A stretch of 64,000 nt of DNA, taken from a virus. Its lineage: Duplodnaviria; Heunggongvirae; Uroviricota; Caudoviricetes. The stretch spans positions 1-64,000 of IMG/VR virus record IMGVR_UViG_3300005323_000039, one strand, 5' to 3'. How positions within the stretch are numbered: the first letter of the stretch is position 1; every line of letters starts with the position of its first letter. The notes beneath the pieces are model-generated. The model was not told where the DNA came from. It did no database searches and was given only the letters and a program-made list of their open reading frames with translations. Positions 1 through 64,000 of this stretch are shown here, in pieces. A program made the translations under genes and the position numbers.

Positions 1-220
1 CAGAGGTTTCACATGTTGCATCGAGTGTTCGAATTACTGGACGGGAACGACCTGAAGCTGAATGGTGGATTGGCAAGAGGGTAACTGTTGCGGCCAATTC
101 GTACGGCTGCCCAACTGACGCGACCCAAGTAACAGATGTATACACAAGTTGTGATGGAGCAGTTCGCCTAGCTAACGGCAAAGCATGCTATGTGAGAGAC
201 CTTGTGTTGGACGAATAACT
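1..220 (+). CDS. 3' end of an ORF that begins upstream of the window (5'-partial), hypothetical protein
   Basis: Open frame from window edge ending with TAA at 218-220; same orientation as downstream genes. Confidence 0.3.
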
Positions 221-231
221 AGGGAGTATAC

Positions 232-1497
232 ATGACAAACGATAGCAAAGTATTCAAACCAAGATGGAGCAACAAACGTCATGTTGCTCCTGAATTAATT
301 TTACCTGCAGAGTGGAATGTGGCGGAGGGAAAACCTTCAATTGATCTGACAGAGCACGTAATATATGCACCTAGTGGAAATGCTCCCTACGATCGAGCCA
401 CAAGAATCCAAGGCTATATACATGTGCGGCATGCTTCGGAAAAGTTGCCTCACGCTAAGAATAAATTCGAACAAGCTGCTTTAGCTTGTTTTGAACAAAC
501 GCGAATTAACGCGTTGGGTGTAGAACAAGGAGTCCAGCGCGAACTCAACCCAATCTTCACTCGAATGATGTCCACTTCAGCATCGCATCCATTTATGCGT
601 ATATTGAAGGGCATTTGTGGAAAGCCGTTCATTCTAACGAACCACCATCTCCACGATTTCTATGAGGACGGTTGCGAACTCACTTACCAAGAAGAAACAA
701 TCGTGGACGAGTACGGCCAAAAGATTATCGAGAACCGAAACGATCCCAATGTAGTGTATGCTCTAGCACAAGAGCTTGCTTCAATCTATTACAATGATGA
801 GGATGAACCTGACGGTGACGAATTCTTCTCCGAATATGGAGAAACCGAAGAAAAGCAGCCTCCGCGTGCTGTAGTCGATCCTGTAACAGGTAAAGATGTT
901 GCACAAGCTTTGGAGAAGTCCGCTCGAATGCACGTAGTGGATGATTTGCCTATGGCAAGGCGTCCTGTGACGAAGAGACCAAAAAGAACCGATTCTGGGT
1001 TCATTCTGAAACACCCTGAACGCGTCTATACGGACCAACTTTGTTTCGATCTCCGCAAGAAGCGACCCTACATAGGCACAATCTTAATTGATTGTTCGGG
1101 CTCAATGTCAATCGAACGCTCAGAGCTTACGACAATAGTGGAAATGTCCAATGGCGCAACAATCGCAGGATACTGCGAAAAACATAGGACTGGAGCAAAC
1201 GAAGGCAACCTATACATTCTTTCGCAGAATGGGTATGTTGTTAAAAAATTACCCAGTCATTTGAACGGTTATAACGCTGTAGATTATCCAGCCCTTTGTT
1301 GGCTAATGGAACAGCAAGGCCCGCATGTTTGGGTATCCGATGGAGGAGTTAATGGCAGAGGCGGTGATCATTACGACTGCATAACGAATGCTTGCTTCAA
1401 TTTGGTTCGATCAGGAGGCGTAACAAGGTTCGGAGATCTAACAGATTTGCATGGTCACTTGCTCCAATTGATCCAAGCGATTAATCGGAGGCGTTAG
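232..1497 (+). CDS. vWA (von Willebrand factor A) domain protein, paralogue 1
   Basis: C-terminal MIDAS-like motif ILIDCSGSMS (DxSxS); tandem paralogue of next ORF with collinear similarity along whole length. Confidence 0.6.
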   Translation: MTNDSKVFKPRWSNKRHVAPELILPAEWNVAEGKPSIDLTEHVIYAPSGNAPYDRATRIQGYIHVRHASEKLPHAKNKFEQAALACFEQTRINALGVEQGVQRELNPIFTRMMSTSASHPFMRILKGICGKPFILTNHHLHDFYEDGCELTYQEETIVDEYGQKIIENRNDPNVVYALAQELASIYYNDEDEPDGDEFFSEYGETEEKQPPRAVVDPVTGKDVAQALEKSARMHVVDDLPMARRPVTKRPKRTDSGFILKHPERVYTDQLCFDLRKKRPYIGTILIDCSGSMSIERSELTTIVEMSNGATIAGYCEKHRTGANEGNLYILSQNGYVVKKLPSHLNGYNAVDYPALCWLMEQQGPHVWVSDGGVNGRGGDHYDCITNACFNLVRSGGVTRFGDLTDLHGHLLQLIQAINRRR

Positions 1498-1498
1498 A

Positions 1499-2743
1499 AT
1501 GGGAATAAAGCACGAACACAAGAAAGCAAGATTTGTTCGCAGAGACGCCGCTCCAGAACTCATAATGCCCGGAAATTGGCATGTAACTGTTGCCCAAGGT
1601 GAAGCTCATTGCAGCCTAAAGTCTAAACAAATGACTATACCTTCTGCGAAGGTTGACCAAGCTACTAGAGTACACGAAATGCTACACGTTAGATACTCTG
1701 AAAGAATACCTGATCCAAGTTTGACTGAAGTGGAACGTTACGTGGCGCAATGCTTCGAGGACGCTCGCGTTCATATGTTGGGATTGGAACAAGGCGTACA
1801 AGAACCTCTCGAATTGCTCGAAAGAGCTAAGCAACTTCCAACTGATGGCAAAATTGACAGAATCTTGAAAGGAATATATGGAGCTCCACTTCTGCTACAT
1901 GATCCCGACACATACAAAGCATACTTGAAAGAATGTGGTATGGGTTGGATGCATCCTTTGGAGTCACGCGACGTTGCTCAATTGACTACATGTTTATTGG
2001 AGGGACGGCACGATCCTGCCATATCTGCGGAGCTTGCAAAAGAAGTTGTTCGGATGTATGGCCTAGAGGATGTTTCGTCATGTAGTGGATTTAAAATTCC
2101 TCTACCACATGATCCTACTACTCCAATCACTCCAATTGATCCTGAAGTCGGGGACGATATTGCACATGCTCTGGAAGATTCAGGTACAATGGAAATCATA
2201 CCAATGGTGGAACTGACGCAACCTGTACCAAAAATCTCCAAACGTACAGACACAGGCTTCACTCTAAAATATCCACAACGTATTTATACAGACGGTATGT
2301 GCTTCACGAAGCGCAGAAAGCGTCCGCTCGTTGGCACAGTTCTAATTGATTGTTCGGGCTCAATGTCAATTAATCATGACGAACTCCAACGTATTGTAGA
2401 GTTGAGCGGAGGCGCAACAATCGCAGGATATTGCGCGCGAGGAGGTCATGTGAACAACGGCCAACTATACATTCTTGCACATAATGGTAAAGTTGTTGAT
2501 GAGTTGCCTTACCTTGGCGGAGGCAACGTTGTGGATTTGCCCGCCCTCCTCTGGATGGTTGAGCAGAGTGGACCATATGTTTGGGTATGTGATGGAGTCG
2601 TTACAGGCAAAGGAGATCATACTAAGCGTAACATAACGAATGCTTGCTTCCATCTAAGAGATGAATACAGAGTGACTCGAATGAAAACTTTGTATGAATT
2701 GAAACGTTGGTTAGAGGAGCGTCACAAAAAACAACGAATGTGA
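1499..2743 (+). CDS. vWA domain protein, paralogue 2
   Basis: VLIDCSGSMS MIDAS motif; N-terminal region contains HEMLH (HExxH-like) absent from paralogue 1; start overlaps stop of previous ORF. Confidence 0.6.
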   Translation: MGIKHEHKKARFVRRDAAPELIMPGNWHVTVAQGEAHCSLKSKQMTIPSAKVDQATRVHEMLHVRYSERIPDPSLTEVERYVAQCFEDARVHMLGLEQGVQEPLELLERAKQLPTDGKIDRILKGIYGAPLLLHDPDTYKAYLKECGMGWMHPLESRDVAQLTTCLLEGRHDPAISAELAKEVVRMYGLEDVSSCSGFKIPLPHDPTTPITPIDPEVGDDIAHALEDSGTMEIIPMVELTQPVPKISKRTDTGFTLKYPQRIYTDGMCFTKRRKRPLVGTVLIDCSGSMSINHDELQRIVELSGGATIAGYCARGGHVNNGQLYILAHNGKVVDELPYLGGGNVVDLPALLWMVEQSGPYVWVCDGVVTGKGDHTKRNITNACFHLRDEYRVTRMKTLYELKRWLEERHKKQRM

Positions 2744-2758
2744 TGGCTCCTTCTGGAC

Positions 2759-2765
2759 TTTTTTT
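2759..2765 (+). terminator. T7 run after vWA paralogue 2
   Basis: CTTTTTTTAACC after stop at 2743. Confidence 0.2.
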
Positions 2766-2795
2766 AACCACAACATATTTATATGAGGTCGAACA

Positions 2796-2969
2796 ATGAA
2801 TATTCTTACGTGTATAGTTTTAGGTGCATTATTGTTTGGCGTAACAATTGCAGCAGTTTATGGACTTTCATTTTTGATTTTCTTTCATCCACTAATCGCA
2901 ACTATCATACTATTCACAATAGGTAGTTTAATGTTCACCGGTATGATAGCTGCTGCATTCGACGTTTAA
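2796..2969 (+). CDS. small membrane protein (57 aa, 2 predicted TM helices)
   Basis: ATG at 2796 preceded by GAGGT 8 nt upstream; highly hydrophobic translation; not in ORF track (<60 aa). Confidence 0.3.
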   Translation: MNILTCIVLGALLFGVTIAAVYGLSFLIFFHPLIATIILFTIGSLMFTGMIAAAFDV

Positions 2970-2987
2970 TTTATAGGACTGATTTGT

Positions 2988-4376
2988 ATGGTAGAATTCA
3001 CAAAAGATTCAATCGAACAATGTCTGGATATTAATTCAAGAACATGCGACGTACTTGGAGTAAATCACATGGACCTCGCAGAGTTCGTCTTAAGGACTGT
3101 TCCGATGGCAACAGTAGTCGAAACAGGCGAAATTTTAATCTGCCACAACGGACTGTACGTGCGCGGAGGTAACGAATATATACGGTCTCTATTGGTTAAA
3201 TGCTTAAAAGGCTACAGATATAAGAATGGAAGGGACGTCTACACAACATACCTTTTAAATCAAGTTACTGATATAATTAAAGGACTAACCTACGTGGAAT
3301 CGAGTAAATTCGACAACGATTTGCACATTATTAATATGGATAACGGCCTATATAATTGGTATAATGGTGAGTTTACTCCACATGACCCTTTAGAGTATCA
3401 ATTGAGCGGGAGGAGGCCGTACTTTAGCCGAATCCAGATACCCTTAGTGTATAACCCGCATGCAACATGCCCCCACATCGAACGAATGTTGCGCAATGTT
3501 TTGCACGACGAGGACAGAACGAAGGTTATGGAGTTGCTCGCATACCTAATGTACAGAGAGTATACGTTGCAGAAGGCATTCATTCTTTTGGGACCTGGAG
3601 GCACAGGCAAGACTATCTTTTTGGATTTGTTGCGTAACTTTACTGGAGCGCGTAATTGCTCATCGGTTTCAATGCACGATCTTGAAAAGGACAGGTTCGC
3701 AACAGCAGACCTTCATTTAAAGTTAGTAAATCTTTTTGGAGATATGGAGCAGACAGAGTTGCCGAACATCAATATAATGAAAATGTTAACCTCTAATAAG
3801 GACGTTATTAGGGCGCAGAGAAAAGGCGAGCATGCTTTTGATTTTGTTAATTATGCTAAACTTGTGTTCGCAACGAATCAATTGCCAATGGTTCGCGACG
3901 ACACTACAGGATTTTATAGACGGGTAGAGATCTTACCCTTTGAACATGTCTTTACTAAGGCCGAATACGACGCAGACCTTCTCAAAGCAATAACAGACCC
4001 TGTAGAGCTTTCAGGTCTCTTCAATCTAGTTATGCCGTACCTTAAAGAATTAATTGAACGCAACGAATTCACCAACGCTTCAAGTATACTCGACATGACG
4101 ATTAAGTACAAATCACAATCAGACCCTGTCGGTGCGTTTGTTGAACGCCACGTCGAAGAAGATGCGGATGCTTTCCCTCCAACAAAACAAGAAATGTACG
4201 ATGCATACTGCCTATTTTGTAAAAAGCACAATGTTACACCGCTCCATAAGAATTGGTTCGGCAAAGCCTACGTTAAGAGGGTAGAATGGCACAAAACGAC
4301 CATTAAGAATGTGAATGGCAGACAAACGGCTTGTTGGGCCAACACAGGACTTATACGATTAAACGAACTAACATAA
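2988..4376 (+). CDS. D5-like / P4-type primase-helicase, SF3 helicase domain
   Basis: Walker A LLGPGGTGKTIF, Walker B-like hydrophobic stretch, SF3 motif C VFATNQLP; size and domain order typical of D5_N + SF3 helicase. Confidence 0.7.
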   Translation: MVEFTKDSIEQCLDINSRTCDVLGVNHMDLAEFVLRTVPMATVVETGEILICHNGLYVRGGNEYIRSLLVKCLKGYRYKNGRDVYTTYLLNQVTDIIKGLTYVESSKFDNDLHIINMDNGLYNWYNGEFTPHDPLEYQLSGRRPYFSRIQIPLVYNPHATCPHIERMLRNVLHDEDRTKVMELLAYLMYREYTLQKAFILLGPGGTGKTIFLDLLRNFTGARNCSSVSMHDLEKDRFATADLHLKLVNLFGDMEQTELPNINIMKMLTSNKDVIRAQRKGEHAFDFVNYAKLVFATNQLPMVRDDTTGFYRRVEILPFEHVFTKAEYDADLLKAITDPVELSGLFNLVMPYLKELIERNEFTNASSILDMTIKYKSQSDPVGAFVERHVEEDADAFPPTKQEMYDAYCLFCKKHNVTPLHKNWFGKAYVKRVEWHKTTIKNVNGRQTACWANTGLIRLNELT

Positions 4377-4379
4377 AGT

Positions 4380-4400
4380 ATATATACTACTTTAACGTAA
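4380..4400 (+). promoter_or_regulatory. archaeal-type promoter: TATATATAC box + TTTAACGTA element
   Basis: 21-mer TATATATACTACTTTAACGTA; identical copy in reverse orientation at 63768-63788. Confidence 0.4.
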
Positions 4401-4411
4401 CGTTTGTGTAG

Positions 4412-4741
4412 GTGGTTTGTTTGTTGGAACAATTGTTGTGGAGCATACCGATATTATTGTTCGGAATTGCAATTGAATTATCGATCGAACTCGGATTAAA
4501 CATGGCAAATGTATTTAGAGGCGGTGTTGGTAAAAAGTGCACAGATTGCACGTACTTTAAACTTTATCGATATAGACCAGAAGACTTGACTATGGCATCG
4601 TGCACATGTCCAAAAGCTAAGTGGAGTTGGGCGGATATCGAACGAAGAGGGTATCTGATGGCCATAATCTTTAGGCAGTGCGGTTGGTTTGGAAGGCACT
4701 TCACTCCAAAAGAACATGGAGTCACTCCCTCGGATGAGTAA
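4412..4741 (+). CDS. hypothetical protein with N-terminal TM segment
   Basis: ORF in co-directional array; hydrophobic N-terminus; Cys pairs CTDC..CTC. Confidence 0.4.
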   Translation: MVCLLEQLLWSIPILLFGIAIELSIELGLNMANVFRGGVGKKCTDCTYFKLYRYRPEDLTMASCTCPKAKWSWADIERRGYLMAIIFRQCGWFGRHFTPKEHGVTPSDE

Positions 4742-4777
4742 CTCCACCCCTGTTACTATTTTTGCGGACTTGATTAC

Positions 4778-4945
4778 ATGGTAAAACACAGGCGACGATT
4801 TCCAAAAGATGATAAACCTGTAAGTTTTGTTCAAAAGAATTGCAGACGTCATGATTTTGTAACCGACTCCAGAGGGTATTATGTATGCAGATATTGCGGT
4901 ATCACCAAAGGACAATATCTTGAACAGATGAAACAAACGAGGTGA
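4778..4945 (+). CDS. small basic Cys/His protein (55 aa), possible zinc-binding
   Basis: Manually found ORF (<60 aa) in gap between 4741 and 5093; CRRH...CRYC. Confidence 0.2.
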   Translation: MVKHRRRFPKDDKPVSFVQKNCRRHDFVTDSRGYYVCRYCGITKGQYLEQMKQTR

Positions 4946-5092
4946 TCTGATGACTAAATGCGATTTATGTAAAGAATTTTTTGGCTCCTTCTGTTCGGAT
5001 ATGACAGGATTTTGCCCGTTCACTTCAGAACAATTAGAAACTAGCTTGATGCGACGAATGGAAAAAGAATTAACAAAAGAATAAAGAATAAA

Positions 5093-5509
5093 TTATAATT
5101 TTAGTTTTGAGTGAAGCGAACGACACGACTCTTTTTCAATCTGGTCATCTTTTTGTTTCTTTTCAAGCAGGGCTTGTACTTTAGCTGACAATTTCTTCAA
5201 CCTGTCGTCTAGAGCATCAAAATGACTATTCATATAAGTGCAGTTTAGATCTTGCCATACCCACATTGCATCTTCTTCATCTTTCAGGATTCCTAAGCTC
5301 AAGTGCGTTCTATTTTCGCCATAACCGGGAATTATACCAATTATTGCATTTCCTTCAGGCGTTGCTTCAACTGGATCCTCCGTTAGGTATATGCCACTTG
5401 ATTGCCAATTCTTAACGTACTTTATTTGCTCCTGCGTAAAATTGTCCTTTATCAACTTTTGCCGAATATCTGATGGAGTTGGTTTCTTGTTTTTATTGAA
5501 TGGCCACAT
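5093..5509 (-). CDS. hypothetical protein
   Basis: ORF in minus-strand block 5093-7195; no recognisable motif. Confidence 0.45.
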   Translation of the reverse strand: MWPFNKNKKPTPSDIRQKLIKDNFTQEQIKYVKNWQSSGIYLTEDPVEATPEGNAIIGIIPGYGENRTHLSLGILKDEEDAMWVWQDLNCTYMNSHFDALDDRLKKLSAKVQALLEKKQKDDQIEKESCRSLHSKLKL

Positions 5510-5521
5510 AGTATATACTCC

Positions 5522-5839
5522 TTACAACAATTTAACAATTTTCAAACCATAATCGATTGTGCCGTTGCGCCTTGTATACTCAAAAGCCCGTCCGACAAAT
5601 CGAATAGTCGTACGGGGAACAACTCTGGAATAGATTAAAGGGATTGCAGGTATCTCACGTCCGATCAACATCTTGAGGTGATCTATACGAGTTGTTCCCC
5701 ATTCGTTGACTACATTCACCAAGGTAACTTCTTCTACAGGAGTTCCATGGAGTCTCTTATTTCTATGCCGATGTTCAACAAACGCACTAAAGGTGTCGCT
5801 TTCATCGTTCCGATACATTGTACGCAGAGCGTGCCTCAT
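5522..5839 (-). CDS. hypothetical protein
   Basis: ORF in minus-strand block; tightly spaced with neighbours. Confidence 0.45.
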   Translation of the reverse strand: MRHALRTMYRNDESDTFSAFVEHRHRNKRLHGTPVEEVTLVNVVNEWGTTRIDHLKMLIGREIPAIPLIYSRVVPRTTIRFVGRAFEYTRRNGTIDYGLKIVKLL

Positions 5840-5841
5840 AT

Positions 5842-6138
5842 TTATCCGTCCACTCCATTAACTTCTTCTAGTTCGATGCCCAGAATTTGTGCGATGAACG
5901 TGATCTTATTTGTATAATACTTGACCATATCCAGATCGTCTTGTATGAGTTGTTCTTTTTCTACTACAGTGAATTTGTTGCTTGTCACCCACTTCGCAAT
6001 ATGTCTTATGCGATCCTTACGTCCCGCTCTAAGCATACTTAATTCACTTTTAAGCTCATCTTCGCTTTTGGCTAACATGGTAACACTTCCGCGTGAGTTG
6101 TACGTATTGTAAGTATAAAAAAGTTGCGGTAACTCCAA
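5842..6138 (-). CDS. hypothetical protein
   Basis: ORF in minus-strand block. Confidence 0.45.
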   Translation of the reverse strand: MELPQLFYTYNTYNSRGSVTMLAKSEDELKSELSMLRAGRKDRIRHIAKWVTSNKFTVVEKEQLIQDDLDMVKYYTNKITFIAQILGIELEEVNGVDG

Positions 6139-6145
6139 CTCTTAC

Positions 6146-7195
6146 TCATTCACCATAGGCTAGTTGGAAGCGCCTGCTGATACATTTGAAGCTGAGTCTA
6201 CCCAATTCTTGATCTAGTTGTTCTGGAACGGACCTTAGTACAATACCTTCGCGCCAAGTGTCTCCATTGAGTTTGCTCCTACCATCCGCCATTGTTAGCA
6301 ACTCTTCAACGCTATGATCCAATGTAACTTGCTCGAGGTACGGCACAGTAAAGTCTTTACCAAGGCCAAACGTATCTACAGCGTCAAGTATCTGGTCGAG
6401 TTCCATATATTTTTTGTTTTGAATGTCATAAACGTTGAATACTCTGTAAACCAGTTCGCTGAGATTATATTTGTTGCTTTGGATACCAGGGCCCAAAAGT
6501 TCGCCTTGGAGAGCAACGTTGCCGAATTGATACAATACTTCGTCCATGTTATGGTCTAGAGCGTATTTCCAGTAAGAGTTGCCACAAAACTTGTGCGGTT
6601 CCCCAGGATGTAAATCCATTTCTCGCGAACAAGCGTGCAATCCAGTCTCAGGGTCCATGAAATAATTTGCATTTGTTCCATCACACTTCTCGGAAATTTG
6701 AAACACTTTACCTTTATTCCTTGTTAGAACGTTCGGGACGGCTTGAATACGCATTTCGTCTGTACGAGGAACGAAGGAGGGCCTTGTGCCGCGAACCTTA
6801 CCCTTCAATTGCACTGGTACAGGCTTATCGAACTTCACGATACCTAAAATTTGCGTTACATCTTCTCCAATGGTGTAATGACTGTCAGGCAGAAGCGTTA
6901 GAGGGAATACAATACCCTGTGATATGACTCCAAATTTGCTTAACTTTAGCGTGCGAATTCTGTGCCCTCTAACAGCTCCATTGTTCACAAAGCAGCCTTT
7001 CCTTAAGAATTCGTATGGAGGAAGTTCGGGTAGTACGCTGTCTGGCTCACAGTATATTATGGAGTCGCCTGGAGCGAACTCACTCTTTTTGACAATCACG
7101 CTCCAACCCAATATTTGCGCCAGTTCTATACTAGTTGCGCCTTCTATCGGCACAATCTTTTCTACAACTTGAATAGATGCTAGTTTTCTTTCCAA
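6146..7195 (-). CDS. ATP-dependent RNA ligase (Rnl family with N-terminal OB-like domain, DraRnl/NgrRnl-like)
   Basis: Nucleotidyltransferase motif I EKCDGTN (KxDGxN) in the central region; N-terminal pattern KLASIQVVEKIVPIEGA..IELAQILGWSVIVKKSEFAPGDSIIYCEPDSVLP characteristic of phage/archaeal RNA ligase N-domain. Confidence 0.65.
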   Translation of the reverse strand: MERKLASIQVVEKIVPIEGATSIELAQILGWSVIVKKSEFAPGDSIIYCEPDSVLPELPPYEFLRKGCFVNNGAVRGHRIRTLKLSKFGVISQGIVFPLTLLPDSHYTIGEDVTQILGIVKFDKPVPVQLKGKVRGTRPSFVPRTDEMRIQAVPNVLTRNKGKVFQISEKCDGTNANYFMDPETGLHACSREMDLHPGEPHKFCGNSYWKYALDHNMDEVLYQFGNVALQGELLGPGIQSNKYNLSELVYRVFNVYDIQNKKYMELDQILDAVDTFGLGKDFTVPYLEQVTLDHSVEELLTMADGRSKLNGDTWREGIVLRSVPEQLDQELGRLSFKCISRRFQLAYGE

Positions 7196-7362
7196 ATCGA
7201 ATACCTCCGATAAGTTTTTAAAAATTAGCTTTGCGTTACGTACAACCTATATATGTAGTTTGTGTTAAACGTTGCACAAGAGTTAACTTCATATATACGA
7301 CAATCTATTTATACGATAAGCGTCACTTGGAGTATTGTTGAAACAATGATTGAGGTTGTACA

Positions 7363-7755
7363 ATGAGAACAATAGGTGTAGTGTTGGGCGCGATGCTTGT
7401 AGCAATTACAGGCATTGTTGCAGGTGCTGAGGTTGGAGATGTTGCAGATGTTCCTGCGGAGTTCGCCGAGCTGAATATGCTGGATCAGGGTCACAATGGT
7501 GTCGTAATAAGTGCTACAGGCAATGTTGTGACTGTGACCAATATTGGGCCAGATCTGAGGGACCTTGGCGGCCTGAAGATCGTTGCGAACGGCACAGTGG
7601 TCGGAACCACACCCTACACGATGATGTTGGGCGGCACGATGAGCTTCGGAAGGGATCAGTCCAGAGTGATTGTACTGAGCGAAAACGTAACGCCTGGTGT
7701 AGAGATCGTTCTGACCAATGGGGTCGGAGTGTACGCGAAGGGAGTGGCTCAGTAG
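7363..7755 (+). CDS. secreted/membrane-anchored hypothetical protein (Gly/Val/Thr-rich)
   Basis: N-terminal hydrophobic signal-like segment; local GC visibly higher than neighbours. Confidence 0.4.
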   Translation: MRTIGVVLGAMLVAITGIVAGAEVGDVADVPAEFAELNMLDQGHNGVVISATGNVVTVTNIGPDLRDLGGLKIVANGTVVGTTPYTMMLGGTMSFGRDQSRVIVLSENVTPGVEIVLTNGVGVYAKGVAQ

Positions 7756-8141
7756 TTCCACTCCAAACCTTTATTCTTTATTCTCCCCTATTTTTTGTTC
7801 CTTTGTTGTTTGTTCGTTTTCCTAAAGCTTACCCTTTACCGTTGGATGTGCTGTATAACAAAAATCAACAACTAGTTCTCTATTTTAATAGTATATTGTG
7901 AATTCCTAGAATTTTACTACCCCTCTACTATACAATTCTTCCTGTTCAAATTTCAATTTCTACTCTTATACCATTAATTACTCTATTCTTTCTATTCTCT
8001 TCTTTCCCTTAAGAAAAGAAAAGATAAATAAAAGTAGTAATAGTGGGGAGATTTAGCAACGAAAAGTTAAAGTTTGTTCAATATTTTTAATTTATAAAAC
8101 TGATTTTTATTTATACAGTATCCAAACAGTATCTATACAGT
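7756..8141. promoter_or_regulatory. 386-bp AT-rich, strand-asymmetric (CT-rich on +) non-coding region with short direct repeats (ACAGTAT x3, TTCTTT/TCTATTCT)
   Basis: No ORF >60 aa on either strand; low complexity; candidate replication origin or non-coding RNA/promoter region. Confidence 0.3.
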
Positions 8142-8441
8142 ATGCATTTCTACTATTTCGTAGGTTTTGGCGCGTCACGATTTTGCTTTAAACGGTATAT
8201 GGAGTATGAAGCACAAACTATTTATCCTAGTACGTACCAATATTGCATAGAGGATGAAACTATGGATAAATTAGATCAAATGTTAAAGAATCAAGCAGTA
8301 ATCTTGTGGGCACTTGGAAAGCTTCTTCAAGAAGCTGGAAGCGACGATAACTCTCCATTGCATACGATGTGCTCGCATTGTTTCGAGGAGACCGTGAAAA
8401 TGCTAGATGAAAAGACCAGAAATGAATTAAGAAGGATTTAG
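8142..8441 (+). CDS. hypothetical protein
   Basis: ORF following AT-rich region. Confidence 0.4.
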   Translation: MHFYYFVGFGASRFCFKRYMEYEAQTIYPSTYQYCIEDETMDKLDQMLKNQAVILWALGKLLQEAGSDDNSPLHTMCSHCFEETVKMLDEKTRNELRRI

Positions 8442-8641
8442 ATAGAATCTAGAAATTTATATACCTCTTCACAACGTACAATCGCTTAGGCTTGCACGTA
8501 GGCGTCAAGGCTGAACTTTTTCACTCCAAACTATATTTTATACGTTGTGCAAAAATTGAGCCCTTTAAAACGCATTATACGGCAGATCAAGTGAACCAAC
8601 TTGGCGCAAAGTTTAAATTATAGTACGTACTACTCTAGAGT

Positions 8642-8896
8642 ATGCGACAAATCAAAACGCATTATAAAGCTACGCCTGACGAAGGAGATCAATGGACGGC
8701 TTGCTCCGCATGTGTGTTTGGGCCTAAAGGATCCGCCACATGCACGCATGGGGCGCACTCAGCTCGCTACGACCCCTCCAAAGCAGGTTCAAATGAAGCG
8801 GAATGGCCTGCTCTAATGGACAAGCGAGGATGTTGGGGTGGCAAGTTGCTTGTGAAGCACGAACACATGATGAAGAAGGGAGAGGAATTCGAATAA
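8642..8896 (+). CDS. hypothetical Cys-rich protein
   Basis: One of two overlapping frames (8601..8816 alternative); frame choice uncertain. Confidence 0.25.
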   Translation: MRQIKTHYKATPDEGDQWTACSACVFGPKGSATCTHGAHSARYDPSKAGSNEAEWPALMDKRGCWGGKLLVKHEHMMKKGEEFE

Positions 8897-8913
8897 AAAC
8901 AGAGGTGATTTAA

Positions 8914-9078
8914 ATGACAATGGCTCGCAAAACTCTAACTTTGCCTGAAGAACACGCAGACTTTTATCGGAATAATCCAAAAAAGAACGCGTCAGAGATA
9001 TTCCAAAGAGCGACTGAAGCAGATCCAGACTATCAACGATGGAAACATATAACACAAGACGCAACAATTGAAGAATAA
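8914..9078 (+). CDS. small ribbon-helix-helix-like (CopG/Arc-type) DNA-binding protein, 54 aa
   Basis: AGAGGTGA SD-like sequence 6 nt upstream of ATG; N-terminal KTLTLPEEHADFY resembles RHH beta-strand; followed by T-runs. Confidence 0.3.
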   Translation: MTMARKTLTLPEEHADFYRNNPKKNASEIFQRATEADPDYQRWKHITQDATIEE

Positions 9079-9254
9079 AAAAAATAAAATTTTTAATTTT
9101 TGTTTTATCCAGGCGATGGCCTGAACATCAAGATCAAGCCGCATTCCCTCCGTACATTCTGTACTTGGTGTGCTCCTTCCGACGAGATGAATCGGAACTG
9201 GACGGTTCGGTTTCCAAACGAGGGTTCCTGAATTCCTGTAGTTAAGGGTTGCAT

Positions 9255-9998
9255 TTAATCGAACTCCATTTTTATCAGTGATCTGATTGATTTTAATAAT
9301 GATGTGGATTTGGTATTCGGAATTTTGTACATTGGGTCAAGTATTGGAGGTGCACGTTCCACAAAGTGTTGTATAGTTGGTAATTCGTCGATACGATTGA
9401 ATAGATTTTGTGTAGTTGGACCGTAGTGATTGTTGTTGACCTCTCGAACAAAGTGTGCCATGAGTGCAGGGTATTTCTGAGTCATTTCTGATTTATACAT
9501 TATAGCTAGTGTATAGAATACGGCACATTGTTCAGATTCATCACGTTCCCAACCAGTAATTTGAGGCAGTCTGAGGTCATTTTGGAGCAGGCCATACAAC
9601 ACCATATGATTGGAACAAATAGACAGTAATTGCCATTTTTCTTCGTCATTTAGAGTTGTGTTGAAGAACTCATTAGCATTTGTTAGTGGTATCCTTTGTT
9701 CGCATACACCTAGTGTTTCGTGAAGGTTGCGCCAACTATACTGCACACTATGACAATATTCGTGTAACATCGTATAAAGTATGGCAGATGGCGGCATATT
9801 GTAAATGTGGCGCGAAGTTTGAATACATTTATTAATTTGTTCTATGTGATTCGTGTGAGGATTGTACTTACCGTTGATGTGGAATGCAGCAGGTGATTCG
9901 ATTGGCATTCGAGCGTTGTGGATTACTTGAATGTGAAGTTCGTTACCAATGGATCGAACCAAACGACGTCCTGCCATTCGTTTAATCAGGCCAATCAT
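9255..9998 (-). CDS. HExxH zinc metallopeptidase-like protein (SprT-like candidate)
   Basis: Motif MLHEYCHSVQY (HExxH with adjacent Cys as in SprT/Spartan-like domains). Confidence 0.35.
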   Translation of the reverse strand: MIGLIKRMAGRRLVRSIGNELHIQVIHNARMPIESPAAFHINGKYNPHTNHIEQINKCIQTSRHIYNMPPSAILYTMLHEYCHSVQYSWRNLHETLGVCEQRIPLTNANEFFNTTLNDEEKWQLLSICSNHMVLYGLLQNDLRLPQITGWERDESEQCAVFYTLAIMYKSEMTQKYPALMAHFVREVNNNHYGPTTQNLFNRIDELPTIQHFVERAPPILDPMYKIPNTKSTSLLKSIRSLIKMEFD

Positions 9999-10000
9999 GG

Positions 10001-10249
10001 TTAGAATACCTCATTCACATATTTGCCTATACGTTGCCAGACGTCTCCGAGCATTACGGCAAGGGCAAACCACACAACGTAATCGATTGTATCATCGAGC
10101 ACGATGACAGTCTTCAACAATACGCAGAGAGTTAGTATGAATCCTGCACCATAAACAACATTACCTTTAGTTATATTGATCATATGGAGTCGCTCCACTG
10201 AATTTGTGTTATGCCCCATCTGGTGAGCATTGCCTGGCACTTTTCGCAT
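10001..10249 (-). CDS. small membrane protein
   Basis: Hydrophobic; start overlaps 3' end of deaminase gene out of frame, true start may be internal. Confidence 0.25.
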   Translation of the reverse strand: MRKVPGNAHQMGHNTNSVERLHMINITKGNVVYGAGFILTLCVLLKTVIVLDDTIDYVVWFALAVMLGDVWQRIGKYVNEVF

Positions 10250-10530
10250 GGCTTCGCAAGGCCTCCTCCATTCCTATAAATATAGATGCTTGCGCCGATG
10301 CAATCCTTTGGGCGAGCTCCAAGCAACGCGTCCTCTTCAGCGTGAATACTATATCGTGTATACGAGGTGGAGTGAGACTGTACGTGACCTATTCTCAACC
10401 ACCGATTGTATCCTGTAGAAATGACGCGGTCTTTTTTGTATACGACTGCACCAACCTTCTGATGCATGTTTGATCTGGTGGCGATCTTGCGCGCCACCTC
10501 CACTACATTATTCGGCACATCGAGTTTCAT
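10180..10530 (-). CDS. cytidine/deoxycytidylate deaminase family zinc-binding protein
   Basis: HAEEDAL (H[AC]E) and PCEKC (PCxxC) zinc-ligand motifs in correct order and spacing. Confidence 0.7.
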   Translation of the reverse strand: MKLDVPNNVVEVARKIATRSNMHQKVGAVVYKKDRVISTGYNRWLRIGHVQSHSTSYTRYSIHAEEDALLGARPKDCIGASIYIYRNGGGLAKPCEKCQAMLTRWGITQIQWSDSI

Positions 10531-10647
10531 GCACGCTTGTTACGTAAAACTCTAATATATAGTTTACGGTGGAGTGGAGTTGACCACAACATTTAAATAT
10601 TCGTATAACGTACGGCAAAGCTGGAATAAATTAAGATCTGGAATAAA

Positions 10648-11076
10648 GTGATTGGAGTGAATGTTGTGAAGCCTGAAAAGAAGTTTAATCATGAAGCGGA
10701 GAGAGTTGGAGAAGCTGTCGGTCTGACATCCAACGACCTGCACAGACTGAGTGTACTTGGCACAAAGATTGCGGAAAGGTCTGACAAGAAGTGCAAATCT
10801 CAACTCATCGAAGAAGTGATGGAGGGAGGCAATACTCCATTGGAGGTTGCGATCCTGGGATTAATGGTCGGCGAAGGAATGTTTGCGTACAAACTGGCGG
10901 CTGCATCAGCACAAGCAAGCAAAATGTCTCCAGAAGAACTCATGCGTTTGATGAATTCGAAAGGTGAAAAGGAATCGTGTGGAGGGTCATGTTCTTCATG
11001 CGATAGTGAAGAGTCTATCGATCTAACAGGAATAGTGCCTCCAAGATCTTCAATAGACGATCCTATGTTTAGTTAG
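10648..11076 (+). CDS. hypothetical protein, acidic Cys-containing C-terminus
   Basis: ORF in + array. Confidence 0.4.
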   Translation: MIGVNVVKPEKKFNHEAERVGEAVGLTSNDLHRLSVLGTKIAERSDKKCKSQLIEEVMEGGNTPLEVAILGLMVGEGMFAYKLAAASAQASKMSPEELMRLMNSKGEKESCGGSCSSCDSEESIDLTGIVPPRSSIDDPMFS

Positions 11077-11102
11077 AGTATGAGACAATCGATTATTCTT
11101 TT

Positions 11103-11348
11103 TTGGAGGGATATATGCAATCAAGAGATATTGTATTCGAAGTCTTAACGTACAATCCAACAAATGATCCTGATCTAGGTGACACAACAGACGAACTTAG
11201 TATAATGCTCGATATCCATGGGAATACTGTGGGGTATGATTTGTGGGCGCTCCGCCGCATGCTTTACCCTGTGGAGTATGCTAAGGATTCGGAAGGAGCG
11301 AGACGTTGGTGGCGCACAGTACCAACAAAAAGCTATTCAAAAGATTAA
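11103..11348 (+). CDS. hypothetical protein
   Basis: ORF in + array; overlaps next ORF. Confidence 0.35.
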   Translation: MEGYMQSRDIVFEVLTYNPTNDPDLGDTTDELSIMLDIHGNTVGYDLWALRRMLYPVEYAKDSEGARRWWRTVPTKSYSKD

Positions 11349-11698
11349 GCAAATGGAGGAAACTTGTTGTGAAAGACGAATTACTCATCGGATACGGGGA
11401 ACTCGAACAAGAAGATTTGATCATACGGTACAAAGAATACGAGGATGACGGTTTTGGAGGATTAAAGTTTGTTGTAATACAACACAAGATACAGGACATT
11501 GGATTTTTTCCAATCGATACTGAAATCTTTGTAACAGATACAATCGGATTAAACCTTGATAAGGATGCTGAATTTGGTGCAGCCGATTCAACAAAAGTCG
11601 TGATGAAAACTTCAATTTATATTGATTGTGGTCACGATGGAATAATGTGTAACGATGGTAGCGATGACAACGACAACGAACCAACTCCAACTGATTAG
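11306..11698 (+). CDS. hypothetical protein
   Basis: ORF in + array; 44-nt overlap with polB start. Confidence 0.35.
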   Translation: MVAHSTNKKLFKRLSKWRKLVVKDELLIGYGELEQEDLIIRYKEYEDDGFGGLKFVVIQHKIQDIGFFPIDTEIFVTDTIGLNLDKDAEFGAADSTKVVMKTSIYIDCGHDGIMCNDGSDDNDNEPTPTD

Positions 11699-14123
11699 TG
11701 CTACATATTCGAATAAAGATTGGGGACGCCCTGTGGTCACACTGTACGGACGTTCAGCAACAGGCGACTATGTACAGCATGATATCAGAAAATTTGAACC
11801 CTACTTCTATGCAAAATTCGAGCCCTACTTTGAGGATGAAGTTGAGCGTTGGCTTGGAGGGTCATCTGAAATAATCAGAACGGAAGAAGTGGAGCGGTTC
11901 CTTCCCAACGGATACCAAGTACACCCTGTAAAGATGGTGCGCATAGTTACTAAATCTCCAGGAGATGTATCAAAACTTCGCGACGTGATTATTCGGAATG
12001 GTTGGGGCCAGGTATACGAAGCAGACATTATCTTCACGAACAGATTCTTAGTTGATAAAGGAATCGGAGGTATGTCGTGGGTTGAAGCCACCGGAAATAA
12101 CGTACGTTTAATTGAACGAAGCGACGACGCTCCTTTACGATTGCTCGGATTCGACATAGAATGCCTCCCTCCAGAGCATGGCGTTCCAACACCCGACAAA
12201 CACCCTGTAATTATGGTCACTGTGGCAGTGAATCGACCTGAGCGAGAAGTTAAAGCGTTTCTTGCGTTCCCCAAAGAATATGCACCGGAGGAGTTACAGT
12301 CACGCCCCGATTTAATATGGTGCACTGACGAACGCACGATGCTACAGACCTTCAAACAATTCATTCTGCAGTATAACCCTGACATCATCACAGGGTACAA
12401 TTCGAATAGATTCGACTTCGATTATCTCTTAAAAAGATATTCAGTGTATGGAATGGATTTCAATATTGGGCGGGACGGACGGCCATGTGATGTTTCGAAC
12501 TTCGGAGAAAAAGTTGAAGTTAGGTGTTCAGGGCGCGTTGTATTCGACACAATGAATATTATAAAGGATAATTATTCATTGGATAGTTATTCGTTAAGCA
12601 ATGTTGCTCACAAATTAATTGATAAAGAAAAACTGGATGTTAAACCGTCTGAAATGCGGCAACTTTGGTTGGATGGAGGCTTGTCACGGTTCGTTGAATA
12701 TGCTCTAAAAGATGCGGACCTTGTGTTGGATTTAGTCGAAGAACTCCGCCTAATTGATAAATACTCTGCTATATGTAAAGCAAGCGGAGTTCTACTACAC
12801 GACTGTATGAATGGAGGACAAACGATTCGATTGGAGTCGTTACTGTTGCGTGCGTTCAGGCAAAACAATAGAGTGTTCCCACTTAAACCAAAGGGTGAAG
12901 TCGTAGGCGAAGACTTTAAAGGTGCTCTAGTCTATGCCGAAAAAGGTATACATGAGAACGTCATAATATGTGATTTTACTTCACTTTACTCTTCGATAAT
13001 TCGTGCGTACAATATTAGTTGGGACACCATCATAAACGATCCATTGTTGTGTGGTGAGAACGTTATAAAGACTCCTAATGGAGCAGAATTTGTATCTAAG
13101 GCTCAATTGGAAGGAATATTACCAAAAATTCTAGCGGAGTTGTATCAAAAGCGCGTTGATGCAAAAGCCCTTATGAAATCCTCTAAAGATCCTAAATCTA
13201 AAGCGTATTTCGATGACATGCAAAATGCTTTTAAAATTATATTGAACAGTGCATATGGAATGTGTGGTCAGAAGAGGTCAAGACTATACGATCAGCGTAT
13301 TGCTAGTGCTGTAACTTCAATTGGAAGAGAAACCATAACGAACACTCAAAAAATAGTCGAATCGATGCTTCTGTCAGTTAAATTGAAGACCATACTTTTG
13401 GACACCGACTCACTATACTTATCTTCTGATAAGGATATTACACCGAGTGAAGCCGAATCGATCGGATCTGCAATAAACGTCGAGATGAGTAAACATTTGC
13501 CTCCTCCAATGAATTTTGCATTTGAAGCGTTCGCTCGTCGCATAATGATACTAGAGAGAAAGCGATACATGGCGCTTCTGGTAGACTCTAATGGAAAACA
13601 AAAAATGAAGGTTCGTGGCATTGAGATTGTGCGACGAGATTGGTCCCAACTTACAAAAGAAGTTATGAAGCATTGTTTCGATTTAATCTTGATTGAAGGC
13701 AAAACCGAAGAAGCTTTAAAGTATTGCAGAGATGTTATACAAAAGGTTGAACAACTCCAAAACATTAAAGACAATAAAGAACTTGCAGACAAGTTAATCC
13801 TTAGCAAGAAGATTGGACGAAATGCTTCCCAATATAAGTGTATTCAACCGCATGTCACTGTAATGGAGCGTATGAAGCAACGCGGAGAGCCAACATACGG
13901 TCTTGGAGACCGCATACCTTATTTCGTGTTACCAGGGGACGGTCCAATCAGTCTGAGAGTTGACCATCCTGACTTCGTTCGCGAAAATGGCGGTCGTATC
14001 GATACTTCATGGTATGTTGAGGTGCAGTTAGTCGGACCGCTGGCTAGAGTGTTCGAAGCGTTAGGTATCTCCAAGGAACGATTAACTGAAAAGAGCAAAC
14101 AAAAAAGTTTGTTCGACTTTTAG
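11655..14123 (+). CDS. polB: family B DNA polymerase with 3'-5' proofreading exonuclease
   Basis: Exo I FDIE, Exo II YNSNRFDFDYL, Exo III YALKDADLV; Pol motif A DFTSLYSSII, motif B KIILNSAYG, motif C LLDTDSLY; 822 aa, no intein-sized insertion. Confidence 0.9.
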   Translation: MVAMTTTTNQLQLISATYSNKDWGRPVVTLYGRSATGDYVQHDIRKFEPYFYAKFEPYFEDEVERWLGGSSEIIRTEEVERFLPNGYQVHPVKMVRIVTKSPGDVSKLRDVIIRNGWGQVYEADIIFTNRFLVDKGIGGMSWVEATGNNVRLIERSDDAPLRLLGFDIECLPPEHGVPTPDKHPVIMVTVAVNRPEREVKAFLAFPKEYAPEELQSRPDLIWCTDERTMLQTFKQFILQYNPDIITGYNSNRFDFDYLLKRYSVYGMDFNIGRDGRPCDVSNFGEKVEVRCSGRVVFDTMNIIKDNYSLDSYSLSNVAHKLIDKEKLDVKPSEMRQLWLDGGLSRFVEYALKDADLVLDLVEELRLIDKYSAICKASGVLLHDCMNGGQTIRLESLLLRAFRQNNRVFPLKPKGEVVGEDFKGALVYAEKGIHENVIICDFTSLYSSIIRAYNISWDTIINDPLLCGENVIKTPNGAEFVSKAQLEGILPKILAELYQKRVDAKALMKSSKDPKSKAYFDDMQNAFKIILNSAYGMCGQKRSRLYDQRIASAVTSIGRETITNTQKIVESMLLSVKLKTILLDTDSLYLSSDKDITPSEAESIGSAINVEMSKHLPPPMNFAFEAFARRIMILERKRYMALLVDSNGKQKMKVRGIEIVRRDWSQLTKEVMKHCFDLILIEGKTEEALKYCRDVIQKVEQLQNIKDNKELADKLILSKKIGRNASQYKCIQPHVTVMERMKQRGEPTYGLGDRIPYFVLPGDGPISLRVDHPDFVRENGGRIDTSWYVEVQLVGPLARVFEALGISKERLTEKSKQKSLFDF

Positions 14124-14309
14124 TACCACAAATATTAAATACACGTTTAACGTAACCCTACTTTATGAAACACCGAACTCTAATTGATATTGATGAAGAG
14201 GCTGCTGTAGAACTATTGTGTGCGACACATATGTTGCCTTCGTTCTTGGTAACATCACAAGCAGAATTTACAGCCATCATACTTGCGACTATAACGACGG
14301 AGGCTTAAC

Positions 14310-14606
14310 ATGGTCAAATCAAACATAGATGATCTAATTGAAGACTCTCAAGCACTTGCATCAGATTGTCGAGATGAACCTTCCAAGTATGGCAAGATGG
14401 CTCCTGATTGTATCGAGCAGTTGCTTCATTATATTAAAGTTATGAATGTAGTGTATGAGGCTCGATTAATCGAACAAAGAGCGTCGTATCTTGCTCAAAA
14501 GTTTAGGCATGCGGAATTGTTTGAATTGACTCGATCTCACAAAGAATCGTTTAGAAGAGGAGCGAAGAGACAACTTTTGCGCAAAGGCGAGTTGGAGGTA
14601 TTGTAA
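14310..14606 (+). CDS. hypothetical protein
   Basis: ORF in + array. Confidence 0.4.
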   Translation: MVKSNIDDLIEDSQALASDCRDEPSKYGKMAPDCIEQLLHYIKVMNVVYEARLIEQRASYLAQKFRHAELFELTRSHKESFRRGAKRQLLRKGELEVL

Positions 14607-14756
14607 GTGACGAATTCAACTTGGGGTGGTAATGTACAATGAACATGTGGCCAAACAGCTTTTGGTTGAATATAACAATAGCACTGTGTTTGTTGCTATT
14701 GACCCTAAATTATTTAGGATATACTTTACCGTATAAATAGAACCGAGGTAGATTAA

Positions 14757-15119
14757 ATGAACGACAAGATTAATAGAATAGTGATGTCGATAAAGGGTGG
14801 AGAGTTTCCGTTCCATTTGGAAGCTTTTAGAGAAGGTTCCGAAGAAGTGGCAATATATGCGGATGGAGTTGAACTAAAAGGCGCATTAGAGCGAATTGCG
14901 AGTCTATCAGGCGAACCAATTGAAGACTTGGTAAAGCTTGTGCAATTCGTTGCTTGCGTGCACCCAACGTTGGGCATTGTTACTGACGTATATGGAATAG
15001 TTGTTTGCAAGAATTGCGGGCAAGTTGGGCGCGTTGCAGGTCCAACGTTTGAATCGATTGTCTGGACAAATAAAAGGATTCCCTTAGAAGTTGTTGCCAA
15101 GTATGGACGTAAAGTATAA
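14757..15119 (+). CDS. hypothetical protein
   Basis: ORF in + array; CKNCGQ pair. Confidence 0.4.
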   Translation: MNDKINRIVMSIKGGEFPFHLEAFREGSEEVAIYADGVELKGALERIASLSGEPIEDLVKLVQFVACVHPTLGIVTDVYGIVVCKNCGQVGRVAGPTFESIVWTNKRIPLEVVAKYGRKV

Positions 15120-15171
15120 ATAACAATTAAACGTATGCTAAGGCAATCAATTAAAAGGACGTGAACATGGT

Positions 15172-15489
15172 ATGGCTGATATGGCAATCCGCATAAGACC
15201 AATTGATCCTGAATTTGTACAGATCGTCAGTATGTTTAGGGTCAAGCGTGCAAGAGATCTACCATCTGCTTACATGACAGGCTATCCTAAAGTCTTCCAG
15301 TGGGACGATGGTAAGGGCATCTCTGTTGTGATGGATCACAGGGTAGGCAAGACAGTAAAATGTAATGACGTGATGCACAAAATGGAATTCGACATCCTTG
15401 TAGATAGTATTCGCGCATCTGGCAATCGACTCCATGAGATAATGAAGACCACTCCAAAGGACACAACAACTCAAGTAATATCTATTTGA
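15172..15489 (+). CDS. hypothetical protein
   Basis: ORF in + array. Confidence 0.4.
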   Translation: MADMAIRIRPIDPEFVQIVSMFRVKRARDLPSAYMTGYPKVFQWDDGKGISVVMDHRVGKTVKCNDVMHKMEFDILVDSIRASGNRLHEIMKTTPKDTTTQVISI

Positions 15490-15493
15490 TGGA

Positions 15494-15760
15494 GTGATTA
15501 CTGTGAAAGAAGAAGTTTCGCAACATTTAATGGGATTGAGCAAGGCGTTCGAACTGTTAGCTGTAGCCTCAACAATCGATAAATATGATGCTGTTGTTAT
15601 TGAGCAGTTGGAGTGCTTCAGAGAAGTAGTGGACGAGATTGTATCCAGCAGGGGTGACATTGATGAGGAAAAGTGCAAACAAATAATCAAGCGAGCATCC
15701 GATGGATTGAGCGCGTTCGGAGCATCTCAAACTGCTGAAAAATTCGATCGCAACATCTGA
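15494..15760 (+). CDS. hypothetical protein
   Basis: ORF in + array. Confidence 0.4.
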   Translation: MITVKEEVSQHLMGLSKAFELLAVASTIDKYDAVVIEQLECFREVVDEIVSSRGDIDEEKCKQIIKRASDGLSAFGASQTAEKFDRNI

Positions 15761-15768
15761 AGGAGGAA

Positions 15769-16056
15769 TTGATGTTTAACTTTTTGCGTAATTTGTTTAG
15801 ACAAAGGGGCCATAACAATGTTGCCCTAGCATGTCACCTCCACAAAATATCCGAAGTGTTGGACATGTTGTCTCATATGGCGAGTACAGAACCAGAAGGA
15901 ACACCTGACGTAACAGTCCAAAGCGTTCACTACATGCAACGTTTGCTTGAAGAAATTACGTCGAGTAAAGGCAACATAAACGAAGACCACATGTTGCAAA
16001 TACTTGAAGAGGCTAATGCGTACGCTCGAAAGGTACGAACAGAGCGAACCATGTAA
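15769..16056 (+). CDS. hypothetical protein
   Basis: AAGGAGGAATTG SD-like sequence immediately upstream of ATG. Confidence 0.45.
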   Translation: MMFNFLRNLFRQRGHNNVALACHLHKISEVLDMLSHMASTEPEGTPDVTVQSVHYMQRLLEEITSSKGNINEDHMLQILEEANAYARKVRTERTM

Positions 16057-16191
16057 ACAATACTTCGCGTCAAATTTTAACTCTTTTTGTCAGATTAAAA
16101 ATTTTCGCGAGGTATTAACATCTATTCTGAGTATAACTTTTCTGTTGACGAATTAATCAAGCTATATCAAGCGACACAATCGTTCAAAGCG

Positions 16192-17049
16192 ATGGGCAAC
16201 ATTTTAGGCATTCCGAGACATGATGTAAAACGACTATGGTATGATGTGGTGGGAGTTGATCCAGTGAACTTGGGCATTCGAAGGAGGAAGAATGACCGTA
16301 TGGTTGCGATTGTATCAGACCTACATTATGGGTCGCTGTATCAGCAACCGACTGCTCTAAACTCTTTTGTAGTGGATTGCTTGAACGCTAACATTGATAC
16401 ACTTGTTTGTTGCGGTGATATAGTCGACGGCTTAATGTATCGTAAGTTGCATAAGAGTGAGAGATTTTTGCATAACGTTGAAGACTACATAGAGTACGTG
16501 GCATGCCATTATCCATACGGCTTTAAACACAATATATTCATTACAGGAAATCATTGCAGAACGCTCGATTCTAAATGTGTTAAAGTTTATGGGCATGATT
16601 TTGGAACAGAATTGACGGTGCGAAGACCAGATTTAACGTACCTTCCAGGCGTAAATGGTACAAATGCTACATACCAATTAGAGCATCTCAGAATTCATAT
16701 GTATCATGGAGGGAAGGGCCACAACCAACACACATGTAGCCAAAATCGAACAGATCGTACGCAAAAGATATGTGACGATTTACTCGAACTAGATATGCGT
16801 ACGGACATTTTACTTTGTGGCCATTGCCACTCTACGAGTTTTTTGCCGTCATATCGTGGGGTTGCTGTAGCAGGTTTAGGGTGTTTTCAGTCCGCAACAG
16901 CGCGCATGGAGTTGGTAGGTTCTTTACCAGACACGTGCAGTCAAGTTTTATACTACGAAATAAAAGACGATAGAGCGTGTCATTTAAATGTAGAATTTAG
17001 GTATTTTACGCCTGCTCCACTTGACGTAGAGCAAGAATATTTAGAATAA
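16192..17049 (+). CDS. calcineurin-like metallophosphoesterase (Mre11/SbcD-type motif order), paralogue 1
   Basis: Motifs DLHYG (DxH), CCGDIVDG (GD), ITGNHC, YHGG, CGHCHS (GHxH). Confidence 0.7.
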   Translation: MGNILGIPRHDVKRLWYDVVGVDPVNLGIRRRKNDRMVAIVSDLHYGSLYQQPTALNSFVVDCLNANIDTLVCCGDIVDGLMYRKLHKSERFLHNVEDYIEYVACHYPYGFKHNIFITGNHCRTLDSKCVKVYGHDFGTELTVRRPDLTYLPGVNGTNATYQLEHLRIHMYHGGKGHNQHTCSQNRTDRTQKICDDLLELDMRTDILLCGHCHSTSFLPSYRGVAVAGLGCFQSATARMELVGSLPDTCSQVLYYEIKDDRACHLNVEFRYFTPAPLDVEQEYLE

Positions 17050-17107
17050 ACGAGATAAACAATACGTTTAAATAAGAGTAATACGTACAGGGGCGCGAGG
17101 TGTTTAA

Positions 17108-17929
17108 GTGCCTTTAGATTTAGCTGCAAAGTTGAAAATCGGATTAGTCGGAATACTAGTCTTAGGTGTATTGTTTATGTTCGTTGGGCCTGTCTACACA
17201 GTGGACGCAGGTGAGCGCGGAGTGCTTCTGACGTGGGGCAAAGTGTCGTCTGGAGCGATTGGCCCAGGACTCCACTTCAAGATACCTGTTGTACAGTCTG
17301 TTGCGAAGTTCAATGTTCAGACTCAAAAGTACGACGCAGATGCAACAGCCGCATCAAAAGATCTACAGACCGTCCATACGACAATTGCCGTTATACATCA
17401 CCTACGACCGGAAAGTGTTCCCACAATCTATTCGGACTTGGGCTACAGTTACGGTGATAGAGTAATCCAACCTCTCGTGCAAGAAGTCGTTAAAGCCTCC
17501 ACAGCAAAATATTTTGCAGACGAATTGATCACAAGAAGAGCAGACGTTGCTAGTGTGATACAAAACACTCTAAAGGAAAGGCTCGCTCCATACGGCATAT
17601 TAGTGGAGAGCACTGCCATTACAAATTTCGACTTCAGCAAAAGCTTTAGTGATGCTATTGAGGCAAAAGTGACTGCAACTCAGCAAAAACAAAAAGCTGA
17701 AATGGATCTGCAAAGAGTTAAGGTCGAGGCCGACATGAAGGTTGCTCAAGCTGAAGCAGAAGCTAAAGCTTTGAAAATGCAGCGCGAGGCTATCACGCCA
17801 GACCTAATCGAGCTCAGAAAAATTGAGGTCCAGAAAGTTGCAGTTGATAAGTGGAATGGACAACTCCCAACGTACGTTGGTTCGGATGCAATTCCGTTTA
17901 TTGGAGTAGGTGGCAAGTTGACCGCCTAA
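17108..17929 (+). CDS. SPFH/band-7 (prohibitin/HflK-like) membrane protein
   Basis: N-terminal TM helix followed by band-7-like core and C-terminal AQAEAEAKA coiled coil typical of SPFH proteins. Confidence 0.6.
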   Translation: MPLDLAAKLKIGLVGILVLGVLFMFVGPVYTVDAGERGVLLTWGKVSSGAIGPGLHFKIPVVQSVAKFNVQTQKYDADATAASKDLQTVHTTIAVIHHLRPESVPTIYSDLGYSYGDRVIQPLVQEVVKASTAKYFADELITRRADVASVIQNTLKERLAPYGILVESTAITNFDFSKSFSDAIEAKVTATQQKQKAEMDLQRVKVEADMKVAQAEAEAKALKMQREAITPDLIELRKIEVQKVAVDKWNGQLPTYVGSDAIPFIGVGGKLTA

Positions 17930-17959
17930 ATTTTTTCTTATTTCATATGGAGTGATATT

Positions 17960-18304
17960 ATGGACAAGCTTGAGGAAATAGTAAAGGACGTGGAGTTTGA
18001 CAACAATATTCGCTTAATACTACAACTATTAGAAAATGTTAAAGAAGGTCTTCCATTAATGCCAGCCAAATCACTCGGTTCGATTGCAGACAGCATCACA
18101 CCCGAAGACATGGCTATACTGGTTACGTGGTTTATGAATCATGGAAAAGAACTAATTCAAGATTACATTAAAGCTAAAAATGGTTGCATCATTTGGAGAT
18201 CAATGGCTATAAAAAGTGAGCGCGAGTTACAACGACTGAATCCAGGACAAGGCACATTCCTTCTACCTGAAGATTTAGATGGAGCTGAAACACTCGATGA
18301 ATAA
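17960..18304 (+). CDS. hypothetical protein
   Basis: ORF in + array. Confidence 0.4.
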   Translation: MDKLEEIVKDVEFDNNIRLILQLLENVKEGLPLMPAKSLGSIADSITPEDMAILVTWFMNHGKELIQDYIKAKNGCIIWRSMAIKSERELQRLNPGQGTFLLPEDLDGAETLDE

Positions 18305-18545
18305 GACTGTATGCAACCCTTACGATTGTATAAAGTGCAGGCACTTGGGCCGCATGATGAATGGCAAGTGGCGTTCAATTAATCCTGTAAAGAATTTTGG
18401 AGTTAACAGAATACCAATATTTGAACGATTTTGCTACAAGTTTGAGCAATTCCTTCTTGAAGAACCCGACGGAACAACCTATGCATGTGATGAATGTAAG
18501 ATTCCAGAATTCATAACAAAAACTTGGTATAAAGATTGTATGTAG
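18279..18545 (+). CDS. small zinc-ribbon protein
   Basis: CIKC...CDEC Cys pairs. Confidence 0.4.
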   Translation: MELKHSMNKTVCNPYDCIKCRHLGRMMNGKWRSINPVKNFGVNRIPIFERFCYKFEQFLLEEPDGTTYACDECKIPEFITKTWYKDCM

Positions 18546-18558
18546 TGAGGCAGAAATT

Positions 18559-18843
18559 ATGCCAATATGTAAAACATGTAACATAAAATATCACCATTGT
18601 AGCAGTTGTGGCTATAGTGAATGGTACAATGAGGACGTTTATTGTTCGGAGAAATGCGCTATGTTAAGCGAAGAATACAAAGACATTAAGCAAACAATCG
18701 AAAGTTTGTTGGATAAACTCGACGAAGACGGTAAGGCTAAATTAGCTCATCTGTTGTACGATTGCGACCCTGACATAACGGACGTTGTTGTGAGAGAGGA
18801 GTTCAAGGGTAAGATTGGAATGGAGGGATGGGGCCTATGGTAA
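18559..18843 (+). CDS. small zinc-ribbon protein
   Basis: CKTC..CSSC..C..C Cys pairs at N-terminus. Confidence 0.4.
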   Translation: MPICKTCNIKYHHCSSCGYSEWYNEDVYCSEKCAMLSEEYKDIKQTIESLLDKLDEDGKAKLAHLLYDCDPDITDVVVREEFKGKIGMEGWGLW

Positions 18844-19088
18844 ACAACGAACAAAAATCTACAGAAGGTTTTACCTTTGTGGATGTGGAAGAAACCTATC
18901 GAATAACTCATACGCGTCATCCTTCAATCACAAGAGATGAGTTTTACGCACGTCTGGAAAAGTTAGAGAGTCTTGGTATGATACAGACTAAGCGTGATTC
19001 AGAAAACAACATAACTCACATCTCGGGCACGAAAGCAGGCGTTCGGAAAACAAAAGAACATGATGCTACAGGAGGGCTATATCGATAA
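18828..19088 (+). CDS. hypothetical protein
   Basis: ORF in + array. Confidence 0.4.
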   Translation: MGPMVNNEQKSTEGFTFVDVEETYRITHTRHPSITRDEFYARLEKLESLGMIQTKRDSENNITHISGTKAGVRKTKEHDATGGLYR

Positions 19089-19375
19089 TGATTCTTAATT
19101 TTGATCAATTTTTGTTATGGTTATGGCAAGATATATGGGAGCGGCCTGCCTTCTACGTAACGATGATATTGTCGTTGCTTGGTGCGCATTTGACATCTGG
19201 CCCTAAAGGTAATGCAAGGCTCAGAGGACTCGGATTTATGGTATGGATCTTCTCCAATGGGTACATCGGATGGAGTTTCTTGTTGGAACAGAACTGGCCC
19301 ATGGTCGTGACATTTGGTGCGTACGAACTCTACAACGCACGTGGTGTATGGAACAATTGGTTCAAAAAGAGCTAG
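19088..19375 (+). CDS. membrane protein (2-3 TM)
   Basis: Hydrophobic ORF, start overlaps previous stop. Confidence 0.4.
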   Translation: MILNFDQFLLWLWQDIWERPAFYVTMILSLLGAHLTSGPKGNARLRGLGFMVWIFSNGYIGWSFLLEQNWPMVVTFGAYELYNARGVWNNWFKKS

Positions 19376-19444
19376 AGTTAGGCTCAGAGTTAGGTTTAAA
19401 TAGTAGCGTAACGTTACAATCTGAACAAAGGATGTGTGATTTGA

Positions 19445-19639
19445 ATGGATTTGTTAGAGGTAGGACTGATTTTGTTGGGTATTCTTAATTTTGCCCTAGC
19501 AGGAATACTAACATACCAAGTATACCAAGTTATTGATTGCGATCTTCCAACAACGAACAAATTGGGTAGCGTGTTTGCTATCGTTTTGAACGTATTGGCG
19601 GGTTCGTGGTGTGTGGCAATCGGATTAGATTTAATATGA
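19445..19639 (+). CDS. small membrane protein
   Basis: Two hydrophobic segments. Confidence 0.35.
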   Translation: MDLLEVGLILLGILNFALAGILTYQVYQVIDCDLPTTNKLGSVFAIVLNVLAGSWCVAIGLDLI

Positions 19640-19751
19640 TGGAGTTGATGGCATGGTATTAAGTATTTGGGAGGAAGCGTTGCTTGAGGCAATCGAATGA
19701 TATGAGGAACGTGCGATTGCTGGCAAATTTGAAGACAACTATTGTTGTCCT

Positions 19752-20066
19752 TTGTGTGAAGTTGCTGGATGGATACAAGATCGTTCACACTATAATTTAG
19801 ACAATTGCGCTGATGTTTGCCCGATAGGCACGCTTTTTCCCTCCAATAGGTTTGGTTGCGATGACACTCCATGGAGTGCTACTGACAAAGCAACAGAAGG
19901 CACAGATGAGTTCAAGGCTGCATGCATTCAAGAGGCTAACTTCTTGCGCGCGATTCTCGCAAAGGACAAGAAACATGCGTTGAGTTACTGCACGATCAAA
20001 CGCAGAGAGGACTCCAAGGAGTTAAAGAAAAAGTTTGCATGGTGGGATGCTTCCTCCGAACCATAA
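19752..20066 (+). CDS. hypothetical Cys-rich protein
   Basis: ORF in + array. Confidence 0.4.
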   Translation: MCEVAGWIQDRSHYNLDNCADVCPIGTLFPSNRFGCDDTPWSATDKATEGTDEFKAACIQEANFLRAILAKDKKHALSYCTIKRREDSKELKKKFAWWDASSEP

Positions 20067-20083
20067 ACTATTTATACTTAAAG
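20065..20083 (+). promoter_or_regulatory. promoter-like motif AAACTATTTATACTTAAAG
   Basis: Recurring intergenic motif. Confidence 0.35.
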
Positions 20084-20208
20084 CAACAATTCGATTTAAT
20101 CTATTTTTGTAATGAGTTTTTGACTAATCGAACGGAGGCTATTTTATAGTATCAAATGAGGAAATTTTACGTGCTTTTTCTGAATGTGGCACTTTAACAG
20201 GCGCAGCT

Positions 20209-21006
20209 TTGCGCTTCAACATCAACAAGAAGACTTATGCAAAGTGGTTACAGCATGCTATACAGCACGAAAAGCCCAAACCTCTGATAAACAACAACCA
20301 GACTTATTCTGTTGGAATTATTAGCGACCTTCACATAGGCAGTATATGGGATCAGCCAGCTAAAGTTAAGGAATTTTCAGACTATTGCTTGCAACAAGGT
20401 ATAGAAACGCTCGTTTGTTGTGGAGATATCGCAGAGGGTAAGTATTATCATCGGAGTGGACATGAGCACGAAGTTTATATCGATTCAGCGGACGGAATAA
20501 TTGAGAGAGTTATTGAAGTATATCCGGCAGGCTTCGAACGAAGTCTTTTAATTGGAGGCAACCACGACACGACGTTGTGGCAACGCGCCGGTATAAACAT
20601 TGTAAAGGCTGTAACAAAAGAACGTACAGATTTAACATACGTTGGAGATTCGGCAGGCGGGTTTGTAACATTGCCAGGCGGAATTGACGCGTATCTTTAC
20701 CATGGGTCGGGAGGGTGTAGCGAAACTCGAACTACACGGACTCAACGATTGGCTAGGTTCGTACAAAGCCTTGGCTCCAAATGCTCCAAACGACCTCAAG
20801 CGTTGTTTGTAGGGCACTGTCACTCTGTAAGTATATTGCCAAAATTTTTGGATATGCTAGTCGTAGGGTGTGGTTCATTCCAAATGATGACGTCCTATGA
20901 AGGCGAGCACATTGCCAAAGTTCCAGACATCTGTGGCATGATTGTAAGGTACAATGTAGTGAAGGGAAGAATGTTGGATATTAGTACGGAGTTAAAGTTT
21001 TACTAG
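20209..21006 (+). CDS. calcineurin-like metallophosphoesterase, paralogue 2
   Basis: DLHIG, CCGDIAEG, IGGNHD, YHGSGG, VGHCHS motifs; collinear with 16192..17049. Confidence 0.7.
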   Translation: MRFNINKKTYAKWLQHAIQHEKPKPLINNNQTYSVGIISDLHIGSIWDQPAKVKEFSDYCLQQGIETLVCCGDIAEGKYYHRSGHEHEVYIDSADGIIERVIEVYPAGFERSLLIGGNHDTTLWQRAGINIVKAVTKERTDLTYVGDSAGGFVTLPGGIDAYLYHGSGGCSETRTTRTQRLARFVQSLGSKCSKRPQALFVGHCHSVSILPKFLDMLVVGCGSFQMMTSYEGEHIAKVPDICGMIVRYNVVKGRMLDISTELKFY

Positions 21007-21014
21007 GTGGTAAA

Positions 21015-21269
21015 ATGTTAAATGAATTTGAAGTTAGCCACGAAACTTTGTGCGTGGGATTTGGAACGTATAATCAAACAATAGCGCAAGAAATGTTGAA
21101 CAAAATTCAGGAAGATTGCCCAGGAGACTGGAAGCTAACAGAATGCCCAAGTAAATACGACACTACTGTATGGTACGATATAAGTGCGTGGTTCCCAAAG
21201 GAGCAAGCAAACGACGCTTTGCTGAAAGCCAACCTTGTGATGAGTGAATACAATTTAAAGGACGAATAA
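21015..21269 (+). CDS. hypothetical protein
   Basis: ORF in + array. Confidence 0.4.
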   Translation: MLNEFEVSHETLCVGFGTYNQTIAQEMLNKIQEDCPGDWKLTECPSKYDTTVWYDISAWFPKEQANDALLKANLVMSEYNLKDE

Positions 21270-21274
21270 TTGAC

Positions 21275-21571
21275 ATGATATTTAAATCGATTAAATCTAA
21301 ATCAGATGAGGAATTGTTAGCGTTTAATACGAAGCCGACTCCTTGCAAAGTACCGTCATCTGAGGTAACATACGCGTATGGTACGCCCTTTATTGCAACA
21401 AGCAGTACATTTACGACTGTAAGCAACGTCACGTGGTATCCAACCGACCCTCACACGCATTCTTTCGTGTGTTATGTTCCAGCTACATCCAATGCCACAA
21501 CTACAACTCTGATTGATGTTCCTGAAGGGAGTGTTCCATATCGAACAGTCCTTATATGCAAGCTCGAGTAA
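21275..21571 (+). CDS. hypothetical Thr/Ser-rich protein
   Basis: ORF in + array. Confidence 0.35.
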   Translation: MIFKSIKSKSDEELLAFNTKPTPCKVPSSEVTYAYGTPFIATSSTFTTVSNVTWYPTDPHTHSFVCYVPATSNATTTTLIDVPEGSVPYRTVLICKLE

Positions 21572-21813
21572 ACAACGGAGTGATTAACACGAATCGTTAC
21601 ATTTTCACAGGAATGTCCATGCTTGGATCTGTTTTGGTTGCAATGCCATCAAGCCTCATAAGAAGTTGTGCATTTGCTTTATGGATTGTAGCAAATATCC
21701 TATGGCTAAACGACGCGTATAAACGACATGACAAAGAACAAATGCTGTTGTATGCATTCTTTACATTGACAGCGGCAATCGGATTTTGTACAAATATTGC
21801 GGAGGTATTATAA
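21556..21813 (+). CDS. small membrane protein
   Basis: Hydrophobic ORF. Confidence 0.35.
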   Translation: MQARVNNGVINTNRYIFTGMSMLGSVLVAMPSSLIRSCAFALWIVANILWLNDAYKRHDKEQMLLYAFFTLTAAIGFCTNIAEVL

Positions 21814-21888
21814 ATTATTCTTTCAGATGGCGAATATGATGTAATTGAAAATTCCTCAGGCCGATACTATATAGTACAAGGTAGAGCA

Positions 21889-22452
21889 TTGCCGTCCGTC
21901 AGTACGATTACATCTGGCGGAGGTAAACGCAGAAGCAGTCCCTCTCCTTCGATGCAACTAGGGACGTACTGTCACGCAGATTTACTCCAACGGTATACAA
22001 CGAGAAATCTGAGGGCAAAGTGCGCACCAGTTTGGGGCATCGAACATGAAGAATCGCATGCTCGATTGTCAAGAGCCCGTTCGATGTGGAACGCCTTCGT
22101 TAAAGACTATGGCTCGATCACTCCAATTCACGTGGAAGAAGCTGTATGCGATGACGATTTAAAGTACGCTGGCAGAGTGGACATGGTATGCACAATTGAG
22201 TCAATTGGACAAGACCCTGTACTGTTGGATATCAAGACCGGGTGTTGTTATCCTCATCATGACTTGCAGGTGGCAGCATACGCGCGTACTTTGAACCTCT
22301 CCACAGCAATTTTAGTTTATCTCGATAGCATTATCGAAAGGAACCCTTCACAACAATACAATGTGCGTTTGCTCAAAGAAAACCAACTAGCGGCAAGCTA
22401 TTTAAAGTTTGACCAAATATTAAACGAACAAACGTTATCTTTATCTCCTTAA
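21889..22452 (+). CDS. PD-(D/E)XK-type nuclease (Cas4/RecB-like fold candidate)
   Basis: GRVDMVC ... LLDIKTG arrangement fits D...(D/E)xK; true start may be the internal Met (MQLGTY). Confidence 0.4.
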   Translation: MPSVSTITSGGGKRRSSPSPSMQLGTYCHADLLQRYTTRNLRAKCAPVWGIEHEESHARLSRARSMWNAFVKDYGSITPIHVEEAVCDDDLKYAGRVDMVCTIESIGQDPVLLDIKTGCCYPHHDLQVAAYARTLNLSTAILVYLDSIIERNPSQQYNVRLLKENQLAASYLKFDQILNEQTLSLSP

Positions 22453-22539
22453 ATTTGTTTAGTATGCATGTTAGGTACGATTTATACGCCAAGTTATTTA
22501 TACAATACATGCGTATATTGGGGTTGAGGTAATAAAATT

Positions 22540-23304
22540 ATGCCTACGAACAAAAACAAGCCCAATATGAAGCCCAATATGAAGGACAATTCGCCTGTAG
22601 AGATCGAGTACATGACAATTGGACAGCTGTATGAAAAAATTGGGAAAATCCACGAGCACGACCCACCATTTTGGGCAATTCTGCGCGCGTTGAATTGGAG
22701 CAACGATCGTAACGTATATGCGGGAGTCGGGTACGACTACAAGACCACATACTTGTATATATTTGACGAAGCTCGGTTGCAGCCGTTGCCTTCGCTCGAT
22801 CTGTACATGGGGTTGTTTGCTCGCTACGACGCTGTGACGAAAAAAACAATAGTTGAGGCTGCAGGCTATAATCCTGACCAAAAAATCCACATGATATTCG
22901 GAAGATTATTAGGTCGTGTGACTGTGCGAACTCCAAAGGACGCTCCCAAGGTTAAACTCTTCCTGCACGACATGTGTAAGAGGGTTGGCGTTTTAGCAGA
23001 AAGAATGCAGGAAGCTGCAGTAACTCCAATTGATTCAACTGACGCGTATACTTGGTGCTCCAAGTGGTTTCACAACTCACAACGCTCTGATGTAATCGCT
23101 TTAATGTTTAGCGTTGCCAGACCAACAGTATGGCAGCTCTACTGCACAATAGCTCGATACTATTCGCGCAGGAGCTCCACTCCACACATGCAGTGGTGGA
23201 ATGTATCGATGTCAGAACGATTATTAGTTAAACCCCGTAAGGAAGCAAGCTGCGCGAAGGCTTGGACCCATTCTTCACAAGGAGCAAGTTCAAGCCTCGC
23301 TTAA
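22540..23304 (+). CDS. hypothetical protein
   Basis: ORF downstream of nuclease. Confidence 0.45.
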   Translation: MPTNKNKPNMKPNMKDNSPVEIEYMTIGQLYEKIGKIHEHDPPFWAILRALNWSNDRNVYAGVGYDYKTTYLYIFDEARLQPLPSLDLYMGLFARYDAVTKKTIVEAAGYNPDQKIHMIFGRLLGRVTVRTPKDAPKVKLFLHDMCKRVGVLAERMQEAAVTPIDSTDAYTWCSKWFHNSQRSDVIALMFSVARPTVWQLYCTIARYYSRRSSTPHMQWWNVSMSERLLVKPRKEASCAKAWTHSSQGASSSLA

Positions 23305-23425
23305 TTTTTTTCAAATTTTTAACTCTTTTTAATTTTTATCGCCTGCTCCAAGCGAAATTTCCTAAATCGAATGAAACATACGGTACAATAACCCTTAAAT
23401 ATTCGTACATGTAATACTCCTTGCG

Positions 23426-23743
23426 GTGATGTCTTTGACTGAAGGAGTGGATAAATTACTAGAGGGGCTGGTTCCGAATGACGAATTGCGCGCGGCTTTT
23501 CTCCGTTATGCAGAATTAAAATATAGTCGTACGGAAGAAGAGTTAGCGCAGAGTGGAAAGGAGTTGCGCGCGGAGTTGGAAAAAGCATTAACTCTATATC
23601 TACGGTTTATTGGGGTGGAAGTGGAGTCAGTTTATGTTGAATCAGATGTAGCAGATGATTATTCTCTTCACGCAGAGGAATACTCTTTGTACGATCATCT
23701 GGGAGAGAAGGGCGGAGTTGCTTGTGCCAGAAGCAATCCTTAA
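23426..23743 (+). CDS. hypothetical acidic protein
   Basis: ORF in + array. Confidence 0.4.
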   Translation: MMSLTEGVDKLLEGLVPNDELRAAFLRYAELKYSRTEEELAQSGKELRAELEKALTLYLRFIGVEVESVYVESDVADDYSLHAEEYSLYDHLGEKGGVACARSNP

Positions 23744-23800
23744 ATATTACTCCATCCTATGGAGTATTGTTGAAATAAACTCTAAAGGATGTGGTAAATA

Positions 23801-24502
23801 ATGGCAGCAACTAAGAAATTCTTGAGCGAATTGCTCGCTCTGATGAACGCACAGGAATACGATGCAGTAGTCGAGTGTCTAACGGAGGCTACTGTCTCAA
23901 AGAGGACGGTTGGAGGCGCGCTGAAGTGCCGCAACTGTGGACGCGATGTAATAATTGTAAAGCATGTCTCCAAGGATCCTGTGTTCGAGGGCAAGACCAC
24001 TCATATGGCTGTACACAAGGGCGAAGAACCTGCAGATGACGTAGTCGAGACAGGTCTGTGTAGTTCCTACAGAGGCTGGATGCGCAGGGAGCTGGAAAAC
24101 AAGTGCAGGGGAGAGGCTTCCTCTGCCCCTCGTGCTAAGAAGGAGAAAATTCCAAAAGAGAAAAAGTCTGGTGTGAAGGCTCCATCTGAGCCAGTTGCTC
24201 CAAATGAAGTCATCGCAGCGGAAGAACCTCCAGAGCCTGTGGAGCTAGGCGAAGAGGACGAGCCCATAGTATTTGATAACGGAGATGGCGAGCGCCCCTC
24301 TGTAGATATCAGTGGGCTCGGTCACGATAGGTATGTTGTGGCTGGAGAAATACTCAGAGCTCTAAGTGAGCTCAACTACACCAAAGATCAAATCGCTGTA
24401 GTCAAAGCGGAAATTACTACAGGGGTTAATTCATTTGAGGATCTGTTGGAGGCCTCTGCACCTCACGTAGAACTCACAGAGGATGGAGTAATCCTTAATT
24501 GA
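23801..24502 (+). CDS. hypothetical protein with N-terminal zinc-ribbon (CRNCGRD) and acidic/Pro-rich linker
   Basis: ORF in + array. Confidence 0.45.
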   Translation: MAATKKFLSELLALMNAQEYDAVVECLTEATVSKRTVGGALKCRNCGRDVIIVKHVSKDPVFEGKTTHMAVHKGEEPADDVVETGLCSSYRGWMRRELENKCRGEASSAPRAKKEKIPKEKKSGVKAPSEPVAPNEVIAAEEPPEPVELGEEDEPIVFDNGDGERPSVDISGLGHDRYVVAGEILRALSELNYTKDQIAVVKAEITTGVNSFEDLLEASAPHVELTEDGVILN

Positions 24503-24581
24503 GGTTACTCCCAATATATTTTATAAATTTTAATAATAATTTCAAATTTTGATTCAATTTTTGATTGGAGTATAATTTTAA

Positions 24582-26006
24582 TTGGAGTATAATATGTGCG
24601 GAATAATTGGAGGCTTTACATCAATAGCAGGTGGAGTGGAGCGATTAAAGCACAGAGGGCCTGACGCTCAAAACCAAATAACTGTAGGCAAGGTTAGTCT
24701 TGGGCATACTCGACTTGCTATAAAGGATTTGGATAGGCGGAGTGACCAACCTTTCCACTATGGTAATGTTTGTTTGGTTTTTAACGGCGAAATATGGAAC
24801 TACATGGAGCTAAGGGAGGAGCTTACAAGGGTTGGATATGAGTTTAGAACAACTGGAGATACGGAAGTTTTGGCCGCTTGCTTAAACGCATACGGTATTG
24901 ACGAAACTTTGCGCAAAGTTAACGGTATGTTTGCCTTCGCATATACAACGAATGGAGAGAACGTGTATGTGGCACGCGATAAATTTGGCGAAATTCCCGT
25001 ACATATTGGCATTCAGCCGTCGGAGGAGTTTGGAGCACATGGACGCTTTATATTTGCGTCAGAAGTTAAAGCACTTAAAGCAATTAAAGTCGCTCCTCCA
25101 ACTATTGATTACGTTTTGCCTGGAGAATACGTTGAAGCTCGTTCTAATGGAACTATACACAAGACTAGATGGTATGTGCCGCCAATTGAGCCTGCTGAAA
25201 AAATTACTCGTGGAGTTGCCGCAGAGTTATTGTACGAAAAGTTGAGAGCAGCTGTACGAGAACGCGAGATGTCCGACGTTCCTTTGTGTACGATGCTGTC
25301 GGGTGGGCTAGACTCTTCGCTCATCACATACCTTTTGGCGCAAGACATTCCCAATATTGTTGCATATACAGCCGTACATGACAAGAGTAGTAAAGATTTA
25401 AAGATGGCGCGCATGTTAGCCAAACAATTGAATATTGAGTTGCGCGAAGTGTACGTTCCAACTCCGACGCGTGACGAATTAGCTGAGGTCGTTCGAATCG
25501 CGGAGACTCCATACAAAGTCCAAGTGGAGATCGGGTGGGCCTGTCTTAAACTTGCAGAGGCTATGAAACGTGATGGATTTAAGGTAACATTTAGCGGAGA
25601 TGGTTCGGATGAATTGTTCGCGTCATACGGCTTTTCATATTATGGCTTGAAAAAGGCTGGATGGTACGATTATCGCAGGGACTTGTTTTTAGATCAGCAC
25701 AGAAAGAATTTCTCAAGAGCAAACAAGGTCTTCATGTCACAAGGAATAGAATGTAGGTTGCCGTTTCTCAATCCAAACGTTGTGGAATTTATACTGTCGT
25801 TGCCGCAAGAGGTAGCGCAAGAAGGTAGGAAACGCCCAAAGGCTGTTCTCGAAGATGCTTTCCGTCACAAATTGCCAGATGGTATTGTTAATAGAACGAA
25901 AGTCGCTTTTCAAGATGGAATGAAGATCAAAGGAGATATTGAATCGGTTGTTGCAGACCCGATGAAGTTTTATCGTACAGAATATAAACAATTCCTTACT
26001 GAGTAA
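24582..26006 (+). CDS. asnB: asparagine synthetase (glutamine-hydrolysing)-like amidotransferase
   Basis: N-terminal MCGI (class II Ntn glutamine amidotransferase Cys2), PP-loop SGGLDSS, and SGDGSDELFASYGF (AsnB E-G-ADELFGGY-like) motif. Confidence 0.7.
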   Translation: MEYNMCGIIGGFTSIAGGVERLKHRGPDAQNQITVGKVSLGHTRLAIKDLDRRSDQPFHYGNVCLVFNGEIWNYMELREELTRVGYEFRTTGDTEVLAACLNAYGIDETLRKVNGMFAFAYTTNGENVYVARDKFGEIPVHIGIQPSEEFGAHGRFIFASEVKALKAIKVAPPTIDYVLPGEYVEARSNGTIHKTRWYVPPIEPAEKITRGVAAELLYEKLRAAVREREMSDVPLCTMLSGGLDSSLITYLLAQDIPNIVAYTAVHDKSSKDLKMARMLAKQLNIELREVYVPTPTRDELAEVVRIAETPYKVQVEIGWACLKLAEAMKRDGFKVTFSGDGSDELFASYGFSYYGLKKAGWYDYRRDLFLDQHRKNFSRANKVFMSQGIECRLPFLNPNVVEFILSLPQEVAQEGRKRPKAVLEDAFRHKLPDGIVNRTKVAFQDGMKIKGDIESVVADPMKFYRTEYKQFLTE

Positions 26007-26025
26007 GGCTTACTCCGTTCCATCA

Positions 26026-26043
26026 CAAACTATTTATACTAAG
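26026..26043 (+). promoter_or_regulatory. promoter-like motif CAAACTATTTATACTAAG
   Basis: Same AACTATTTATAC core as 20065-20083 and 38266-38280. Confidence 0.35.
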
Positions 26044-26106
26044 AAAACGTTCTTTCAGAAAGTACGTTGTGAATATTTTTTTGAGTAAATTTTTGGAGTA
26101 TATTTT

Positions 26107-26436
26107 ATGTCAGGTAAAGCGACTGTTCAATTGGACTTATTCGGAGCAAAGGATCCGTTGGCTGGATTCGAACGCCCTGAATACCATGAAAAAGATTATC
26201 CTCAGTGCAAGGGTTCGGAAAAGAAGCCAATGAAGGACTTGAATTACTTTTACGTGGATTTTTATGGCCGCGATGACCTATTCCAACGTTTGACTCTAAT
26301 AATGAAAAAACGAAGTGGAATACGCGGACTCCACAGAGTAAATCCAGAACTCTTTGAACAAATGGTGTTGTCATTAGAAGGAGATCGTGTTGTGATGGAG
26401 GACACAAATGATGACGGAAGTACAACCCAAGTTTAG
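26107..26436 (+). CDS. hypothetical protein
   Basis: ORF overlapping start of radical SAM gene. Confidence 0.35.
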   Translation: MSGKATVQLDLFGAKDPLAGFERPEYHEKDYPQCKGSEKKPMKDLNYFYVDFYGRDDLFQRLTLIMKKRSGIRGLHRVNPELFEQMVLSLEGDRVVMEDTNDDGSTTQV

Positions 26437-27838
26437 GTTCGAGCGCAAGAATGTATGTAAAGAATGTTTTTCTCACAGCGCTCATTGCCCTGACGCTCAC
26501 ACATGTGATCCCATTCGACAAAAGTTGCGAAGCTATGGCGGTATTAGATTCACAGCGGACGGATTCGATTGTGCTTTGCCTGTAACGATAGATTCACATA
26601 GCGCCTGCTCATTTTCGTGTTCTTATTGTTTTTCAAAGTCATTGATGGGACACAGAGAATCCGTTAAGGAAAATGCTGTTGGGCAAACTTCCTTAAATAT
26701 GCTCGAAGGAATATTCAGCGGGAGGACCAAAGGTAGGTCTGAGCAGTTCCGAACGGCTCTTAAATACGACAACAGAAACGCCAAAGGGTATCCTTGTGCG
26801 GTGCAGCTAGGTGGAGTATGCGATCCTGGAGATAACATCGAGCGAAACCAAGGATGGTTGTTAAAATTTATGGACCTCGCTATAAAGTATGAGCAACCTG
26901 TGCGTATGTCTTCCAAAGGCAACATATTTCTCGAACGTGAATATCTGGACAAGTTCGCTGAGAGACCCGACCTTTTCTGGGTCGCATTCAGCATAATAAC
27001 TCCAGATGACAAATTATTGCCTTTAATCGATCGTGGATGTCCTATACCATCTGAAAGGATTGAAGCAATGAACGCTCTTGCAGGGGTTGGAGTTACAACA
27101 AGTTTACGATTCCGACCGATGCTTCCCGGATTGAGCGATCGGACTCCATCTTACGATCAAGCGTACGCTGTGCTTATTGAGAGAGCGGCTGAAGCTGGAG
27201 CCAAAGCCATTAGTTATGAGGCAGGATTTGTCCCTGGTATGATGACAAAGGACATGAAGTCTGAATGGGATGGTATAGAAAAAATAACTGGAATACCCAT
27301 ACGCAGCATTTATAAACGTTTCGGGAAGATGCAGGCATGTACTAGACCATCTTATAAATGGACTGAAGGCATAATGCATGCTGTACGAGACGAAGCTCGC
27401 AAACATCATATGTGGATTGGTGTAAGCGATCCGGTATGGAAACAATTAGGCGAACATGGCTGTTGCTGTGGCATCCCCAAAGATCACCCGGTGTTTGGGA
27501 ATTGGCAACGTGAGAGCGCCACAAATCAATTGTTGGAAGCTCGCGATACTGGCAAAGAAATTCATTGTAGAGATATTGTGCCAAAATGGGCAGAGCAGGT
27601 TGGCGAAGAAGGTATGATTTGTTACCCGGCAGGACCACACGTTCGTCACGACGGCAATCACAAAATGTGGTCGCACACTCTAAGAGAAGTATGGAACACT
27701 ATCGATAAGGAGAGGTCCCCAATGAATTATTTCCAAGGGTGCTTGGAACCAATTGGACTTGACGAAGACAAGGATATAGTTTATAGGTATGTGGGCTTGA
27801 AGAGGCACTACAAGAAGGCCCCATATTGGAGTGTCTAA
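26408..27838 (+). CDS. radical SAM enzyme (CxxxCxxC), possibly SplB/COG1533-like
   Basis: CSFSCSYC cluster motif about 70 aa from N-terminus; additional N-terminal Cys/His cluster CKECFSHSAHCPDAHTC. Confidence 0.6.
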   Translation: MMTEVQPKFRFERKNVCKECFSHSAHCPDAHTCDPIRQKLRSYGGIRFTADGFDCALPVTIDSHSACSFSCSYCFSKSLMGHRESVKENAVGQTSLNMLEGIFSGRTKGRSEQFRTALKYDNRNAKGYPCAVQLGGVCDPGDNIERNQGWLLKFMDLAIKYEQPVRMSSKGNIFLEREYLDKFAERPDLFWVAFSIITPDDKLLPLIDRGCPIPSERIEAMNALAGVGVTTSLRFRPMLPGLSDRTPSYDQAYAVLIERAAEAGAKAISYEAGFVPGMMTKDMKSEWDGIEKITGIPIRSIYKRFGKMQACTRPSYKWTEGIMHAVRDEARKHHMWIGVSDPVWKQLGEHGCCCGIPKDHPVFGNWQRESATNQLLEARDTGKEIHCRDIVPKWAEQVGEEGMICYPAGPHVRHDGNHKMWSHTLREVWNTIDKERSPMNYFQGCLEPIGLDEDKDIVYRYVGLKRHYKKAPYWSV

Positions 27839-27910
27839 AGGAGAAATCTTTATATACGAGCGTAACGTACACTCGTATACGTTAATATTTTGTATATTTT
27901 ATGAGAATTT

Positions 27911-28642
27911 ATGGAGTTGACTAAATTGAAGGTTGTATTACCAACAAAAACATTGCTTGAACTGACTGAAGCAATTCTACCCATCCGAACGGAAGCCAAA
28001 TTAACGTTTGGACCGGACGGTCTCACCACAACAATTGTTGATCCAGCGCGTGTTGCATTCGCATCAATCGTTGTCAGTAAGGATGCTTTCAAAACATATG
28101 ATGTTGGTGCTGGAGGCGACATCTGCTTAGATCTGGCTAAAGTAGCCGATTTGCTTTCATCATTCAGTAAAGAGGACGTGGAAATCACAATCGAAAATAG
28201 CAAAATTGTATTCAAGGTTGGGACTCATCGTTTGGTTAGCAAATTAATTGATCCAACTGCTCTAGAAGCTCCCCCGAATATGCCACCATTCGATTTTACA
28301 ACCGAGATGAACATTCTAAGCGCGGATTTGCTCCAAGTGCTAAAGACAGCGCGTAAGGTATCGGAAGAATTTTCAATTGATTGTAAGGACGGAGTAGTTA
28401 CCATCAGAGCGGATGGCAGCATTGAATCATATGTTGCAAATCCAGCAGTTGACTTGACTAAAGTGAGTGATTGTCACTCCAAATTCCAACTATCATATCT
28501 GTTGGATGTTGGGAAGGTTTTGGCTCGGTCGGACACAATAAACGCTTGTATAGGTTCAGACTACCCTATGAAGTTGATTGTACAAGTGCCTAACGCTTGC
28601 GTGGAGTATGTGTTTGCTCCGCGTGTTGAGTATGACGAATAA
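27911..28642 (+). CDS. pcn: PCNA-like DNA sliding clamp (archaeal/eukaryal type)
   Basis: 243 aa; N-terminal pattern LKVVLPTKTLLELTEAI..LTFGPDGLTTTIVDPARVAFASIVVSKDAFKTYDV matches PCNA N-domain; adjacent to replication genes. Confidence 0.7.
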   Translation: MELTKLKVVLPTKTLLELTEAILPIRTEAKLTFGPDGLTTTIVDPARVAFASIVVSKDAFKTYDVGAGGDICLDLAKVADLLSSFSKEDVEITIENSKIVFKVGTHRLVSKLIDPTALEAPPNMPPFDFTTEMNILSADLLQVLKTARKVSEEFSIDCKDGVVTIRADGSIESYVANPAVDLTKVSDCHSKFQLSYLLDVGKVLARSDTINACIGSDYPMKLIVQVPNACVEYVFAPRVEYDE

Positions 28643-28654
28643 TTCTAATGCAAA

Positions 28655-28682
28655 CAAACTATAAATATAGGTTTAACGTATG
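28655..28682 (+). promoter_or_regulatory. promoter-like motif CAAACTATAAATATAGGTTTAACGTATG
   Basis: TATA-like box + TTTAACGTA element. Confidence 0.35.
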
Positions 28683-28703
28683 CTCAAATTAACGGAGGTA
28701 TGA

Positions 28704-28931
28704 ATGTCCTTAATGCAAACTACACTCCTTAACTTTTTTCCACAGCATGGACGCTACTATCTTCAATTGATGCTAACAACAATACACGATTCTGTGGATG
28801 AAGCGATGGAGAAAGCCTTTGAACTGTACCCAACGAGTTATTTTTCATCATGGCATGAAACATCAAGTGAATGCTGGATGGATGTTGTGAATAGCGGTCG
28901 AATTGTAGGCAAAATTGTAGAAATAGAATAA
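28704..28931 (+). CDS. hypothetical protein
   Basis: ORF in + array. Confidence 0.35.
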   Translation: MSLMQTTLLNFFPQHGRYYLQLMLTTIHDSVDEAMEKAFELYPTSYFSSWHETSSECWMDVVNSGRIVGKIVEIE

Positions 28932-28962
28932 ATTTTGGTATAAATTTTATGGAGTTGACTGT

Positions 28963-29232
28963 ATGGTAACTAAATGGGCACAACAAATATGGATAACATC
29001 CGCGAAAGTGTTAGCAAATCGCAACGAATTAGTGACTTCAGGATTTCCTGTAGGAAAGCCAGAAAGATTGACGATGTCCACAACGTGGGACACTTGGAGG
29101 CTTGCAGGTAAATTGGACCTACCTTATCAAGTAGTCAGTAGTGTATTCAGCAAGCTGGAAGATTTGCACATAGTTGGGAGTATGTCGTTCGGATACAAGA
29201 ATCGTCGTAAGTCGTATTATTTTATGAAGTAG
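28963..29232 (+). CDS. hypothetical protein
   Basis: ORF in + array. Confidence 0.35.
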   Translation: MVTKWAQQIWITSAKVLANRNELVTSGFPVGKPERLTMSTTWDTWRLAGKLDLPYQVVSSVFSKLEDLHIVGSMSFGYKNRRKSYYFMK

Positions 29233-29233
29233 A

Positions 29234-29890
29234 GTGGGTACATTGGAACTACGTTACGCAACATTAAAGAATGTTTGGCCTAAAGTTTTGTCCGAAGTTT
29301 TTGACAAAGGACAACTAGTTTGTATTGATGGCGTGTGGACACTTGAACTTCCGCACGTCCTCACTACAATTATTTCGAATCCTTTGGATCGGACGTTGCC
29401 TGTAAATTGTGGTTGGAGTGAAAGAGTTTTATTGGAATGTTATGTGCCACAGCTTGTACTGGATTTTAACCCTGGCTTTACTTATTCATATGGAAATCGC
29501 ACATTCCAACAAGTGAATCAAATAGTGGAAGTTCTTAAAGAAGACTGTACGAGTCGTCATGGGGTGGCCGTTACGTGGAGACCAAGTGATATTGATTCAA
29601 GCGACCCTCCCTGCATGATTTTAATGGATTTCAAAATAAGGAAGGGAATGCTCCACTTGACGGTATATTACAGGTCACATGATTTATACGGAGCCGCACC
29701 AGCGAATATTTTTGCTTTAAGTGTTTTGTTGGAAAAGCGTGCAACAGAGTTGAACGTCGATGTCGGAACTTTAACGATTGTTTCGAATAAAGGCCACATT
29801 TATGCAACAGATTTGGAAAAAGCTTCGCGTGTATGCAACAGAACGAACGTATGCGAGCAAATTTTATACGAAATCGAATTAAAGAGTTGA
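29234..29890 (+). CDS. thyA: thymidylate synthase (ThyA) family protein, short archaeal-type; could alternatively be a dUMP/dCMP hydroxymethylase
   Basis: WRPSDIDSSDPPCMILMDFKIRKGMLHLTVYYRSHDLYGAAPANIFALSVLL matches ThyA catalytic-Cys region (PC[HM]...Q/Y-RS-D...G-P-N-I-A-SY-LL). Confidence 0.65.
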   Translation: MGTLELRYATLKNVWPKVLSEVFDKGQLVCIDGVWTLELPHVLTTIISNPLDRTLPVNCGWSERVLLECYVPQLVLDFNPGFTYSYGNRTFQQVNQIVEVLKEDCTSRHGVAVTWRPSDIDSSDPPCMILMDFKIRKGMLHLTVYYRSHDLYGAAPANIFALSVLLEKRATELNVDVGTLTIVSNKGHIYATDLEKASRVCNRTNVCEQILYEIELKS

Positions 29891-30054
29891 ACGTATGGAC
29901 GAAATTCTAAAGTATGGTTTTATGTATTGTGTATTGGTTGCATTTAATTATTTAGTTGATTATTATTTGTGGGGACAACCGAGTGGAGTGGATAATTGGA
30001 TCGTTCCAATATTCGTAATGGGCATATTGTATTTGATCGGTTGGAGGTTATAAA

Positions 30055-30318
30055 TTGTCACAAATTGTGCTATATACATTGCCTGATTGTGCTCGGTGCG
30101 AACTCTTAAAGCAAACATTGAGCCAAATGAATGTCGAATATCAGATCGAACGTATGACGTCACCTGCTGCTCAAACAGACCTTCTATCGAATGGAGTGTT
30201 TGTGCTGAGCGCGCCCGTTCTTCGAATAAACAATACGTTCCTCACAATAAATGAATTGTTCGTTGGAGATGTACTGAATAAACAAACTTTGGAGGCTGCT
30301 CTACATGGTAATCAGTAA
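30055..30318 (+). CDS. glutaredoxin/NrdH-like thioredoxin-fold protein
   Basis: VLYTLPDCARCELLK CxxC active site directly after first beta-strand; 87 aa. Confidence 0.6.
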   Translation: MSQIVLYTLPDCARCELLKQTLSQMNVEYQIERMTSPAAQTDLLSNGVFVLSAPVLRINNTFLTINELFVGDVLNKQTLEAALHGNQ

Positions 30319-30739
30319 GAGACTAAACGCTGGCATCAAAACTAACTCTTCGCGAATTGATTGTGCGGACGGCTCCGGCCCATACCTAACAGAATATTTG
30401 TATCAAGTTCCGACGGCTCCATTGGATCGTGCAGAGGAGTTTGAACGAAAAAAGAACGCGCATAAATTTAATGACATCGCAGAATCCATAGGAAGATTAG
30501 TTGCTCAGAAGAATGCTCGATATGGGGATTCTGCTGGCAGAACAGCAAAACTATTAAAAGTTTTATGGCCGGACGGCATTCCGCCCACTTCATACGATGA
30601 TGCTCAATTGATTATACGAATACTGGATAAACTTAATCGATTGGCAGCAGGTGATCGAACGGCTCGATTAGACGCTTGGCGCGACATTACAGGGTATGGA
30701 GTGCTTGGAGTGGAGCAATCCGAACGAACCAAAGAATGA
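30305..30739 (+). CDS. hypothetical protein
   Basis: ORF in + array. Confidence 0.4.
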   Translation: MVISKRLNAGIKTNSSRIDCADGSGPYLTEYLYQVPTAPLDRAEEFERKKNAHKFNDIAESIGRLVAQKNARYGDSAGRTAKLLKVLWPDGIPPTSYDDAQLIIRILDKLNRLAAGDRTARLDAWRDITGYGVLGVEQSERTKE

Positions 30740-30749
30740 GGTACAATAC

Positions 30750-30965
30750 ATGAAATGTCCTGAATGCGTAAAATTGGGTGCAAAGTCTCTTGTGTATCCT
30801 GGAATATGTAGCAGTACATTAATGTATTGTCCTCCATATTACGACGAAGAAGGGAACCTTCACATACACGATGGCAATATAACGACATGTCAATATTCGT
30901 GTAGCAATGGCCATAAGTGGTCGGAAGTTGTTCCGAATAAACCGTGTCCAACTTGTGGAAAGTGA
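30750..30965 (+). CDS. small zinc-ribbon protein (71 aa)
   Basis: CPEC ... CPTC; internal ATG at 30750 with GAGGT upstream chosen over track start 30696. Confidence 0.4.
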   Translation: MKCPECVKLGAKSLVYPGICSSTLMYCPPYYDEEGNLHIHDGNITTCQYSCSNGHKWSEVVPNKPCPTCGK

Positions 30966-31157
30966 CTCCAAATGAAGTCCTCTGAACTAATTGCATTAGA
31001 TCCTACATGGTTGAGTGAAATTGATCATTTGCTAGAATGTAAAGTGTGTCAATCTACATTTGATTATGTATATGGTGAATTGAGTTTGGAAGAAATTCGC
31101 AAAAACATACCACAGATATTAGAAATGTTTGAATATATTTAACAAGGAGTATGACTT

Positions 31158-31565
31158 GTGGGATATGAAATCAGAGTAACGGATATAAAATTCAACATAT
31201 CCAAAGAGCACTTTTCGAGTGTTTTGTCTGCAATAGCTAGAATACCAGAAATATTAGCATGGACTGACCGACCAAGGCTTATAAACATAGCTACTAAAAA
31301 CCATCTTTCCAATACATTCGATGAATTGATGTGGCCAATTGAAATAAACACCAATGGAGACATTTCTGATTTACGATATGAGGCTCCTGATAAAAAATTG
31401 GGAGACGAAGCTATATGGATGGAAGCAATTGCGCCATATGTCACATCTGGTAGCTATATAGAAGTTCATGGTGAAGATGGTGATATGTGGCGTTGGTACT
31501 TTTTGGGAGGAAAATTTTATGAAGTCAAACCAACCATCACGTGGAATGTTGCACGCTCTGATTAA
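31158..31565 (+). CDS. hypothetical protein
   Basis: ORF in + array. Confidence 0.4.
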   Translation: MGYEIRVTDIKFNISKEHFSSVLSAIARIPEILAWTDRPRLINIATKNHLSNTFDELMWPIEINTNGDISDLRYEAPDKKLGDEAIWMEAIAPYVTSGSYIEVHGEDGDMWRWYFLGGKFYEVKPTITWNVARSD

Positions 31566-31835
31566 ATGACGCCAAGTGAATTCAACTCCCTATATGGTCG
31601 AGAGCTGCGTACCGTGCATATGTCCTTCCTCAAGCGGATCAGAAGGCATGGAAACTGGCAATGGTACGTTCTGAACGACGCGAACCAATTAGTCGGCTAT
31701 ATAGCGGTTAAAGCTTTGCCTAAAGCTCAAAGCTACGTTTTCAAAGCATACATTGAGCGAATACCACAGGTTACTCCAATTGAACGTTACGCAACGTACA
31801 ATGAATGTTGGGAACGTTTTCTCCAATTGCTTTAA
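31566..31835 (+). CDS. hypothetical protein
   Basis: ORF in + array. Confidence 0.4.
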   Translation: MTPSEFNSLYGRELRTVHMSFLKRIRRHGNWQWYVLNDANQLVGYIAVKALPKAQSYVFKAYIERIPQVTPIERYATYNECWERFLQLL

Positions 31836-31873
31836 ACGTTAGCTATATATACTAGCTCAACGTACTTAGCGTT

Positions 31874-32137
31874 ATGTACGCATATGATTTGTTTGGCGTA
31901 AGTGAGGAGTTCAGTCGCAAAGTGTACGCAACACTCCACGCATGCATGCTAGATGACAGTATCAATACAATCGAGTCATTGAAGATCGAATTGATGAAAG
32001 TTGCATCCAATCCGAACGAAAGGGAATTTGTAGCCTTTCAGTTGGGCAGAGTTGTGGAGCAGAATCAGCAGGCAGTCGATGAACGCTCTGGTGAAGAATG
32101 TTCTGAAGGTTGTTCTTGTTGTTCAGAAGGTGAGTAG
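31874..32137 (+). CDS. small acidic protein, paralogue a
   Basis: Shares FGVxEEF...P.EREF.A motif with next ORF. Confidence 0.4.
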   Translation: MYAYDLFGVSEEFSRKVYATLHACMLDDSINTIESLKIELMKVASNPNEREFVAFQLGRVVEQNQQAVDERSGEECSEGCSCCSEGE

Positions 32138-32138
32138 A

Positions 32139-32399
32139 ATGGACGGATATAGTGCGCACGAGCAGTTCGGTGTGGAGGAGAGCTTTGCAGACGAAATCTC
32201 AACCATAACAGAGGACTTCATGAAGAACGGAGATGGCGATTCGCTTGAACTCCTCCACAGATTCCAAGCAGTTGCGAAGACTCCACAGGAACGTGAGTTC
32301 GCCGCATATGCCTTCGGCAAAATTTCTGGCTTTGATGTTGCAATGGGCAAGGCCATGCAAAAGTTAGAAGAGCTAGAAGCCCGTATGATGTCCACATGA
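32139..32399 (+). CDS. small acidic protein, paralogue b
   Basis: In-frame ATG at 32139 chosen (MDGYSAHEQFGVEESF); tandem duplicate of previous; followed by T9 run. Confidence 0.4.
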   Translation: MDGYSAHEQFGVEESFADEISTITEDFMKNGDGDSLELLHRFQAVAKTPQEREFAAYAFGKISGFDVAMGKAMQKLEELEARMMST

Positions 32400-32420
32400 T
32401 GTTGTTCTGACTGCAGTTTA

Positions 32421-32429
32421 TTTTTTTTT
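32421..32429 (+). terminator. T9 run (archaeal-type terminator)
   Basis: Immediately after stop of 32139..32399. Confidence 0.3.
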
Positions 32430-32443
32430 CTAACTCTTACCAC

Positions 32444-32467
32444 AAACTATATATACTAGAACGAACA
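32444..32467 (+). promoter_or_regulatory. promoter-like motif CAAACTATATATACTAGAACGAAC
   Basis: Recurring intergenic motif; follows T9 run. Confidence 0.35.
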
Positions 32468-32567
32468 TACGCTAGAGTTAATTAAATCTTTTGATCATCG
32501 TCACAAATATGATTAAAGTGGTGCTTTACGTCACTATGATTATATTGAATACGAATTAATCGAATTT

Positions 32568-33215
32568 TTGGGACATATTCAAATGGATCACTCTGAGCCA
32601 AAATTGCTTCGTCAACATGGACGGGATCATTGCAAGATTTGCGGTATACTCTTAACCAACGATAATGCGTATGCTCGCAAGGACACAATCAATGGCTTGC
32701 ACGCGTATTGTAAGCAACACTATTGGGAACAACTGAAGCAATGGAAAGAAAACCCACATCGTACGTACAAACTTGTAGTGAACAGAGGGTCGTATGAGCC
32801 GTTCGTTTTAGAGTTTGACTCGATGGCTGCAAAGCGCGCGTATATATCAGATCGGAGGTTGTTTGCAAGGTGGGGTCGATGCCATCAATCGGAAAGTTCG
32901 AGAAATGGTTGTGCTGTAGACAGGCTTGTTGAGTACGACGAAGATATACACCAAAAGCAACACGTACAAGCTAAATGCATAGGAAAATTCGGAGATACGA
33001 ACGTTCATTGTGATGGAACCCTTCGTTATGACGACCATGGCTCGATGGTTTGTGACAAATGCGGCACAATTTTAGAAGGTATTCCTTTTGAAGAGGCTCA
33101 TTGTAGCTCAAATTACTCGATGGTGGGTTACAAGCAGCGCCGCTACAATTTATATTATAATGACGCTGACGATTACCAAACCGTGGATAAATTTTACACG
33201 AAGGCCATGAAGTAA
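32568..33215 (+). CDS. Cys/His-rich zinc-binding protein
   Basis: Multiple CxxC pairs (CKIC, CDKC, HCDG). Confidence 0.45.
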   Translation: MGHIQMDHSEPKLLRQHGRDHCKICGILLTNDNAYARKDTINGLHAYCKQHYWEQLKQWKENPHRTYKLVVNRGSYEPFVLEFDSMAAKRAYISDRRLFARWGRCHQSESSRNGCAVDRLVEYDEDIHQKQHVQAKCIGKFGDTNVHCDGTLRYDDHGSMVCDKCGTILEGIPFEEAHCSSNYSMVGYKQRRYNLYYNDADDYQTVDKFYTKAMK

Positions 33216-33306
33216 ATGACGCCCAATGATTTGCATGATTGTTTTGTACGTGATCACAACGCACAAACGTTAAATGGAATTTATTCTTACGACGATGAAC
33301 TAGAGT

Positions 33307-33705
33307 TTGAGCAAGAGTTGGAAGGAGTTTCTGAAGATTATGTCTGTTAAAGAATGGATTGGCGAAGCGTTTCTAAAGTTGGCGACTATCTTTAAAGATG
33401 AATGGGAGCCGCCCACAAAATACTGCGTAGAAGCTAACGGTACAAGGTACTTCGTCTGTGACTACAAACCAAATCCGATATACGGTATAGATGTTGTTTG
33501 GGAAGAAGACGATGGTCGCGTTGTGATGGGCACAATAGCCGAAGTCAGTATATTTGATTATGATTCGGATATGACATTGGAAAAGTTTGCTAACATCAAG
33601 AAAGCAACAATAGATTACCAGGTGCAAAAAGCAACCGAAGCGATCGCTCAACAAGAAGAACTTGAACAACCTGCAAAACCCTGTTCAGGTGAAGGCTACT
33701 TTTAG
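33307..33705 (+). CDS. hypothetical protein
   Basis: ORF in + array. Confidence 0.4.
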   Translation: MSKSWKEFLKIMSVKEWIGEAFLKLATIFKDEWEPPTKYCVEANGTRYFVCDYKPNPIYGIDVVWEEDDGRVVMGTIAEVSIFDYDSDMTLEKFANIKKATIDYQVQKATEAIAQQEELEQPAKPCSGEGYF

Positions 33706-33724
33706 TCAATTGGACGTGCTTTAA

Positions 33725-33979
33725 ATGATTACACAACTGTATGTTGGCGAAGTTACACTCAATTTAGATGACGGACGATCAATTGTGTATCGATTAGAAA
33801 ATATAAAACCTAAAATCGAATATAAAGATACTGGCAATGGTACTGTCATGGCTCATGAAACGTCCGAATCAACATACATCAGAGCTAACGTTATGTTAAA
33901 GCAACTTGAATGGGCTGCAATAAATGCACGTCGCATACGAGAACGAGTAGAAAATGATGGTGGACTATTCGATGGCTAG
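33725..33979 (+). CDS. hypothetical protein
   Basis: ORF in + array. Confidence 0.4.
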   Translation: MITQLYVGEVTLNLDDGRSIVYRLENIKPKIEYKDTGNGTVMAHETSESTYIRANVMLKQLEWAAINARRIRERVENDGGLFDG

Positions 33980-34379
33980 TCTATTCCTCCCCAAACATGT
34001 AATCAATCGCTTTATTTTGAATGACGACGCGAAGTTGTGGTGGCCTAACGACGACAATCCCACACTCGAAGACCATTTAAATGGTTATCCAACACGCGCT
34101 GTTCGCTACGATTTAGTGTGCGAAAGTTCTGAATGTTCTGATGCGTACATTATGCGCAACGGAATACTCATTAAGCCTCACATAATTGATCCAAATGACC
34201 TAGACAAGCGTGTAAGATCAATACAAGACCTTGTGAAGAATCCGCGTTCCTCTACAGAGTATATTGTACGTTTGATTGTTCGATTGAAGGAACGATGCGT
34301 TGCTGAAGGTAGGCAAGATTTGGTTGTTGTGCTAGAGGGCGCGCTTGTGGCGTGTGAGGATCGGAAGGGTCGTAAGTAA
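33954..34379 (+). CDS. hypothetical protein
   Basis: ORF in + array. Confidence 0.4.
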   Translation: MMVDYSMASLFLPKHVINRFILNDDAKLWWPNDDNPTLEDHLNGYPTRAVRYDLVCESSECSDAYIMRNGILIKPHIIDPNDLDKRVRSIQDLVKNPRSSTEYIVRLIVRLKERCVAEGRQDLVVVLEGALVACEDRKGRK

Positions 34380-34405
34380 TATAAAAAAATAAAGGAGTTT
34401 AATGT

Positions 34406-34798
34406 ATGGTAAATCTGACATGTGCAAATTGTGGATCTAATAGAGATGTAGAAAATCCGCCGTCTAAATTTAGGTGCAAAATCTGCGGCGCTCCAAACAG
34501 CGTCGTGTCTGAGCTAAATGACAGCGGAGAGCAAGCTTGTGGCTGCATTTTGCCTACTGGATTTGAATTTTCGCTACCCGCTGGCCGAATTGGTAACAAA
34601 ATTACAGGCTACAAGTACACTTCACCCGATGACGGTACGCCTCTCACAAAGGAAGAATATATTGTGGCATTTAATATTGACCCTGAAATCGCTCTAGAGT
34701 ATATGCGGAATGGTGGAGCTGCTGCAGAACGCGACGATGACGTCGATTTGAGTACGCTCAAGCGTAAGAATGAACGTGGCGTGAAGGTGTTGAAGTGA
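34406..34798 (+). CDS. zinc-ribbon protein
   Basis: CANC...CKIC at N-terminus; GGAG upstream. Confidence 0.4.
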   Translation: MVNLTCANCGSNRDVENPPSKFRCKICGAPNSVVSELNDSGEQACGCILPTGFEFSLPAGRIGNKITGYKYTSPDDGTPLTKEEYIVAFNIDPEIALEYMRNGGAAAERDDDVDLSTLKRKNERGVKVLK

Positions 34799-35187
34799 AG
34801 CTTGCTTTATTCGCTCTGCTCATGGTGTTCGTTGGCATAGCAGGTTCAGTTGACCCATCTGATATTGTGAAGTCTCACAAGGCTGGAGGACCTCCCGCTA
34901 AATTAGACCTTTGCTGGACTGATAGAGAAGCTGCATATCTAATTGATGATGCGAATGCTCCCTTGCTCAAATGGACTCCAATGGCTCCTTTCGATTTAGG
35001 TCATTATCAAACTGAATCGATTAGAGTGAATCAAAGTTTACAAGATGCATTGACTCCAGCTGTAGTGGATTTTATTAACACAGTTCAACCAATACCTACT
35101 AGTGTGAGATCGGAGGTTACAAACCTCACTCCGATTAATGTTACAAACTTGACGGGAGTGGGCGCGCTGGATATGGAGTATCTGTAA
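34795..35187 (+). CDS. secreted hypothetical protein (signal peptide)
   Basis: N-terminal hydrophobic leader MKLALFALLMVFVGIAGS. Confidence 0.4.
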   Translation: MKLALFALLMVFVGIAGSVDPSDIVKSHKAGGPPAKLDLCWTDREAAYLIDDANAPLLKWTPMAPFDLGHYQTESIRVNQSLQDALTPAVVDFINTVQPIPTSVRSEVTNLTPINVTNLTGVGALDMEYL

Positions 35188-35204
35188 TTAATGGTGAATA
35201 TTTT

Positions 35205-35741
35205 ATGAACACAACCAATGTTTATGCGATCTCCCCAGGAGATTTGTGTGTAGTGTTTAGTGAAGATATTATATCGATTACTGTTCCACTCAAATGGATT
35301 GTAATCGAACAATATGCATCTGGCGTCTCTAGTGATCCGTGCTTGGATGGAACAGCATATGGTGCATTTTGTGTATGTAGTGAATGCATGGATAGTCAAT
35401 TGATTAACATATTTGATAAAGCGTTCAATATCAAGGCACGATTTAACATACTCAACAAAGGTCGAGTAAACGGAGATTTCGAAGTTTCACCAGTTTATTC
35501 TGAAGTTCGTAATGTATGCATAACAAAATTTGAAACAATTGTACCAAACCAAGGAACAGTACAAAAGGTATATTACTTTTCCAATGGTGAATTTCCAAGA
35601 TACATTCCGGTCAGAGAAATTCCAAAAGATATTGAAACACACAATACGAATTTCAATGTAAACGTTCATGAGTATGATCGAATAACTGAAGAAACAGTAA
35701 AATGTGCATTGGAAGAGTTAATTCGAGGAGCTTTGGTCTAA
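35205..35741 (+). CDS. hypothetical protein
   Basis: ORF in + array. Confidence 0.4.
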   Translation: MNTTNVYAISPGDLCVVFSEDIISITVPLKWIVIEQYASGVSSDPCLDGTAYGAFCVCSECMDSQLINIFDKAFNIKARFNILNKGRVNGDFEVSPVYSEVRNVCITKFETIVPNQGTVQKVYYFSNGEFPRYIPVREIPKDIETHNTNFNVNVHEYDRITEETVKCALEELIRGALV

Positions 35742-36112
35742 TGGTTAAAAGGAAGTTCGTTCAAGAAGGAGTAGAACTCAGACTTGCTCCTAGTGAATTC
35801 GATCGGTGGAGGCAGAATGGTTGGCTCCAAGAGGATGGCGTATGTACGTTCCCGATTGAAGTGAAGGAAAGTTTGTTAGAAGTTAGAGTAGTGGGATTGC
35901 CGCCGACCTGGTGGGATATAGCTACTCCAAGTGCTGTAGCTAAAGCGTTGCGCGACGGATTTATTCAATTTAAGAATAGCCAGAACCAATGGCTAACGAA
36001 GGCTCAATATGCGCGAAGGTATGGAGAATATCCTGCACCAGAACTCCTAGCGCAAGTTTTGGGCGTAATGCTGCCTCAAAAGAACGTGTTCGTACGCGTG
36101 ATTAAAGCATAA
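35741..36112 (+). CDS. hypothetical protein
   Basis: ATG overlapping previous stop (TAATG) chosen over longer track ORF. Confidence 0.4.
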   Translation: MVKRKFVQEGVELRLAPSEFDRWRQNGWLQEDGVCTFPIEVKESLLEVRVVGLPPTWWDIATPSAVAKALRDGFIQFKNSQNQWLTKAQYARRYGEYPAPELLAQVLGVMLPQKNVFVRVIKA

Positions 36113-36129
36113 AGTTTACTTACGGTTTT

Positions 36130-36717
36130 ATGGCCACTCCCAATATAATACCACCAGATGCCCTCGACTATATCGCACAAAATAGTGCGATGACAGCGGA
36201 CGAGTTACGTGTCATTATCAGAGAAAAATGGAATGTCGACGTATCTAGAGTGGCAATAACGTTGCATTTGAGGAAGGCGCGTACTCTAGCGGAAGCTCGC
36301 ACCGCCCACGCTGACGCAGAAATTTCACGCAAAGTTGCTCAACGTGTAGCAACTCAAATTGACCCTATACTCCAAGCAATGGAAGAGCAATTGCAAGTCC
36401 AGTTGCAAGTACTTCGTGGAGAGCATCCTCACGTTCGTTTAAATCGACGCGGAAAGAACGGAGAGTTACTAGACGATTGGGACAACAGATCGTGGAATTC
36501 AACCGAAAAGCTATTCTATGAGTCGGCCAAAACCTACTTAAATTTAAGGCCTCCTGCCCAAGTTATTGAAATCAACTCTAAAGATGACGTGCAACAATTG
36601 GAGGAGCTTTTGCAGGACGGCCACCTAACCGAAGAGGACATTGTTGCTATGATCTCTCTACAGGAAAAAGTTGAGCGTGCTAAAAAAGAAGCACACGACG
36701 CCTCCGACAAAGAATAA
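36130..36717 (+). CDS. terminase small subunit candidate (HTH N-terminus, coiled-coil middle)
   Basis: Immediately upstream of TerL, 195 aa, N-terminal helix-turn-helix-like segment; positional inference only. Confidence 0.35.
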   Translation: MATPNIIPPDALDYIAQNSAMTADELRVIIREKWNVDVSRVAITLHLRKARTLAEARTAHADAEISRKVAQRVATQIDPILQAMEEQLQVQLQVLRGEHPHVRLNRRGKNGELLDDWDNRSWNSTEKLFYESAKTYLNLRPPAQVIEINSKDDVQQLEELLQDGHLTEEDIVAMISLQEKVERAKKEAHDASDKE

Positions 36718-36731
36718 GTCATTTTTATAGA

Positions 36732-38252
36732 TTGTTGTTTTTTGAATGTATTTTTGGTTCGTTACACATGCTCTACTCTAGTGACACTTTGAAAGTCGTG
36801 ATGGCTCGCCTCCACTTCTTTCCATTCGTCGAATATATGTGGTCGTATAATAATTACGAAGTGAATTGGCATCACAAAGTTTTGTGTGAGTATTTGGAGA
36901 AGTGGGCCTTCGGAAACATCAAACGTTTGATGGTATTCATGCCTCCCGGTAGCGGAAAATCGGAGCTAGTGTCTCGTAACTTACCCGCGTGGATTTTCGG
37001 CAAAAACCCAGACGCAATGATGATGGCCACCAGTTACGGAGCAAGCCTCGCTTCCGATATGAACAGAGACGTACAAAGAATACTTGATTCAGAAGCATAT
37101 AAAAAGGTGTTCCCAACTGTTGGATTATCGGGCAAATCGGTTAGAACGGTTACAACGGGCAGCTCTTACCTCCGAAATACTGAAGTGTTTGAAATAGTTA
37201 ATCACAAAGGATATTATAAGTGTGCTGGAATTGGTGGTTCAATTACCGGCAAAAGATTTTTTTATGGAATAATCGATGACCCGTTGCGTGGTCGCAAGGA
37301 TGCCGAATCACAAACAACACGTGACACTATTTGGAACTGGTACAAAGACGATTTCCATACAAGGCAATTAAATAAAGACGCTCGTATATTGCTCACGTTG
37401 ACTCGATGGCACGCAGACGATCTAGCAGGTCGCTTGTTGGAAGAACAACGTACTATTCCCAACGGTGACAAATGGACTGTAGTCAGAATCCCTATGATTT
37501 CCGAAGAGGACGACAGATGTCCTGAAGATCCTAGGGAGGTTGGGCAACCTTTGTGGCCGTCTCGATTTGGCGGAATTGAAGCAATGGAAGCTCTGCGACA
37601 AAGCAAAGGTACGTATTCTTGGGCAGGTCTCTATCAACAGCGCCCGACTCTGGCCGCAGGTAACATCTTCAACAGAGGGTGGTGGCGCTATTATAAACAA
37701 TCACCAGAAGAGCAAGCCGCTGGATGTACTGAATTGATACAAACTTGGGACTGCACCTTCAAAGATGGAGATGGTACAGATTATGTCGTGGGCCAAGTTT
37801 GGGGCAGAGATCGCGCTGACAAATATTTAATTGACCAGGTACGTGGTAGAATGGACTTTCCGACCACTCTTAGTGCCATACGAAGCTTGAGCGCGAAGTG
37901 GCCTAAAGCAACACGCAAACTTATAGAGGACAAAGCGAATGGTCCTGCCGTCATTTCCACTCTACAACACGAAATCGCTGGCATCATTCCAGTCAAACCT
38001 GAAGGAGGTAAAGTTGTTAGAGCACAGGCAGCAGCTCCAACAATCGAATCAGGCAATGTATATTTGCCGAGTCCTGTGCATGCTCCCTGGATTCATGACT
38101 TCGTACAAGAGTGTTCGGATTTTCCCAACGGCAAACATGACGATATGGTAGATGCATGTACGTACAGTTTAAATTATTTCATCAATCGGCCACAAAAGCA
38201 GCGCGTCGCTCTGCCTCACAAGTTAATCAGTAGCGGGGACGGTTGGAGATAG
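36732..38252 (+). CDS. terL: terminase large subunit (ATPase + RNaseH-like nuclease)
   Basis: Walker A MVFMPPGSGKSELV; C-terminal nuclease motifs WDCTFKDGDGTDYVVGQVWGRD and HDDMVDACTY. Confidence 0.85.
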   Translation: MLFFECIFGSLHMLYSSDTLKVVMARLHFFPFVEYMWSYNNYEVNWHHKVLCEYLEKWAFGNIKRLMVFMPPGSGKSELVSRNLPAWIFGKNPDAMMMATSYGASLASDMNRDVQRILDSEAYKKVFPTVGLSGKSVRTVTTGSSYLRNTEVFEIVNHKGYYKCAGIGGSITGKRFFYGIIDDPLRGRKDAESQTTRDTIWNWYKDDFHTRQLNKDARILLTLTRWHADDLAGRLLEEQRTIPNGDKWTVVRIPMISEEDDRCPEDPREVGQPLWPSRFGGIEAMEALRQSKGTYSWAGLYQQRPTLAAGNIFNRGWWRYYKQSPEEQAAGCTELIQTWDCTFKDGDGTDYVVGQVWGRDRADKYLIDQVRGRMDFPTTLSAIRSLSAKWPKATRKLIEDKANGPAVISTLQHEIAGIIPVKPEGGKVVRAQAAAPTIESGNVYLPSPVHAPWIHDFVQECSDFPNGKHDDMVDACTYSLNYFINRPQKQRVALPHKLISSGDGWR

Positions 38253-38265
38253 AGCAAACCCACAA

Positions 38266-38294
38266 CAAAGTATTTATACCAATTCAACGTACGT
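38266..38294 (+). promoter_or_regulatory. promoter-like motif CAAAGTATTTATACC...CAACGTACG
   Basis: Recurring intergenic motif downstream of terL. Confidence 0.3.
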
Positions 38295-38311
38295 TCAATA
38301 AGATGACTTAA

Positions 38312-38506
38312 ATGACTAATAGATATCCATGCGGAAATTGCCCGGATGTTGGTTACGAGGAAGCCCTGAGCGAGTGGACTTGTGAAAGACACCACGTCCT
38401 CTTAGGATATAGTTTGCAACCATATAAGTGTCGTTACTGTAGTATAATAGGCACTAATGGAGATACTCGTCGAACGAAGGATTTATTCGATTGGTTAGGT
38501 GGATGA
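38312..38506 (+). CDS. small zinc-ribbon protein
   Basis: CGNC...CRYC. Confidence 0.35.
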   Translation: MTNRYPCGNCPDVGYEEALSEWTCERHHVLLGYSLQPYKCRYCSIIGTNGDTRRTKDLFDWLGG

Positions 38507-38783
38507 ATTGACCAGAACTAAGCGTGCATACAATAAGCGTCCTATTTATGGTGGCCCTGGCTTCAAAGGCTGGATAGCCAGCCAGAAGATCAAGAATGAA
38601 GACCTCAGAGATCCAGATGCATACGCCTTGCCATATTGGATAGGATACGATCCTTACAGGCAATTGTGTATGGGACATTGTCCATCCTGTAAGAAGAAAT
38701 TCGAGCAGGAGAAGTTAGAGCGAGAGGCCAGAGAGAAGCTATATTCAGATCTCGAAATTGAACATGCTCTAAACGAGGTTTAA
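38499..38783 (+). CDS. hypothetical protein (CPSC pair, coiled coil)
   Basis: ORF in + array. Confidence 0.4.
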   Translation: MDELTRTKRAYNKRPIYGGPGFKGWIASQKIKNEDLRDPDAYALPYWIGYDPYRQLCMGHCPSCKKKFEQEKLEREAREKLYSDLEIEHALNEV

Positions 38784-38786
38784 AGT

Positions 38787-39029
38787 ATGCTTAGAAATGA
38801 CAAATCTATTCACATTTCTGTGCACGATTATGGCTTAATCGGCGAACATGTGATAATCGATTGCGGATATGACAGCGACAGTTATATGTCCCTTACGTGG
38901 AAAGAAGCTCATGTTTTGCACGAAATGTTAGGAGCCTTTCTGAAGGGAAAAGAGCATAAACAGACTGTACTCAACGCACAAATCTTAGCAGAAATCGAAG
39001 CAAAGCGACTTTCCCAATTCACTATTTGA
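38787..39029 (+). CDS. hypothetical protein
   Basis: ORF in + array. Confidence 0.4.
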   Translation: MLRNDKSIHISVHDYGLIGEHVIIDCGYDSDSYMSLTWKEAHVLHEMLGAFLKGKEHKQTVLNAQILAEIEAKRLSQFTI

Positions 39030-39078
39030 TGAATTGAATACATTTAGGCGGAGCGAGCTTTTCGCGAGCGAAGCCGTT

Positions 39079-39190
39079 GCCAATGTGGCACGTTAGGACG
39101 AGCGGACGGCCTGTAACATACAATCTGGACAGAGTGCTAGATATTTTGCAAGTGACCGTCAGATAGAGGGTTCGAATCCCTCCATTGGCT
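39079..39190 (+). tRNA. intron-containing tRNA (about 39-nt intron in anticodon loop; anticodon tentatively UGU/Thr, uncertain)
   Basis: 7-bp acceptor stem GCCAATG/CATTGGC, U8, D-arm GCAC-GTTAGGAC-GAGC with GG, anticodon stem GACGG/CCGTC enclosing about 46 nt instead of 7, variable loop AGATA, T-arm GAGGG-TTCGAAT-CCCTC; no encoded CCA. Confidence 0.55.
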
Positions 39191-39263
39191 TTAAATTGTT
39201 AATTTTTACGTCCGTACCACAGATTAAAAATACTTATATATGTTAGACGCCACGATATAAAGT

Positions 39264-39494
39264 ATGGCCGCAAGACGCGATAGTTTGGATATTATTGTAG
39301 AAGTTCTAAAGCATGCTACTACTCCACGTCACAAGTCCTACCTGGTGATTAAAGCGAATGTTAATCATCGGATAATTGTAGGAGTGCTTGAAAAGGCAAC
39401 AAATATGGGCTTAATCGTGAAAGAAGGATCGTGCTACAGAACAACAGAAGCTGGACACAAACTTTTATCTAAATATCAAGAAATTGTGGTTTAG
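39264..39494 (+). CDS. winged-helix DNA-binding protein candidate
   Basis: 76 aa; TATA-like box about 25 nt upstream; sequence pattern compatible with archaeal wHTH regulators. Confidence 0.35.
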   Translation: MAARRDSLDIIVEVLKHATTPRHKSYLVIKANVNHRIIVGVLEKATNMGLIVKEGSCYRTTEAGHKLLSKYQEIVV

Positions 39495-39846
39495 AGTGAT
39501 TTGAATGTAATATGTCGCGAACTATCAGATTAAAGGGTTACTGGCACAGGCACTCTCCAGCTAAACGCAGGCGACAGTCTAATCGAAACTTTAGACACTC
39601 CGAGCGACAATTGTTCAAGAAGTACGGCACGATTTTACGTCCAACAAAAGACAGAGGCTATGATTATTGGTGAAAGCTAAAAAATTATATGAATTCGAAG
39701 AATTGACGCTACAAACAGGCAAATTCATTCAAGTTTGGTATGTGAGGAATGGGTTCCAAGCAGGCCGCGAATGGTGGATAAAGCACAAAAAGATTGACCC
39801 TCTAGAGCATACAATCATTAAAAGGACTTTAGTAAAAGAGTAAAAA

Positions 39847-39981
39847 TTAACCAGAAGCTACGTCTATATCGACACCACCGCACTTGGGACAACCTGCATT
39901 CGAGGCGCGTTCGGCTGCTTCTGTCGTGTAAAATTTCTTGTGGCATTCCTGACACTCAAACAATGGAACCTTCTTGACCAT
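39847..39981 (-). CDS. small zinc-ribbon protein (44 aa)
   Basis: Manually translated: MVKKVPLFECQECHKKFYTTEAAERASNAGCPKCGGVDIDVASG; CxxC...CxxC; preferred over overlapping Arg-rich track ORF 39864..40088. Confidence 0.35.
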   Translation of the reverse strand: MVKKVPLFECQECHKKFYTTEAAERASNAGCPKCGGVDIDVASG

Positions 39982-40293
39982 ATGACCACCTTCAGTAGTT
40001 GTTTCCTCTCCAGCGGCCTTGTGCCTTTGTTTGTGCGATTTGGCGCTTCTTTGTTTCTTTGCTTACCACGTGTTCTGCCTCCAACCACTCCATAGTACGT
40101 ACTAGAATTTATAGTTTGCGATTAAACAACAATCTAATGGACATGATATAATGGTTCAGACAAACTCCAAATACTACATTCGATGCCAAGACCATCTAAA
40201 GCCTTTAGATGAATTAATATGTTCGGTTTGTAAGGCTCGTGAAGAAGAAGCAAAAAGACGTGCAAAGGAAAAAGAGGAAGCAGAAGATTAGAG

Positions 40294-40554
40294 TCACCCA
40301 AACATGGGGTCAAATTGCGCAGACTTGTACGGATTCTCTATAACGTGCGGCCTGATTTGGATGCCGTCTGGATCCAACCCATGTCGCTGTACTGCTGCCT
40401 TGAGTTCTCCAACGAGGGCATCTTGTGCGGAAGGGTCCGCTGCCAGTCCTATTCCAATGCCCTCTATCTCGATCATGTAGTCCATAGCTTCTGCCACAGT
40501 TTGCCTGTCGATAACTTCAGTTGTTTCATCTTTGCGTACGATTAAGAACTTCAT
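40294..40554 (-). CDS. hypothetical protein
   Basis: Minus-strand ORF in small opposite-strand cassette; locally GC-richer. Confidence 0.4.
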   Translation of the reverse strand: MKFLIVRKDETTEVIDRQTVAEAMDYMIEIEGIGIGLAADPSAQDALVGELKAAVQRHGLDPDGIQIRPHVIENPYKSAQFDPMFG

Positions 40555-40818
40555 GCTAACACCACGCCCTCTATACGTACAACTAGTATTTGAGCGTTAC
40601 GACACGCCATGCTACAACAAAGTTTTAATACAATAAACACCAACTTCTATGTATGATAGAGGTTAAACGATATCACCAGGATATGGGAATAGTTCAAATT
40701 GCTGAAGAAGATGGCTGGATGAAAGGCATTGCTGTTAAGCATGATGAAGTCAAAAAACTTGTTAGTGATATAAAAGCGTTGTATCCTGAAATTGATTTTG
40801 ATTAAATTTTATTACTTT

Positions 40819-41052
40819 TTACCACATATCGCATTCATTTTTCCAGCATTCTGTAGCCTCTATCAGATTTTTTCCAACGTAGTAAGTGTCGTGACTGTTG
40901 TGAGTGAAATCCATCATGCTGACCCAATAATACTTATCATTATATAAGAGTAATCTGATGGATACGTTGCCAAAGGGATTAACAGCCTTTATAATTTTCG
41001 ATTTTCTGAACAAATTGAATCCCAATGTTCTATCTTGTATCATTTGAGTCAT
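40819..41052 (-). CDS. hypothetical protein
   Basis: Minus-strand ORF, C-terminal CWKNEC. Confidence 0.35.
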   Translation of the reverse strand: MTQMIQDRTLGFNLFRKSKIIKAVNPFGNVSIRLLLYNDKYYWVSMMDFTHNSHDTYYVGKNLIEATECWKNECDMW

Positions 41053-41159
41053 GATGTGTCACTTCCGCTACAAGTAGCATTTGAATACTATTTAAACGTT
41101 GCGTACACTTTACGTTCTTTTGGTTATATTGATTATACGTTGTTTAGAGGTTTGTTCTG

Positions 41160-42383
41160 ATGCACATAAAAATTTTGATTCCTTACAACTCATTAAAGAT
41201 ACTCAACAATATTAAATTAAATTATAAATGTGAGTTTAACGGCACTGATAATAAGTGCAACTTGAATAAAGATGATAAAAATGATGAAGAGTCATCTGAG
41301 TTTGGCTATGGGCTTCACTTAGTAAAGTTACCTAATGGAGAATATTCAGCGGTGGATGCAGCTGGAGAATCCATATATAAAGGAAGCAAAAGTGGAGCAA
41401 TTACTTCGATTGGAATAATGGAACGGCGATATAAGAAGTGGCCCAAATATATTCCAAAAGAAGCGAAAAATATTACCAAAAATAAGTCTTCATCTGAAAA
41501 GAAATCAAAAAGATCTGAAGAAAAAGTAGATAAGACACCAAAACCAAGATCAAAATCAAAACCAAACGATGATACTCAAAAAGAATCTAAGCCAAGTGAA
41601 GAATCGTCAAAACCTTCTCCTAAAGAAGAAACAACAACGTCAAATGTCAGTGAAGCAAAACTAAAAAAAGAGGAAGCATGGGAAATTTTAATACAAGGAA
41701 AGGATAGTGGAGAAGTAAAAACATTACGAAAGGAATACGAAGCTGCCGAAGACAACTATTATACAACGGTTTTGAACGAAACTTCAGAAACTGATAATGT
41801 TTTTCGAGAAGTTACACTCGGAACTACTGGATTAAAATCGTCAATGTTAGAATACAAAATAAATGGAAAATATAGTGTATTCTCAGATAAAGGAGTAAAT
41901 AAATCTGACGTAGGTAGAATTGTGGAGTATGTTTCTAGAGCACCACCTGCTTTGCAAGATAAAGCTTACAAAATATATTTAACAAAATCTGCGAATCCCA
42001 ACGACGAAATAAATACCAAAAGGTATGGAAGCAAATTTGTTTCTAGTGCGTGCAGAAGTCGCGATGGTAGCATAACGTGTTTTAATTCTTCCAGAGGACG
42101 ATTAGCTATGTCGTCGACAATTTACCATGAATTAGGACATTCCGTAGATGGAACAGAATTCGATATTTCTGGAGGTTCTGATTGGAAAAACGCTGTTCAA
42201 TCAGACGGTGGAAATGGTGTAGATAGTTATTCACAAGACAGTATGAAAGTTTATGGCAAAACGTCTCGAAAATATGCCGAAGATTTTGCAGTAAGCATTT
42301 CTGAATATACAATGAACAAAGAGCAATTTGAGAAAAAGTATCCCAATCGCTCAAAAATACTCAGACGCACGTTGAGGGCGTGA
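41160..42383 (+). CDS. HExxH zinc metallopeptidase-like protein with Lys/Ser/Glu-rich low-complexity N-terminal half
   Basis: STIYHELGHSVDG motif in C-terminal globular half; low-complexity region about residues 90-170. Confidence 0.4.
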   Translation: MHIKILIPYNSLKILNNIKLNYKCEFNGTDNKCNLNKDDKNDEESSEFGYGLHLVKLPNGEYSAVDAAGESIYKGSKSGAITSIGIMERRYKKWPKYIPKEAKNITKNKSSSEKKSKRSEEKVDKTPKPRSKSKPNDDTQKESKPSEESSKPSPKEETTTSNVSEAKLKKEEAWEILIQGKDSGEVKTLRKEYEAAEDNYYTTVLNETSETDNVFREVTLGTTGLKSSMLEYKINGKYSVFSDKGVNKSDVGRIVEYVSRAPPALQDKAYKIYLTKSANPNDEINTKRYGSKFVSSACRSRDGSITCFNSSRGRLAMSSTIYHELGHSVDGTEFDISGGSDWKNAVQSDGGNGVDSYSQDSMKVYGKTSRKYAEDFAVSISEYTMNKEQFEKKYPNRSKILRRTLRA

Positions 42384-42531
42384 TATAATGGAGAAAGAAA
42401 GAATAATATTTTTTGACAAAAATGAAAACATTGTTTCTGACATCAAATATGCTAAAAGTTTTATAATTATATCAGATCGTGATGGTTCATTTGAAGAAAC
42501 ATTTGGAACAATTGAACGATAGGGATTATTC

Positions 42532-44199
42532 ATGAATTATTCGTTTAATTACGAACAATATCGAGCAGAGGCTATACGCCACAAGCAAACCAAAAGTATT
42601 CCTCCTGAAGAAATTAAAACAAATGCTAAACGTAAGACACGAGTTGTTGGGGACCCTTACCCTATACTCCCAACCTATAGCACAATATATAATCGTATTA
42701 CGCCGGACCTTCTAGAAGCAACCGCAAAGGTCGCGCCAGTTCAACGCTCCTTACGACAATTGGAGCTTATAGCGTTTCCTTGGTTCGAATTCAACGTAGT
42801 TGCGCCTGGAGTAGGTGAAGCTGAAAACAAGCAAGAGCAGGCCCTACTCGACCGCATGAAGCAAGAAGATAAACGTTTAAAAACGAACACTCTCTGCAAG
42901 CAGTCTTTTTATGATTTGATAACGTACGGTAGTGCTCTATTCGAGAGAGTATGGGTCACAACAAAAGATGGGTGGATCGTGCCCAACCTCCAAAGGTTGC
43001 CTGCAAAGTCCTTTAGCTATGCCGTGCCTGAAATCCAGGGAAATCCTACACGATATTTAGTCGGCAGAATTTTAAAGGGTATTGTATATGACAAGCAGGA
43101 ACAAAGAATGCGGTTTTTCCAGAAACAATCTACCAGCTCTGTTCCTGTAGAAATCGACGCAGAAAATGTAATCCATCTAAAGGATGAATGTTCGAATTAC
43201 GTTGACGGCGATCCGTATCTCGCAGGTATCGTTTCTACGGTGACTCAATTGGAGTTCGCCCGCAAGCGTATGATGCAAACAGTTAGTAGAGGAGGAGCTC
43301 CAAACGCTATAGTCAAAGTCGGATTACCGGACAGCTTTAAAGATGACACAGGTTCGAAGGACCTCACAACGGCAATGCCTGGAGCAGGCACAACCCCTAA
43401 CGACCAAATCTATACTGACTTGTGGGAGTATGCTACACTTTTAGTCCAAAACCAATCCTCTGATACTGCTATAGCTGTGCCAGAAGGTGTAGATTTCCAA
43501 TACCAAAACATTCCGATATCGTTGGATCCCACTGTGCCCGATAGCTATTTAATTCGAGAACTCATATCGCACATATTTCCAAGAGATGTTTTAGAAGTTC
43601 TTTCACAATCAATCAGTACCACATCCGCTCCCCTGTTAGAACTCCTCAAAATGATGATTCAGGGGTGGCAAGCTGTATGCTCCACTCCATTCGAAAAGGT
43701 TTGGACAGAGTTTGCTCAAAAGAACGGATTCGATTTATACGAAGTTTATTTTGATTGGGCTCCCTTCATTCCTGATGATCCCGCCAACGAACATAAATTG
43801 GCTCTAGAGAAATTCATGGTGCACACTATCACGCTAGATGAATACAGAGAATCGATTGGACTAGATCCTTTAGATAAGGCGCAAAGGGTTGTTATATATG
43901 AGGAGCTGACGCGGTGGAAGTCACCTGCGCAGCCTCCCCAACAGCAGTTCGGACAAGCTGGAGCAAGTGAAGATGGCGACATGGGGCCAACTCCAACCGA
44001 AGGCAACGAATTGACTCAACCAACTGATCTTGTCCAAGAAGAACAAAAATTAAATGAAGTGTTCGATGGCGTAAGAACTTCTGCTACATTGGATGAAGAA
44101 CTCATGGGGATTCTACGAGATACTGGTTCAATTGCAATGAAGGTTCTTAAAAGCGCGAACTATTTTGAAGTTTCCAAAACATCATCAATAAAAGGATAG
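42532..44199 (+). CDS. portal protein candidate
   Basis: 555 aa; position between terminase and MuF-like/scaffold/capsid genes; acidic C-terminus. Positional inference. Confidence 0.45.
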   Translation: MNYSFNYEQYRAEAIRHKQTKSIPPEEIKTNAKRKTRVVGDPYPILPTYSTIYNRITPDLLEATAKVAPVQRSLRQLELIAFPWFEFNVVAPGVGEAENKQEQALLDRMKQEDKRLKTNTLCKQSFYDLITYGSALFERVWVTTKDGWIVPNLQRLPAKSFSYAVPEIQGNPTRYLVGRILKGIVYDKQEQRMRFFQKQSTSSVPVEIDAENVIHLKDECSNYVDGDPYLAGIVSTVTQLEFARKRMMQTVSRGGAPNAIVKVGLPDSFKDDTGSKDLTTAMPGAGTTPNDQIYTDLWEYATLLVQNQSSDTAIAVPEGVDFQYQNIPISLDPTVPDSYLIRELISHIFPRDVLEVLSQSISTTSAPLLELLKMMIQGWQAVCSTPFEKVWTEFAQKNGFDLYEVYFDWAPFIPDDPANEHKLALEKFMVHTITLDEYRESIGLDPLDKAQRVVIYEELTRWKSPAQPPQQQFGQAGASEDGDMGPTPTEGNELTQPTDLVQEEQKLNEVFDGVRTSATLDEELMGILRDTGSIAMKVLKSANYFEVSKTSSIKG

Positions 44200-44203
44200 T
44201 TGT

Positions 44204-45397
44204 ATGCCTACACATCAACCCAAAAATTTCCAACAGTTGCTTAAGTTGTTGGAACAACCCTCAGGAGAATATCCAGCAGCTCTGGAAGCTCTATGGCCTA
44301 AAGTTAGTACACCGCTCGCAAAGGAATTGTTGAAGAAGAATTGGAGCTTGTGGGCCAGACTATGGGCCAAACAAGGCGCAAAAAGTTACCTAACGGGCGC
44401 GCGCGTACATGCAACGAAGTCCGGCATTCCTTATTCTGGAGAAATTGGTACCAGATCTAAAGAATATTTTTTGCAACATGGGCTGGATTTGGTTAAAGGA
44501 ATGACTGAAACCGACCTACAAACTGTAAAGGATGGTATGTTGGAGTGGTGGGGTGTTGGTGAGGAGCAGTTCGCTCGGAACTTGAGTGAGTCATATGTAG
44601 CATCTCCAGAACGATTAAAAACAATTTACAGAACTGAGCACCATGATGCTCAAAATCAGGGCGCGCAAGACCTTGCAAAAGAAGTAGGACATGATACAAA
44701 AACCTGGTTTAGTGCGCACGATGAACGATCATGTCCTATATGTGGCGAGCAATTACACGAAAAAACAATCCCTATTGATGAAGAATTTGTTGCATACTAC
44801 ACTCGGAAGGACGGGAGCGAGATTGAAATTAGAGTGCAGCATCCTCCGGCTCACCCGCGATGCTATTCACATGATACAGAAGTTTTCACAGAGAATGGTT
44901 GGAAACTCTTCAAGAACGTTCTACCTGACGAAAAAATTTGGACTCTAAATTTAACCAATAACCAAGTAGAGTTATCAGAACAAATAAATCAGGTAAGATA
45001 TTGGTACGAAGGTTGCTTAATTCACTTTAATGGAAGTGCAATTGATTGTTTAATAACTCCAGACCATTCGATGCTAGTTGCAAATAGCAATGGTTTCGAA
45101 TTAATCGATGCATCAAAAGTTGCTCCAACTGATCGCATTTTGCTAGGATTTTTACCCGAAGAACGCACAATATCGTACGACTATTCCATAAATAGTGTTA
45201 AATATAATGACATAGTATATTGTGTAGAAATGGAGAAAAACAACACGTTATATGTTAGGCGCAATGGTAAAGCTAATTGGGCAGGCAACTGCAGATGCTC
45301 CATTATAACCACAAAAGATAAAACTGAAGCGCGCCAAAACGCTCGCTCTAATATGAAGCTCAATTACAGTGACGACCAGCCCCGCGACGAGAAATAA
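44204..45397 (+). CDS. Mu-F/SPP1-gp7-like head morphogenesis protein interrupted by a mini-intein
   Basis: Immediately after portal candidate; conserved C-terminal HPxCRC motif is split as HPPAHPR | intein | CRCS. Confidence 0.6.
   Translation: MPTHQPKNFQQLLKLLEQPSGEYPAALEALWPKVSTPLAKELLKKNWSLWARLWAKQGAKSYLTGARVHATKSGIPYSGEIGTRSKEYFLQHGLDLVKGMTETDLQTVKDGMLEWWGVGEEQFARNLSESYVASPERLKTIYRTEHHDAQNQGAQDLAKEVGHDTKTWFSAHDERSCPICGEQLHEKTIPIDEEFVAYYTRKDGSEIEIRVQHPPAHPRCYSHDTEVFTENGWKLFKNVLPDEKIWTLNLTNNQVELSEQINQVRYWYEGCLIHFNGSAIDCLITPDHSMLVANSNGFELIDASKVAPTDRILLGFLPEERTISYDYSINSVKYNDIVYCVEMEKNNTLYVRRNGKANWAGNCRCSIITTKDKTEARQNARSNMKLNYSDDQPRDEK
44861..45289 (+). other. mini-intein (143 aa, no endonuclease domain) within head morphogenesis gene
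   Basis: Block A CYSHDTEVFTENGW, block B TPDHSMLV (TxxH), C-terminal ...NWAGN followed by +1 Cys; excision restores HPPAHPR-CRC motif of host protein. Confidence 0.65.
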
Positions 45398-45944
45398 ACT
45401 TTACGTCACACTCCATACTATTGATACTAAAGATTACGGAGACACTACATGGTATGGAACTTTTCTAAAACACAAGGTTGGACATATTCAACAATTGAGC
45501 AAACATTAACTCTAACACAGAACGAACCAACTCCAATCGTTGTAACAGCAACAGGAGATACACTAGATGTGCCTGTTGTTGGTGAGGATTTGATTAAAAC
45601 GAAGCCAAAATCTACCCGCAAACGACGCAAACAATTAAACGAAGCATAAACTTTAATTCGATTAAAGTGATGAGGAGGCGGAGCAAGCCGTCTGATTGCC
45701 TGCTCCATATGGTAGCAACTGTTCATCGTGAACTCTAAACGTACTTTGGCCCAAGTGGGCTCGTCGCAGAGGGGATGTAGATCCTATTCATCGCATTGCT
45801 TTGCTCGTAGGATCAAGCTCGAAGGGATCCATTGTGCGAGGGGTCGCACACTAAAGTCCGTACATTGTTTGTTTGTACGTTGCCTTAGCAATAACATAGT
45901 ACGCATTAATTGTATATATACTTTACGCTCTACTCTAACTCCCA

Positions 45945-46418
45945 TTGAAACTTTACGTCCTCCTAATTATATTGATATTCTATTTATTCATCGTACAGGT
46001 GATTTTTATTCCATCCAGTAATACTAAAGTTAGGATTGCACTCGACCTTCAATTGATTAAAATTATTCCTTTTATTAAATTAAACGTTAATCATTGTCAT
46101 AATCCTGCTGGAGGGTCAGATGGCGGCCAATTCTGTTCTGATTCGAATTCTGGAAGTGCTGGCGGATCGTTTACGCCATTAAAGAGTGGCCTCAAACCAT
46201 CTCATTTAGGCAAAGGCACAATTGGTTCAGAGCATAAACGTTACTTGGTAACTAAATTAATTGAGGAAAAACGCTCAATGGCATCTCGCGAAGGCACAAG
46301 CGACGAGGATAAAGCGAGGCTTGGGCGCGAAGCTGACCGCATGGAACGCGGCCTGAACAAAGCACTTGCAGACAAACTAAGACATAGCCGCAACGCACAA
46401 GCATCACGCCATACATAA
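45945..46418 (+). CDS. basic hypothetical protein (Gly/Ser-rich, Arg-rich C-terminus)
   Basis: ORF between MuF-like and scaffold candidate. Confidence 0.35.
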   Translation: MKLYVLLIILIFYLFIVQVIFIPSSNTKVRIALDLQLIKIIPFIKLNVNHCHNPAGGSDGGQFCSDSNSGSAGGSFTPLKSGLKPSHLGKGTIGSEHKRYLVTKLIEEKRSMASREGTSDEDKARLGREADRMERGLNKALADKLRHSRNAQASRHT

Positions 46419-46448
46419 TTTTAAGCATAATTTTAAGGTCTGTTTTCG

Positions 46449-47651
46449 ATGGAATTAAAATATAATGCTGCCTCAAAGGGTGGTCATATTTTATATGAAG
46501 ATAATGACATTGTCGAAGTTCCGATTGTCGTAATGAAAGAAACTGTGACCACCGGCAACGATGGAATTGCGACATTCAAACCGTACGAAAATTTTAAAGA
46601 TGATGCACATTGGCTAACGGGAATGCCCGTTTTGAAGGGACACACTCGCCCTGACGAAATCGTCACGTACAAGCATAAACGTATAGGACAAATTTTGAAC
46701 GTTCGAGCTCGTGATGATAAGCGCGACGTTGTAGGCAAGGTACGATACTTCAAAAAAGATCTCACGCCTGAGGAAATCGCACGTATCAAGGGGCCAGATT
46801 CGTTTGACGCCTCGATCGCATATACAACGGACACTGTTCCATCTGATGGCGAATTCCACGGTCAAAAGTATAACGCAATCGAAGGGACCTCCAAACGCTG
46901 GCACTTCTATCACGTCGCTGAACTCGATAAAGGCAAGGGCGCGTGTAGTGAGTGCGGCATAAAATTAAATTCTATTCATTCTATTGATTGTAACGAATAC
47001 AACGAACCTAATGGTGTTGATAAATTGTCTGATAAAATTGACCCAACTCTAACTGATACTAAACAAAACGCTGCTGATGCAGAAGACGACATGATAGAAG
47101 ATGAAGAATCTTCTGAAGCAGGTAAAACTGATAAAACTGCTGTATGTAAAAAGAATAAATCTAGTGCAAAATGCAAAAAACTTATGGAAGCTGATAAAGA
47201 AATGACTGAAGAAGTTAAGGAAAATTCCGTCCCATCTAATGAGACGATTACACTCGAAGCTGTCCTCGATACGGACGCTGTAGTAAAGCTAAATGAAACT
47301 ATAGAGTTGCTCGGAGCCGAAGTTAAAACTCTCGCTGGTCACGTCAACACTCTAATGACTGAAAGAGAGTCATTCGTACAAAAGCAAAACGCCGCAAAAG
47401 AAGACGCAGACAAAACCGCCTTTGGTATGCGATTAAACGCTGCTGCACGTGTCAAACTTGATGAACATTGGACTGGCTTCAAGTCCGAAGGTTTCGCATA
47501 TCTTAATGCTCACCCTGAAATTGAGTCCAGAGCAGACGTGAAGCAGAATGCTGGATTGCAAGGCTCTGCACACCTCACTCCGGGAGTTTCTCTAGCGGAA
47601 GCTCGCGCGCAACTGGTTAAAACTCAGCGCGAAAAGCACAAAATCGTTTAA
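46449..47651 (+). CDS. prohead protease / scaffold-like protein candidate
   Basis: N-terminal about 170 aa resemble HK97-type prohead protease (S78) core pattern; C-terminal acidic coiled-coil typical of scaffold; position upstream of capsid candidate. Confidence 0.4.
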   Translation: MELKYNAASKGGHILYEDNDIVEVPIVVMKETVTTGNDGIATFKPYENFKDDAHWLTGMPVLKGHTRPDEIVTYKHKRIGQILNVRARDDKRDVVGKVRYFKKDLTPEEIARIKGPDSFDASIAYTTDTVPSDGEFHGQKYNAIEGTSKRWHFYHVAELDKGKGACSECGIKLNSIHSIDCNEYNEPNGVDKLSDKIDPTLTDTKQNAADAEDDMIEDEESSEAGKTDKTAVCKKNKSSAKCKKLMEADKEMTEEVKENSVPSNETITLEAVLDTDAVVKLNETIELLGAEVKTLAGHVNTLMTERESFVQKQNAAKEDADKTAFGMRLNAAARVKLDEHWTGFKSEGFAYLNAHPEIESRADVKQNAGLQGSAHLTPGVSLAEARAQLVKTQREKHKIV

Positions 47652-47722
47652 ATTTTGAACAAATGATTAATTTTTATTAATTTATATTACAATTTGAATA
47701 AACTTTTAGGAGATAAAATTAA

Positions 47723-48394
47723 ATGTCTATTACTTTTAAGGGAGTCAAGACCTCTTACAGCGGAATGCAAAAGCGTGGTCTGACTGCAAGTGAAGTACCG
47801 TTTGGAGCGTTCGTTACAAGATCTGCAGATGGTACTGTGAAGGCCCAAGTTACGAATGTTCCTTACGAATATCTTGGGGTTGCTGTAGAATCTGAAGTTG
47901 AACAGCGTCCATACGATGGATTCTTTGCAGCAGGCAAGAACGTAAGTTACGTTGCAACAGGCGTCGTCAACGCATGGTTGCTCGGAGGAGACACTGTTGA
48001 TAGTGGAGATTTTGTCAGATTTCCGGCAACTCTTGGAGCTGGTACAGAATCACTAGGTGTGGTATCTGTCGAAAGCACTCCCACAACTAGAACTGCATAT
48101 TCTGTTGGAAGAGTCACACAAACTTCTGACGCAGGTAGCGCAGACTATGACCAAACAATTGCCTCGATTAGTGGCTCCACTGTTACATTCGGACTAGCTG
48201 CAACTTTGACGGCCTTGGGACTGGTCAGAGGAGACTACGTTGTTATTGATAGTAACGAAGCTGCCGAAGTTAATCGTATTGTTGACCCTGCAGCCTCAAC
48301 CGTAACATGTACATGCGTGAAGCCTCCGCTCGCGACGCACGCAAATGCAATCAAAATGTACAAACTCGTTCCGATTGAAATCGAATTAATCTGA
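47723..48394 (+). CDS. structural protein candidate (head decoration?)
   Basis: Gly/Thr/Val-rich, beta-rich composition; between scaffold and capsid candidates. Confidence 0.35.
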   Translation: MSITFKGVKTSYSGMQKRGLTASEVPFGAFVTRSADGTVKAQVTNVPYEYLGVAVESEVEQRPYDGFFAAGKNVSYVATGVVNAWLLGGDTVDSGDFVRFPATLGAGTESLGVVSVESTPTTRTAYSVGRVTQTSDAGSADYDQTIASISGSTVTFGLAATLTALGLVRGDYVVIDSNEAAEVNRIVDPAASTVTCTCVKPPLATHANAIKMYKLVPIEIELI

Positions 48395-48438
48395 ACACCT
48401 TTTCTAATTTTTTATTAAATTTATAGGAGACAAATTAT

Positions 48439-49335
48439 ATGGTCGATATGAATTTTGGTTCGTTCATACCCGAAGAAGTAGTCACTTCTTGGGTTGTTGA
48501 AATTAATGATTATGAGAAGACCTGGAGGAATCTGCAGGTCGCTCGCAAGATCTTTCCATATAGATCCATTGGAGAAACAATGGACTACGACAGCATAACA
48601 AGGTACGACGCTTCCGGTACTATTGCACAAATTATTGCTAAGGGTAGCGTTCCCGAACCGTACACAATGAAGGCTCGTCAATCTAAACACGAGATGCTGT
48701 GTAATGCTGCAGGCTTTACAATTCACGATAGAGATCTGGCAAAGCCTCAAGGCGCACTCCAAAAGAACAAGGAAATTGACGTTGGTCTAGCTTCTATGCA
48801 TGAATTGGAGGATAACCTCGCAATTAATGGGTCTACTTCACTCGGCATAACCGGAATTGTTGGTGCTGCTCGCGCAAACTCTAACGGTAAGATCGCAGCC
48901 TCCGCAGGCACATACAACAACAATGGTGCTTGGGATGGCAACGACGACAACCGTGACATTTACGAAGATGTTCTACTGGCAACCACTCTACAGGACGTTC
49001 GGTTTGCTCCGGCATTTTTGCTAGGAAATAGACTGTCCTTGAGCTATTTGAAAACTAACGACTCTGAAAGACACCCCTTCTACCAACAGATCTCTGGACT
49101 GTTCGGCAAATCTCCCGAAGACATGAGCTGGATGGTCGAATCACCCCAAGTTCCTACAGGCTTCGTATACGTTGTTCCTTATATGCCCAACGCGGGCGAG
49201 TTCGTGGTTTCAACTGAAATTGATATTAAGGAGCCATACAGAGAAAAGGGCGGCAACTGGTGGATCGAGATGAGCGAGTGGTTCTGTCCCGAACTGCACG
49301 AAGTTGACGCGTACGTTGAAATAGCCATAACTTGA
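48439..49335 (+). CDS. major capsid protein candidate
   Basis: 298 aa; strong TATA/AT-rich upstream region; position in morphogenesis cluster; no direct motif evidence. Confidence 0.4.
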   Translation: MVDMNFGSFIPEEVVTSWVVEINDYEKTWRNLQVARKIFPYRSIGETMDYDSITRYDASGTIAQIIAKGSVPEPYTMKARQSKHEMLCNAAGFTIHDRDLAKPQGALQKNKEIDVGLASMHELEDNLAINGSTSLGITGIVGAARANSNGKIAASAGTYNNNGAWDGNDDNRDIYEDVLLATTLQDVRFAPAFLLGNRLSLSYLKTNDSERHPFYQQISGLFGKSPEDMSWMVESPQVPTGFVYVVPYMPNAGEFVVSTEIDIKEPYREKGGNWWIEMSEWFCPELHEVDAYVEIAIT

Positions 49336-49465
49336 ATTAGAGTTAGTCACAAGACAGGCTCACTTCTTTGCGTAACTTTAAGTGTTGCGTAAAGGAAGTG
49401 GGCCATTATTTTTATATTCACAATTTAGATTAAAATTTACTAAATTTTATTGGAGGAATTAATTT

Positions 49466-50659
49466 ATGGGAGCTACTAATAAATTTGGCAAGGTGGCAGG
49501 CAAGACACTAAACGCTAGTGATATTGCAACGAGTGCCGTCACAACAACCGAAATTTTGGACGGTACAGTTGCCGCCACAGACCTTAACACTGCTATATTT
49601 AACAGCGCAACCGAAGCTGTTATTGATGTTGCAAACGACGACATTATCTTTAATGATCATAGTGATTCGCACAAATTCAAGCGAGAAGCTTTCGCCGATG
49701 CTATAACTGCTATAGCAGGTACACAAGCAACATCCGCTCTGACTGCAACCAGTGGAGTCTTGGCAGTCGCTCCAAGCGACAACGCGATTACTATCGGTGC
49801 GGATAGCTTAATTTATGCAACTGCTGCTGGCGTAACTAAAAAAGACCTCGCATCAGATGTTGTTACAGCCATCGCAGGAACGCAGGCTAGCACCGCATTA
49901 ACAGCCGCATCTGGAGTTCTAACGGTTGCACCTGCAGACAATGCCATAACCATTGGCACGGATAGTTTAGTGTATGCGACAGCAGCTGGATTGACTAAAA
50001 AAGATCTGGCTTCGGACGTCGTTACAGCAATTGCCGGTGCTCAAGCAGACACAGCTCTAACTGCTGCAGCAGGTGTCCTGACAGTCGCGCCCGCAGATAA
50101 CGCGATAACTATCGGTACAGATAGTTTAATGTATGTGACTGCGGCAGGCGTACCGAAAAAAGACTTAGCATCTGACGTTGCAACTGCTATGGCTGGGTCT
50201 GGTTTAACCGCGACAGCAGGCGTTCTGAGCGTCAATACAATTGGAATTGCCGCCATGACCGCGGATGATACCGGTTCAATATTCTTTGTTAAAGGCGAGA
50301 TGGACTTCGGCGCGTCTAACGTAATTGATGTCGATTTAGGAGCATTAGGGACTAAGGGCACTCTATTGGGCGGATGGGCTACTGTTTCAGAAGTTCAAGC
50401 TAATGGTGACGCAACAACTGCAATTGCACTACATAAAGCGGCTGCAGGTGCTGCTCCTATATGCGACCCTCTCACAATAACTCTAGCAGATACTGTTGGA
50501 ACCAATCGTTTAGGTGCTGTTCTTGGCATTGTTCCTGTAGCTGCTGGTGTAGATGTTCTTTCCACTGAACACATTTACGCATACACTGCGGATGATGTTG
50601 CGGGTACAAGGTCCGCTGGAAAACTCTACTTTGTATTGCTCTTCCAAAAATCAGCTTAG
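49466..50659 (+). CDS. Ala/Thr-rich structural protein with three and a half 53-aa tandem repeats
   Basis: Repeats TAIAGTQA..LTA.SGVL.VAP.DNAITIG.DSL.YATAAG..KKDLASDVV at residues 81,134,187,240; followed by hairpin + T10. Confidence 0.5.
   Translation: MGATNKFGKVAGKTLNASDIATSAVTTTEILDGTVAATDLNTAIFNSATEAVIDVANDDIIFNDHSDSHKFKREAFADAITAIAGTQATSALTATSGVLAVAPSDNAITIGADSLIYATAAGVTKKDLASDVVTAIAGTQASTALTAASGVLTVAPADNAITIGTDSLVYATAAGLTKKDLASDVVTAIAGAQADTALTAAAGVLTVAPADNAITIGTDSLMYVTAAGVPKKDLASDVATAMAGSGLTATAGVLSVNTIGIAAMTADDTGSIFFVKGEMDFGASNVIDVDLGALGTKGTLLGGWATVSEVQANGDATTAIALHKAAAGAAPICDPLTITLADTVGTNRLGAVLGIVPVAAGVDVLSTEHIYAYTADDVAGTRSAGKLYFVLLFQKSA
49706..50251 (+). repeat. in-frame tandem DNA repeat, period 159 bp, about 3.4 copies
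   Basis: Direct reading of near-identical nucleotide blocks. Confidence 0.8.
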
Positions 50660-50660
50660 G

Positions 50661-50690
50661 CGACAATTGAATGTCGTCTGTTTTTTTTTT
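50661..50690 (+). terminator. hairpin (CGACA-ATTGAA-TGTCG) followed by T10 run
   Basis: Immediately after stop of 49466..50659. Confidence 0.4.
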
Positions 50691-50710
50691 CATTTTAGGA
50701 GTCGATCCAA

Positions 50711-51133
50711 ATGAGAGTTTATGATGCGTACCGACGCAACATCATTACGCAAGGGCAATATGCTGCCATAATTGAAGCTGGCTTCACTGACAGCGATACA
50801 TATTATTCGGCAATGCTCGCACCCACCTCCGACGATCCAGCCAATGTTACAGGCACAACAACAAACACTTCAACAACAGTTATTGCAAGTGACACCCATG
50901 AGAGTACAGTTCAGACTGTTGTTGTAGAAAATACAGGCGACACCAACACTCTATCCTACACGATTCAATTTTATGCTGCAGACTTACTCTACAATACAAT
51001 TACAGGAACGGTCACTCCCTCAGATGTATTCATGATGCGCACAAGGGATGCTGTGACTCTAATTGCTCTAAAGGTCGCAAGCACATCTGCAGGAAATCAT
51101 ACTACTTATGAGGCGGCTATCGTGGCCGCATGA
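50711..51133 (+). CDS. small structural protein, member of ENTG-motif paralogue family
   Basis: VVVENTGDTNTLSYTIQFYAA resembles motif in 51168, 54644, 55043 ORFs. Confidence 0.4.
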   Translation: MRVYDAYRRNIITQGQYAAIIEAGFTDSDTYYSAMLAPTSDDPANVTGTTTNTSTTVIASDTHESTVQTVVVENTGDTNTLSYTIQFYAADLLYNTITGTVTPSDVFMMRTRDAVTLIALKVASTSAGNHTTYEAAIVAA

Positions 51134-51167
51134 ATGAATTTTGAATAAATTTTTGGAGAAATTTTAA

Positions 51168-51518
51168 ATGACATACCAATTGAATCCAACACCAGGAGTA
51201 TCCAATACAACGACCGGAACTACTGCCGACGCATACGCTGTTGCCCTGACACTTCCCTGCCTCGGATACTCACAAAAAATGATTATATTGAAGAATACGC
51301 ATGCGACCAGAGGACTCACGTTCAAGCTGGATGGTTATGCACATGCGGGTGGCCTCGCGAACAATATCCTGATCGATGTCGCCTTGGTGGCCCTCGACAC
51401 TTATGTGATTGAGATTACAAAGCCCTATGCTTCGCTCGTATTGAGCGTGAAGTCCACGGTGGCGTCAACTCCCGCGACATATACTATCGACCACGAAATG
51501 AATTCTGGAGGCCAATAG
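51168..51518 (+). CDS. small structural protein, paralogue family
   Basis: KMIILKNTHATRGLTFKL similar to KTILVENTHATYDMNVKV (54644 ORF). Confidence 0.4.
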   Translation: MTYQLNPTPGVSNTTTGTTADAYAVALTLPCLGYSQKMIILKNTHATRGLTFKLDGYAHAGGLANNILIDVALVALDTYVIEITKPYASLVLSVKSTVASTPATYTIDHEMNSGGQ

Positions 51519-51521
51519 GAA

Positions 51522-51917
51522 ATGACAATCACGACATATAGTGATAGAACAGCACCAACCACCCTGCCTTTGCCCACAGGTGCATCCACCTCAGCAAACC
51601 AGCAGCCACCCGCTACAACTCCTGCAATGGACAGCATAACCATTGTTGCCGCAAATACCGAGTACAGCAAGGCACTTCCTGCAAACTGCAAAGCCTTCTG
51701 TTTTCAAACAGTAGCAGCCGATAAGCTAACAGCAGGCGCTGATATCAGGTACGCCTTCGCTACTGGGAAAGTGAACTCCCTGACATTGCCCTTCCAGATA
51801 CTCGTCGGTGGAGCAGTCTATTCAAAAGAGTCCCTGAACCTGACATCTAAAACGATATATGTAGCGGGCGGAGCCGATGCTGTTGGGAATATTGTTCTTC
51901 TTGAGTGGTGGACATAA
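51522..51917 (+). CDS. stand-alone homologue of the C-terminal domain of the repeat-containing fibre protein (55489..56661)
   Basis: EYSKALPANCKAF..YAFATGKV...NLTSKTIYVAGGADAVGNIVLLEWW aligns with EYSYSIPSNCKSV..FAFTTGKV...NLSSKTVYFASDNAGDIVEILAWS. Confidence 0.45.
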   Translation: MTITTYSDRTAPTTLPLPTGASTSANQQPPATTPAMDSITIVAANTEYSKALPANCKAFCFQTVAADKLTAGADIRYAFATGKVNSLTLPFQILVGGAVYSKESLNLTSKTIYVAGGADAVGNIVLLEWWT

Positions 51918-53431
51918 TGCCCGCTGGTACAAAGCCGTACACATCCAAGGATTTTGCCAAGGATAATCCCAATCACTACACAAGAAAAGATTGGAATTGG
52001 ATGATCTATGACATCGATTCGATATCACATCGGAGGACACTAAAAAGCCCCGAATATATCACTGTCGAAATAGGCGGAGACACGTATAGACTCAGGACTC
52101 AGCAGCTAATAGATTTTGACACAGATTCCGTCTGGGATACGGTTGTAGGTACTGATTACTCAGATCTTACTGTTAGGGCTGGCAAGGACGTCTATTTCTA
52201 CATGTGTCAGCCAGGATACGGGAAAATCCCCGAAATCATAATGTCCGGGGCCTCTACATGGCCCTCTGGTTATGATGCCGACAGCTCACGAAAAATAGGC
52301 GGGCTTCATTGCATGCCAGGCGCTTGTGTCAACCTCCCGGTAGGCCATCCGTACAAGGACTTCGATCAAGGTGCGTTGCATTTCAATTCGATTTGGGATC
52401 TCAACGATGGGCCACGGTGCTCTCCAGAAGGCATGGCGAAGATCAGCCTGACGCCCTCGGACGGCAGGCCCGCTCTTTGGGTAGACATCTACCTCTTCAA
52501 CGGCGTTGGTACCACCCTCACATCGGTTTTCGGTGCAACAATCAAGGATACGATTGATTGGATGACATTTGTCGATTATGCCGGGGCAGCGAAGAAGACT
52601 CTGCTCACAGACGCGGAGTTCCAACTCGCGGCCGCTGGCAGTAACGAAGAGACGCACATAAGCACGGGGCTAGATCCAGTAACCGTGACTTTCCCCGTGG
52701 ATACGGCGGGCCGCTCCATGATTTCAAATTATGGCGTCATCGGCATGTGCGGCATAATGTACCAGTGGATTTTAGATGGTCTCGGAAAAGTGGAACCAGA
52801 TGGCACGGTCACCGCCGCATCGAAAACAGCCACGGCGTACCATGCCGCGAGCCCCGGTGGTAACCCCATCTATGTAAAATATGCTGAAAATGGTGAGCCG
52901 TATTTATGTTGTAACATGGCCATAGATACTGCTGATAAATGGCTCACATTTGGAACTGATTACAGAGTGTTGATAAAACATGATGCTGATGCAGCAACTG
53001 GATCTACTCAGCTATATCTCGACGAGGATGCAACCCAACCATCCCGGCCGCTATCGGCCTTAGCGCGGGGAAAAGATGCGTATGTTGCTACGAATAATCC
53101 TTTCTATGTATTGAAGATAACATACAATGCCGCACCAGCAACACCCGGAGTCGCCATCACGTTCGATGATGGCTCAGATGAGAGACTAGAATTCACATCC
53201 CCAACTTCTGTAAATGGTACAATCGATTTGGCGCAGCTATATCCGAACTACAACGCATACGACTACAGCACAAAGGGATCATATACGAGGTACGGCGGGA
53301 GCTATGATGTCAAGCAGATAGCAGGAGGCCACTTCCAGGCCGGGGTCGGCGCGGGATCTAGATGCAGATTTGCGTTATATCCCCGGTGGATTACGCAATC
53401 ATTCATCGGAGCACGGGGGTGTTCGAATTAG
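51905..53431 (+). CDS. tail fibre/tail structural protein candidate
   Basis: 508 aa, Gly/Thr/Ala-rich; GC-elevated block; overlaps next ORF by 62 nt. Confidence 0.4.
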   Translation: MVDIMPAGTKPYTSKDFAKDNPNHYTRKDWNWMIYDIDSISHRRTLKSPEYITVEIGGDTYRLRTQQLIDFDTDSVWDTVVGTDYSDLTVRAGKDVYFYMCQPGYGKIPEIIMSGASTWPSGYDADSSRKIGGLHCMPGACVNLPVGHPYKDFDQGALHFNSIWDLNDGPRCSPEGMAKISLTPSDGRPALWVDIYLFNGVGTTLTSVFGATIKDTIDWMTFVDYAGAAKKTLLTDAEFQLAAAGSNEETHISTGLDPVTVTFPVDTAGRSMISNYGVIGMCGIMYQWILDGLGKVEPDGTVTAASKTATAYHAASPGGNPIYVKYAENGEPYLCCNMAIDTADKWLTFGTDYRVLIKHDADAATGSTQLYLDEDATQPSRPLSALARGKDAYVATNNPFYVLKITYNAAPATPGVAITFDDGSDERLEFTSPTSVNGTIDLAQLYPNYNAYDYSTKGSYTRYGGSYDVKQIAGGHFQAGVGAGSRCRFALYPRWITQSFIGARGCSN

Positions 53432-54194
53432 GGGTAGCCCTCAACATTTCAACTCGTATATAGATCTAGTGAATGCTGATGCTGTATATCCGGGCGGTGT
53501 AAGAAAATATATCACAGATGTTCTATACTACGACGAAGCCGAACTCGCCCGACTGGGCGCGCCAGTGGACTTCATATCAAATTTTGGCACTAGCCTCAAT
53601 CTCGTATTCGAGGGCGATAGCCTGACTGCGGCACTGAGTTCGTCCTATCCCGAATATCTAAGACAGCTTTTGGCAGGATCTTACGTCACAAAAGTGTCAA
53701 ATCTAGGCCAGGGCGGCGAAGGTATATCACAAATATTAGATTCCGCAGAAACCAATGCTATAGACGCTTGTATTGATAGTAGATTCACAAAGAATATTGC
53801 AGTTCTCTGGATAGGAACAAATAGCTTACCCGGAACTGATGTTGAGACAGAGATAGCCGCACTGTTGGCTGGAACTGATACATGGTGCAGTGGCCGCCTA
53901 GCCGCAGGTTTTGATCATTGCGTTGTGCTGTCACTCACTCCCTCTGCTAATCTCGCGCAGGGGGCGAACCACGAAGAGGCACGCCTAGCATACAATGTAT
54001 TACTCAGATCAAATTATACAGAGTTTGCTGATGCTCTCGTGGATATAGGAGCTGATCCTATCATGGGCGACTATGCGCAGGCAAATTCCGGGCCGAATTT
54101 CTACTACGACTCCTCGAAAGTGCATCATTCCCGAGGAGGATGGGAAATAATCGCCTCGTTGGTAAATACTGCAATTTTGGAATTGGCGGCATAG
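53370..54194 (+). CDS. SGNH/GDSL-family hydrolase (esterase) candidate
   Basis: LVFEGDSLTAA GDS(L) block I motif near N-terminus of conserved part; real start may be GTG at 53468. Confidence 0.45.
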   Translation: MRYIPGGLRNHSSEHGGVRIRGSPQHFNSYIDLVNADAVYPGGVRKYITDVLYYDEAELARLGAPVDFISNFGTSLNLVFEGDSLTAALSSSYPEYLRQLLAGSYVTKVSNLGQGGEGISQILDSAETNAIDACIDSRFTKNIAVLWIGTNSLPGTDVETEIAALLAGTDTWCSGRLAAGFDHCVVLSLTPSANLAQGANHEEARLAYNVLLRSNYTEFADALVDIGADPIMGDYAQANSGPNFYYDSSKVHHSRGGWEIIASLVNTAILELAA

Positions 54195-54206
54195 CCACAA
54201 ATCTAC

Positions 54207-54353
54207 ATGACAGATACCAAGTCATACATAGAGACAGATGCCGAACTCGAAACCCTTATCGGCGCAGGCAACCGCTACCTGAATATGCGCATCAAGGACG
54301 CGGCTGCTACTGGAATGGTAGCGACTCATGTTGCTACGGTGATGGGACTCTGA
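54207..54353 (+). CDS. small hypothetical protein (48 aa)
   Basis: Manually found ORF in 450-bp gap; followed by GGAGAA/TTCTCC hairpin. Confidence 0.2.
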   Translation: MTDTKSYIETDAELETLIGAGNRYLNMRIKDAAATGMVATHVATVMGL

Positions 54354-54643
54354 GGACAAAAGGAGAACCCCCATTCTCCTAACTCCTTTCGTCTATAGTA
54401 TATAGGAATACGCCCTATCTATACCATATACCCATGGGGATGTAACCGGAAACATTCCTCATAATGACTTTTAGCCTGCTAGAATGCGATAATTTCCCGA
54501 TTGTAAGTATCCAATGATAGAAATTAACAATTCAAATCAGCCTCCCGCGGCCTGTTTAAAGTGCTTTTGTAGAAACGCTTGCGGCATAACGAAATGCGAG
54601 AAAGCGACCAAGGAAACACTACAGGATTCGCCATAAATTCTCT

Positions 54644-55033
54644 TTGGAAAAATTACGCTCACCTCATATATTGATAACAATGACTGCAAACGAAACATCG
54701 AATACAAACCTCGCTGATGGATGGTGTGACTTCATTACAGGCACATGCAGTGACGCCTATTCAATTTTGATCGAATGGAACTCCCTAGGCTACAACAAGA
54801 AAACAATACTTGTAGAGAACACTCACGCAACGTACGACATGAACGTTAAAGTCCTATGTTATACGTACGACAATCAAACTCCATACGAACAAGTACCAGA
54901 AATGACACTCACTTCTGGAGATATTTTAAGAGTTACCCTGAATAAAGCTTGGTCGCAGGTAGTTGTATGGGGCAAGAATAGAGTTGCTGGCCAGAACTGT
55001 ACTTGGAATCTAGATTTTACAGGTCACAGGTAG
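54644..55033 (+). CDS. small structural protein, paralogue family
   Basis: ENTHAT motif; paralogous to 55043 and 51168 ORFs. Confidence 0.4.
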   Translation: MEKLRSPHILITMTANETSNTNLADGWCDFITGTCSDAYSILIEWNSLGYNKKTILVENTHATYDMNVKVLCYTYDNQTPYEQVPEMTLTSGDILRVTLNKAWSQVVVWGKNRVAGQNCTWNLDFTGHR

Positions 55034-55042
55034 CGTGATAGC

Positions 55043-55507
55043 ATGGTTTTAATGAGTATAAGGAATGCGTTCAGGAGAGGCTTTATTTCCGAAGCTACGT
55101 ACCTTGTGAAACTTGCGGAAGCTGCTGGAGATGACGAAATTCCAATAGTTGTAACCGTTCCAACGGCAATCTTCACGCAAACTCCACCTAATGGTTTTTC
55201 TGATTATGCTACAGGCACAACAACAAGCAACTATATGGCGGGAATGACTTGGAACTGCTCCGGATATGATCAAAAATCCATTACAATAGAGAATACAGGT
55301 GGAGCGAATTCACTAACTGTATATGGTGCGCTCCGAGCGTATCCAGCAGGCATATCATATACTGAACCTGACGCAACTGTTCTCACTCCCGGAGACATTC
55401 TAACAATTGAACTGAATTTTGCATACGCTGAAATCTCCACGATGATTAAATCGACAACTCCAAACTTCCATACAACTTATAAAATTTCTTGGGCAGGTGC
55501 TCTATGA
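55043..55507 (+). CDS. small structural protein, paralogue family
   Basis: KSITIENTGGANSLTVYGA motif. Confidence 0.4.
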   Translation: MVLMSIRNAFRRGFISEATYLVKLAEAAGDDEIPIVVTVPTAIFTQTPPNGFSDYATGTTTSNYMAGMTWNCSGYDQKSITIENTGGANSLTVYGALRAYPAGISYTEPDATVLTPGDILTIELNFAYAEISTMIKSTTPNFHTTYKISWAGAL

Positions 55508-56661
55508 CACAGTACTCTTACACAGATGTTACAGTCACAATTGATCATATAACAGGTGCATTGCCAGCAGGCACCAATTTAATTGGCAAAGTTGGCATAG
55601 ATCAGGTTACAGCGAACGCAAATGAAATTGTCATAAAAAGTATAACGGCTGGCCCTCTACCAGACACGTCCGGAGGAGATCTTGCCAGCATTGAATCTTC
55701 TGCTGCTGATATTAAGACTGCAATCGAGATCCTAGACAACGTAGTAAGTGGATCCGAAGCGCAGGTAGACATTGTAACGTTGCCCGCGGGTCATTTAGGC
55801 CAACAACTGGCTGCAGGCTCTCTATCAGTTGTACCAGGAACAAACATAGCGGATGCAACCTATATCGGGGACATTAAGTTCGGCGAGGCTCTTCCGGCTG
55901 GTACGGCACTCCTGGGTAAAGTCGGAATCGATCAGACGACACCCGGAACCACGAACCTCGTGAATGTGAATGGCGGTGCGAGTCAGACCAGTGACATTAA
56001 AGTTACCTTGGACTCCGAGAAAGTTGTAATCGCATCCATTGATGGCGGTGACACGAACATCGGAAACGTTGACATCGTGACATTGCCTGCGGGAAACCTT
56101 GGCCAACAGCTAAGTGCTGCGTCACTTTCCGTTACACCTGCTACGAACGTGGCAGATGCTACTTACATTGGAGATGTAAAGTTTGGTGAAAGCTTACCAG
56201 TGGGCAGCGCAATTGTAGGCCAAGTTGGTATCGATCAAACAACCGATGGAACCACGAACAAGGTCCAGGCTCGTAACGCAACGCATGATAACTTCCAGGC
56301 CAACGCAAACCTCCAGGTTGGAGACGCTGACGTCGCTGCAGGAAATCCCGTACCTGTTACGACAGCAGGAAGTATGGCATCAACTATTGGTGAGCAAAAT
56401 GTCACTCTAACTGTAATTGATACTGAATACTCGTATAGTATTCCATCCAATTGCAAAAGCGTTGAATTTTGGTCGCGTAATGGCTATCCGGTTAGATTTG
56501 CGTTCACGACTGGAAAGGTTGCAACACCAACTGGCGTTTACTTCACCCTGAAGTCAAATTGCAGCTATGCAAGCCCGCCATCATTGAATCTGAGTTCGAA
56601 GACTGTCTATTTCGCCTCTGATAATGCTGGTGACATCGTGGAAATTCTGGCTTGGAGCTGA
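55489..56661 (+). CDS. tail fibre protein with internal 101-aa repeats and shared C-terminal domain
   Basis: Two copies DIVTLPAG.LGQQL.A.SLSV.P.TN.ADATYIGD.KFGE.LP.G.A..G.VGIDQTT.GTTN; C-terminus homologous to 51522..51917. Confidence 0.5.
   Translation: MGRCSMTQYSYTDVTVTIDHITGALPAGTNLIGKVGIDQVTANANEIVIKSITAGPLPDTSGGDLASIESSAADIKTAIEILDNVVSGSEAQVDIVTLPAGHLGQQLAAGSLSVVPGTNIADATYIGDIKFGEALPAGTALLGKVGIDQTTPGTTNLVNVNGGASQTSDIKVTLDSEKVVIASIDGGDTNIGNVDIVTLPAGNLGQQLSAASLSVTPATNVADATYIGDVKFGESLPVGSAIVGQVGIDQTTDGTTNKVQARNATHDNFQANANLQVGDADVAAGNPVPVTTAGSMASTIGEQNVTLTVIDTEYSYSIPSNCKSVEFWSRNGYPVRFAFTTGKVATPTGVYFTLKSNCSYASPPSLNLSSKTVYFASDNAGDIVEILAWS
55768..56259 (+). repeat. in-frame tandem repeat, period about 303 bp, 2 copies (plus partial N-terminal copy)
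   Basis: Direct reading. Confidence 0.6.
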
Positions 56662-58495
56662 GAAAATGCCACAGAAGTTAGATAAGTCTCCGAGAGGCGC
56701 ATACGATGCCATAGTCTTCATCGACGGCTCTGAGGTCGTGGCAGAGGATGCTGATGGTCGGCGTATTGCATCAGGAACGGCGGGGACGGACGACGTGGCG
56801 GTGCTGCAAGCAGCTCATGACTCTGGTAGTAGATATTATGGTGGTACAATTTCGCTAGATGGCATATTTAATCTCGCCGATGTGCCTTGGATCATTAGAA
56901 ACAATTTCACAAAAGTTCGTGGAAGTGCAAACACTATCATAAAACAGAATAGCGCAAATGTTGACGCGATTCAGTTTACCCCAATTGTTGGTCAATCTGC
57001 TATCGAATTTGTTGGTATGGAAGATGTACGAGTCGAAACGGTTGCTGGCTCTGGAGACGCCATTAATACATATAGACTGTGCAGATCATGCCTTAAAAAT
57101 ATTCACATTCCAGGCGCTGGAAGATATGGTCTACGTTTAAACTCGTCGCTGCTCAACGAAATAGATAGTTTGTGGGTAAGCCCGGATTTAGCACAGGGGT
57201 TATCTGGTTGCGGAACTGCATGCGTCAATATCCATCGAGAGAATACTTCTGATTGGGCATCAAACGCAAATGTATTTGTTGCTCCAACTCTCGAACAATC
57301 ACAATATGGTCTGTTGATCGATGACCAACGTAATGATGCTGGCACAAACGAAGGCTTCAATCTCGTTCTCGGCGGAACAATTGAAAGTCAAACAGTTGAA
57401 GGGATATCTGCAACTAGAACGGATGGTCTTCAAATATATCAGACAGATCTTGAAGGTCGGGGTATTACTCTATCATATTGCCATTGGGCCGCGCTCTCCC
57501 CCGTCCATATGGACGCACTCGTTGCGTCGAATTGTCAAGGTGTAAAGTTTTTCAACGGGAAACTGGATAATGGCATTACTCTTACATCGTGTAATAACTC
57601 ATTATTTGAAAATATCAGAAATGGTGGAGGGTTAGATCTCAATGGATGCAACACCACCAGATTCTTAAATTACGTAACATATGGATCTACATTAGTCAGA
57701 TCTAATAACGTTCTCACCGAATTTTTGAATGGCGTGTTTGCTGCTCTTGCACCATCTGATTATGCATATGATACCGCATATCAACGAATGTCGTTTGGTG
57801 ATAACAGTTGGTGGGGCGGCGAGCCTGGATGGAATGACGTTCTTAATAATAGAGACATGAATCCATCAGATAGTGCATTGCCAAATGGGTTTGTTCAGAA
57901 TGGCTCCCCGACTTTAGAAACGTGTGGTATTGGCCACGCGGACACGACGAAATACAAAAAGGGGCATTCTCTGAAGATCACAAAATCAGATGCTCATGAT
58001 GGTGTATACGTTCCAATTAATGGGCATTTCACAGAAGAGAAAATTGTCGTAAAATTTAGGACGAGTGCTATAAGTGGTTCTGCTCCTCTCATCTTGGTAA
58101 CAGATTCCGACTTCAACCCATTGATATCGAAGTCTTGCGTTGCGGCATCAGCGTCAACCGCATGGGCAAAAAATGATTATATGTTTACAGTGCCTGCTGG
58201 ATATTCTACATTATGGATATTATTCTCTGGAGCGAATGGACAAGTCGCATCATTTTATCTTACAGATGTTGTTGTGGGTAGATATGACACGATAGCGACA
58301 TCTTCCGGCTCCTCAACCGGCACAAGCTCCGAACAAACCATCGCCCACTCCCTAGCCGCAATTCCCACCGGCTGCAAAGCCTGGATCAAGTATCTGGTAG
58401 GTACTCGCTACGTCACGGAGATGATTCCCTTTGATGCTACAAATGTTTATCCGAATGTTACTGCTGGTGTCGCATACGAATGGAGGATAGAGTAA
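56624..58495 (+). CDS. tailspike / right-handed beta-helix (pectin-lyase-fold-like) protein candidate
   Basis: 623 aa; repeated short beta-strand segments with Asn/Gly ladders (NGITLTSCNNSLFENIRNGGGLDLNGCNTTRF) typical of parallel beta-helix. Confidence 0.4.
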   Translation: MLVTSWKFWLGAEKMPQKLDKSPRGAYDAIVFIDGSEVVAEDADGRRIASGTAGTDDVAVLQAAHDSGSRYYGGTISLDGIFNLADVPWIIRNNFTKVRGSANTIIKQNSANVDAIQFTPIVGQSAIEFVGMEDVRVETVAGSGDAINTYRLCRSCLKNIHIPGAGRYGLRLNSSLLNEIDSLWVSPDLAQGLSGCGTACVNIHRENTSDWASNANVFVAPTLEQSQYGLLIDDQRNDAGTNEGFNLVLGGTIESQTVEGISATRTDGLQIYQTDLEGRGITLSYCHWAALSPVHMDALVASNCQGVKFFNGKLDNGITLTSCNNSLFENIRNGGGLDLNGCNTTRFLNYVTYGSTLVRSNNVLTEFLNGVFAALAPSDYAYDTAYQRMSFGDNSWWGGEPGWNDVLNNRDMNPSDSALPNGFVQNGSPTLETCGIGHADTTKYKKGHSLKITKSDAHDGVYVPINGHFTEEKIVVKFRTSAISGSAPLILVTDSDFNPLISKSCVAASASTAWAKNDYMFTVPAGYSTLWILFSGANGQVASFYLTDVVVGRYDTIATSSGSSTGTSSEQTIAHSLAAIPTGCKAWIKYLVGTRYVTEMIPFDATNVYPNVTAGVAYEWRIE

Positions 58496-58998
58496 TGACC
58501 GAAAATCCCGTCATGGTTCCCAACTTCCCGGAATCAATTCTCACTTGGGAAGATGAAATTCTCAGTTATGAAGGAAATATTCTTACATATGGTTTTGTAT
58601 ATGGATGGTGTTCACCAATGAGTGATGCAAAATGTAAAACATTAGGACTACTGTCTTCAACGACAGTAAGTTTCGCGGCTGATGCGCACACGGTTCTCTA
58701 CACGGTCCCTGTTGGTAAGAGATGTGTCCTGCATTCGGCTTGTATCGTGGCTGCGACTGATGCCGGAGCAACTACAGCAGTTTCCATTGGCGCGAATGGG
58801 GCTGAAACCGATTTCGTCGGGGCTCATGTTCTGAGCAACCTCGACGCCCAGTATGATTCTGTCTGGCTAATGCCGATTCCGAACGCGACTCCTGTGAAAT
58901 GTAAGTCCTATGCTGCTGGAACTGTTATTGAGATGGCAGTGGCGACGCAATCAGGCGGGGCTGGAAACACGGTTTATCTCTTCGGATATCTGTACTAA
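58480..58998 (+). CDS. hypothetical tail-associated protein
   Basis: ORF overlapping tailspike stop. Confidence 0.4.
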   Translation: MEDRVMTENPVMVPNFPESILTWEDEILSYEGNILTYGFVYGWCSPMSDAKCKTLGLLSSTTVSFAADAHTVLYTVPVGKRCVLHSACIVAATDAGATTAVSIGANGAETDFVGAHVLSNLDAQYDSVWLMPIPNATPVKCKSYAAGTVIEMAVATQSGGAGNTVYLFGYLY

Positions 58999-59110
58999 AA
59001 GCTAAGTGAACAATCAATTGTTCACTTGTTTCAATTTATTATGCAATATGAATAATAGTCTCATCAATACTTGAGACAACTAACAAAAAACTAAAAGGAG
59101 AACTGAATAA

Positions 59111-59452
59111 ATGCCAAAAGACATAACATACCTTAAAAATGGTACAGGACTCATGGTGTGCGACGGTTGTGACACCATCATGAAGATCGTGAATCAAAAG
59201 GCTCGCCAAGTCCAGTCCGCTATAATCGAAGGGCAGTCTGCTGGTGCAGGCAGCACACTAGCTTTTAACGAAGACAAGCGCGCGATTCAAAACTTGGAAT
59301 CCCTTAAAGCTGATGTCGATTTAATGGTCGACAATCTTGTAACTCTAATTAAGGGCGTCAAGCACATGGAAGTTGACGCGGATCAGTTGGATCACGCCGG
59401 AGTTACAGGATACTACGCACTTCCAGCGACCGTACCAATGGGCGACGAATAA
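59111..59452 (+). CDS. hypothetical protein
   Basis: AAGGAGAA SD-like 10 nt upstream. Confidence 0.4.
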   Translation: MPKDITYLKNGTGLMVCDGCDTIMKIVNQKARQVQSAIIEGQSAGAGSTLAFNEDKRAIQNLESLKADVDLMVDNLVTLIKGVKHMEVDADQLDHAGVTGYYALPATVPMGDE

Positions 59453-59487
59453 ACCACAAATTAAACAAACTTTATAATAATGATCGG

Positions 59488-60737
59488 CTAGAGTGGAGAC
59501 GCTCTAGTTCAATACATTTTATTCAATTAATAGAAAAGCAGGCAACGTCTCGGTTGAAGTGATCAAACGATACATAGAGGAATGTCAGGGTTGAAGACCG
59601 CCTACAAGTTCAGGCTCTATCCAAACAAACAACAGGAAGCCATGTTAGACCTGACTCTTGAAACTTGCAGGCATCTCTATAACTTAGCTTTGGCCGATAG
59701 AAAGAACGCCTATGAGGTTGAAGGTGTCAGTCGAAACTATGAGGATCAGGCTGCTATGCTGACTGTTGAAAAGAAGGACGGCAATTTCAAGGGCGTCTTC
59801 TCCCAAGTGCTTCAAGATGCCCTGAGACGGCTGGATAAGTCCTTCAAAGCGTTCTTCCGAAGAGTTAAGGCTGGAGAAGAACCAGGATATCCTCGGTTCA
59901 AAGGCCAAGGCTGGTACAAGTCGTTCACGTATCCGCAGGCAGGTTTCAAGCTGGAAGGTTCAAAGCTGACTCTCTCCAAGATAGGTTCTATCAGGATCTT
60001 CAAGCATCGAGAGGTAGAAGGCAAGATCAAGACCTGTACTATTAAGAAAGATAAGCTTGGTCGCTGGCATGCTATCTTGGTATCTGAGATAGAAGACGTA
60101 CCTCAAATAGAGTCTAAGACAGCTATTGGCGTGGACGTTGGTCTGAAGAACATGGTAGCTCTGTCCACCGGAGAGACAGTTCAGTATCCAAGATACTATG
60201 TCAGAGCTGAACAAAAGCTTGCTGTAGCCCAGAGAGATCTTTCCAGAAAGAAGAAAGGATCAAGTAACCGTCGAAAAGCCAAAATCAAGGTCGCTAGGCT
60301 CCATCAGAAGATCCAAAACCATAGAGATGAGTTCCTGCATCAGGTATCCAGGAAGCTGGCGGACTCAGCAGACCTAATAGTATTTGAAAACTTGAATATT
60401 CAGGGAATGTTGAAGAACCATCACCTGGCAAAGCATATTCAAGACCATGCTTGGGGCAAGCTAATCCAGTTCACACAAAGCAAAGCTGCAAAGGCTGGCA
60501 AGGTGGTAGAACTGGTAGAGGCTAGGTATACGTCTCAAAAGTGCTCTCCGTGTGGTATAATGGTTCCTAAGACTCTGGCAGAAAGAGTCCACCACTGCCC
60601 TAATTGCGGGCTAGAGATGGATAGGGATATCAATGCCAGTCTAAATATCGTCACCCTCGGACTGAGGGGAAGAGCCTGCGGAGATACCAGAGCACTGGAT
60701 CTATGAAGCAGGAAGCCCTGCCCCTTTAGGGGCGGGG
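59488..60737 (+). mobile_element. IS200/IS605-family element of IS1341 type (tnpB only, no tnpA), approximate boundaries
   Basis: Upstream hairpin CTAGAGTG-GAGA-CGCTCTAG (59488-59507) and downstream GC-rich hairpin GCCCTGCCCC-TTTA-GGGGCGGGG (60715-60737) flank an intact tnpB; GC of tnpB higher than flanks. Confidence 0.5.
59582..60706 (+). CDS. tnpB: TnpB (IS605 OrfB; OMEGA RNA-guided endonuclease)
   Basis: N-terminal KFRLYPNKQQE...LYN motif; RuvC-I GVDVGL, RuvC-II IVFENLN, zinc finger CSPCG..CPNCG, RuvC-III DRDINASLNI. Confidence 0.85.
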   Translation: MSGLKTAYKFRLYPNKQQEAMLDLTLETCRHLYNLALADRKNAYEVEGVSRNYEDQAAMLTVEKKDGNFKGVFSQVLQDALRRLDKSFKAFFRRVKAGEEPGYPRFKGQGWYKSFTYPQAGFKLEGSKLTLSKIGSIRIFKHREVEGKIKTCTIKKDKLGRWHAILVSEIEDVPQIESKTAIGVDVGLKNMVALSTGETVQYPRYYVRAEQKLAVAQRDLSRKKKGSSNRRKAKIKVARLHQKIQNHRDEFLHQVSRKLADSADLIVFENLNIQGMLKNHHLAKHIQDHAWGKLIQFTQSKAAKAGKVVELVEARYTSQKCSPCGIMVPKTLAERVHHCPNCGLEMDRDINASLNIVTLGLRGRACGDTRALDL

Positions 60738-60766
60738 AGGAAGTCACTCAATTAATTGATTAGTAT

Positions 60767-61009
60767 TTGAATAAATTTAATGGAGGACTAAATTTAATGC
60801 CAACTCTAAAAGAAATTTCAGAATTTATTGACACTCAGAAGAACCTTGGGATAACTCTACTTGCTATATTCATTGGATTGTACGTGACGATGAATTCAAG
60901 CATACTCGATATGACGATCGCCAAACAGTGGGTTGATTTAGCTCAACTAGCTGTCGGCATTTATATTGGTCATAGAATAGAAGCGGGCCGCACTCCAAAG
61001 GAAGAATAA
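60767..61009 (+). CDS. small membrane protein (holin-like?)
   Basis: 80 aa, two hydrophobic segments, basic C-terminus. Confidence 0.35.
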   Translation: MNKFNGGLNLMPTLKEISEFIDTQKNLGITLLAIFIGLYVTMNSSILDMTIAKQWVDLAQLAVGIYIGHRIEAGRTPKEE

Positions 61010-61206
61010 GAGTAGCGCGAGATGACGAACGTGATTGCGCCACGTCCACCAGAGCCCGCGCAATATACTAACCGCTCTATTCGAATATATACTTTACCGC
61101 AATAAACTATATACTCAATCTTTGGTATATTGTTTTGGAGTAGAGTAAATGTTCCGAGCGATTAGTATACAACATTCCCCTTACAATCCCACTCCAAAGG
61201 ACTATT

Positions 61207-61620
61207 ATGACTAATGATATTGTTCCTGAAAGCGATCGAGAAATTCTAATCAAGATCGCCACAAGAATGGACAGCGGGTTCACTTACATCACGCACAAGC
61301 TGGACGATTTGTGCGAGCGACTGAAAGCAGTAGAGGAAGTGACAAACGAAGTGAAGAACTTCCCCACCTTTCGAGACACAACGTGCCCTCAAAAGATGAA
61401 TCAAATCGAACAAAGTTTGCAAAATGTCGAGTCAAGATTAGGCAAACTTGAAAATGACCATTTAGTAGAGTGTGGCGAAGAACAAGCAGCCACTACATTT
61501 TGGTCCATTCCAAGGGAAATCCTCCTGATGACAATGGGCGCGATTGTAGCAGCAATTGTCGGAGGACTTGGATGGATTGCATTTAAAGTCCTATGTAACA
61601 CATTCTCCATTGGATGTTAA
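61207..61620 (+). CDS. coiled-coil protein with C-terminal TM anchor
   Basis: 137 aa; C-terminal hydrophobic helix ILLMTMGAIVAAIVGGLGWIAF. Confidence 0.4.
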   Translation: MTNDIVPESDREILIKIATRMDSGFTYITHKLDDLCERLKAVEEVTNEVKNFPTFRDTTCPQKMNQIEQSLQNVESRLGKLENDHLVECGEEQAATTFWSIPREILLMTMGAIVAAIVGGLGWIAFKVLCNTFSIGC

Positions 61621-61646
61621 AAAATAGAAACTAAATAACGAACACA

Positions 61647-61817
61647 TCACACAGTATACCATGATATGGGTGTAAGAATGGCGCAAATCATTGCCAAAGC
61701 AAAAGCTATGATTGTTCCATATGATGTGTTCGTTACTTTATTTATTACAAATCCAATTGTACCACATACGATGGCCAAAATACCACTCAAACCTAACGTT
61801 GCCAAAGTATTAAACAT
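61647..61817 (-). CDS. small 2-TM membrane protein (56 aa)
   Basis: Manually translated minus-strand ORF MFNTLATLGLSGILAIVCGTIGFVINK...; not in track. Confidence 0.25.
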   Translation of the reverse strand: MFNTLATLGLSGILAIVCGTIGFVINKVTNTSYGTIIAFALAMICAILTPISWYTV

Positions 61818-61836
61818 TGTTTAACCTCTAAAATGA

Positions 61837-62103
61837 TTAGAAGGACTGTATGAGGCCTCCCATGATTATTGAGCGTGCGACTAACTCTTTTTCCTCTTGT
61901 GTCATATGGACACAATATTTATTGATGTAGTCTGTTATGATACAGTCATGAAATTCTTCTTGTGTAGAGTAGCGCGAATCTTCGATTGTATCAATTGTTG
62001 TTTGTACGTCGTTGCGTGTTTGATTTGTTGCTTTGCGCGCTCCTTCGTCTGTGCCTAGTAGGATTTTTAAAGCTAGTGCTAATTCTCTTTGCATGTAGTC
62101 CAT
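61837..62103 (-). CDS. hypothetical protein
   Basis: Minus-strand ORF downstream of radical SAM gene. Confidence 0.4.
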   Translation of the reverse strand: MDYMQRELALALKILLGTDEGARKATNQTRNDVQTTIDTIEDSRYSTQEEFHDCIITDYINKYCVHMTQEEKELVARSIIMGGLIQSF

Positions 62104-62112
62104 CTCCGCATT

Positions 62113-62316
62113 TTACTTCTTATGTGCTTCTTCTCCAAACATCACATTTTCTCGTTCTTGCCATTCTTTACGTTTCTTAGCTCTATCAATCGATGAGGTG
62201 TTCGGAATTGACGGTTTGGACGCATCGCTCGATGTATCTATACCTATTGCAATTATTGTACAGAGTGTCGCCCCAACAATTGCTAACAATATTACACGCA
62301 ATATGTTTAACTCCAT
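62113..62316 (-). CDS. small membrane-anchored protein
   Basis: N-terminal TM, basic C-terminus; immediately downstream of radical SAM gene. Confidence 0.35.
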   Translation of the reverse strand: MELNILRVILLAIVGATLCTIIAIGIDTSSDASKPSIPNTSSIDRAKKRKEWQERENVMFGEEAHKK

Positions 62317-62335
62317 ATCATACCTTCTTTTGATT

Positions 62336-63751
62336 TTACTTCTTATTCACTTCTTTTATACGCCTCACTCCAAGGATGTCGTGCTTTACAACACCGTAAG
62401 CGAGAACGTCGGGATCTCTCCCAAACATCATACCCCTTCTACGTCTCCGTTGCATTTCGTCTCGCCACGCTCTTGTATAATCTTCATCTTCTTCTATAGG
62501 CTCAACTTTATCCTCTAGTGCGTCATCTACTATTGTTTGAAACGTTTTGGCTGCATCACTTGATGTTGACGAATCAACTGAAGGATGCATCTGAACAGCG
62601 TATGCCATAACTTTAGTTTCGTACGTTCCAACGCCATACACAATTGTGCCTTCATATGGCCTGACTCCATATAAAGTGACTTCTAATGGTTTGTATGGAT
62701 CAGGCAGCTCAATTGGTTGTTCTGGTAACGGAGTTGCAGGTTTAGGTGCAATGGTTGGCGTGAGACGTTCAATCGCAGGATACTTTATGCATTTTCTGCA
62801 TGAATGTGTGTAACCTGCCCCAAACCTTATATCCTTAAATTGTGACTCCCAAATTTCTTTTAAAGTTTGTTTGTTCAGATTACCGTAAGGTGTAGCAATT
62901 CCGTTGTTGCAAGCGCGCTCGCTCAGGCACGCTATAACGTCTCCATCAGCAGTTATTCCACACGTACTGATTCCAGCTGAACAAGTATGCTCATCTTGTA
63001 GATTGTCCGCTAAGATGTAACTAACGCCTGTTGTGTGGTTCCGAATGCGTTCCCTCAAATAAGATATTCCATTTGGAGGGAGCTGGAATTCGCCCATCGT
63101 TAGTTGAATTTGCCACGTTCCGAAGCCACTCGAACGAACGAACTCACTCAGAGCGTCAAATTGCCATACGTTGTGCGTACCAAAGTTTGTAATTATTGTA
63201 ATATCTTTTTCGTGGCCATCAACGTAATCAAACCAATACGGCCACTCTTCATTTACACTTAGTCCAATGCATGTGACTTTATCAATTTGTTTGTACCAGC
63301 TCCACTGAGCTAGAATTTTTCCGTTAGTCACTATTCGAACGTCGATGCCGCCATCAGTTAGAGTTTGTATGATGTGGTCTAGGTGTTCGGACGGAAGCTC
63401 CCCAGGCTCTCCACCACTTAGCGTGACTGTATTCACTCCATATGAAACAATTTCTTGTGCGATACGGTCGAGTTGCTCAAATGGAGGGTTGTCGCGCCGA
63501 AGGACTGTTTTGGACCCACAATATTTGCACCCATTTGAACATTTGAGTGTCACTTCCCATATAATTTCTTTCAATTTTAAGGGTGTCATGTAAACCTCTG
63601 TTCCAATAAGACTCCTCCAATTGCAGCAACAACACATAGTATGACGGCAGGGACGATCGACCAAGATCCAAACAACGACTCCAAAACATATGACCATATT
63701 GTACCGATAATCATTCCACTTGACAATATCCACAATAGTACAAATATCCAA
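62336..63751 (-). CDS. radical SAM enzyme with Cys-rich SPASM/twitch-like auxiliary region and Pro-rich C-terminal extension
   Basis: CSNGCKYC (CxxxCxxC), TLSGGEP SAM-binding motif; downstream Cys array C-x6-C-x10(DGDVIAC)-C-x5-C ... SCRKC. Confidence 0.6.
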   Translation of the reverse strand: MDICTIVDIVKWNDYRYNMVICFGVVVWILVDRPCRHTMCCCCNWRSLIGTEVYMTPLKLKEIIWEVTLKCSNGCKYCGSKTVLRRDNPPFEQLDRIAQEIVSYGVNTVTLSGGEPGELPSEHLDHIIQTLTDGGIDVRIVTNGKILAQWSWYKQIDKVTCIGLSVNEEWPYWFDYVDGHEKDITIITNFGTHNVWQFDALSEFVRSSGFGTWQIQLTMGEFQLPPNGISYLRERIRNHTTGVSYILADNLQDEHTCSAGISTCGITADGDVIACLSERACNNGIATPYGNLNKQTLKEIWESQFKDIRFGAGYTHSCRKCIKYPAIERLTPTIAPKPATPLPEQPIELPDPYKPLEVTLYGVRPYEGTIVYGVGTYETKVMAYAVQMHPSVDSSTSSDAAKTFQTIVDDALEDKVEPIEEDEDYTRAWRDEMQRRRRRGMMFGRDPDVLAYGVVKHDILGVRRIKEVNKK

Positions 63752-63767
63752 CTTTTCATGTATGATT

Positions 63768-63788
63768 GTACGTTAAAGTAGTATATAT
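63768..63788 (-). promoter_or_regulatory. archaeal-type promoter (identical 21-mer to 4380-4400) upstream of minus-strand radical SAM gene
   Basis: Reverse complement reads TATATATACTACTTTAACGTA; lies about 20-40 nt upstream of ATG at 63751. Confidence 0.4.
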
Positions 63789-63813
63789 AGGTTGCTGTTG
63801 GAAAAAAATAGAG

Positions 63814-63978
63814 TTAAGTGTACCACTTGACTGGAAGGAGCGTTGCATACGCAACAACGAATACAATGCCCGCAAGCATAGAGGATACTGGCCCCACAAT
63901 GTTCCACAAGCCCGAAAATATTGCAACAGATATTGCCGTTCCAACAATCGAAGCTAGTATGATTTTCATCATGGTCAT
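63814..63978 (-). CDS. small 2-TM membrane protein (54 aa)
   Basis: Manually translated MTMMKIILASIVGTAISVAIFSGLWNIVGPVSSMLAGIVFVVAYATLLPVKWYT; preferred over overlapping Cys/Arg-rich track ORFs. Confidence 0.25.
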   Translation of the reverse strand: MTMMKIILASIVGTAISVAIFSGLWNIVGPVSSMLAGIVFVVAYATLLPVKWYT

Positions 63979-64000
63979 GGGGTTTCTGCCTCCAAGAAAT

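Follow-up and report, generated by a model that had tools for sequence, protein, structure and literature searches.

Inteins are already known from head proteins of Mu-like phages. Ward et al. (2004; PMC517821) described an intein in a Mu-like prophage of Methylococcus capsulatus Bath, where it interrupts the F protein (Mu gp30), and proposed that head morphogenesis could hinge on the rate of intein excision. Inteins have also been reported in MuF-like minor capsid proteins (IPR006528) of actinobacteriophages, e.g., in gp14 of Gordonia phage Vivi2 (bioRxiv 2025, 10.1101/2025.01.02.630785). The intein of the mycobacteriophage Bethlehem RDF protein gp51, whose penultimate residue is Gly, splices, and mutation of this Gly to His slows the reaction (Kelley et al., 2016; PMC5050341); Chen et al. 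(2000) are likewise cited for splicing of penultimate-Gly inteins.

Here we analyzed a 64,000-nt stretch of a Caudoviricetes genome (positions 1 to 64,000 of IMG/VR record IMGVR_UViG_3300005323_000039; hereafter, the window), in which the 397-aa ORF following the portal gene contains a 143-aa insert (44861-45289), exactly as originally predicted. The window intein resembles that of M. capsulatus in being a mini-intein without recognizable endonuclease in a Mu F head-assembly cofactor, but the latter resides in a bacterial prophage, and its closest similarity was stated to be to archaeal IF-2 inteins; set apart by this description, it probably represents a different lineage. With Vivi2 gp14 (junctions ...APHEVIN/CFVADTRV and EGYIARN/CRCTMLIY; slashes mark splice junctions throughout) the window protein shares the insertion point, the Mu-F match that ends at position 107 of the 112 in the profile, and the +1 residue, which is the same CRC cysteine. 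However, the Vivi2 intein is unrelated, ends with RN, is associated with high-GC bacterial hosts, and is listed with a non-canonical endonuclease gene ('VSR -1 ORF') rather than an in-frame LAGLIDADG domain; a tblastn search of the actinobacteriophage MuF-like intein records with the window intein gave no match. The Bethlehem gp51 intein, from a phage too, likewise belongs to class 1 and has a penultimate Gly, but it interrupts another host protein, belongs to another intein lineage and retains its endonuclease. An intein at the Mu-F site is thus not new in kind, and the earlier view that inteins are rarely reported in such morphogenesis proteins needs correction, as Mu-F/gp7 cases were published in 2004 and 2025 and are common in metagenomes. 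Nor is splicing-dependent head morphogenesis a new concept, because Ward et al. (2004) proposed it for the Mu-like prophage. Our analysis adds a census showing the HPx/CRC motif of Mu-F proteins to be a recurrent intein landing site.

Host gene and insertion point

The head-module genes and the extein parts of the interrupted gene are as follows.

36732-38252, TerL gene, head-module context
42532-44199, plus strand, portal protein gene, directly 5' of the Mu-F gene (weak Portal_Mu match and tblastn)
44204-45397, plus strand, ORF of the Mu-F precursor, 397 aa, with the 143-aa insert inside
44204-44860, plus strand, N-extein, Mu-F/gp7 head-morphogenesis protein, residues 1-219, ending with ...VQHPPAHPR
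44732-44743, plus strand, CPIC (CxxC) motif in the Mu-F domain, C177 and C180 being invariant in the alignment of close homologues
45290-45397, plus strand, C-extein, CRCSIITTKDKTEARQNARSNMKLNYSDDQPRDEK and the stop codon (homologue alignment)

The Mu-F gene occupies a head-module position directly 3' of the portal gene. The best tblastn matches of the portal protein are in the methanogen-associated Caudoviricetes vir525 and vir524, and the portal and Mu-F genes together tentatively point to a methanogen-associated virus. The Phage_Mu_F profile (PF04233, cut-off 29.6 bits) matches residues 117-220 of the precursor (profile positions 14-107 of 112) with 44.7 bits. In silico removal of residues 220-362 joins ...VQHPPAHPR to CRCSIIT, reproducing the predicted junction; it raises the score to 55.4 bits and extends the match to profile positions 14-112, i.e., to the end of the profile. 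The TIGR01641 score rises from 32.4 to 43.4 bits, the cut-off of 39.65 being passed only by the spliced sequence. These scores and the gene order support the original view of the host, namely that the gene encodes the precursor form of a minor head protein of the Mu-F/SPP1-gp7 type.

In the alignment with intein-free homologues, the insertion falls precisely after R219 and before the invariant Cys in HPxCRC, as anticipated. The motif is unbroken in P0002, P0031-P0037 and the vir525 homologue, and its residues H217, C220, R221 and C222 are invariant; the +1 Cys of the C-extein is the invariant first Cys of CRC. The same metagenomes contain an intein-free allele 90% identical to the window gene (...HPPIHPRCRCSIITSK, followed by the stop codon), and this natural pair of occupied and empty alleles from the same samples fixes the insertion point to the nucleotide. 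The insert is thus an in-frame insertion at a conserved site, precisely absent from homologues, whose removal restores homology. The CPIC and CRC motifs may together form a four-Cys metal site.

The GC content of the insert is 35% compared to 45% in both exteins, a value as low as this being reached by only 3.4% of 429-nt windows. No further intein of the family emerged when all six frames of the window were scanned with the family HMM, nor did a search of 48-64 kb reveal diversity-generating repeats near the Mtd-like ORF.

Intein anatomy and predicted fold

The insert, residues 220-362 of the precursor, reads CYSHDTEVFTENGW...TPDH...VYCVEM...RRNGKANWAGN and is followed by CRCSII. Its elements, numbered from the first residue of the intein, are listed below.

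44861-45289, plus strand, class 1 mini-intein of 143 aa without homing-endonuclease domain (model, Foldseek, homologues)
44861-44902, plus strand, block A, Cys1 nucleophile and CYSHDTEVFTENGW
45056-45067, plus strand, block B, TPDH (Thr66, His69), T66 and H69 being invariant in 21 family members
45215-45232, plus strand, block F, VYCVEM, with Cys121 at F:4
45257-45289, plus strand, block G, RRNGKANWAGN, with penultimate Gly142 and terminal Asn143

The predicted block A, TxxH block B, terminal Asn and +1 Cys are all in place. The nucleophile Cys1 corresponds to Cys220 of the precursor; position 1 is Cys in 66 of the 71 same-site relatives discussed below, Ser in three and Thr in two. The intein ends ...WAGN/CRC. 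Invariant positions of the family include G13 in block A and R134, N135, G136 and N143 in block G; T6, T10 and W14 of block A are nearly invariant. The window intein retains every invariant and nearly invariant family position in an intact reading frame. The residue at F:4 varies (Cys, Asp or Gly) among family members.

Both usual helpers of Asn cyclization are missing. Position F:13, most often His in inteins, appears to be Asn from the block F alignment, and block G position 6, the penultimate residue, is Gly142 instead of His. The latter had been correctly noted; its supposed unusualness was not borne out, as GN is the ending of 65 of 71 same-site inteins (SN in the other six) and is a known splicing variant (PMC5050341). 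The penultimate His is therefore not a strict requirement for a class 1 intein, because this family mostly does without it and penultimate-Gly inteins do splice.

No LAGLIDADG or HNH match was found in the insert, which was modeled as a single Hint domain, in agreement with its original description as a mini-intein without homing endonuclease. In the AlphaFold2 model (mean pLDDT 93) it is all-beta, with pLDDT of 90-98 outside a 16-residue linker left by the endonuclease deletion, which is the least confident part (73-79). In PDB, Foldseek matched the model best with inteins and with further domains of the Hint fold (bacterial intein-like domain, BIL2, hedgehog), 6zgq ranking first (TM 0.87, E 2.4e-8); the insert is accordingly predicted to adopt the Hint (hedgehog/intein) fold.

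In the profile search, the curated Pfam Intein_splicing profile (PF14890) scored 19.4 bits (E about 1e-3) vs. the cut-off of 35.8 and covered only residues 23-95 of the 146-aa query (the insert with CRC). Since several undoubted relatives also lack an Intein_splicing match, the sub-threshold score reflects a limit of the profile and contradicts nothing, and the case is therefore built on homologues, structure and empty-site alleles. A phmmer search of PDB with the insert gave E of 0.023 at best, for the KlbA intein.

The top structural match, the AceL NrdHF intein (6zgq), shares with the window intein the Hint fold and Cys at F:4, but it is naturally split and belongs to class 3, whereas the window intein is contiguous, has the Cys1 nucleophile, lacks the class 3 Trp and Thr, and is only 15% identical in sequence. 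Class 3 inteins have no N-terminal nucleophile and carry the Trp(B:12)-Cys(F:4)-Thr(G:5) triplet (PMC4031507, PMC5050341). A class 3 assignment, prompted by this match and by Cys at F:4, was rejected: the window intein has Cys1, its B:12 and G:5 residues are Met and Ala, and the relatives have Asp or Gly at F:4.

Intein family and its use of the Mu-F site

A phmmer search of 5.8 billion proteins with the insert retrieved relatives with the same termini in Mu-F proteins, NAD-epimerases, ThyX and an Rpb2 (E values from 1e-43 to 1e-5), the +1 residue being Cys, Ser or Thr. A scan of all proteins of a 1.84-billion-protein library yielded 1783 matches at E<=1e-10, and the similarity far exceeds what chance would give. 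Together with the Hint fold and the empty-site alleles, these homologues in unrelated hosts confirm that the insert is an intein.

At the Mu-F HPx/CRC site, the LAGLIDADG intein family is represented by at least 71 protein clusters, including 15 with mini-inteins. Of the 71 same-site proteins, only 34 were recognized by our local Mu-F HMM, built from eight close homologues; scanning the others with Pfam added 12 with Phage_Mu_F and seven with Phage_min_cap2, and the remaining 18 were assigned by the HPx/.../CRC junction pattern alone. The site is used both by this family and by the unrelated actinophage lineage.

Full-length LAGLIDADG inteins from metagenomic viruses (e.g., P0042, P0038, P0040 and P0003-P0012) belong to the same family, occupy the same site and share with the window intein a common signature: C[YF][SD]xxTEV at the start, TPxH, and VRRNGKxxW[SAT]GN/CRC at the end. 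In contrast to the window intein, these inteins retain their LAGLIDADG domain, which is about 200 aa long; compared to the P0042 intein, about 197 residues are missing from the insert. Long polyvalent Mu-F effectors, such as P0042 with its ART domains, are frequent among their host proteins. The splicing domains of the window and P0042 inteins are 59% identical vs. only 39% identity of the exteins, which is a signature of mobility. The window mini-intein is a version of the LAGLIDADG family that has lost its endonuclease.

In the Mu-F genes of deposited phages, this family was not detected: tblastn searches of 50,697 phage records with the window protein, P0055 (a Firmicutes-type protein with a same-site intein) and P0165 (which looks actinobacterial-type, and whose Mu-F part matched only Arthrobacter phages) revealed hundreds of Mu-F genes, every match ending at the junction, and none carrying the window intein family. 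Prevotella phage Lak-A1 initially seemed to be a deposited phage with a same-site intein, but was rejected, as its intein (...KEKFG/CYDEQTEV...WCGN/SLRW) interrupts another protein, which is not of the Mu-F type. No matches to the spliced protein were obtained from a scan of IMG/VR. The mini-intein itself is known from a single sequence variant, and this allele is carried by genome contigs of about 115 kb in three assemblies.

Probable splicing and history of the locus

The insert is very probably a class 1 mini-intein that interrupts the Mu-F precursor. After translation, it most likely excises itself through the canonical four-step route, in which an N-S acyl shift at Cys1 and trans-thioesterification to Cys+1 precede cyclization of Asn143 and a final S-N shift; this would release the free 143-aa intein and a 254-aa Mu-F protein with the HPRCRC motif restored. 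Its ancestor was a full-length intein of the LAGLIDADG family that targets the same site in many viral Mu-F genes, from which about 200 residues of the endonuclease domain were lost; with this domain gone, the window intein can no longer home by its own means. The +1 nucleophile belongs to the CxxC...HPxCRC cysteine cluster, and the motif therefore can form only after splicing. The unspliced precursor is presumably inactive in head assembly, and, if the intein splices, a functional minor head protein in this virus of roughly 115 kb needs post-translational self-excision.

Several features of the insert could also be expected of a decayed intein that no longer splices, leaving a 397-aa protein that works or fails with a Hint domain within its C-terminal motif. 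The endonuclease domain is gone and the leftover linker is modeled with the least confidence, the penultimate His is missing, and the usual His of block F appears to be Asn; similar doubts were expressed by Ward et al. about the degenerate M. capsulatus Mu F intein (PMC517821). We consider such decay improbable, given the conservation of all invariant and nearly invariant family positions in an open frame and the confidently modeled Hint core (pLDDT 90-98 outside the linker). Moreover, the insert splits the invariant H217/C220/R221/C222 motif, so that function of an unspliced product is unlikely, and the allele is nonetheless found on the contigs of roughly 115 kb in three assemblies; 14 other mini-inteins of 131-158 aa also persist at the same site.

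A Hint domain could instead only cleave itself, in the style of BIL domains or of the Hint domains of polymorphic toxins, so that either the C-terminal peptide of 35 aa or the Mu-F body on the N-terminal side would be set free with no ligation. Mu-F domains often bear effector cargo (PMC5512222), relatives of the host protein have very long C-terminal extensions, and BIL- and hedgehog-type domains are among the structural matches. However, BIL domains lie in variable, non-conserved regions, often lack a +1 nucleophile and give cleavage products, whereas this insertion splits an invariant motif and is followed by a +1 Cys, with the terminal Asn also present. When joined, the flanks restore a motif that intein-free homologues have in one piece, the Mu-F profile crosses the junction only after in silico splicing, and the same family resides within ThyX and epimerases, where only ligation preserves function; cleavage without ligation is hence highly improbable. 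Hardly conceivable is an ordinary lineage-specific domain of a Mu-F subfamily rather than a mobile insertion. Its one argument is the sub-threshold score with the curated Pfam intein profile; the segment is precisely absent from close and distant homologues, the empty-site alleles refuting this reading, and it is found in unrelated proteins, has the Hint fold and is 10 points lower in GC content than its flanks.

The spliceable mini-intein, which we favor, shares its locus with an intein-free allele (L009) that contains a free-standing LAGLIDADG gene 50 nt after the Mu-F stop codon; this gene, at L009:464-1291, encodes a protein of 275 aa. This allele occurs in three assemblies, two of which (JGI, ENA) also contain the intein allele. 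The compared flanks are as follows.

44597-44860, plus strand, upstream flank, 68-88% nucleotide identity to L009 (in 60-nt steps)
45398-45781, plus strand, downstream flank, identity to the alternative allele falling to 75% and then rising again to 96%

Farther than about 260 nt upstream, the alleles are 100% identical (44477-44596), but adjoining the site they are only 68-75% identical. The homology breakpoint lies 27 nt from the intein site, and positions 45317-45397 of the window are replaced in the alternative allele by about 890 nt with the free-standing LAGLIDADG gene. Divergent flanks within sequence that is otherwise identical suggest recent gene conversion at the locus, and the pattern resembles a co-conversion tract. 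The intein-endonuclease-domain profile matches the free-standing LAGLIDADG protein with only 10 bits, a generic similarity that does not indicate direct descent. No free-standing endonuclease gene was found beside two other mini-intein Mu-F genes, in a prophage of Natroniella sp. ANB-PHB2 and on contig L015.

It is rather unlikely, though conceivable, that one viral population has, at a single locus, two alternative selfish cassettes that interact with each other, namely the mini-intein allele and the endonuclease gene. If so, homing of the endonuclease gene would erase the intein by co-conversion, or the intein would shield the genome by interrupting the target, the latter being an intein counterpart of the intron/F-CphI relationship in cyanophage S-PM2 (PMC6083498). 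In any case, the endonuclease allele with its divergent flanks provides a usable natural case for the gain, keeping and loss of endonuclease-less inteins.

Intein identity of the insert in the Mu-F gene

The analysis concerns two adjacent genes (window coordinates, ORF listing):

42532-44199, +: portal-like ORF, 555 aa, directly upstream of the Mu-F ORF
44204-45397, +: Mu-F ORF, 397 aa

The insert, residues 220-362 of the precursor, corresponds exactly to nucleotides 44861-45289, reads CYSHDTEVFTENGWKLF...LITPDHSMLV...IVYCVEMEKNNTLYVRRNGKANWAGN and is followed by CRCSIIT; every feature described for this 143-aa segment in the original prediction is present at 44861-45289. Its in-silico deletion fuses ...VQHPPAHPR to CRCSIIT, which rebuilds the HPxCRC motif as predicted and matches uninterrupted intein-free homologues.

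Assignment of the host protein to the Mu-F/gp7 family was borne out by profile searches. Pfam Phage_Mu_F gave 44.7 bits with the unspliced protein (residues 117-220, profile positions 14-107 of 112), the match therefore ending at the insert, and 55.4 bits with the in-silico spliced protein (positions 14-112 of 112). For TIGR01641 (phageSPP1_gp7), the unspliced protein scored 32.4 bits, under the cut-off of 39.65, and the spliced one 43.4; PHROG head-morphogenesis and minor-head families behaved in the same way. A sequence search of the Mu-F domain against solved structures gave no match. In an alignment of the spliced protein with eight close intein-free homologues, C177, C180, H217, C220, R221 and C222 (spliced numbering) are invariant and form a CxxC...HPxCRC pattern; the insert therefore sits between R219 and the invariant C220 of CRC, at the proposed insertion point. 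The four cysteines of CxxC...CRC may constitute a metal site.

Curated models by themselves are weak support for intein identity: Pfam Intein_splicing matched the insert with 19.4 bits (cut-off 35.8), the intein-bearing region of an archaeal PolII large-subunit model with E 4e-5, an intein-containing ThyX PHROG with E 2.4e-7, and the best phmmer match in PDB was the KlbA intein (E 0.023). The decisive evidence comes from homologues, structure, family invariants and composition. A search of 5.8 billion proteins retrieved Mu-F proteins of 520-694 aa with a 323-357-aa insert at the identical point; these inserts share the start C[YF][SD]xxTEV[FL]T..GW, a TPxH block and the end VRRNGKxxW[SAT]GN/CRC (slash, intein site), and carry a LAGLIDADG domain between the splicing halves. 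An element with the same termini was found in NAD-dependent epimerases (...GSN/CYG), ThyX (...SGN/S or T) and an Rpb2 fragment (...TGN/SRS). Recurrence of one element in unrelated hosts, always with C, S or T next, is the hallmark of an intein.

The AlphaFold2 model of the insert (21-sequence alignment) is all-beta with a mean pLDDT of 93, dropping to 73-79 only in a linker near residues 95-110. Foldseek produced 55 matches in PDB at E <= 0.001, the best being inteins and other Hint-fold domains, with the AceL NrdHF intein at the top (TM 0.87, E 2.4e-8). The anticipated Hint/intein match was thus obtained by structure, but not above the Intein_splicing cut-off. The insert keeps all residues invariant in the intein family (G13, T66, H69, R134, N135, G136, N143) and all nearly invariant ones (T6, T10, W14, D62, V132, R133, G142). 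Its GC content is 35%, versus 45% in each extein, a value that just 3.4% of 429-nt windows across the 64-kb sequence reach or undercut.

Insertion site, spread and splicing class

When aligned globally with the intein of P0042 (340 aa), a homologous Mu-F protein, the insert retains conserved segments of ~93 (N-terminal) and ~39 (C-terminal) residues, together 59% identical at aligned positions; the ~197 LAGLIDADG residues in between are missing, in agreement with the predicted lack of an endonuclease. The N-exteins of the two proteins are only 39% identical, so the intein is closer than its host, as horizontal homing predicts. Inteins of this family occupy an HPx/C-x-[CHSGT] junction in 71 of 181 collected proteins (CRC in 46 of the 71), 56 being full-length and 15 mini-inteins of 131-158 aa. 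Direct Mu-F profile support is available for at least 46 of the 71, and seven more match minor-capsid PF06152. The window intein is one among many same-site cases.

Among virion morphogenesis proteins, inteins outside terminase and portal had been described as rarely reported, which is fair for older literature; however, F (Mu gp30) of a Mu-like prophage of Methylococcus capsulatus was shown in 2004 to contain an intein that lacks an endonuclease (Ward et al., 2004; PMC517821), whose discoverers suggested that head assembly could hinge on how fast it is excised, and a 2025 survey of actinobacteriophage inteins contains 23 entries "minor capsid, MuF-like, IPR006528" (bioRxiv 10.1101/2025.01.02.630785). 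Mu-F inteins of this kind are therefore already known and the window case is not novel. In gp14 of Gordonia phage Vivi2 (junctions ...APHEVIN/CFVADTRV and ...EGYIARN/CRCTMLIY) the Phage_Mu_F match ends at position 107 of 112, as in the window; the site is thus shared with an intein lineage unrelated to the window's. No Mu-F gene with the window's intein family was found in the deposited phage genomes searched. Interest lies mostly in the natural occupied/empty allele pair and the adjoining homing-endonuclease variant.

In Natroniella sp. ANB-PHB2 (chromosome CP175562, 1641634-1650923; L014:4001-5290), a prophage Mu-F gene directly following a portal gene is interrupted at the identical position by a 142-aa mini-intein of the window's family (...IPVHPN/CFDSKTEV...TVWSGN/CRCA); the precomputed Pfam matches listed for its protein include no intein family. 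Prevotella phage Lak-A1 (MK250016, L006:1793-3880), whose Lak megaphage genome is unannotated, encodes a full-length intein of the family in a 695-aa protein of no assigned function (...KEKFG/CYDEQTEVLT...RRNGKGVWCGN/SLRW).

Class 3 inteins are devoid of a position-1 nucleophile and possess a Trp-Cys-Thr triplet (PMC4031507, PMC5050341). A class 3 top structural match and Cys at F:4 prompted such a reading of the window intein, but B:12 is Met, G:5 is Ala and the position-1 nucleophile is present. All same-site relatives have a nucleophile at position 1: Cys in 66, Ser in three and Thr in two. As this nucleophile is kept, the triplet is incomplete and F:4 is Asp or Gly in the relatives, the window intein is assigned to class 1, and excision would be expected to follow the standard four-step class 1 pathway. 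The penultimate Gly, pointed out earlier as unusual, is indeed present but not peculiar to this copy: same-site inteins end in GN in 65 cases and in SN in six, so it is a trait of the family and not a defect. Kelley et al. (PMC5050341) found splicing in a mycobacteriophage intein whose penultimate residue is Gly, and replacing this Gly by His slowed the reaction. The window copy probably splices; it lacks the penultimate His and, in our reading of the alignment, apparently has Asn at the block F position that is most commonly His. The original observation is confirmed and its interpretation supported: the insert is a real class 1 mini-intein, at a Mu-F position where inteins recur.

Empty sites and the adjoining endonuclease gene

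Intein-free Mu-F homologues are uninterrupted at the site: P0002 (...DSHPNCRCAMIT), P0031-P0037 (...AHAHP[SR]CRC...) and that of the methanogen-associated virus vir525 (...AHAHPSCRCRAVY). A metagenome scan also recovered an intein-free allele, Ga0209340_1036275 (L008/L010) and the longer ENA contig L009, comprising the 3' part of Mu-F, 90% identical to the window protein (123/137 residues) and reading ...RVQHPPIHPRCRCSIITSK*. Its DNA aligns with the window without gaps across the junction, which makes the insertion point nucleotide-exact (44860/44861 and 45289/45290). The allele occurs in three assemblies (L008/L010, JGI; L009, ENA ERZ27247097 k141_36725; L011, SRR5248198); as both alleles are present in JGI 3300027419 and ENA ERZ27247097, where the intein one lies on 115-116-kb contigs, the intein is a natural polymorphism.

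Homology of the intein-free allele to the window stops 27 nt past the intein site, its Mu-F being truncated after ...CRCSIITSK. The next ~890 nt hold a 275-aa free-standing LAGLIDADG ORF (PF14528, 24.2 bits, cut-off 22.5), and homology returns precisely with the base that follows the Mu-F stop, window 45398.

Nucleotide identity of L009:1-1696 to window 44477-45781 in 60-nt steps
First 120 nt of L009 (window 44477-44596): 100%
Following 60 nt: 88%
Later steps up to the intein site: 68-75%
Successive steps downstream of window 45398: 90, 82, 75, 82, 85, 90, 96%

Flanks 68-90% identical within sequence otherwise 96-100% identical look like a gene-conversion tract brought in with a mobile element; either allele may be the derived one. 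A functional link between the mini-intein and the free-standing gene is improbable, since the protein shows only generic similarity (10 bits) to the inteins' endonuclease domains and no free-standing endonuclease lies beside two other mini-intein Mu-F loci. If real, the link could take the form of the intein shielding its genome from the endonuclease, resembling the S-PM2 psbA intron/F-CphI case (PMC6083498).

Genome context

The genome is ~115-116 kb in three independent assemblies. The window encodes family B DNA polymerase, D5-like primase-helicase, RNA ligase, TerL, portal, the Mu-F protein, a protein with an Mtd-like domain and a TnpB-type gene. Searches of the phage collection gave just two matches for the portal and one for the Mu-F domain, all from methanogen-associated Caudoviricetes (25-37% identity), which tentatively suggests that this virus, too, is methanogen-associated.

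Several other genes deserve mention:

41160-42383, +: 407-aa ORF upstream of portal, begins ...IKLNYKCEFNGTDNKCN, also HExxH (YHELGH)
49466-50659: Ala/Thr-rich 397-aa structural-module protein, no family match; three tandem 159-nt (53-aa) units, 68-72% identical, at 49706-50196
51905-53431, +: 508-aa ORF, Mtd second-domain match (47 bits)
59582-60706, +: TnpB/IS605 OrfB-type gene with OrfB_IS605, Cas12f1-like TNB and HTH_OrfB_IS605 domains

Copies of the 17-aa motif at the start of the 407-aa ORF also lie between the modules of P0042, a polyvalent Mu-F protein of 3123 aa, and are present in other relatives, and the window Mu-F ends (...NMKLNYSDDQPRDEK*) at the point where this motif would start; cargo that relatives carry as a Mu-F fusion thus seems to be encoded here by a gene of its own. 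The Mtd second-domain fold is that of diversity-generating retroelement targets; a search of 48-64 kb, around the Mtd-like ORF, revealed no template/variable repeat pair. Metabolic-type genes at 24582-27838 and 62336-63751 include an asparagine-synthase-like amidotransferase and a radical SAM protein, the radical SAM/SPASM protein being encoded on the opposite strand.

Follow-up and report, generated by a model that had tools for sequence, protein, structure and literature searches.

Free-standing homing endonuclease genes of phages cut alleles that lack the gene and are copied into them by recombinational repair. In IS608 and ISDra2, biochemical work has established that excision by TnpA depends on the left-end hairpin. 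In the TnpB family, about 16 nt of the flank past the right end serve as the guide (PMC8612924), and the mechanism proposed below draws on two studies (PMC8612924, 10.1101/2023.03.14.532601). At the 3′ end of IS1341-type tnpB, archaea encode RNAs known as sotRNA/HgcC (PMC4615843; RF00062). Moreover, Methanoperedens shares TnpB genes with its viruses, plasmids and Borgs, which the part of that account considered here uses as evidence for host links and gene exchange (10.1101/2023.08.02.551345).

The locus compared here with these systems lies in a window of 64,000 nt, the whole stretch of DNA analyzed, from an uncultivated virus, for which contigs of 116 kb and 173 kb were assembled. The sequence L123 is assigned to the same virus because it is 100% identical to the window. 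That the window is viral is well supported, and the element lies, in agreement with the original prediction, in an archaeal virus, here a large tailed one. The GenBank phage collection holds no nucleotide match to it, and a search of the window for a DGR serving the Mtd-like tail protein found no pair of template and variable repeats. The element at 59532-60747 retains a 13-nt left-end stub, the 3′ remnant of tnpA, an intact tnpB, an omega-RNA scaffold and the right end. These parts and their surroundings are as follows.

59464-59476, plus strand: TATA-like box AAACTTTATAATA, read from the sequence, 55 nt upstream of the element
59487-59508, plus strand: viral hairpin outside the element (DNA fold of -6.1 kcal/mol, z = -3.4)
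59519-59522, plus strand: TTAT, the target/TAM tetranucleotide of the family, displaced by 9 nt from the left end
59523-59531, plus strand: left copy of the direct repeat TCAATTAAT, identical to 60748-60756
59532-59544, plus strand: left-end stub AGAAAAGCAGGCA, corresponding to nt 1-13 of the left end in the family and matching host copies
59538-59594, plus strand: tnpA 3′ remnant of ~17-19 C-terminal codons (AGNVSVEVIKRYIEECQG and ..NVSVEVIKRYIEECQG, each running to a stop), overlapping the tnpB start
59582-60706, plus strand: tnpB ORF of 374 aa if started at ATG 59582 and of 371 aa if started at TTG 59591
60134-60136, 60386-60388 and 60626-60628, plus strand: RuvC catalytic codons of tnpB for D185, E269 and D349
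60542 and 60596, plus strand: CSPC and CPNC of the zinc finger, with C321/C324 and C339/C342 present
60650-60747, plus strand: omega-RNA scaffold and right end, 98 nt matched by a covariance model and covering the last 19 tnpB codons
60716-60737, plus strand: terminal 9-bp GC-rich stem-loop CCCTGCCCC-TTTA-GGGGCGGGG, starting 9 nt past the tnpB stop
60748-60763, plus strand: predicted guide segment TCAATTAATTGATTAG, beginning with the right copy of the 9-nt direct repeat
60797-61009, plus strand: downstream viral gene for a small hydrophobic protein of 70 aa, its 5′ leader split by the insertion

Judging by its motifs and domain matches, the ORF at 59582/59591-60706 is a bona fide TnpB with complete catalytic residues. 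The motifs KFRLYPNKQQ, GVDVG (D185), VFENLN (E269), CSPCG/CPNCG and DRDINASLNI (D349) can all be read in its product, which contains the Pfam domains HTH_OrfB_IS605, OrfB_IS605 and Cas12f1-like_TNB (PF12323, PF01385 and PF07282; 96.5, 82 and 57.5 bits against cut-offs of 30.5, 26.3 and 21, respectively) and scores 333.8 bits with the NCBIfam model guided_TnpB (NF040570, cut-off 100). D185, E269, D349 and the two CxxC pairs align with the ISDra2 TnpB chain, whose motifs GVDVG, GTEHL and DRDENA hold the published residues D191, E278 and D361. The protein departs from the family at 2 of 188 conserved columns. Motifs, domains and the ISDra2 alignment agree with the full TnpB signature originally predicted for the 374-aa ORF. 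The TTG at 59591 occupies the position of the family's canonical start, where the family has ATG, and the ATG at 59582 sits within the tnpA remnant. Beyond this locus, neither a TnpA nor a further TnpB was found within the window.

Two other assignments were considered for this protein. A TldR, that is, a nuclease-dead domesticated TnpB regulator, was ruled out by the intact RuvC triad. A type V CRISPR-Cas12 was rejected on Cas12 family models far under their cut-offs and the lack of an adjacent repeat array; self-comparison of the window found no array, CRISPR-like or other, near 59-61 kb.

An omega-RNA scaffold lies at the place where it had been predicted, overlapping the tnpB 3′ end. Covariance model R1, built from 37 other copies with the window left out, matched 60650-60747 over its full length (114.4 bits, E = 2.5e-24). 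This was its sole match in the window, with no second omega-RNA found, and the score is on par with those of working copies. In the scaffold alignment, 96% of the cells are paired, compared to 27-52% in slid controls, and 13 pairs show double (compensatory) changes; such changes are present in four helices. The GC-rich downstream hairpin proposed earlier proved to be real and, by its conservation, is the right-end hairpin and last omega-RNA helix, with compensatory changes among copies in six of its nine pairs and a tetraloop of TTTA here and TTCA in many copies. The right end terminates at ...GGAAGTCAC (60747), a boundary that is sharp in ~40 copies, the sequences beyond GTCAC being unrelated among them. 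The subterminal hairpin and conserved cleavage point of an IS200/IS605 right end are both in place. At gathering thresholds, Rfam gave no match, and no Rfam family covers the scaffold; below threshold, HgcC was the one suggestive match.

The left end is organized differently from that of an IS200/IS605 unit, which carries a subterminal hairpin. Within the stub, ATAGAAAAGCAGGCA occurs once in the window, with 0 occurrences expected by chance. The remnant that follows aligns with the 3′ end of the full tnpA in L027, L030, L036, L037, L040, L047 and L120; at the deletion junction, the tnpA of L120 reads ACTGCAGGCAACGTG. The heptamer GCAGGCA at 59538-59544 is a 7-nt microhomology common to the left end and tnpA. 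As read from these alignments, the left end from nt 14 onward is deleted between two GCAGGCA heptamers, with loss of the hairpin there, of the region bearing the element's own promoter and of almost the whole of tnpA. No hairpin was found in 59532-59600, neither a left-end hairpin nor a left-end motif turned up anywhere in the window, and a pattern search of viral contigs for the junction gave no match.

By the same alignments, the element descends by deletion from a tnpA-tnpB (IS605-type) parent and has a truncated left end; it is not the intact IS1341-type element of the original prediction. The accompanying statement that no tnpA is present holds for a full gene, in that the cis Y1 (HUH) transposase of an IS605-type element is reduced to C-terminal codons, but overlooks the left-end stub and these last codons. 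As the left-end hairpin is lost, excision by TnpA would be impossible, whether TnpA is supplied in cis or in trans, and the element should no longer transpose.

The flanks are also unusual. TTAT abuts the left end in 23 of 23 other copies, whereas TAAT abuts it here. The filled/empty pair L035/L039 displays an insertion 3′ of TTAT that duplicated no sequence, and TTAT is taken from such insertion sites as the putative TAM. This locus departs from the canonical pattern in both its TAAT and the 9-nt repeat that flanks it; among the other copies compared, no flank repeat longer than 4 nt was found. The left edge of the element bears an unusual scar. TCAATTAAT is over-represented in the window (9 matches vs 1.3 expected). 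Its reading as a regulatory motif was rejected, the remaining sites having no common context. The guide is predicted to be viral DNA adjoining the right end, which gives no indication of host targeting, and a second full match to it was found neither in the window nor in 119 host and viral loci. The comparison with related genomes that had been proposed did set the ends and TTAT from family copies, but turned up no insertion-free relative of this virus: flank-to-flank patterns found no insertion-free locus in viral and metagenome contigs, and no TAM plus guide was found in viral contigs.

The nearest TnpB relatives, at 85-92% amino acid identity, belong to multicopy elements in the chromosomes of Methanotrichaceae/Methanothrix, in cellular gene contexts. 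Sequence relationship thus suggests that the element likely derives from the gene pool of a Methanothrix-type (Methanotrichaceae) host and that such an archaeon is the likely host of the virus. This IS family also occurs at different positions in related viral contigs, where most copies are ordinary IS1341-type units that are mobile and have TTAT and a left-end hairpin; one viral copy, L006, is likewise missing the left-end hairpin along with the 5′ portion of tnpA. The dN/dS against host copies is 0.07-0.09, indicating purifying selection over the whole path to those copies, a span not specific to the time after the deletion or in the virus. The GC content of tnpB (0.469) had been taken as raised and as a sign of recent acquisition. 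It is no outlier (z = 0.86): 35 other ORFs with lengths of 150 aa or more average 0.440 (sd 0.034), several viral genes are higher, and the value gives no such sign. The nearest sampled copy lies at a dS of 0.44.

Upstream, the gene for a 113-aa protein has homologues in ~20 other contigs, and in none does the element follow the homologue. Because these homologues occur without the element, whose closest kin are IS copies in host chromosomes, the element is not ancestral to the virus group, which bears out the non-ancestral insertion originally proposed. The neighbouring 113-aa and 172-aa proteins have relatives only at 58-63% identity, with downstream synteny not conserved. The 70-aa gene is also called in L123 and has a homologue near the 113-aa gene in L113, with no family match. 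The labels "tail-fibre" and "lysis-like", once given to the neighbours, found no support in family searches. The hairpin predicted upstream does exist, but as viral DNA outside the element rather than an IS end: it lies 5′ of TTAT and the left-end stub and bears no likeness to the family's left-end hairpins. In related viruses, A/T boxes similar to the TATA-like box precede the gene that follows the 113-aa homologue, and the box here is a candidate viral promoter for read-through into tnpB.

We propose, with a probability of roughly 60%, that the element is a transposition-dead IS200/IS605 remnant, a selfish passenger whose sole remaining activity would be RNA-guided homing by its nuclease. 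An IS605-type parent would have moved from the Methanothrix-type host pool into the virus, where the deletion between the GCAGGCA heptamers left an immobile tnpB with its scaffold and right end. We infer that transcription of tnpB, if any, is probably read-through from the upstream viral promoter. TnpB might then bind the RNA of 60650-60747 plus the ~16 nt of viral flank TCAATTAATTGATTAG, and cut DNA in which TTAT is followed by TCAATTAATTGATTAG. The target would be this viral locus without the insertion, as it might occur in co-infecting relatives or in excision products; this empty allele, CATTTTAT joined to TCAATTAATTGATTAG, is the predicted substrate. With the filled genome as template, recombinational repair would then place the gene in the cut locus, allowing it to persist as a selfish homing nuclease gene. 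The TAAT in place of TTAT at the left end and the failure to find an insertion-free relative in the contigs searched count against this reading.

The gene might instead be an inert relic, no longer expressed or useful, which looks intact since the deletion was recent. We regard this as doubtful. The stretch that carries the promoter, from the left-end hairpin to the first gene, has been lost and TTG stands in place of the canonical ATG, two points that also count against the homing passenger; the family includes host copies pseudogenised by early stops (L046 and L047), and dN/dS does not resolve the terminal branch. However, the ORF is full-length, with triad and zinc finger intact and few conserved positions changed, and the scaffold scores like those of working copies. 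TTG starts occur in the full copies L027 and L120 as well, and a viral TATA-like box stands upstream.

Between a selfish passenger and a co-opted tool, both of which had been envisaged, the passenger is favoured, and host targeting found no support. It is improbable that TnpB and its omega-RNA are kept as a weapon against competing viruses or host DNA, or as a regulator of a neighbouring gene. Retaining an element that is fixed and does not transpose would have to bring a benefit or be driven, the IS family recurs in related viruses, L006 included, and TnpB genes common to methanogen/ANME hosts and to the viruses and extrachromosomal elements of these hosts have been reported (10.1101/2023.08.02.551345). 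Nevertheless, the guide is just adjacent viral sequence with no further full match in the window or the 119 loci, the nuclease is not inactivated, unlike that of TldR regulators (PMC10705468), no CRISPR-like array or other repeat lies nearby, and the viral copies are mostly ordinary mobile units. It is very improbable that the element still moves as an IS1341-type unit through a host TnpA acting in trans. The right end is flawless, its hairpin included, and host genomes encode a matching TnpA, but the left-end hairpin and its conserved flanking sequence ..GGGATGAATGCCGTAC.. are missing, the 1216 nt of the element fall short of the 1274-1331 nt of tnpB-only copies, and the upstream viral hairpin is unrelated in sequence to those of the family.

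More speculatively, and in our estimate unlikely, the flank repeat, displaced TTAT and microhomology deletion could all be traces left by one TnpB-triggered break-repair event in the virus. The element would have inserted canonically after TTAT (59519-59522) and later been excised, TnpB would have cut the donor joint of TTAT and TCAATTAATTGATTAG, and error-prone copying from a filled sister genome would have involved two template switches, one at the AT microhomology TAAT/TTAT and another at GCAGGCA, the foot of the left-end hairpin. If so, a TnpA-independent tnpB/omega-RNA cassette would be spreading among archaeal viruses by cleaving empty alleles.

The element is a natural TnpB/omega-RNA cassette that has lost all transposition parts and is otherwise perfect in sequence, the state thought to precede homing-only nucleases, Cas12-like effectors or regulators. 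The family as defined here offers a compact archaeal TnpB of 371 aa, with an inferred TTAT TAM, sharp ends and a 3′ scaffold of 98 nt in which four helices covary. As a shared, fast-evolving IS, it ties an uncultivated virus to Methanothrix-type methanogens, one IS200/IS605 lineage invading a methanogen virus family repeatedly. Current understanding is unchanged, TnpB having already been reported in viruses and extrachromosomal elements of methanogen relatives.

Compared to known systems, the protein matches the architecture of ISDra2 TnpB of Deinococcus radiodurans (PDB 8H1J, 8EXA, 8BF8) with an E-value of 5e-60 over query residues 7-369. They share the D-E-D RuvC triad with CxxC..CxxC, a guide scaffold over the tnpB 3′ end and right end, and a TAM that is the transposase target site. 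However, they are ~35-40% identical, the archaeal lineage is of 371-374 aa compared to 408 aa in ISDra2, the TAM inferred here, TTAT, differs from TTGAT in ISDra2, and the present element is viral, without left end and tnpA. The Methanotrichaceae/Methanothrix copies (L020-L053) have the same right end ..GGGAGGAAGTCAC, omega-RNA helices, left-end start AGAAAAGCAGGCA and tnpA 3′ end, but differ in TTAT at the left end, a left-end hairpin, a 125-129-aa tnpA in the long form and no flanking repeat. Similar to sotRNA/HgcC, a sense RNA covers the tnpB 3′ end and carries a right-end-like tetraloop hairpin; the full-length match to HgcC (RF00062, 60643-60760) is nevertheless weak, its 13.3 bits against a gathering score of 50 lying below membership. 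As in the Methanoperedens case, a host-related TnpB resides in an extrachromosomal element of Methanosarcinales-type archaea, whereas the host family is another, the TnpB clade is ~48-52% identical and no CRISPR array is present here; the part of that account considered describes no left-end deletions or flank repeats (10.1101/2023.08.02.551345). Finally, the proposed mode would resemble that of phage homing endonucleases, with the difference that specificity would come from an RNA guide and TAM instead of protein-DNA recognition.

Profile searches assigned the product of the tnpB ORF to the Pfam families HTH_OrfB_IS605, OrfB_IS605 and Cas12f1-like_TNB, each far above the cut-off, and to the NCBIfam model guided_TnpB with 333.8 bits (cut-off 100); the whole 64-kb window holds no further TnpB-like sequence. 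The coding features of the element and its left-end stub are as follows.

Features of the left side and the coding region of the element
59532-59544, + strand: left-end stub, first 13 nt of the left end
up to 59594, + strand: tnpA 3' remnant, ending ..NVSVEVIKRYIEECQG at its stop codon and overlapping the tnpB start as in full copies
59582-60706, + strand: tnpB ORF, 374 aa, the single ORF at this place

Comparison with solved structures revealed an end-to-end alignment with ISDra2 TnpB (8H1J, 8EXA and 8BF8; E about 5e-60), whose RuvC motifs align with GVDVG, VFENLN and DRDINA of the window protein. Both CxxC pairs are kept, and the predicted catalytic residues are D185, E269 and D349 (window numbering). 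Across the 188 columns that are >=97% conserved in 117 close homologues, the window TnpB departs at only two (V80A and Y163H). The domain scores, the ISDra2 TnpB alignment and this conservation therefore bear out the original prediction of an intact TnpB with its catalytic motifs and CxxC pairs. The canonical ATG start of the family is changed to TTG in the window (59591), as also found in two other copies (L027 and L120), and the ATG at 59582, which gives the 374 residues, falls within the tnpA remnant. Against host copies, tnpB has a dN/dS of 0.07-0.09, a value that covers the combined history, is not assignable to the viral branch, and indicates purifying selection over that history rather than specifically in the virus.

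The final ~100 nt of the element are conserved far beyond what synonymous sites allow and fold into four helices in RNAalifold. In an alignment of 38 sequences, 96% of the pair cells hold standard pairs and 13 of the 26 pairs show changes on both sides (103 cells), compared to 27-52% pairing and 2-5 such pairs when the structure was slid by 1-3 columns. A covariance model trained on 37 other copies, with the window excluded, has its sole window match at 60650-60747, at full length (114.4 bits, E 2.5e-24), which places an omega-RNA at the tnpB 3' end where it had been anticipated. The 9-bp GC-rich hairpin pointed out earlier (60716-60737) is both the terminal helix of this RNA and the right-end hairpin, and it is similar to the hairpin that full copies carry at the left end. 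Such likeness is expected for TnpA-binding sites. No Rfam family covers this omega-RNA; a full-length, sub-threshold match to HgcC at 60643-60760 (13 bits, E 3.8) coincides with it, and earlier work linked HgcC to 3'-end RNAs of IS1341-type tnpB genes (PMC4615843). According to the mechanism of the family, the guide comprises roughly 16 nt past the right end (PMC8612924), and the predicted guide of the window element is TCAATTAATTGATTAG.

Similarity at the DNA level between the window and about 40 Methanotrichaceae/Methanothrix copies always halts at the same base, window 60747, where the terminus reads ...GGGAGGAAGTCAC and past which the flanks of the copies are unrelated; this base is the right end of an insertion sequence. 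The left end common to tnpB-only (1274-1331 nt) and tnpA-tnpB copies (1637-1675 nt) begins with AGAAAAGCAGGCAGAAGACCC directly after TTAT, followed by a GC-rich hairpin and then ..GGGATGAATGCCGTAC... TTAT precedes all 23 distinct copies having both ends, and none of these 23 has a flank repeat of >4 nt. Moreover, the right flank of the copy in L039 holds the uninterrupted target of the copy in L035, with TTTTTTTAT joined to TATGCGTGC. This filled/empty pair confirms that the family inserts 3' of TTAT without duplication, the standard behaviour of IS200/IS605 elements (PMC8612924). We infer that TTAT is also the TAM of the family.

In the window, the region upstream of tnpB reads TTAAT followed by AGAAAAGCAGGCA and ACGTCTCGGTTGAAGTGATCAAACGATACATAGAGGAATGTCAGGGTTGA, and the left-end hairpin is missing. 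The 15-mer ATAGAAAAGCAGGCA occurs once in the window (0 expected by chance). Because L120, which belongs to the same sub-lineage and is a full copy, has ACTGCAGGCAACGTG at the matching tnpA point, the deletion must have fused a GCAGGCA heptamer at left-end nt 7-13 to a second one close to the 3' end of tnpA. On the left side, the break falls where the extended left-end stem has its foot. Lost are the left-end hairpin, some 108 of the roughly 125 codons of tnpA and the A/T-rich box (..CTATATCT..) between the hairpin and the first gene, and the left-end motif is found nowhere else in the window; the element now measures 1216 nt (59532-60747). The hairpin predicted 75 nt upstream of tnpB (59487-59508) is real, but it belongs to viral DNA left of TTAT and is unlike any hairpin of the IS.

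The 9-mer TCAATTAAT at 59523-59531, left of the stub, is identical to 60748-60756, right of the right end. The canonical TTAT lies directly 5' of the left 9-mer, and TAAT abuts the left end. A comparable flank repeat occurs in 0/23 other copies of the family, and IS200/IS605 transposition does not make target duplications (PMC8612924). The repeat with its displaced TTAT may be a repair scar. Such an arrangement would result if the element had originally lain at TTAT followed by TCAATTAAT... and had been excised, leaving a donor joint. A break at this joint, as TnpB makes by cutting 15-21 bp from the TAM (PMC8612924; 10.1101/2023.03.14.532601), would then have been re-filled off a sister genome, the copying switching template where microhomology is short, and the same repair event would also explain the GCAGGCA deletion. 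Alternatively, the element may have re-inserted locally at TAAT and the alleles then recombined, or a tandem 9-mer may already have been there. The window has somewhat more sites of this 9-mer than expected (9 observed vs 1.3 expected), but its other sites in the window share no context.

The nearest homologues, with 85-92% protein identity, come from Methanotrichaceae/Methanothrix genomes, where several copies per genome lie among ordinary cellular genes. A raised GC content and a recent acquisition had been suggested for tnpB. The first suggestion fails, as its GC of 0.469 falls within the spread of the viral genes (mean 0.440, sd 0.034, maximum 0.502). The nearest host copy sampled differs by a dS of 0.44, and no result points to a recent acquisition. 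This tnpB never follows the homologue of the upstream 113-aa gene in about 20 contigs of viral relatives, which are distant rather than close (58-63% identity in the 113-aa protein). In addition, the same IS family, with 81-87% TnpB identity, turns up at other positions in viral contigs whose portal, terminase, PolB, MuF and tail genes are shared with the window (30-53% aa). One or two copies each are present in L004 (1091-2191 and 4359-5474) and, near position 10001, in L005, L006, L007/L008 and L010. The majority are tnpB-only, complete units that keep TTAT and the left-end hairpin; the L006 copy has independently lost this hairpin and tnpA residues 1-85. Thus the window tnpB is an insertion and not an ancestral gene, in line with the acquisition originally predicted, and the IS lineage is a repeated invader of these viruses.

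A distant TnpB (29% identity) lies on the opposite strand in a related virus (L105/L109, 7911-8489, - strand), ~1.6 kb downstream of the 113-aa gene homologue. Two host copies (L046 and L047) have early tnpB stops (80 and 101 codons), yet perfect ends and omega-RNA; the family continues to decay in the genomes of its hosts. A contig assigned to Porphyromonadaceae bacterium (L036, JALHIE010000133.1), probably a mis-binned Methanothrix contig, carries a full tnpA-tnpB copy with 82% TnpB identity.

The window encodes, among others, a D5-like primase-helicase, RNA ligase, family B DNA polymerase, large terminase, portal, MuF-like head protein and Mtd-like tail protein, and comes from a large tailed virus. 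Family searches gave no support to the labels "tail-fibre" and "lysis-like" for the genes around the element. Window 49642-64000 recurs with 100% identity in a 116-kb JGI contig (L123), and a 173-kb contig is on record with a protein identical across the 371 aa that start at TTG 59591; therefore the same virus has been assembled more than once. The tail protein (51905-53431) contains the Mtd second domain and matches a PHROG tail protein (2.4e-35). This domain is the fold of DGR-diversified receptor-binding proteins; the window has neither a template/variable repeat pair nor a reverse transcriptase. Diverged tandem repeats of ~160 nt (71-74% identity) occupy 49706-50196 within a 397-aa ORF of the structural module (49466-50659), ORF 55489-56661 holds an internal repeat (55765-55956 and 56068-56259), and the adjacent genes 232-1497 and 1499-2743 are paralogous (67% nt identity across 350 nt). 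Three genes (24582-26006, 26408-27838 and 62336-63751, the last on the - strand), coding for an asparagine-synthase-like amidotransferase and for two radical SAM proteins of which one has a SPASM domain, may form a nucleotide or peptide modification module.

The loss of the left end contradicts continued mobility through TnpA. No positive evidence speaks for a co-option of TnpB in defence or regulation, and an inert relic is a serious rival. The evidence best supports a selfish passenger, one no longer able to transpose, which retains what appears, by sequence, to be a perfect nuclease and guide scaffold. Its sole remaining route of spread or retention would be to cut alleles lacking the insertion under RNA guidance and then be copied into them by recombination. 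TnpB is predicted to be active and to be expressed, presumably from a candidate promoter, the viral TATA-like box (59464-59476). TnpB genes have already been described as common to Methanoperedens, its viruses and other extrachromosomal elements (10.1101/2023.08.02.551345), and the junction with the 9-nt repeat is one curious feature of an otherwise known kind of element.

Follow-up and report, generated by a model that had tools for sequence, protein, structure and literature searches.

The window analysed here, a stretch of 64,000 nt of phage DNA, carries near its end a minus-strand gene for a radical SAM enzyme surrounded by very small open reading frames (ORFs), and the question raised by this locus is what the enzyme acts on. 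An earlier note on this DNA had proposed a modifying cassette made up of the enzyme and its small neighbours. Our results point instead to the C-terminal tail of the enzyme itself, which would be modified by a chemistry that may resemble that of the tyramine spliceases.

Catalytic core and auxiliary Fe-S domain

To judge from its sequence, the gene codes for a genuine, intact radical SAM enzyme of 417 residues (Table 1). The longest minus-strand ORF for the enzyme spans 62336..63751, and the 471 residues given in the earlier note came from the first TTG after a stop, a length that is contradicted by the homologues, the gene callers and the ribosome-binding site. All three back the ATG at 63589: the homologues share the start M-x-x-LKLKE with the window protein, the same start was taken by the gene callers, and AGAGG lies 5 nt upstream. 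The protein called on the JGI and Logan contigs (P0001) is identical to that of the window. The motifs described before, CSNGCKYC (CX3CX2C), SGGEPG and the Cys array HTC-x6-C-x10-C-x5-C ... SCRKC, are all present in the ORF. In the SAM-binding motif, G59 and G60 are invariant and E61 and P62 are conserved in at least 90% of homologues. The Pfam Radical_SAM model (PF04055) scored 46.3 bits against a cutoff of 29.5, which places the protein in the radical SAM superfamily, and the AF2 model of the core has a pLDDT above 90.

The gene is preceded by the 21-bp repeat TATATATACTACTTTAACGTA, a candidate phage promoter. The repeat reported earlier is real, with exact copies at 4379-4399 (+) and 63769-63789 (-) against a chance expectation of 0.01 matches; the coordinates 4380-4400 assigned to the first copy were one base off. 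A third copy with 3 mismatches is located at 31844-31864 (+), and all three lie upstream of same-strand ORFs. A scan of 61000-64000 for sigma-70 promoters and terminators returned no more sites than were found in shuffled sequences.

The SPASM/twitch-type auxiliary domain proposed in the earlier note was borne out by profile search and by Cys conservation. The Pfam SPASM model (PF13186) scored 39.3 bits against a cutoff of 21.5 over profile positions 1-66 of 67, spanning exactly the described Cys array. The three core auxiliary Cys, C203, C221 and C264, are invariant among the homologues (71/71), followed by C210 (61/71) and C267 (38/71); of the 33 members without C267, most instead show CC at 263-264, and the minority has a Cys close by. 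The canonical seven-Cys SPASM pattern (CX9-15GX4C ... CX2CX5CX3C ... C) is not present, as the CX2CX5CX3C block is missing. SPASM is cut down to about four conserved Cys, and the domain is therefore twitch-like and probably holds one auxiliary cluster. Domains of the twitch type bind a single auxiliary [4Fe-4S] cluster through ligands from the first SPASM half and one or two downstream Cys, and the number and spacing of the auxiliary Cys fit this single-cluster pattern. The family profile matched BtrN at 30.5 bits exactly over the auxiliary region, and the NCBIfam model of the crosslinking maturase WgkB matched the domain at 37 bits. The best structural matches of the enzyme were the peptide maturases PqqE, CteB and SuiB, together with SkfB, and the best sequence match of the family among solved structures was MoaA. 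No RRE or PqqD domain was detected in the enzyme by Pfam or NCBIfam.

Table 1. Positions of the enzyme gene, its motifs and the neighbouring elements in the window.
Feature	Position	Strand	Remark
54-aa two-TM ORF, upstream	63814..63978	-	called on L001 and L002
21-bp repeat TATATATACTACTTTAACGTA, candidate phage promoter upstream of the radical SAM gene	63769..63789	-	exact second copy elsewhere
57-aa hydrophobic ORF, stop overlaps the radical SAM start (ATGA)	63586..63759	-	from the ORF list; doubtful gene
AGAGG ribosome-binding site of the radical SAM gene	63595-63599		
Radical SAM/reduced-SPASM enzyme gene, 417 aa + stop	62336..63589	-	start ATG 63589
C17-x3-C21-x2-C24, radical SAM [4Fe-4S] motif CSNGCKYC	63518..63541	-	Cys invariant in 71/71 homologues
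GGEP SAM-binding motif, residues 59-62	63404..63415	-	conserved across homologues
Reduced SPASM/twitch-like domain, residues 203-267, C203-x12-G216-x4-C221 ... C264-x2-C267	62789..62983	-	
Pro-rich linker, residues 271-303, PAIERLTPTIAPKPATPLPEQPIELPDPYKPLE	62681..62779	-	
X-Y-G-V motif 1, T305-L-Y307-G-V309	62663..62677	-	
X-Y-G-V motif 2, I316-V-Y318-G-V320	62630..62644	-	Y318 nearly invariant in the family
Motif 3, Y-A-V variant, V327-M-A-Y330-A-V332	62594..62611	-	
X-Y-G-V motif 4 near the C-terminus, V395-L-A-Y398-G-V400	62390..62407	-	
67-aa TM ORF, downstream	62113..62316	-	
88-aa ORF, downstream	61837..62103	-	85 aa per gene callers
56-aa two-TM ORF, last of the minus-strand block	61647..61817	-	called by gene finders

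A phage family with a motif-bearing tail

The family comprises at least 276 clusters at 50% identity and occurs on viral contigs from metagenomes, 14-373 kb in length. A search of 50,697 GenBank phages gave no homologue of the enzyme, no DNA match to the window region was found in GenBank phages, and only 3 of 185,579 species genomes carry the family, which is restricted to large uncultured phages. Bacterial genome mining has probably missed it, since its members come only from the sequences of uncultured phages. The earlier note had regarded a virus-encoded radical SAM maturase as unusual; however, uncharacterised radical SAM and radical SAM/SPASM proteins are common among predicted viral proteins, with 40 such matches in BFVD at E <= 0.001.

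Only six proteins outside the family matched the window enzyme in the homologue search. TIGR04103 is the best or second-best model for these six (212-275 bits, under its cutoff of 725), and TIGR03913 scores alongside it. We take TIGR04103 to be the family of the tyramine splicease PlpX, as its name "nif11-class" also suggests. XYG-repeat partners exist for two of the six: an SLH protein ending in PDYGF..PPYGF..PMYGI is encoded two genes upstream of P0084, and P0083 carries XYG repeats in its own tail. The TIGR04103-like relatives retain the full CX2CX5CX3C block of SPASM, whereas the phage family lacks it. The family profile scored TIGR04103/TIGR03913-like proteins at 93-114 bits, compared with at most 40 bits for any solved radical SAM enzyme. 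For the window enzyme, no NCBIfam model passes its cutoff. The best-scoring curated model, TIGR04133 "rSAM_w_lipo", reached 56 bits and was matched by 24 of the 24 phage proteins tested, while TIGR04103 scored 52 bits on the phage enzyme, over the N-terminal 90 residues only, which is no better than the TIGR04133, MoaA and viperin models. These NCBIfam scores are low, and the splicease assignment by sequence is therefore weak.

Downstream of the auxiliary domain, the earlier note had described a Pro-rich linker and an extra C-terminal domain. The linker and a C-terminal extension are present, but the extension is mostly a disordered tail (pLDDT 32-59) with two short helices. Along the linker the pLDDT drops from 78 to below 50, and Pro makes up 9.6% of the tails compared with 3.0% of the cores. 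The decisive feature, which was absent from the earlier note, is the presence of conserved X-Y-G-V repeats within the tail of the enzyme itself. Four copies, counting the Y-A-V variant, are found in the window protein. Of 180 family members, 173 carry the unit P-x-V-x-[MLV]-Y-G-V-x-x-P after a Pro-rich linker, in 1-7 copies, and the family has 429 motifs in all at a median spacing of 12 residues. A set of 70 tails contained 158 matches to the pattern Y[GA][VATC], compared with 7.9 ± 2.7 after shuffling, and the reverse dipeptide GY was depleted (3 vs 25). The best-conserved motif positions are Tyr (169/169), G or A at +1 (169/169) and Val at +2 (129/169). The last is more strongly conserved than residue X at -1, which is mostly V, M or L, and 21% of the copies are Y-A rather than Y-G. 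Among the 71 homologues, the columns of motif 2 hold Y318 in 66, G319 in 53 and V320 in 48; those of motif 3 hold Y330 in 66, followed by G in 38 or A in 17, and V332 in 52. The distal tail around motif 4 is specific to the window phage and is not covered by the homologues. The tail-coding region of the window holds no DNA repeats, which means that it is the protein sequence of the motif that is maintained. In four family members the last residues are DD[LI]PF, similar to the tip through which bacterial SSB binds its partners.

A split enzyme/peptide version, which would prove the substrate relation, was not found; in every case the enzyme and the motif segment form one fusion. Four apparently tail-less members (P0017, P0021, P0023 and P0045) were considered as split forms, and none is one. 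Two of them are frameshifted, one of these at an A9 run, and a third has a TAG in frame at a Trp position; all three still encode the tail motif downstream, and the fourth stops 95 nt from the contig end. Moreover, no conserved neighbouring peptide gene was found across the loci. In the sequences compared, then, the conserved partner of the enzyme is its own tail and not a neighbouring gene. Docking of the tail on the core with AlphaFold gave no confident placement in the window protein (tail pLDDT 32-59) or in the short-tailed P0022 (49-63), and it is uninformative because the tails remain low-confidence.

Possible roles of the tail

We tentatively favour, at a little short of an even chance, a virus-restricted radical SAM enzyme with one auxiliary cluster that acts in a splicease-like manner on a substrate in the same polypeptide. 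The catalytic core would be followed by the Pro-rich linker and a disordered tail, whose repeated P-x-V-x-[M/L/V]-Y-G-V-x-x-P units would be the substrate, and the 5'-deoxyadenosyl radical would act on the X-Tyr-Gly sites of the same tail or of the tails of other copies. The likeliest chemistry would be that of the tyramine spliceases PlpX and RhaX. We also consider a bolder proposal, which we hold to be unlikely but worth stating: that the family consists of virus-only "auto-spliceases" which turn their own X-Tyr-Gly repeats into alpha-keto-beta-amino acid warheads, so that a single gene would supply the phage with a multivalent covalent protease inhibitor directed against host proteolysis or protease-based defence. 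A role of the modified tail as a protease inhibitor is put forward here by pure inference; a tail with ketoamide warheads might inhibit Ser/Cys proteases and thereby blunt host proteolysis in the infected cell, for example by ATP-dependent proteases or protease-based defences.

The Y-A copies and the strong Val at +2 could fit a chemistry other than splicing. The tail might undergo a Tyr-to-Val C-C cyclophane formation across Y-G-V (triceptide type), another crosslink or epimerisation, which we regard as rather unlikely. Conservation is highest at three positions (Tyr at 0, G/A at +1 and Val at +2), and the tolerance of Y-A-V variants agrees with +1 serving as a spacer. Substrates of the triceptide type, whose enzymes act on aromatic-X-X, typically repeat a three-residue motif, and the structural matches PqqE, CteB, SuiB and SkfB are crosslinking maturases, as is WgkB, whose model matches the auxiliary domain. 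However, no cyclophane-synthase model appears within the top 25 NCBIfam matches, the flanks (P-x-V-x-phi and x-x-P) and the Y-G core closely match validated splice tags, and the nearest outside relatives are TIGR04103-like proteins with XYG partners. Also unlikely, though deserving attention, is a tail that is not a substrate, in which Y-G-V would serve as linear motifs or beta-strands for oligomerisation, localisation or binding of a partner such as a host protein, and the target of the enzyme would be elsewhere (a phage or host protein, a nucleotide or a cofactor). The AF2 model shows low-confidence pairing between short strands at LYGV and IVYG, with no confident docking of these on the core, and the DD[LI]PF ends suggest that tails can bear interaction motifs. 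The neighbourhoods of homologues include genes of nucleotide and DNA metabolism (Thg1, Pol III alpha, ThyA-like, RNA ligase and Metallophos), and the weak sequence affinity to spliceases points the same way. Against this, a repeated motif that varies in copy number and lies in the disordered, Pro-rich tail of a maturase-type radical SAM enzyme without RRE resembles a tethered core peptide; the motif coincides with a known radical SAM target, and no conserved partner gene was found.

A RiPP-like cassette, in which the enzyme would mature the product of a small flanking ORF (54, 57, 67, 88 or 56 aa), is very improbable. The 54-, 67- and 88-aa ORFs named in the earlier note do exist in the ORF list, with the gene callers adding the 56-aa ORF and shortening the 88-aa one; they are co-directional and tightly spaced with the enzyme gene, and the 56-aa ORF has one S-Y-G-T. 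However, the cassette idea was not upheld by the comparison of loci: none of the flanking ORFs, including those downstream, recurs beside the homologues at 27 other loci outside the same phage. A PHROG search of the small ORFs gave no match, the Pfam matches of the 88-aa ORF were all far below cutoff, and none of the ORFs carries the X-Y-G-V repeat motif. Their products lack repeats and are either charged or hydrophobic with two TM segments, gene finders leave out the 57-aa ORF, which has no SD sequence upstream, and such small ORFs are a general background of these phage regions. Least probable of all is a single-cluster QueE- or activase-type enzyme whose target would be a small molecule or a glycyl-radical protein, a reading to which weak matches point (24.8 bits to the PHROG "QueE-like radical SAM domain", together with QueE and NrdG in NCBIfam). 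Such a grouping, which the earlier note had held out as the alternative, does not emerge, the QueE models scoring 22-28 bits against cutoffs of 206-300. In addition, SPASM scores above its Pfam cutoff with invariant auxiliary Cys, and the tail motif is Y-G, not the glycyl-radical G-Y, which is depleted in the tails. A thymidine-hypermodification or QueE-type role was also considered and rejected, as the window holds no supporting neighbours and the protein scores below the cutoffs of the curated models.

If the tail is the substrate, the favoured self-acting enzyme would be a one-gene, leader-free system that installs a radical SAM modification in a protein, a layout that engineers currently have to construct themselves, joining leaders or RREs to spliceases (PMC11414181). 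Backbone-modified proteins would then join the tools of phages against their hosts. If the auto-splicease proposal is true, it would be the first spliceotide system from a virus and, among radical SAM peptide maturases, the first natural case of an enzyme fused to its substrate. The natural variation in copy number and in residue X would offer a ready-made library of enzyme/tag pairs. Even with another chemistry, the conservation in large phages of a radical SAM enzyme whose tail bears a repeated motif calls for an explanation and can be tested directly.

Comparison with known systems

The twitch enzymes BtrN, MoaA and SkfB have a single auxiliary cluster, with a CX9-15GX4C half and one or two later Cys, and the Cys pattern of the phage enzyme is alike. 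However, none of them has a motif-bearing tail, identity to the phage enzyme is 14-18%, and BtrN and MoaA act on small molecules. The scores of the phage proteins also fall far below the cutoffs of TIGR04133 (425 bits) and of TIGR03913 "GDL-motif peptide-associated" (592 bits), two families that are functionally uncharacterised themselves. With regard to layout, the closest analogy is found in the borosins (OphMA-type), which carry out autocatalytic backbone N-methylation (PMC5995677) and combine the enzyme and a C-terminal core in one polypeptide, as does the phage protein. The analogy concerns layout only: borosins are SAM methyltransferases of fungi and bacteria with an unrelated fold and chemistry, and self-modification in the phage protein is a proposal.

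Tyramine spliceases (PlpX/PcpX with PlpY; RhaX, RcsX and RasX) are, like the phage enzyme, radical SAM enzymes with a C-terminal Fe-S domain. The phage family is likened to them by its motif and its relatives. A back-translated pattern of the PlpA3 core (plp locus, Pleurocapsa) had no match in genome contigs, and no phage-encoded or fused spliceases were found in the literature searched. Known spliceases act on a separate precursor gene product with a leader (Nif11/NHLP or other), and those of type I also have a PqqD-like Y protein, whereas in the phage family the motif segment is fused to the enzyme, without leader, RRE or Y protein. Further differences are the tolerance of Y-A, the retained Val at +2, the occurrence of the family in viruses only and the loss of the CX2CX5CX3C half of SPASM. 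The likeness lies in the target. Spliceases act on X-Y-G, with AVAA-MYG-VVFP (PlpA3) and PIRP-LYG-LPI as validated tags (PMC10533398), and this motif is present in the window tail (four copies) and in 173 of 180 members. The tag recognised by PlpXY is 11 residues long, close to the length of the phage repeat unit. At natural splice sites X is Met or Leu, and in the phage tails it is similarly mostly V, M or L. The X-Tyr-Gly motifs of splicease substrates may be repeated and may sit in proteins instead of short peptides, and the phage tails likewise repeat them. The flanks of the motif are alike as well, as can be seen from AVAAMYGVVFP of PlpA3 and phage tails such as VVMYGVFP.

The radical SAM enzyme and its auxiliary Fe-S domain

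What stands out in the window is a virus-restricted family of radical SAM (rSAM)/twitch enzymes fused to X-Y-G-V repeat tails. The minus-strand reading frame that the earlier note described as a 471-aa protein (62336..63751) is present, and its first 54 codons are artefactual, running from the first TTG after a stop. All homologues begin with M-x-x-LKLKE, gene callers chose ATG 63589 on two independent contigs, and an AGAGG ribosome-binding site lies 5 nt upstream of this ATG. It is therefore the true start, and the protein has 417 aa. With the start codon corrected in this way, the observation as a whole was confirmed.

The 417-aa protein retains both the rSAM cluster (C17-x3-C21-x2-C24) and the G59-G-E-P motif. 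Radical_SAM (46.3 bits) and SPASM (39.3 bits) exceeded the Pfam gathering cutoffs, and the SPASM match spans exactly the Cys array in which the earlier note had rightly seen a SPASM/twitch-type domain. In an alignment of 71 homologues, C203, C221, and C264 were invariant, while C210 was present in 61 and C267 in 38; most of the 33 sequences lacking C267 have two adjacent Cys (CC) at 263-264, and a few have another Cys close by. The first half of SPASM (C-x12-G-x4-C) is preserved, and the CX2CX5CX3C block of a full SPASM domain was absent from the 71 homologues. The auxiliary domain thus appears, from the alignment, to be reduced and twitch-like, and it probably holds one cluster. Over this stretch BtrN aligns with the family profile. 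The AlphaFold core was confident (residues 1-285, pLDDT > 90), and Foldseek ranked the peptide maturases PqqE, CteB, and SuiB at the top (about 1e-10, TM about 0.46), followed by BlsE, DesII, viperin, SkfB, and MoaA. None of the curated NCBIfam models passed for the window enzyme, the best scores being 56 bits for TIGR04133 (cutoff 425) and 52 bits for TIGR04103 (cutoff 725).

Distribution and genomic surroundings

Among 5.8 billion proteins searched, 78 clear homologues were found, nearly all metagenomic and many from contigs 100-170 kb long. When 1.84 billion cluster representatives were searched with a profile, at least 276 matched at E <= 1e-30, and the best 150 of these 276 all scored above 300 bits. 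IMG/VR contained 22 family loci, their viral contigs ranging from 14 to 373 kb. Only 3 of 185,579 species genomes carried the family, all three on MAG contigs of 67-249 kb, and none of 50,697 GenBank phage records did. In practice, the family is confined to uncultured large phages. The earlier note had considered a virus-encoded rSAM maturase unusual; however, in predicted viral proteomes further rSAM and rSAM/SPASM proteins, all uncharacterised, are common, and the presence of an rSAM gene in a phage is therefore unremarkable in itself.

The window is part of a tailed phage, whose genes are listed in the table. Its terminase shares at most 45% identity with any GenBank phage, and region 55000-64000 had no DNA match among GenBank phages. 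A JGI metagenome contig of 116 kb carries identical sequence, and contigs recorded with the window rSAM protein reach 173 kb. The Mtd-like tail protein might be targeted by a diversity-generating retroelement. In another phage, the rSAM homologue P0007 likewise has a TnpB gene nearby, about 4.4 kb downstream. The 476-aa radical-SAM-like protein and the asparagine-synthase-like gene may form a further modification module of the same phage.

Features of the window and of related loci (L-numbers denote loci)
Feature	Position	Strand	Remarks
Family B DNA polymerase	11655-14123		window
Asparagine-synthase-like gene	24582-26006	+	near the 476-aa protein
Second radical-SAM-like protein, 476 aa	26408-27838	+	Pfam Radical_SAM 29.1 bits, slightly below the 29.5 cutoff
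Large terminase	36732-38252		window
Portal protein and Mu-F-like protein	42532-45397		window
Mtd-like tail protein	51905-53431	+	second domain Mtd PF21916, 47 bits; phrog_11262
TnpB / OrfB_IS605 (Cas12f-like)	59582-60706	+	about 1 kb from 3' end of rSAM operon (last gene ends 61647)
D5-like primase-helicase, RNA ligase			also within window, as is the TnpB element
56-aa two-TM ORF	61647-61817	-	window
54-aa two-TM ORF	63814-63978	-	window
21-mer, exact copy	4379-4399	+	window
21-mer, third copy	31844-31864		3 mismatches
21-mer, exact copy	63769-63789	-	window
phrog_7293 SPASM protein	L005:4014-5027, L034:255-1304		also six other loci
In-frame TAG	L036:3260-3262		conserved Trp position; reading frame continues
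Frameshift at A9 run	L034, around 2810-2824		family homologue
SLH-domain protein	L029:743-1540		bacterial

The earlier note had placed the enzyme in a peptide cassette with the small ORFs around it, which is unsupported. When ORFs were called in 28 loci and clustered, none of the window's flanking ORFs recurred beside a homologue outside the same phage, and conserved neighbours were limited to one closely related clade. The 54-, 57-, 67-, 88-, and 56-aa ORFs had no PHROG match, gene finders do not predict the 57-aa ORF, and a Pfam scan, which covered the 88-aa ORF alone, gave matches all far below the cutoff. Many small genes are interspersed with nucleotide and DNA metabolism genes around the homologues, and the small ORFs are mere background of these phage regions. 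The 54- and 56-aa ORFs bracket the operon, share a W-Y-T(V) end and a similar hydrophobic layout, and may be paralogues. In the clade of homologue P0010, another protein with a SPASM domain (phrog_7293, 337-349 aa, Pfam SPASM 23-25 bits) is encoded 0.7-1 kb upstream of the gene for the tailed rSAM enzyme; on L016/L017 it lies 1.5 kb downstream, and it is absent from the window.

The 21-mer TATATATACTACTTTAACGTA has only three copies within the 64 kb, against a chance expectation of 0.01, and same-strand ORFs follow all three. It is a plausible candidate for a phage-specific promoter. The common core is CTATATATACTA(C/G)(T/C)T(T/C)AACGTAC. Within it, TATATATA recalls T4-type late promoters (TATAAATA).

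The repeat tail

The homologues can be aligned across the core, beyond which their lengths differ, although Y318 of the tail was invariant in a 24-sequence alignment. In 70 tails, Y[GA][VATC] occurred 158 times, compared with 7.9 ± 2.7 in shuffled tails, while the reverse dipeptide GY occurred 3 times versus 25 expected. The logo of these tails is P(-5)-x-V(-3)-x-[V/M/L](-1)-Y-G/A-V-x-x-P(+5), and 21% of the motif copies are Y-A. Nearly all of 113 further cluster representatives (mutual identity <=50%) contained 1-6 copies. Altogether, 173 of 180 members had at least one motif (429 in total, median spacing 12 residues), the first about 28 residues past a reference position close to where the Fe-S domain ends, set 60 residues after the CLSxR anchor. 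Pro, Tyr, Val, and Thr are abundant in the tails, and Cys and Leu are scarce; many tails end in Lys-rich runs. Four copies are present in the window protein (TLYGV, IVYGV, MAYAV, and LAYGV). Direct repeats are absent from the tail DNA of its gene, which means that the repetition is kept at the level of the protein. Members that seemed "tail-less" were rejected as such, since the motif was still encoded downstream each time, behind two frameshifts (one at an A9 run) and one in-frame TAG. For the L036 TAG and the L034 A9 shift, sequencing error, a pseudogene, and recoding are all possible explanations.

Possible roles of the tail and comparison with tyramine spliceases

That the tail is a substrate for splicing-type chemistry is a tentative reading, to which we give a little less than an even chance; of the mechanisms considered, tyramine splicing directed at the enzyme's own tail has the best support. 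The phage protein would be a maturase with its own core peptide tethered, as the likeness to X-Tyr-Gly tags and the X-Tyr-Gly partners of TIGR04103-like relatives suggest. Tethering would make a leader, an RRE, and a Y protein unnecessary, and none of these is present in the phage system. No split enzyme/peptide version linking the enzyme to the tail as substrate was found, and both AlphaFold models gave low confidence for the tail. A Tyr-Val cyclophane or another crosslink in the tail also fits, as Val(+2) is better conserved than X(-1). Alternatively, the tail could be an interaction element: four members (P0108, P0126, P0130, and P0147) end in DD[I/L]PF, which resembles the acidic C-terminal tip used by bacterial SSB for binding partner proteins.

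In the literature searched, no phage-encoded or naturally fused splicease was found, and by sequence the assignment of the phage enzyme to spliceases is weak. The phage-family profile matched six outside proteins at 93-114 bits, compared with 39.9 bits for the best solved rSAM enzyme. TIGR04103 ('nif11-class peptide radical SAM maturase 3') was the best or second-best model for all six (212-275 bits). We take TIGR04103 to be the family of PlpX, a splicease whose substrates are Nif11-like precursors. These relatives keep the second SPASM half, whereas the phage family lacks it. XYG-repeat partners were found for two of the six. Two genes upstream of P0084, the SLH-domain protein ends in PDYGF...PPYGF...PMYGI, and the pair looks like a protein-substrate spliceotide system. 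P0083 has a Cys-rich tail with LAYGVFP, CEYGVIP, DEYGMVP, and CDYGDEP; it is possibly a merged gene call, because a signal/lipobox-like stretch lies inside this tail.

Tyramine spliceases target X-Tyr-Gly, with Met and Leu as X at natural splice sites; the number of splice motifs can be increased, a tag of 11 residues suffices, and the spliced products act as inhibitors of Ser/Cys proteases (PMC11414181, PMC11626197, PMC9811515, PMC5995677). A protease-inhibitor role of the modified tail is something we only infer. The validated tags AVAA-MYG-VVFP and PIRP-LYG-LPI (PMC10533398) bear a strong likeness to phage tail units such as VVMYGVFP.
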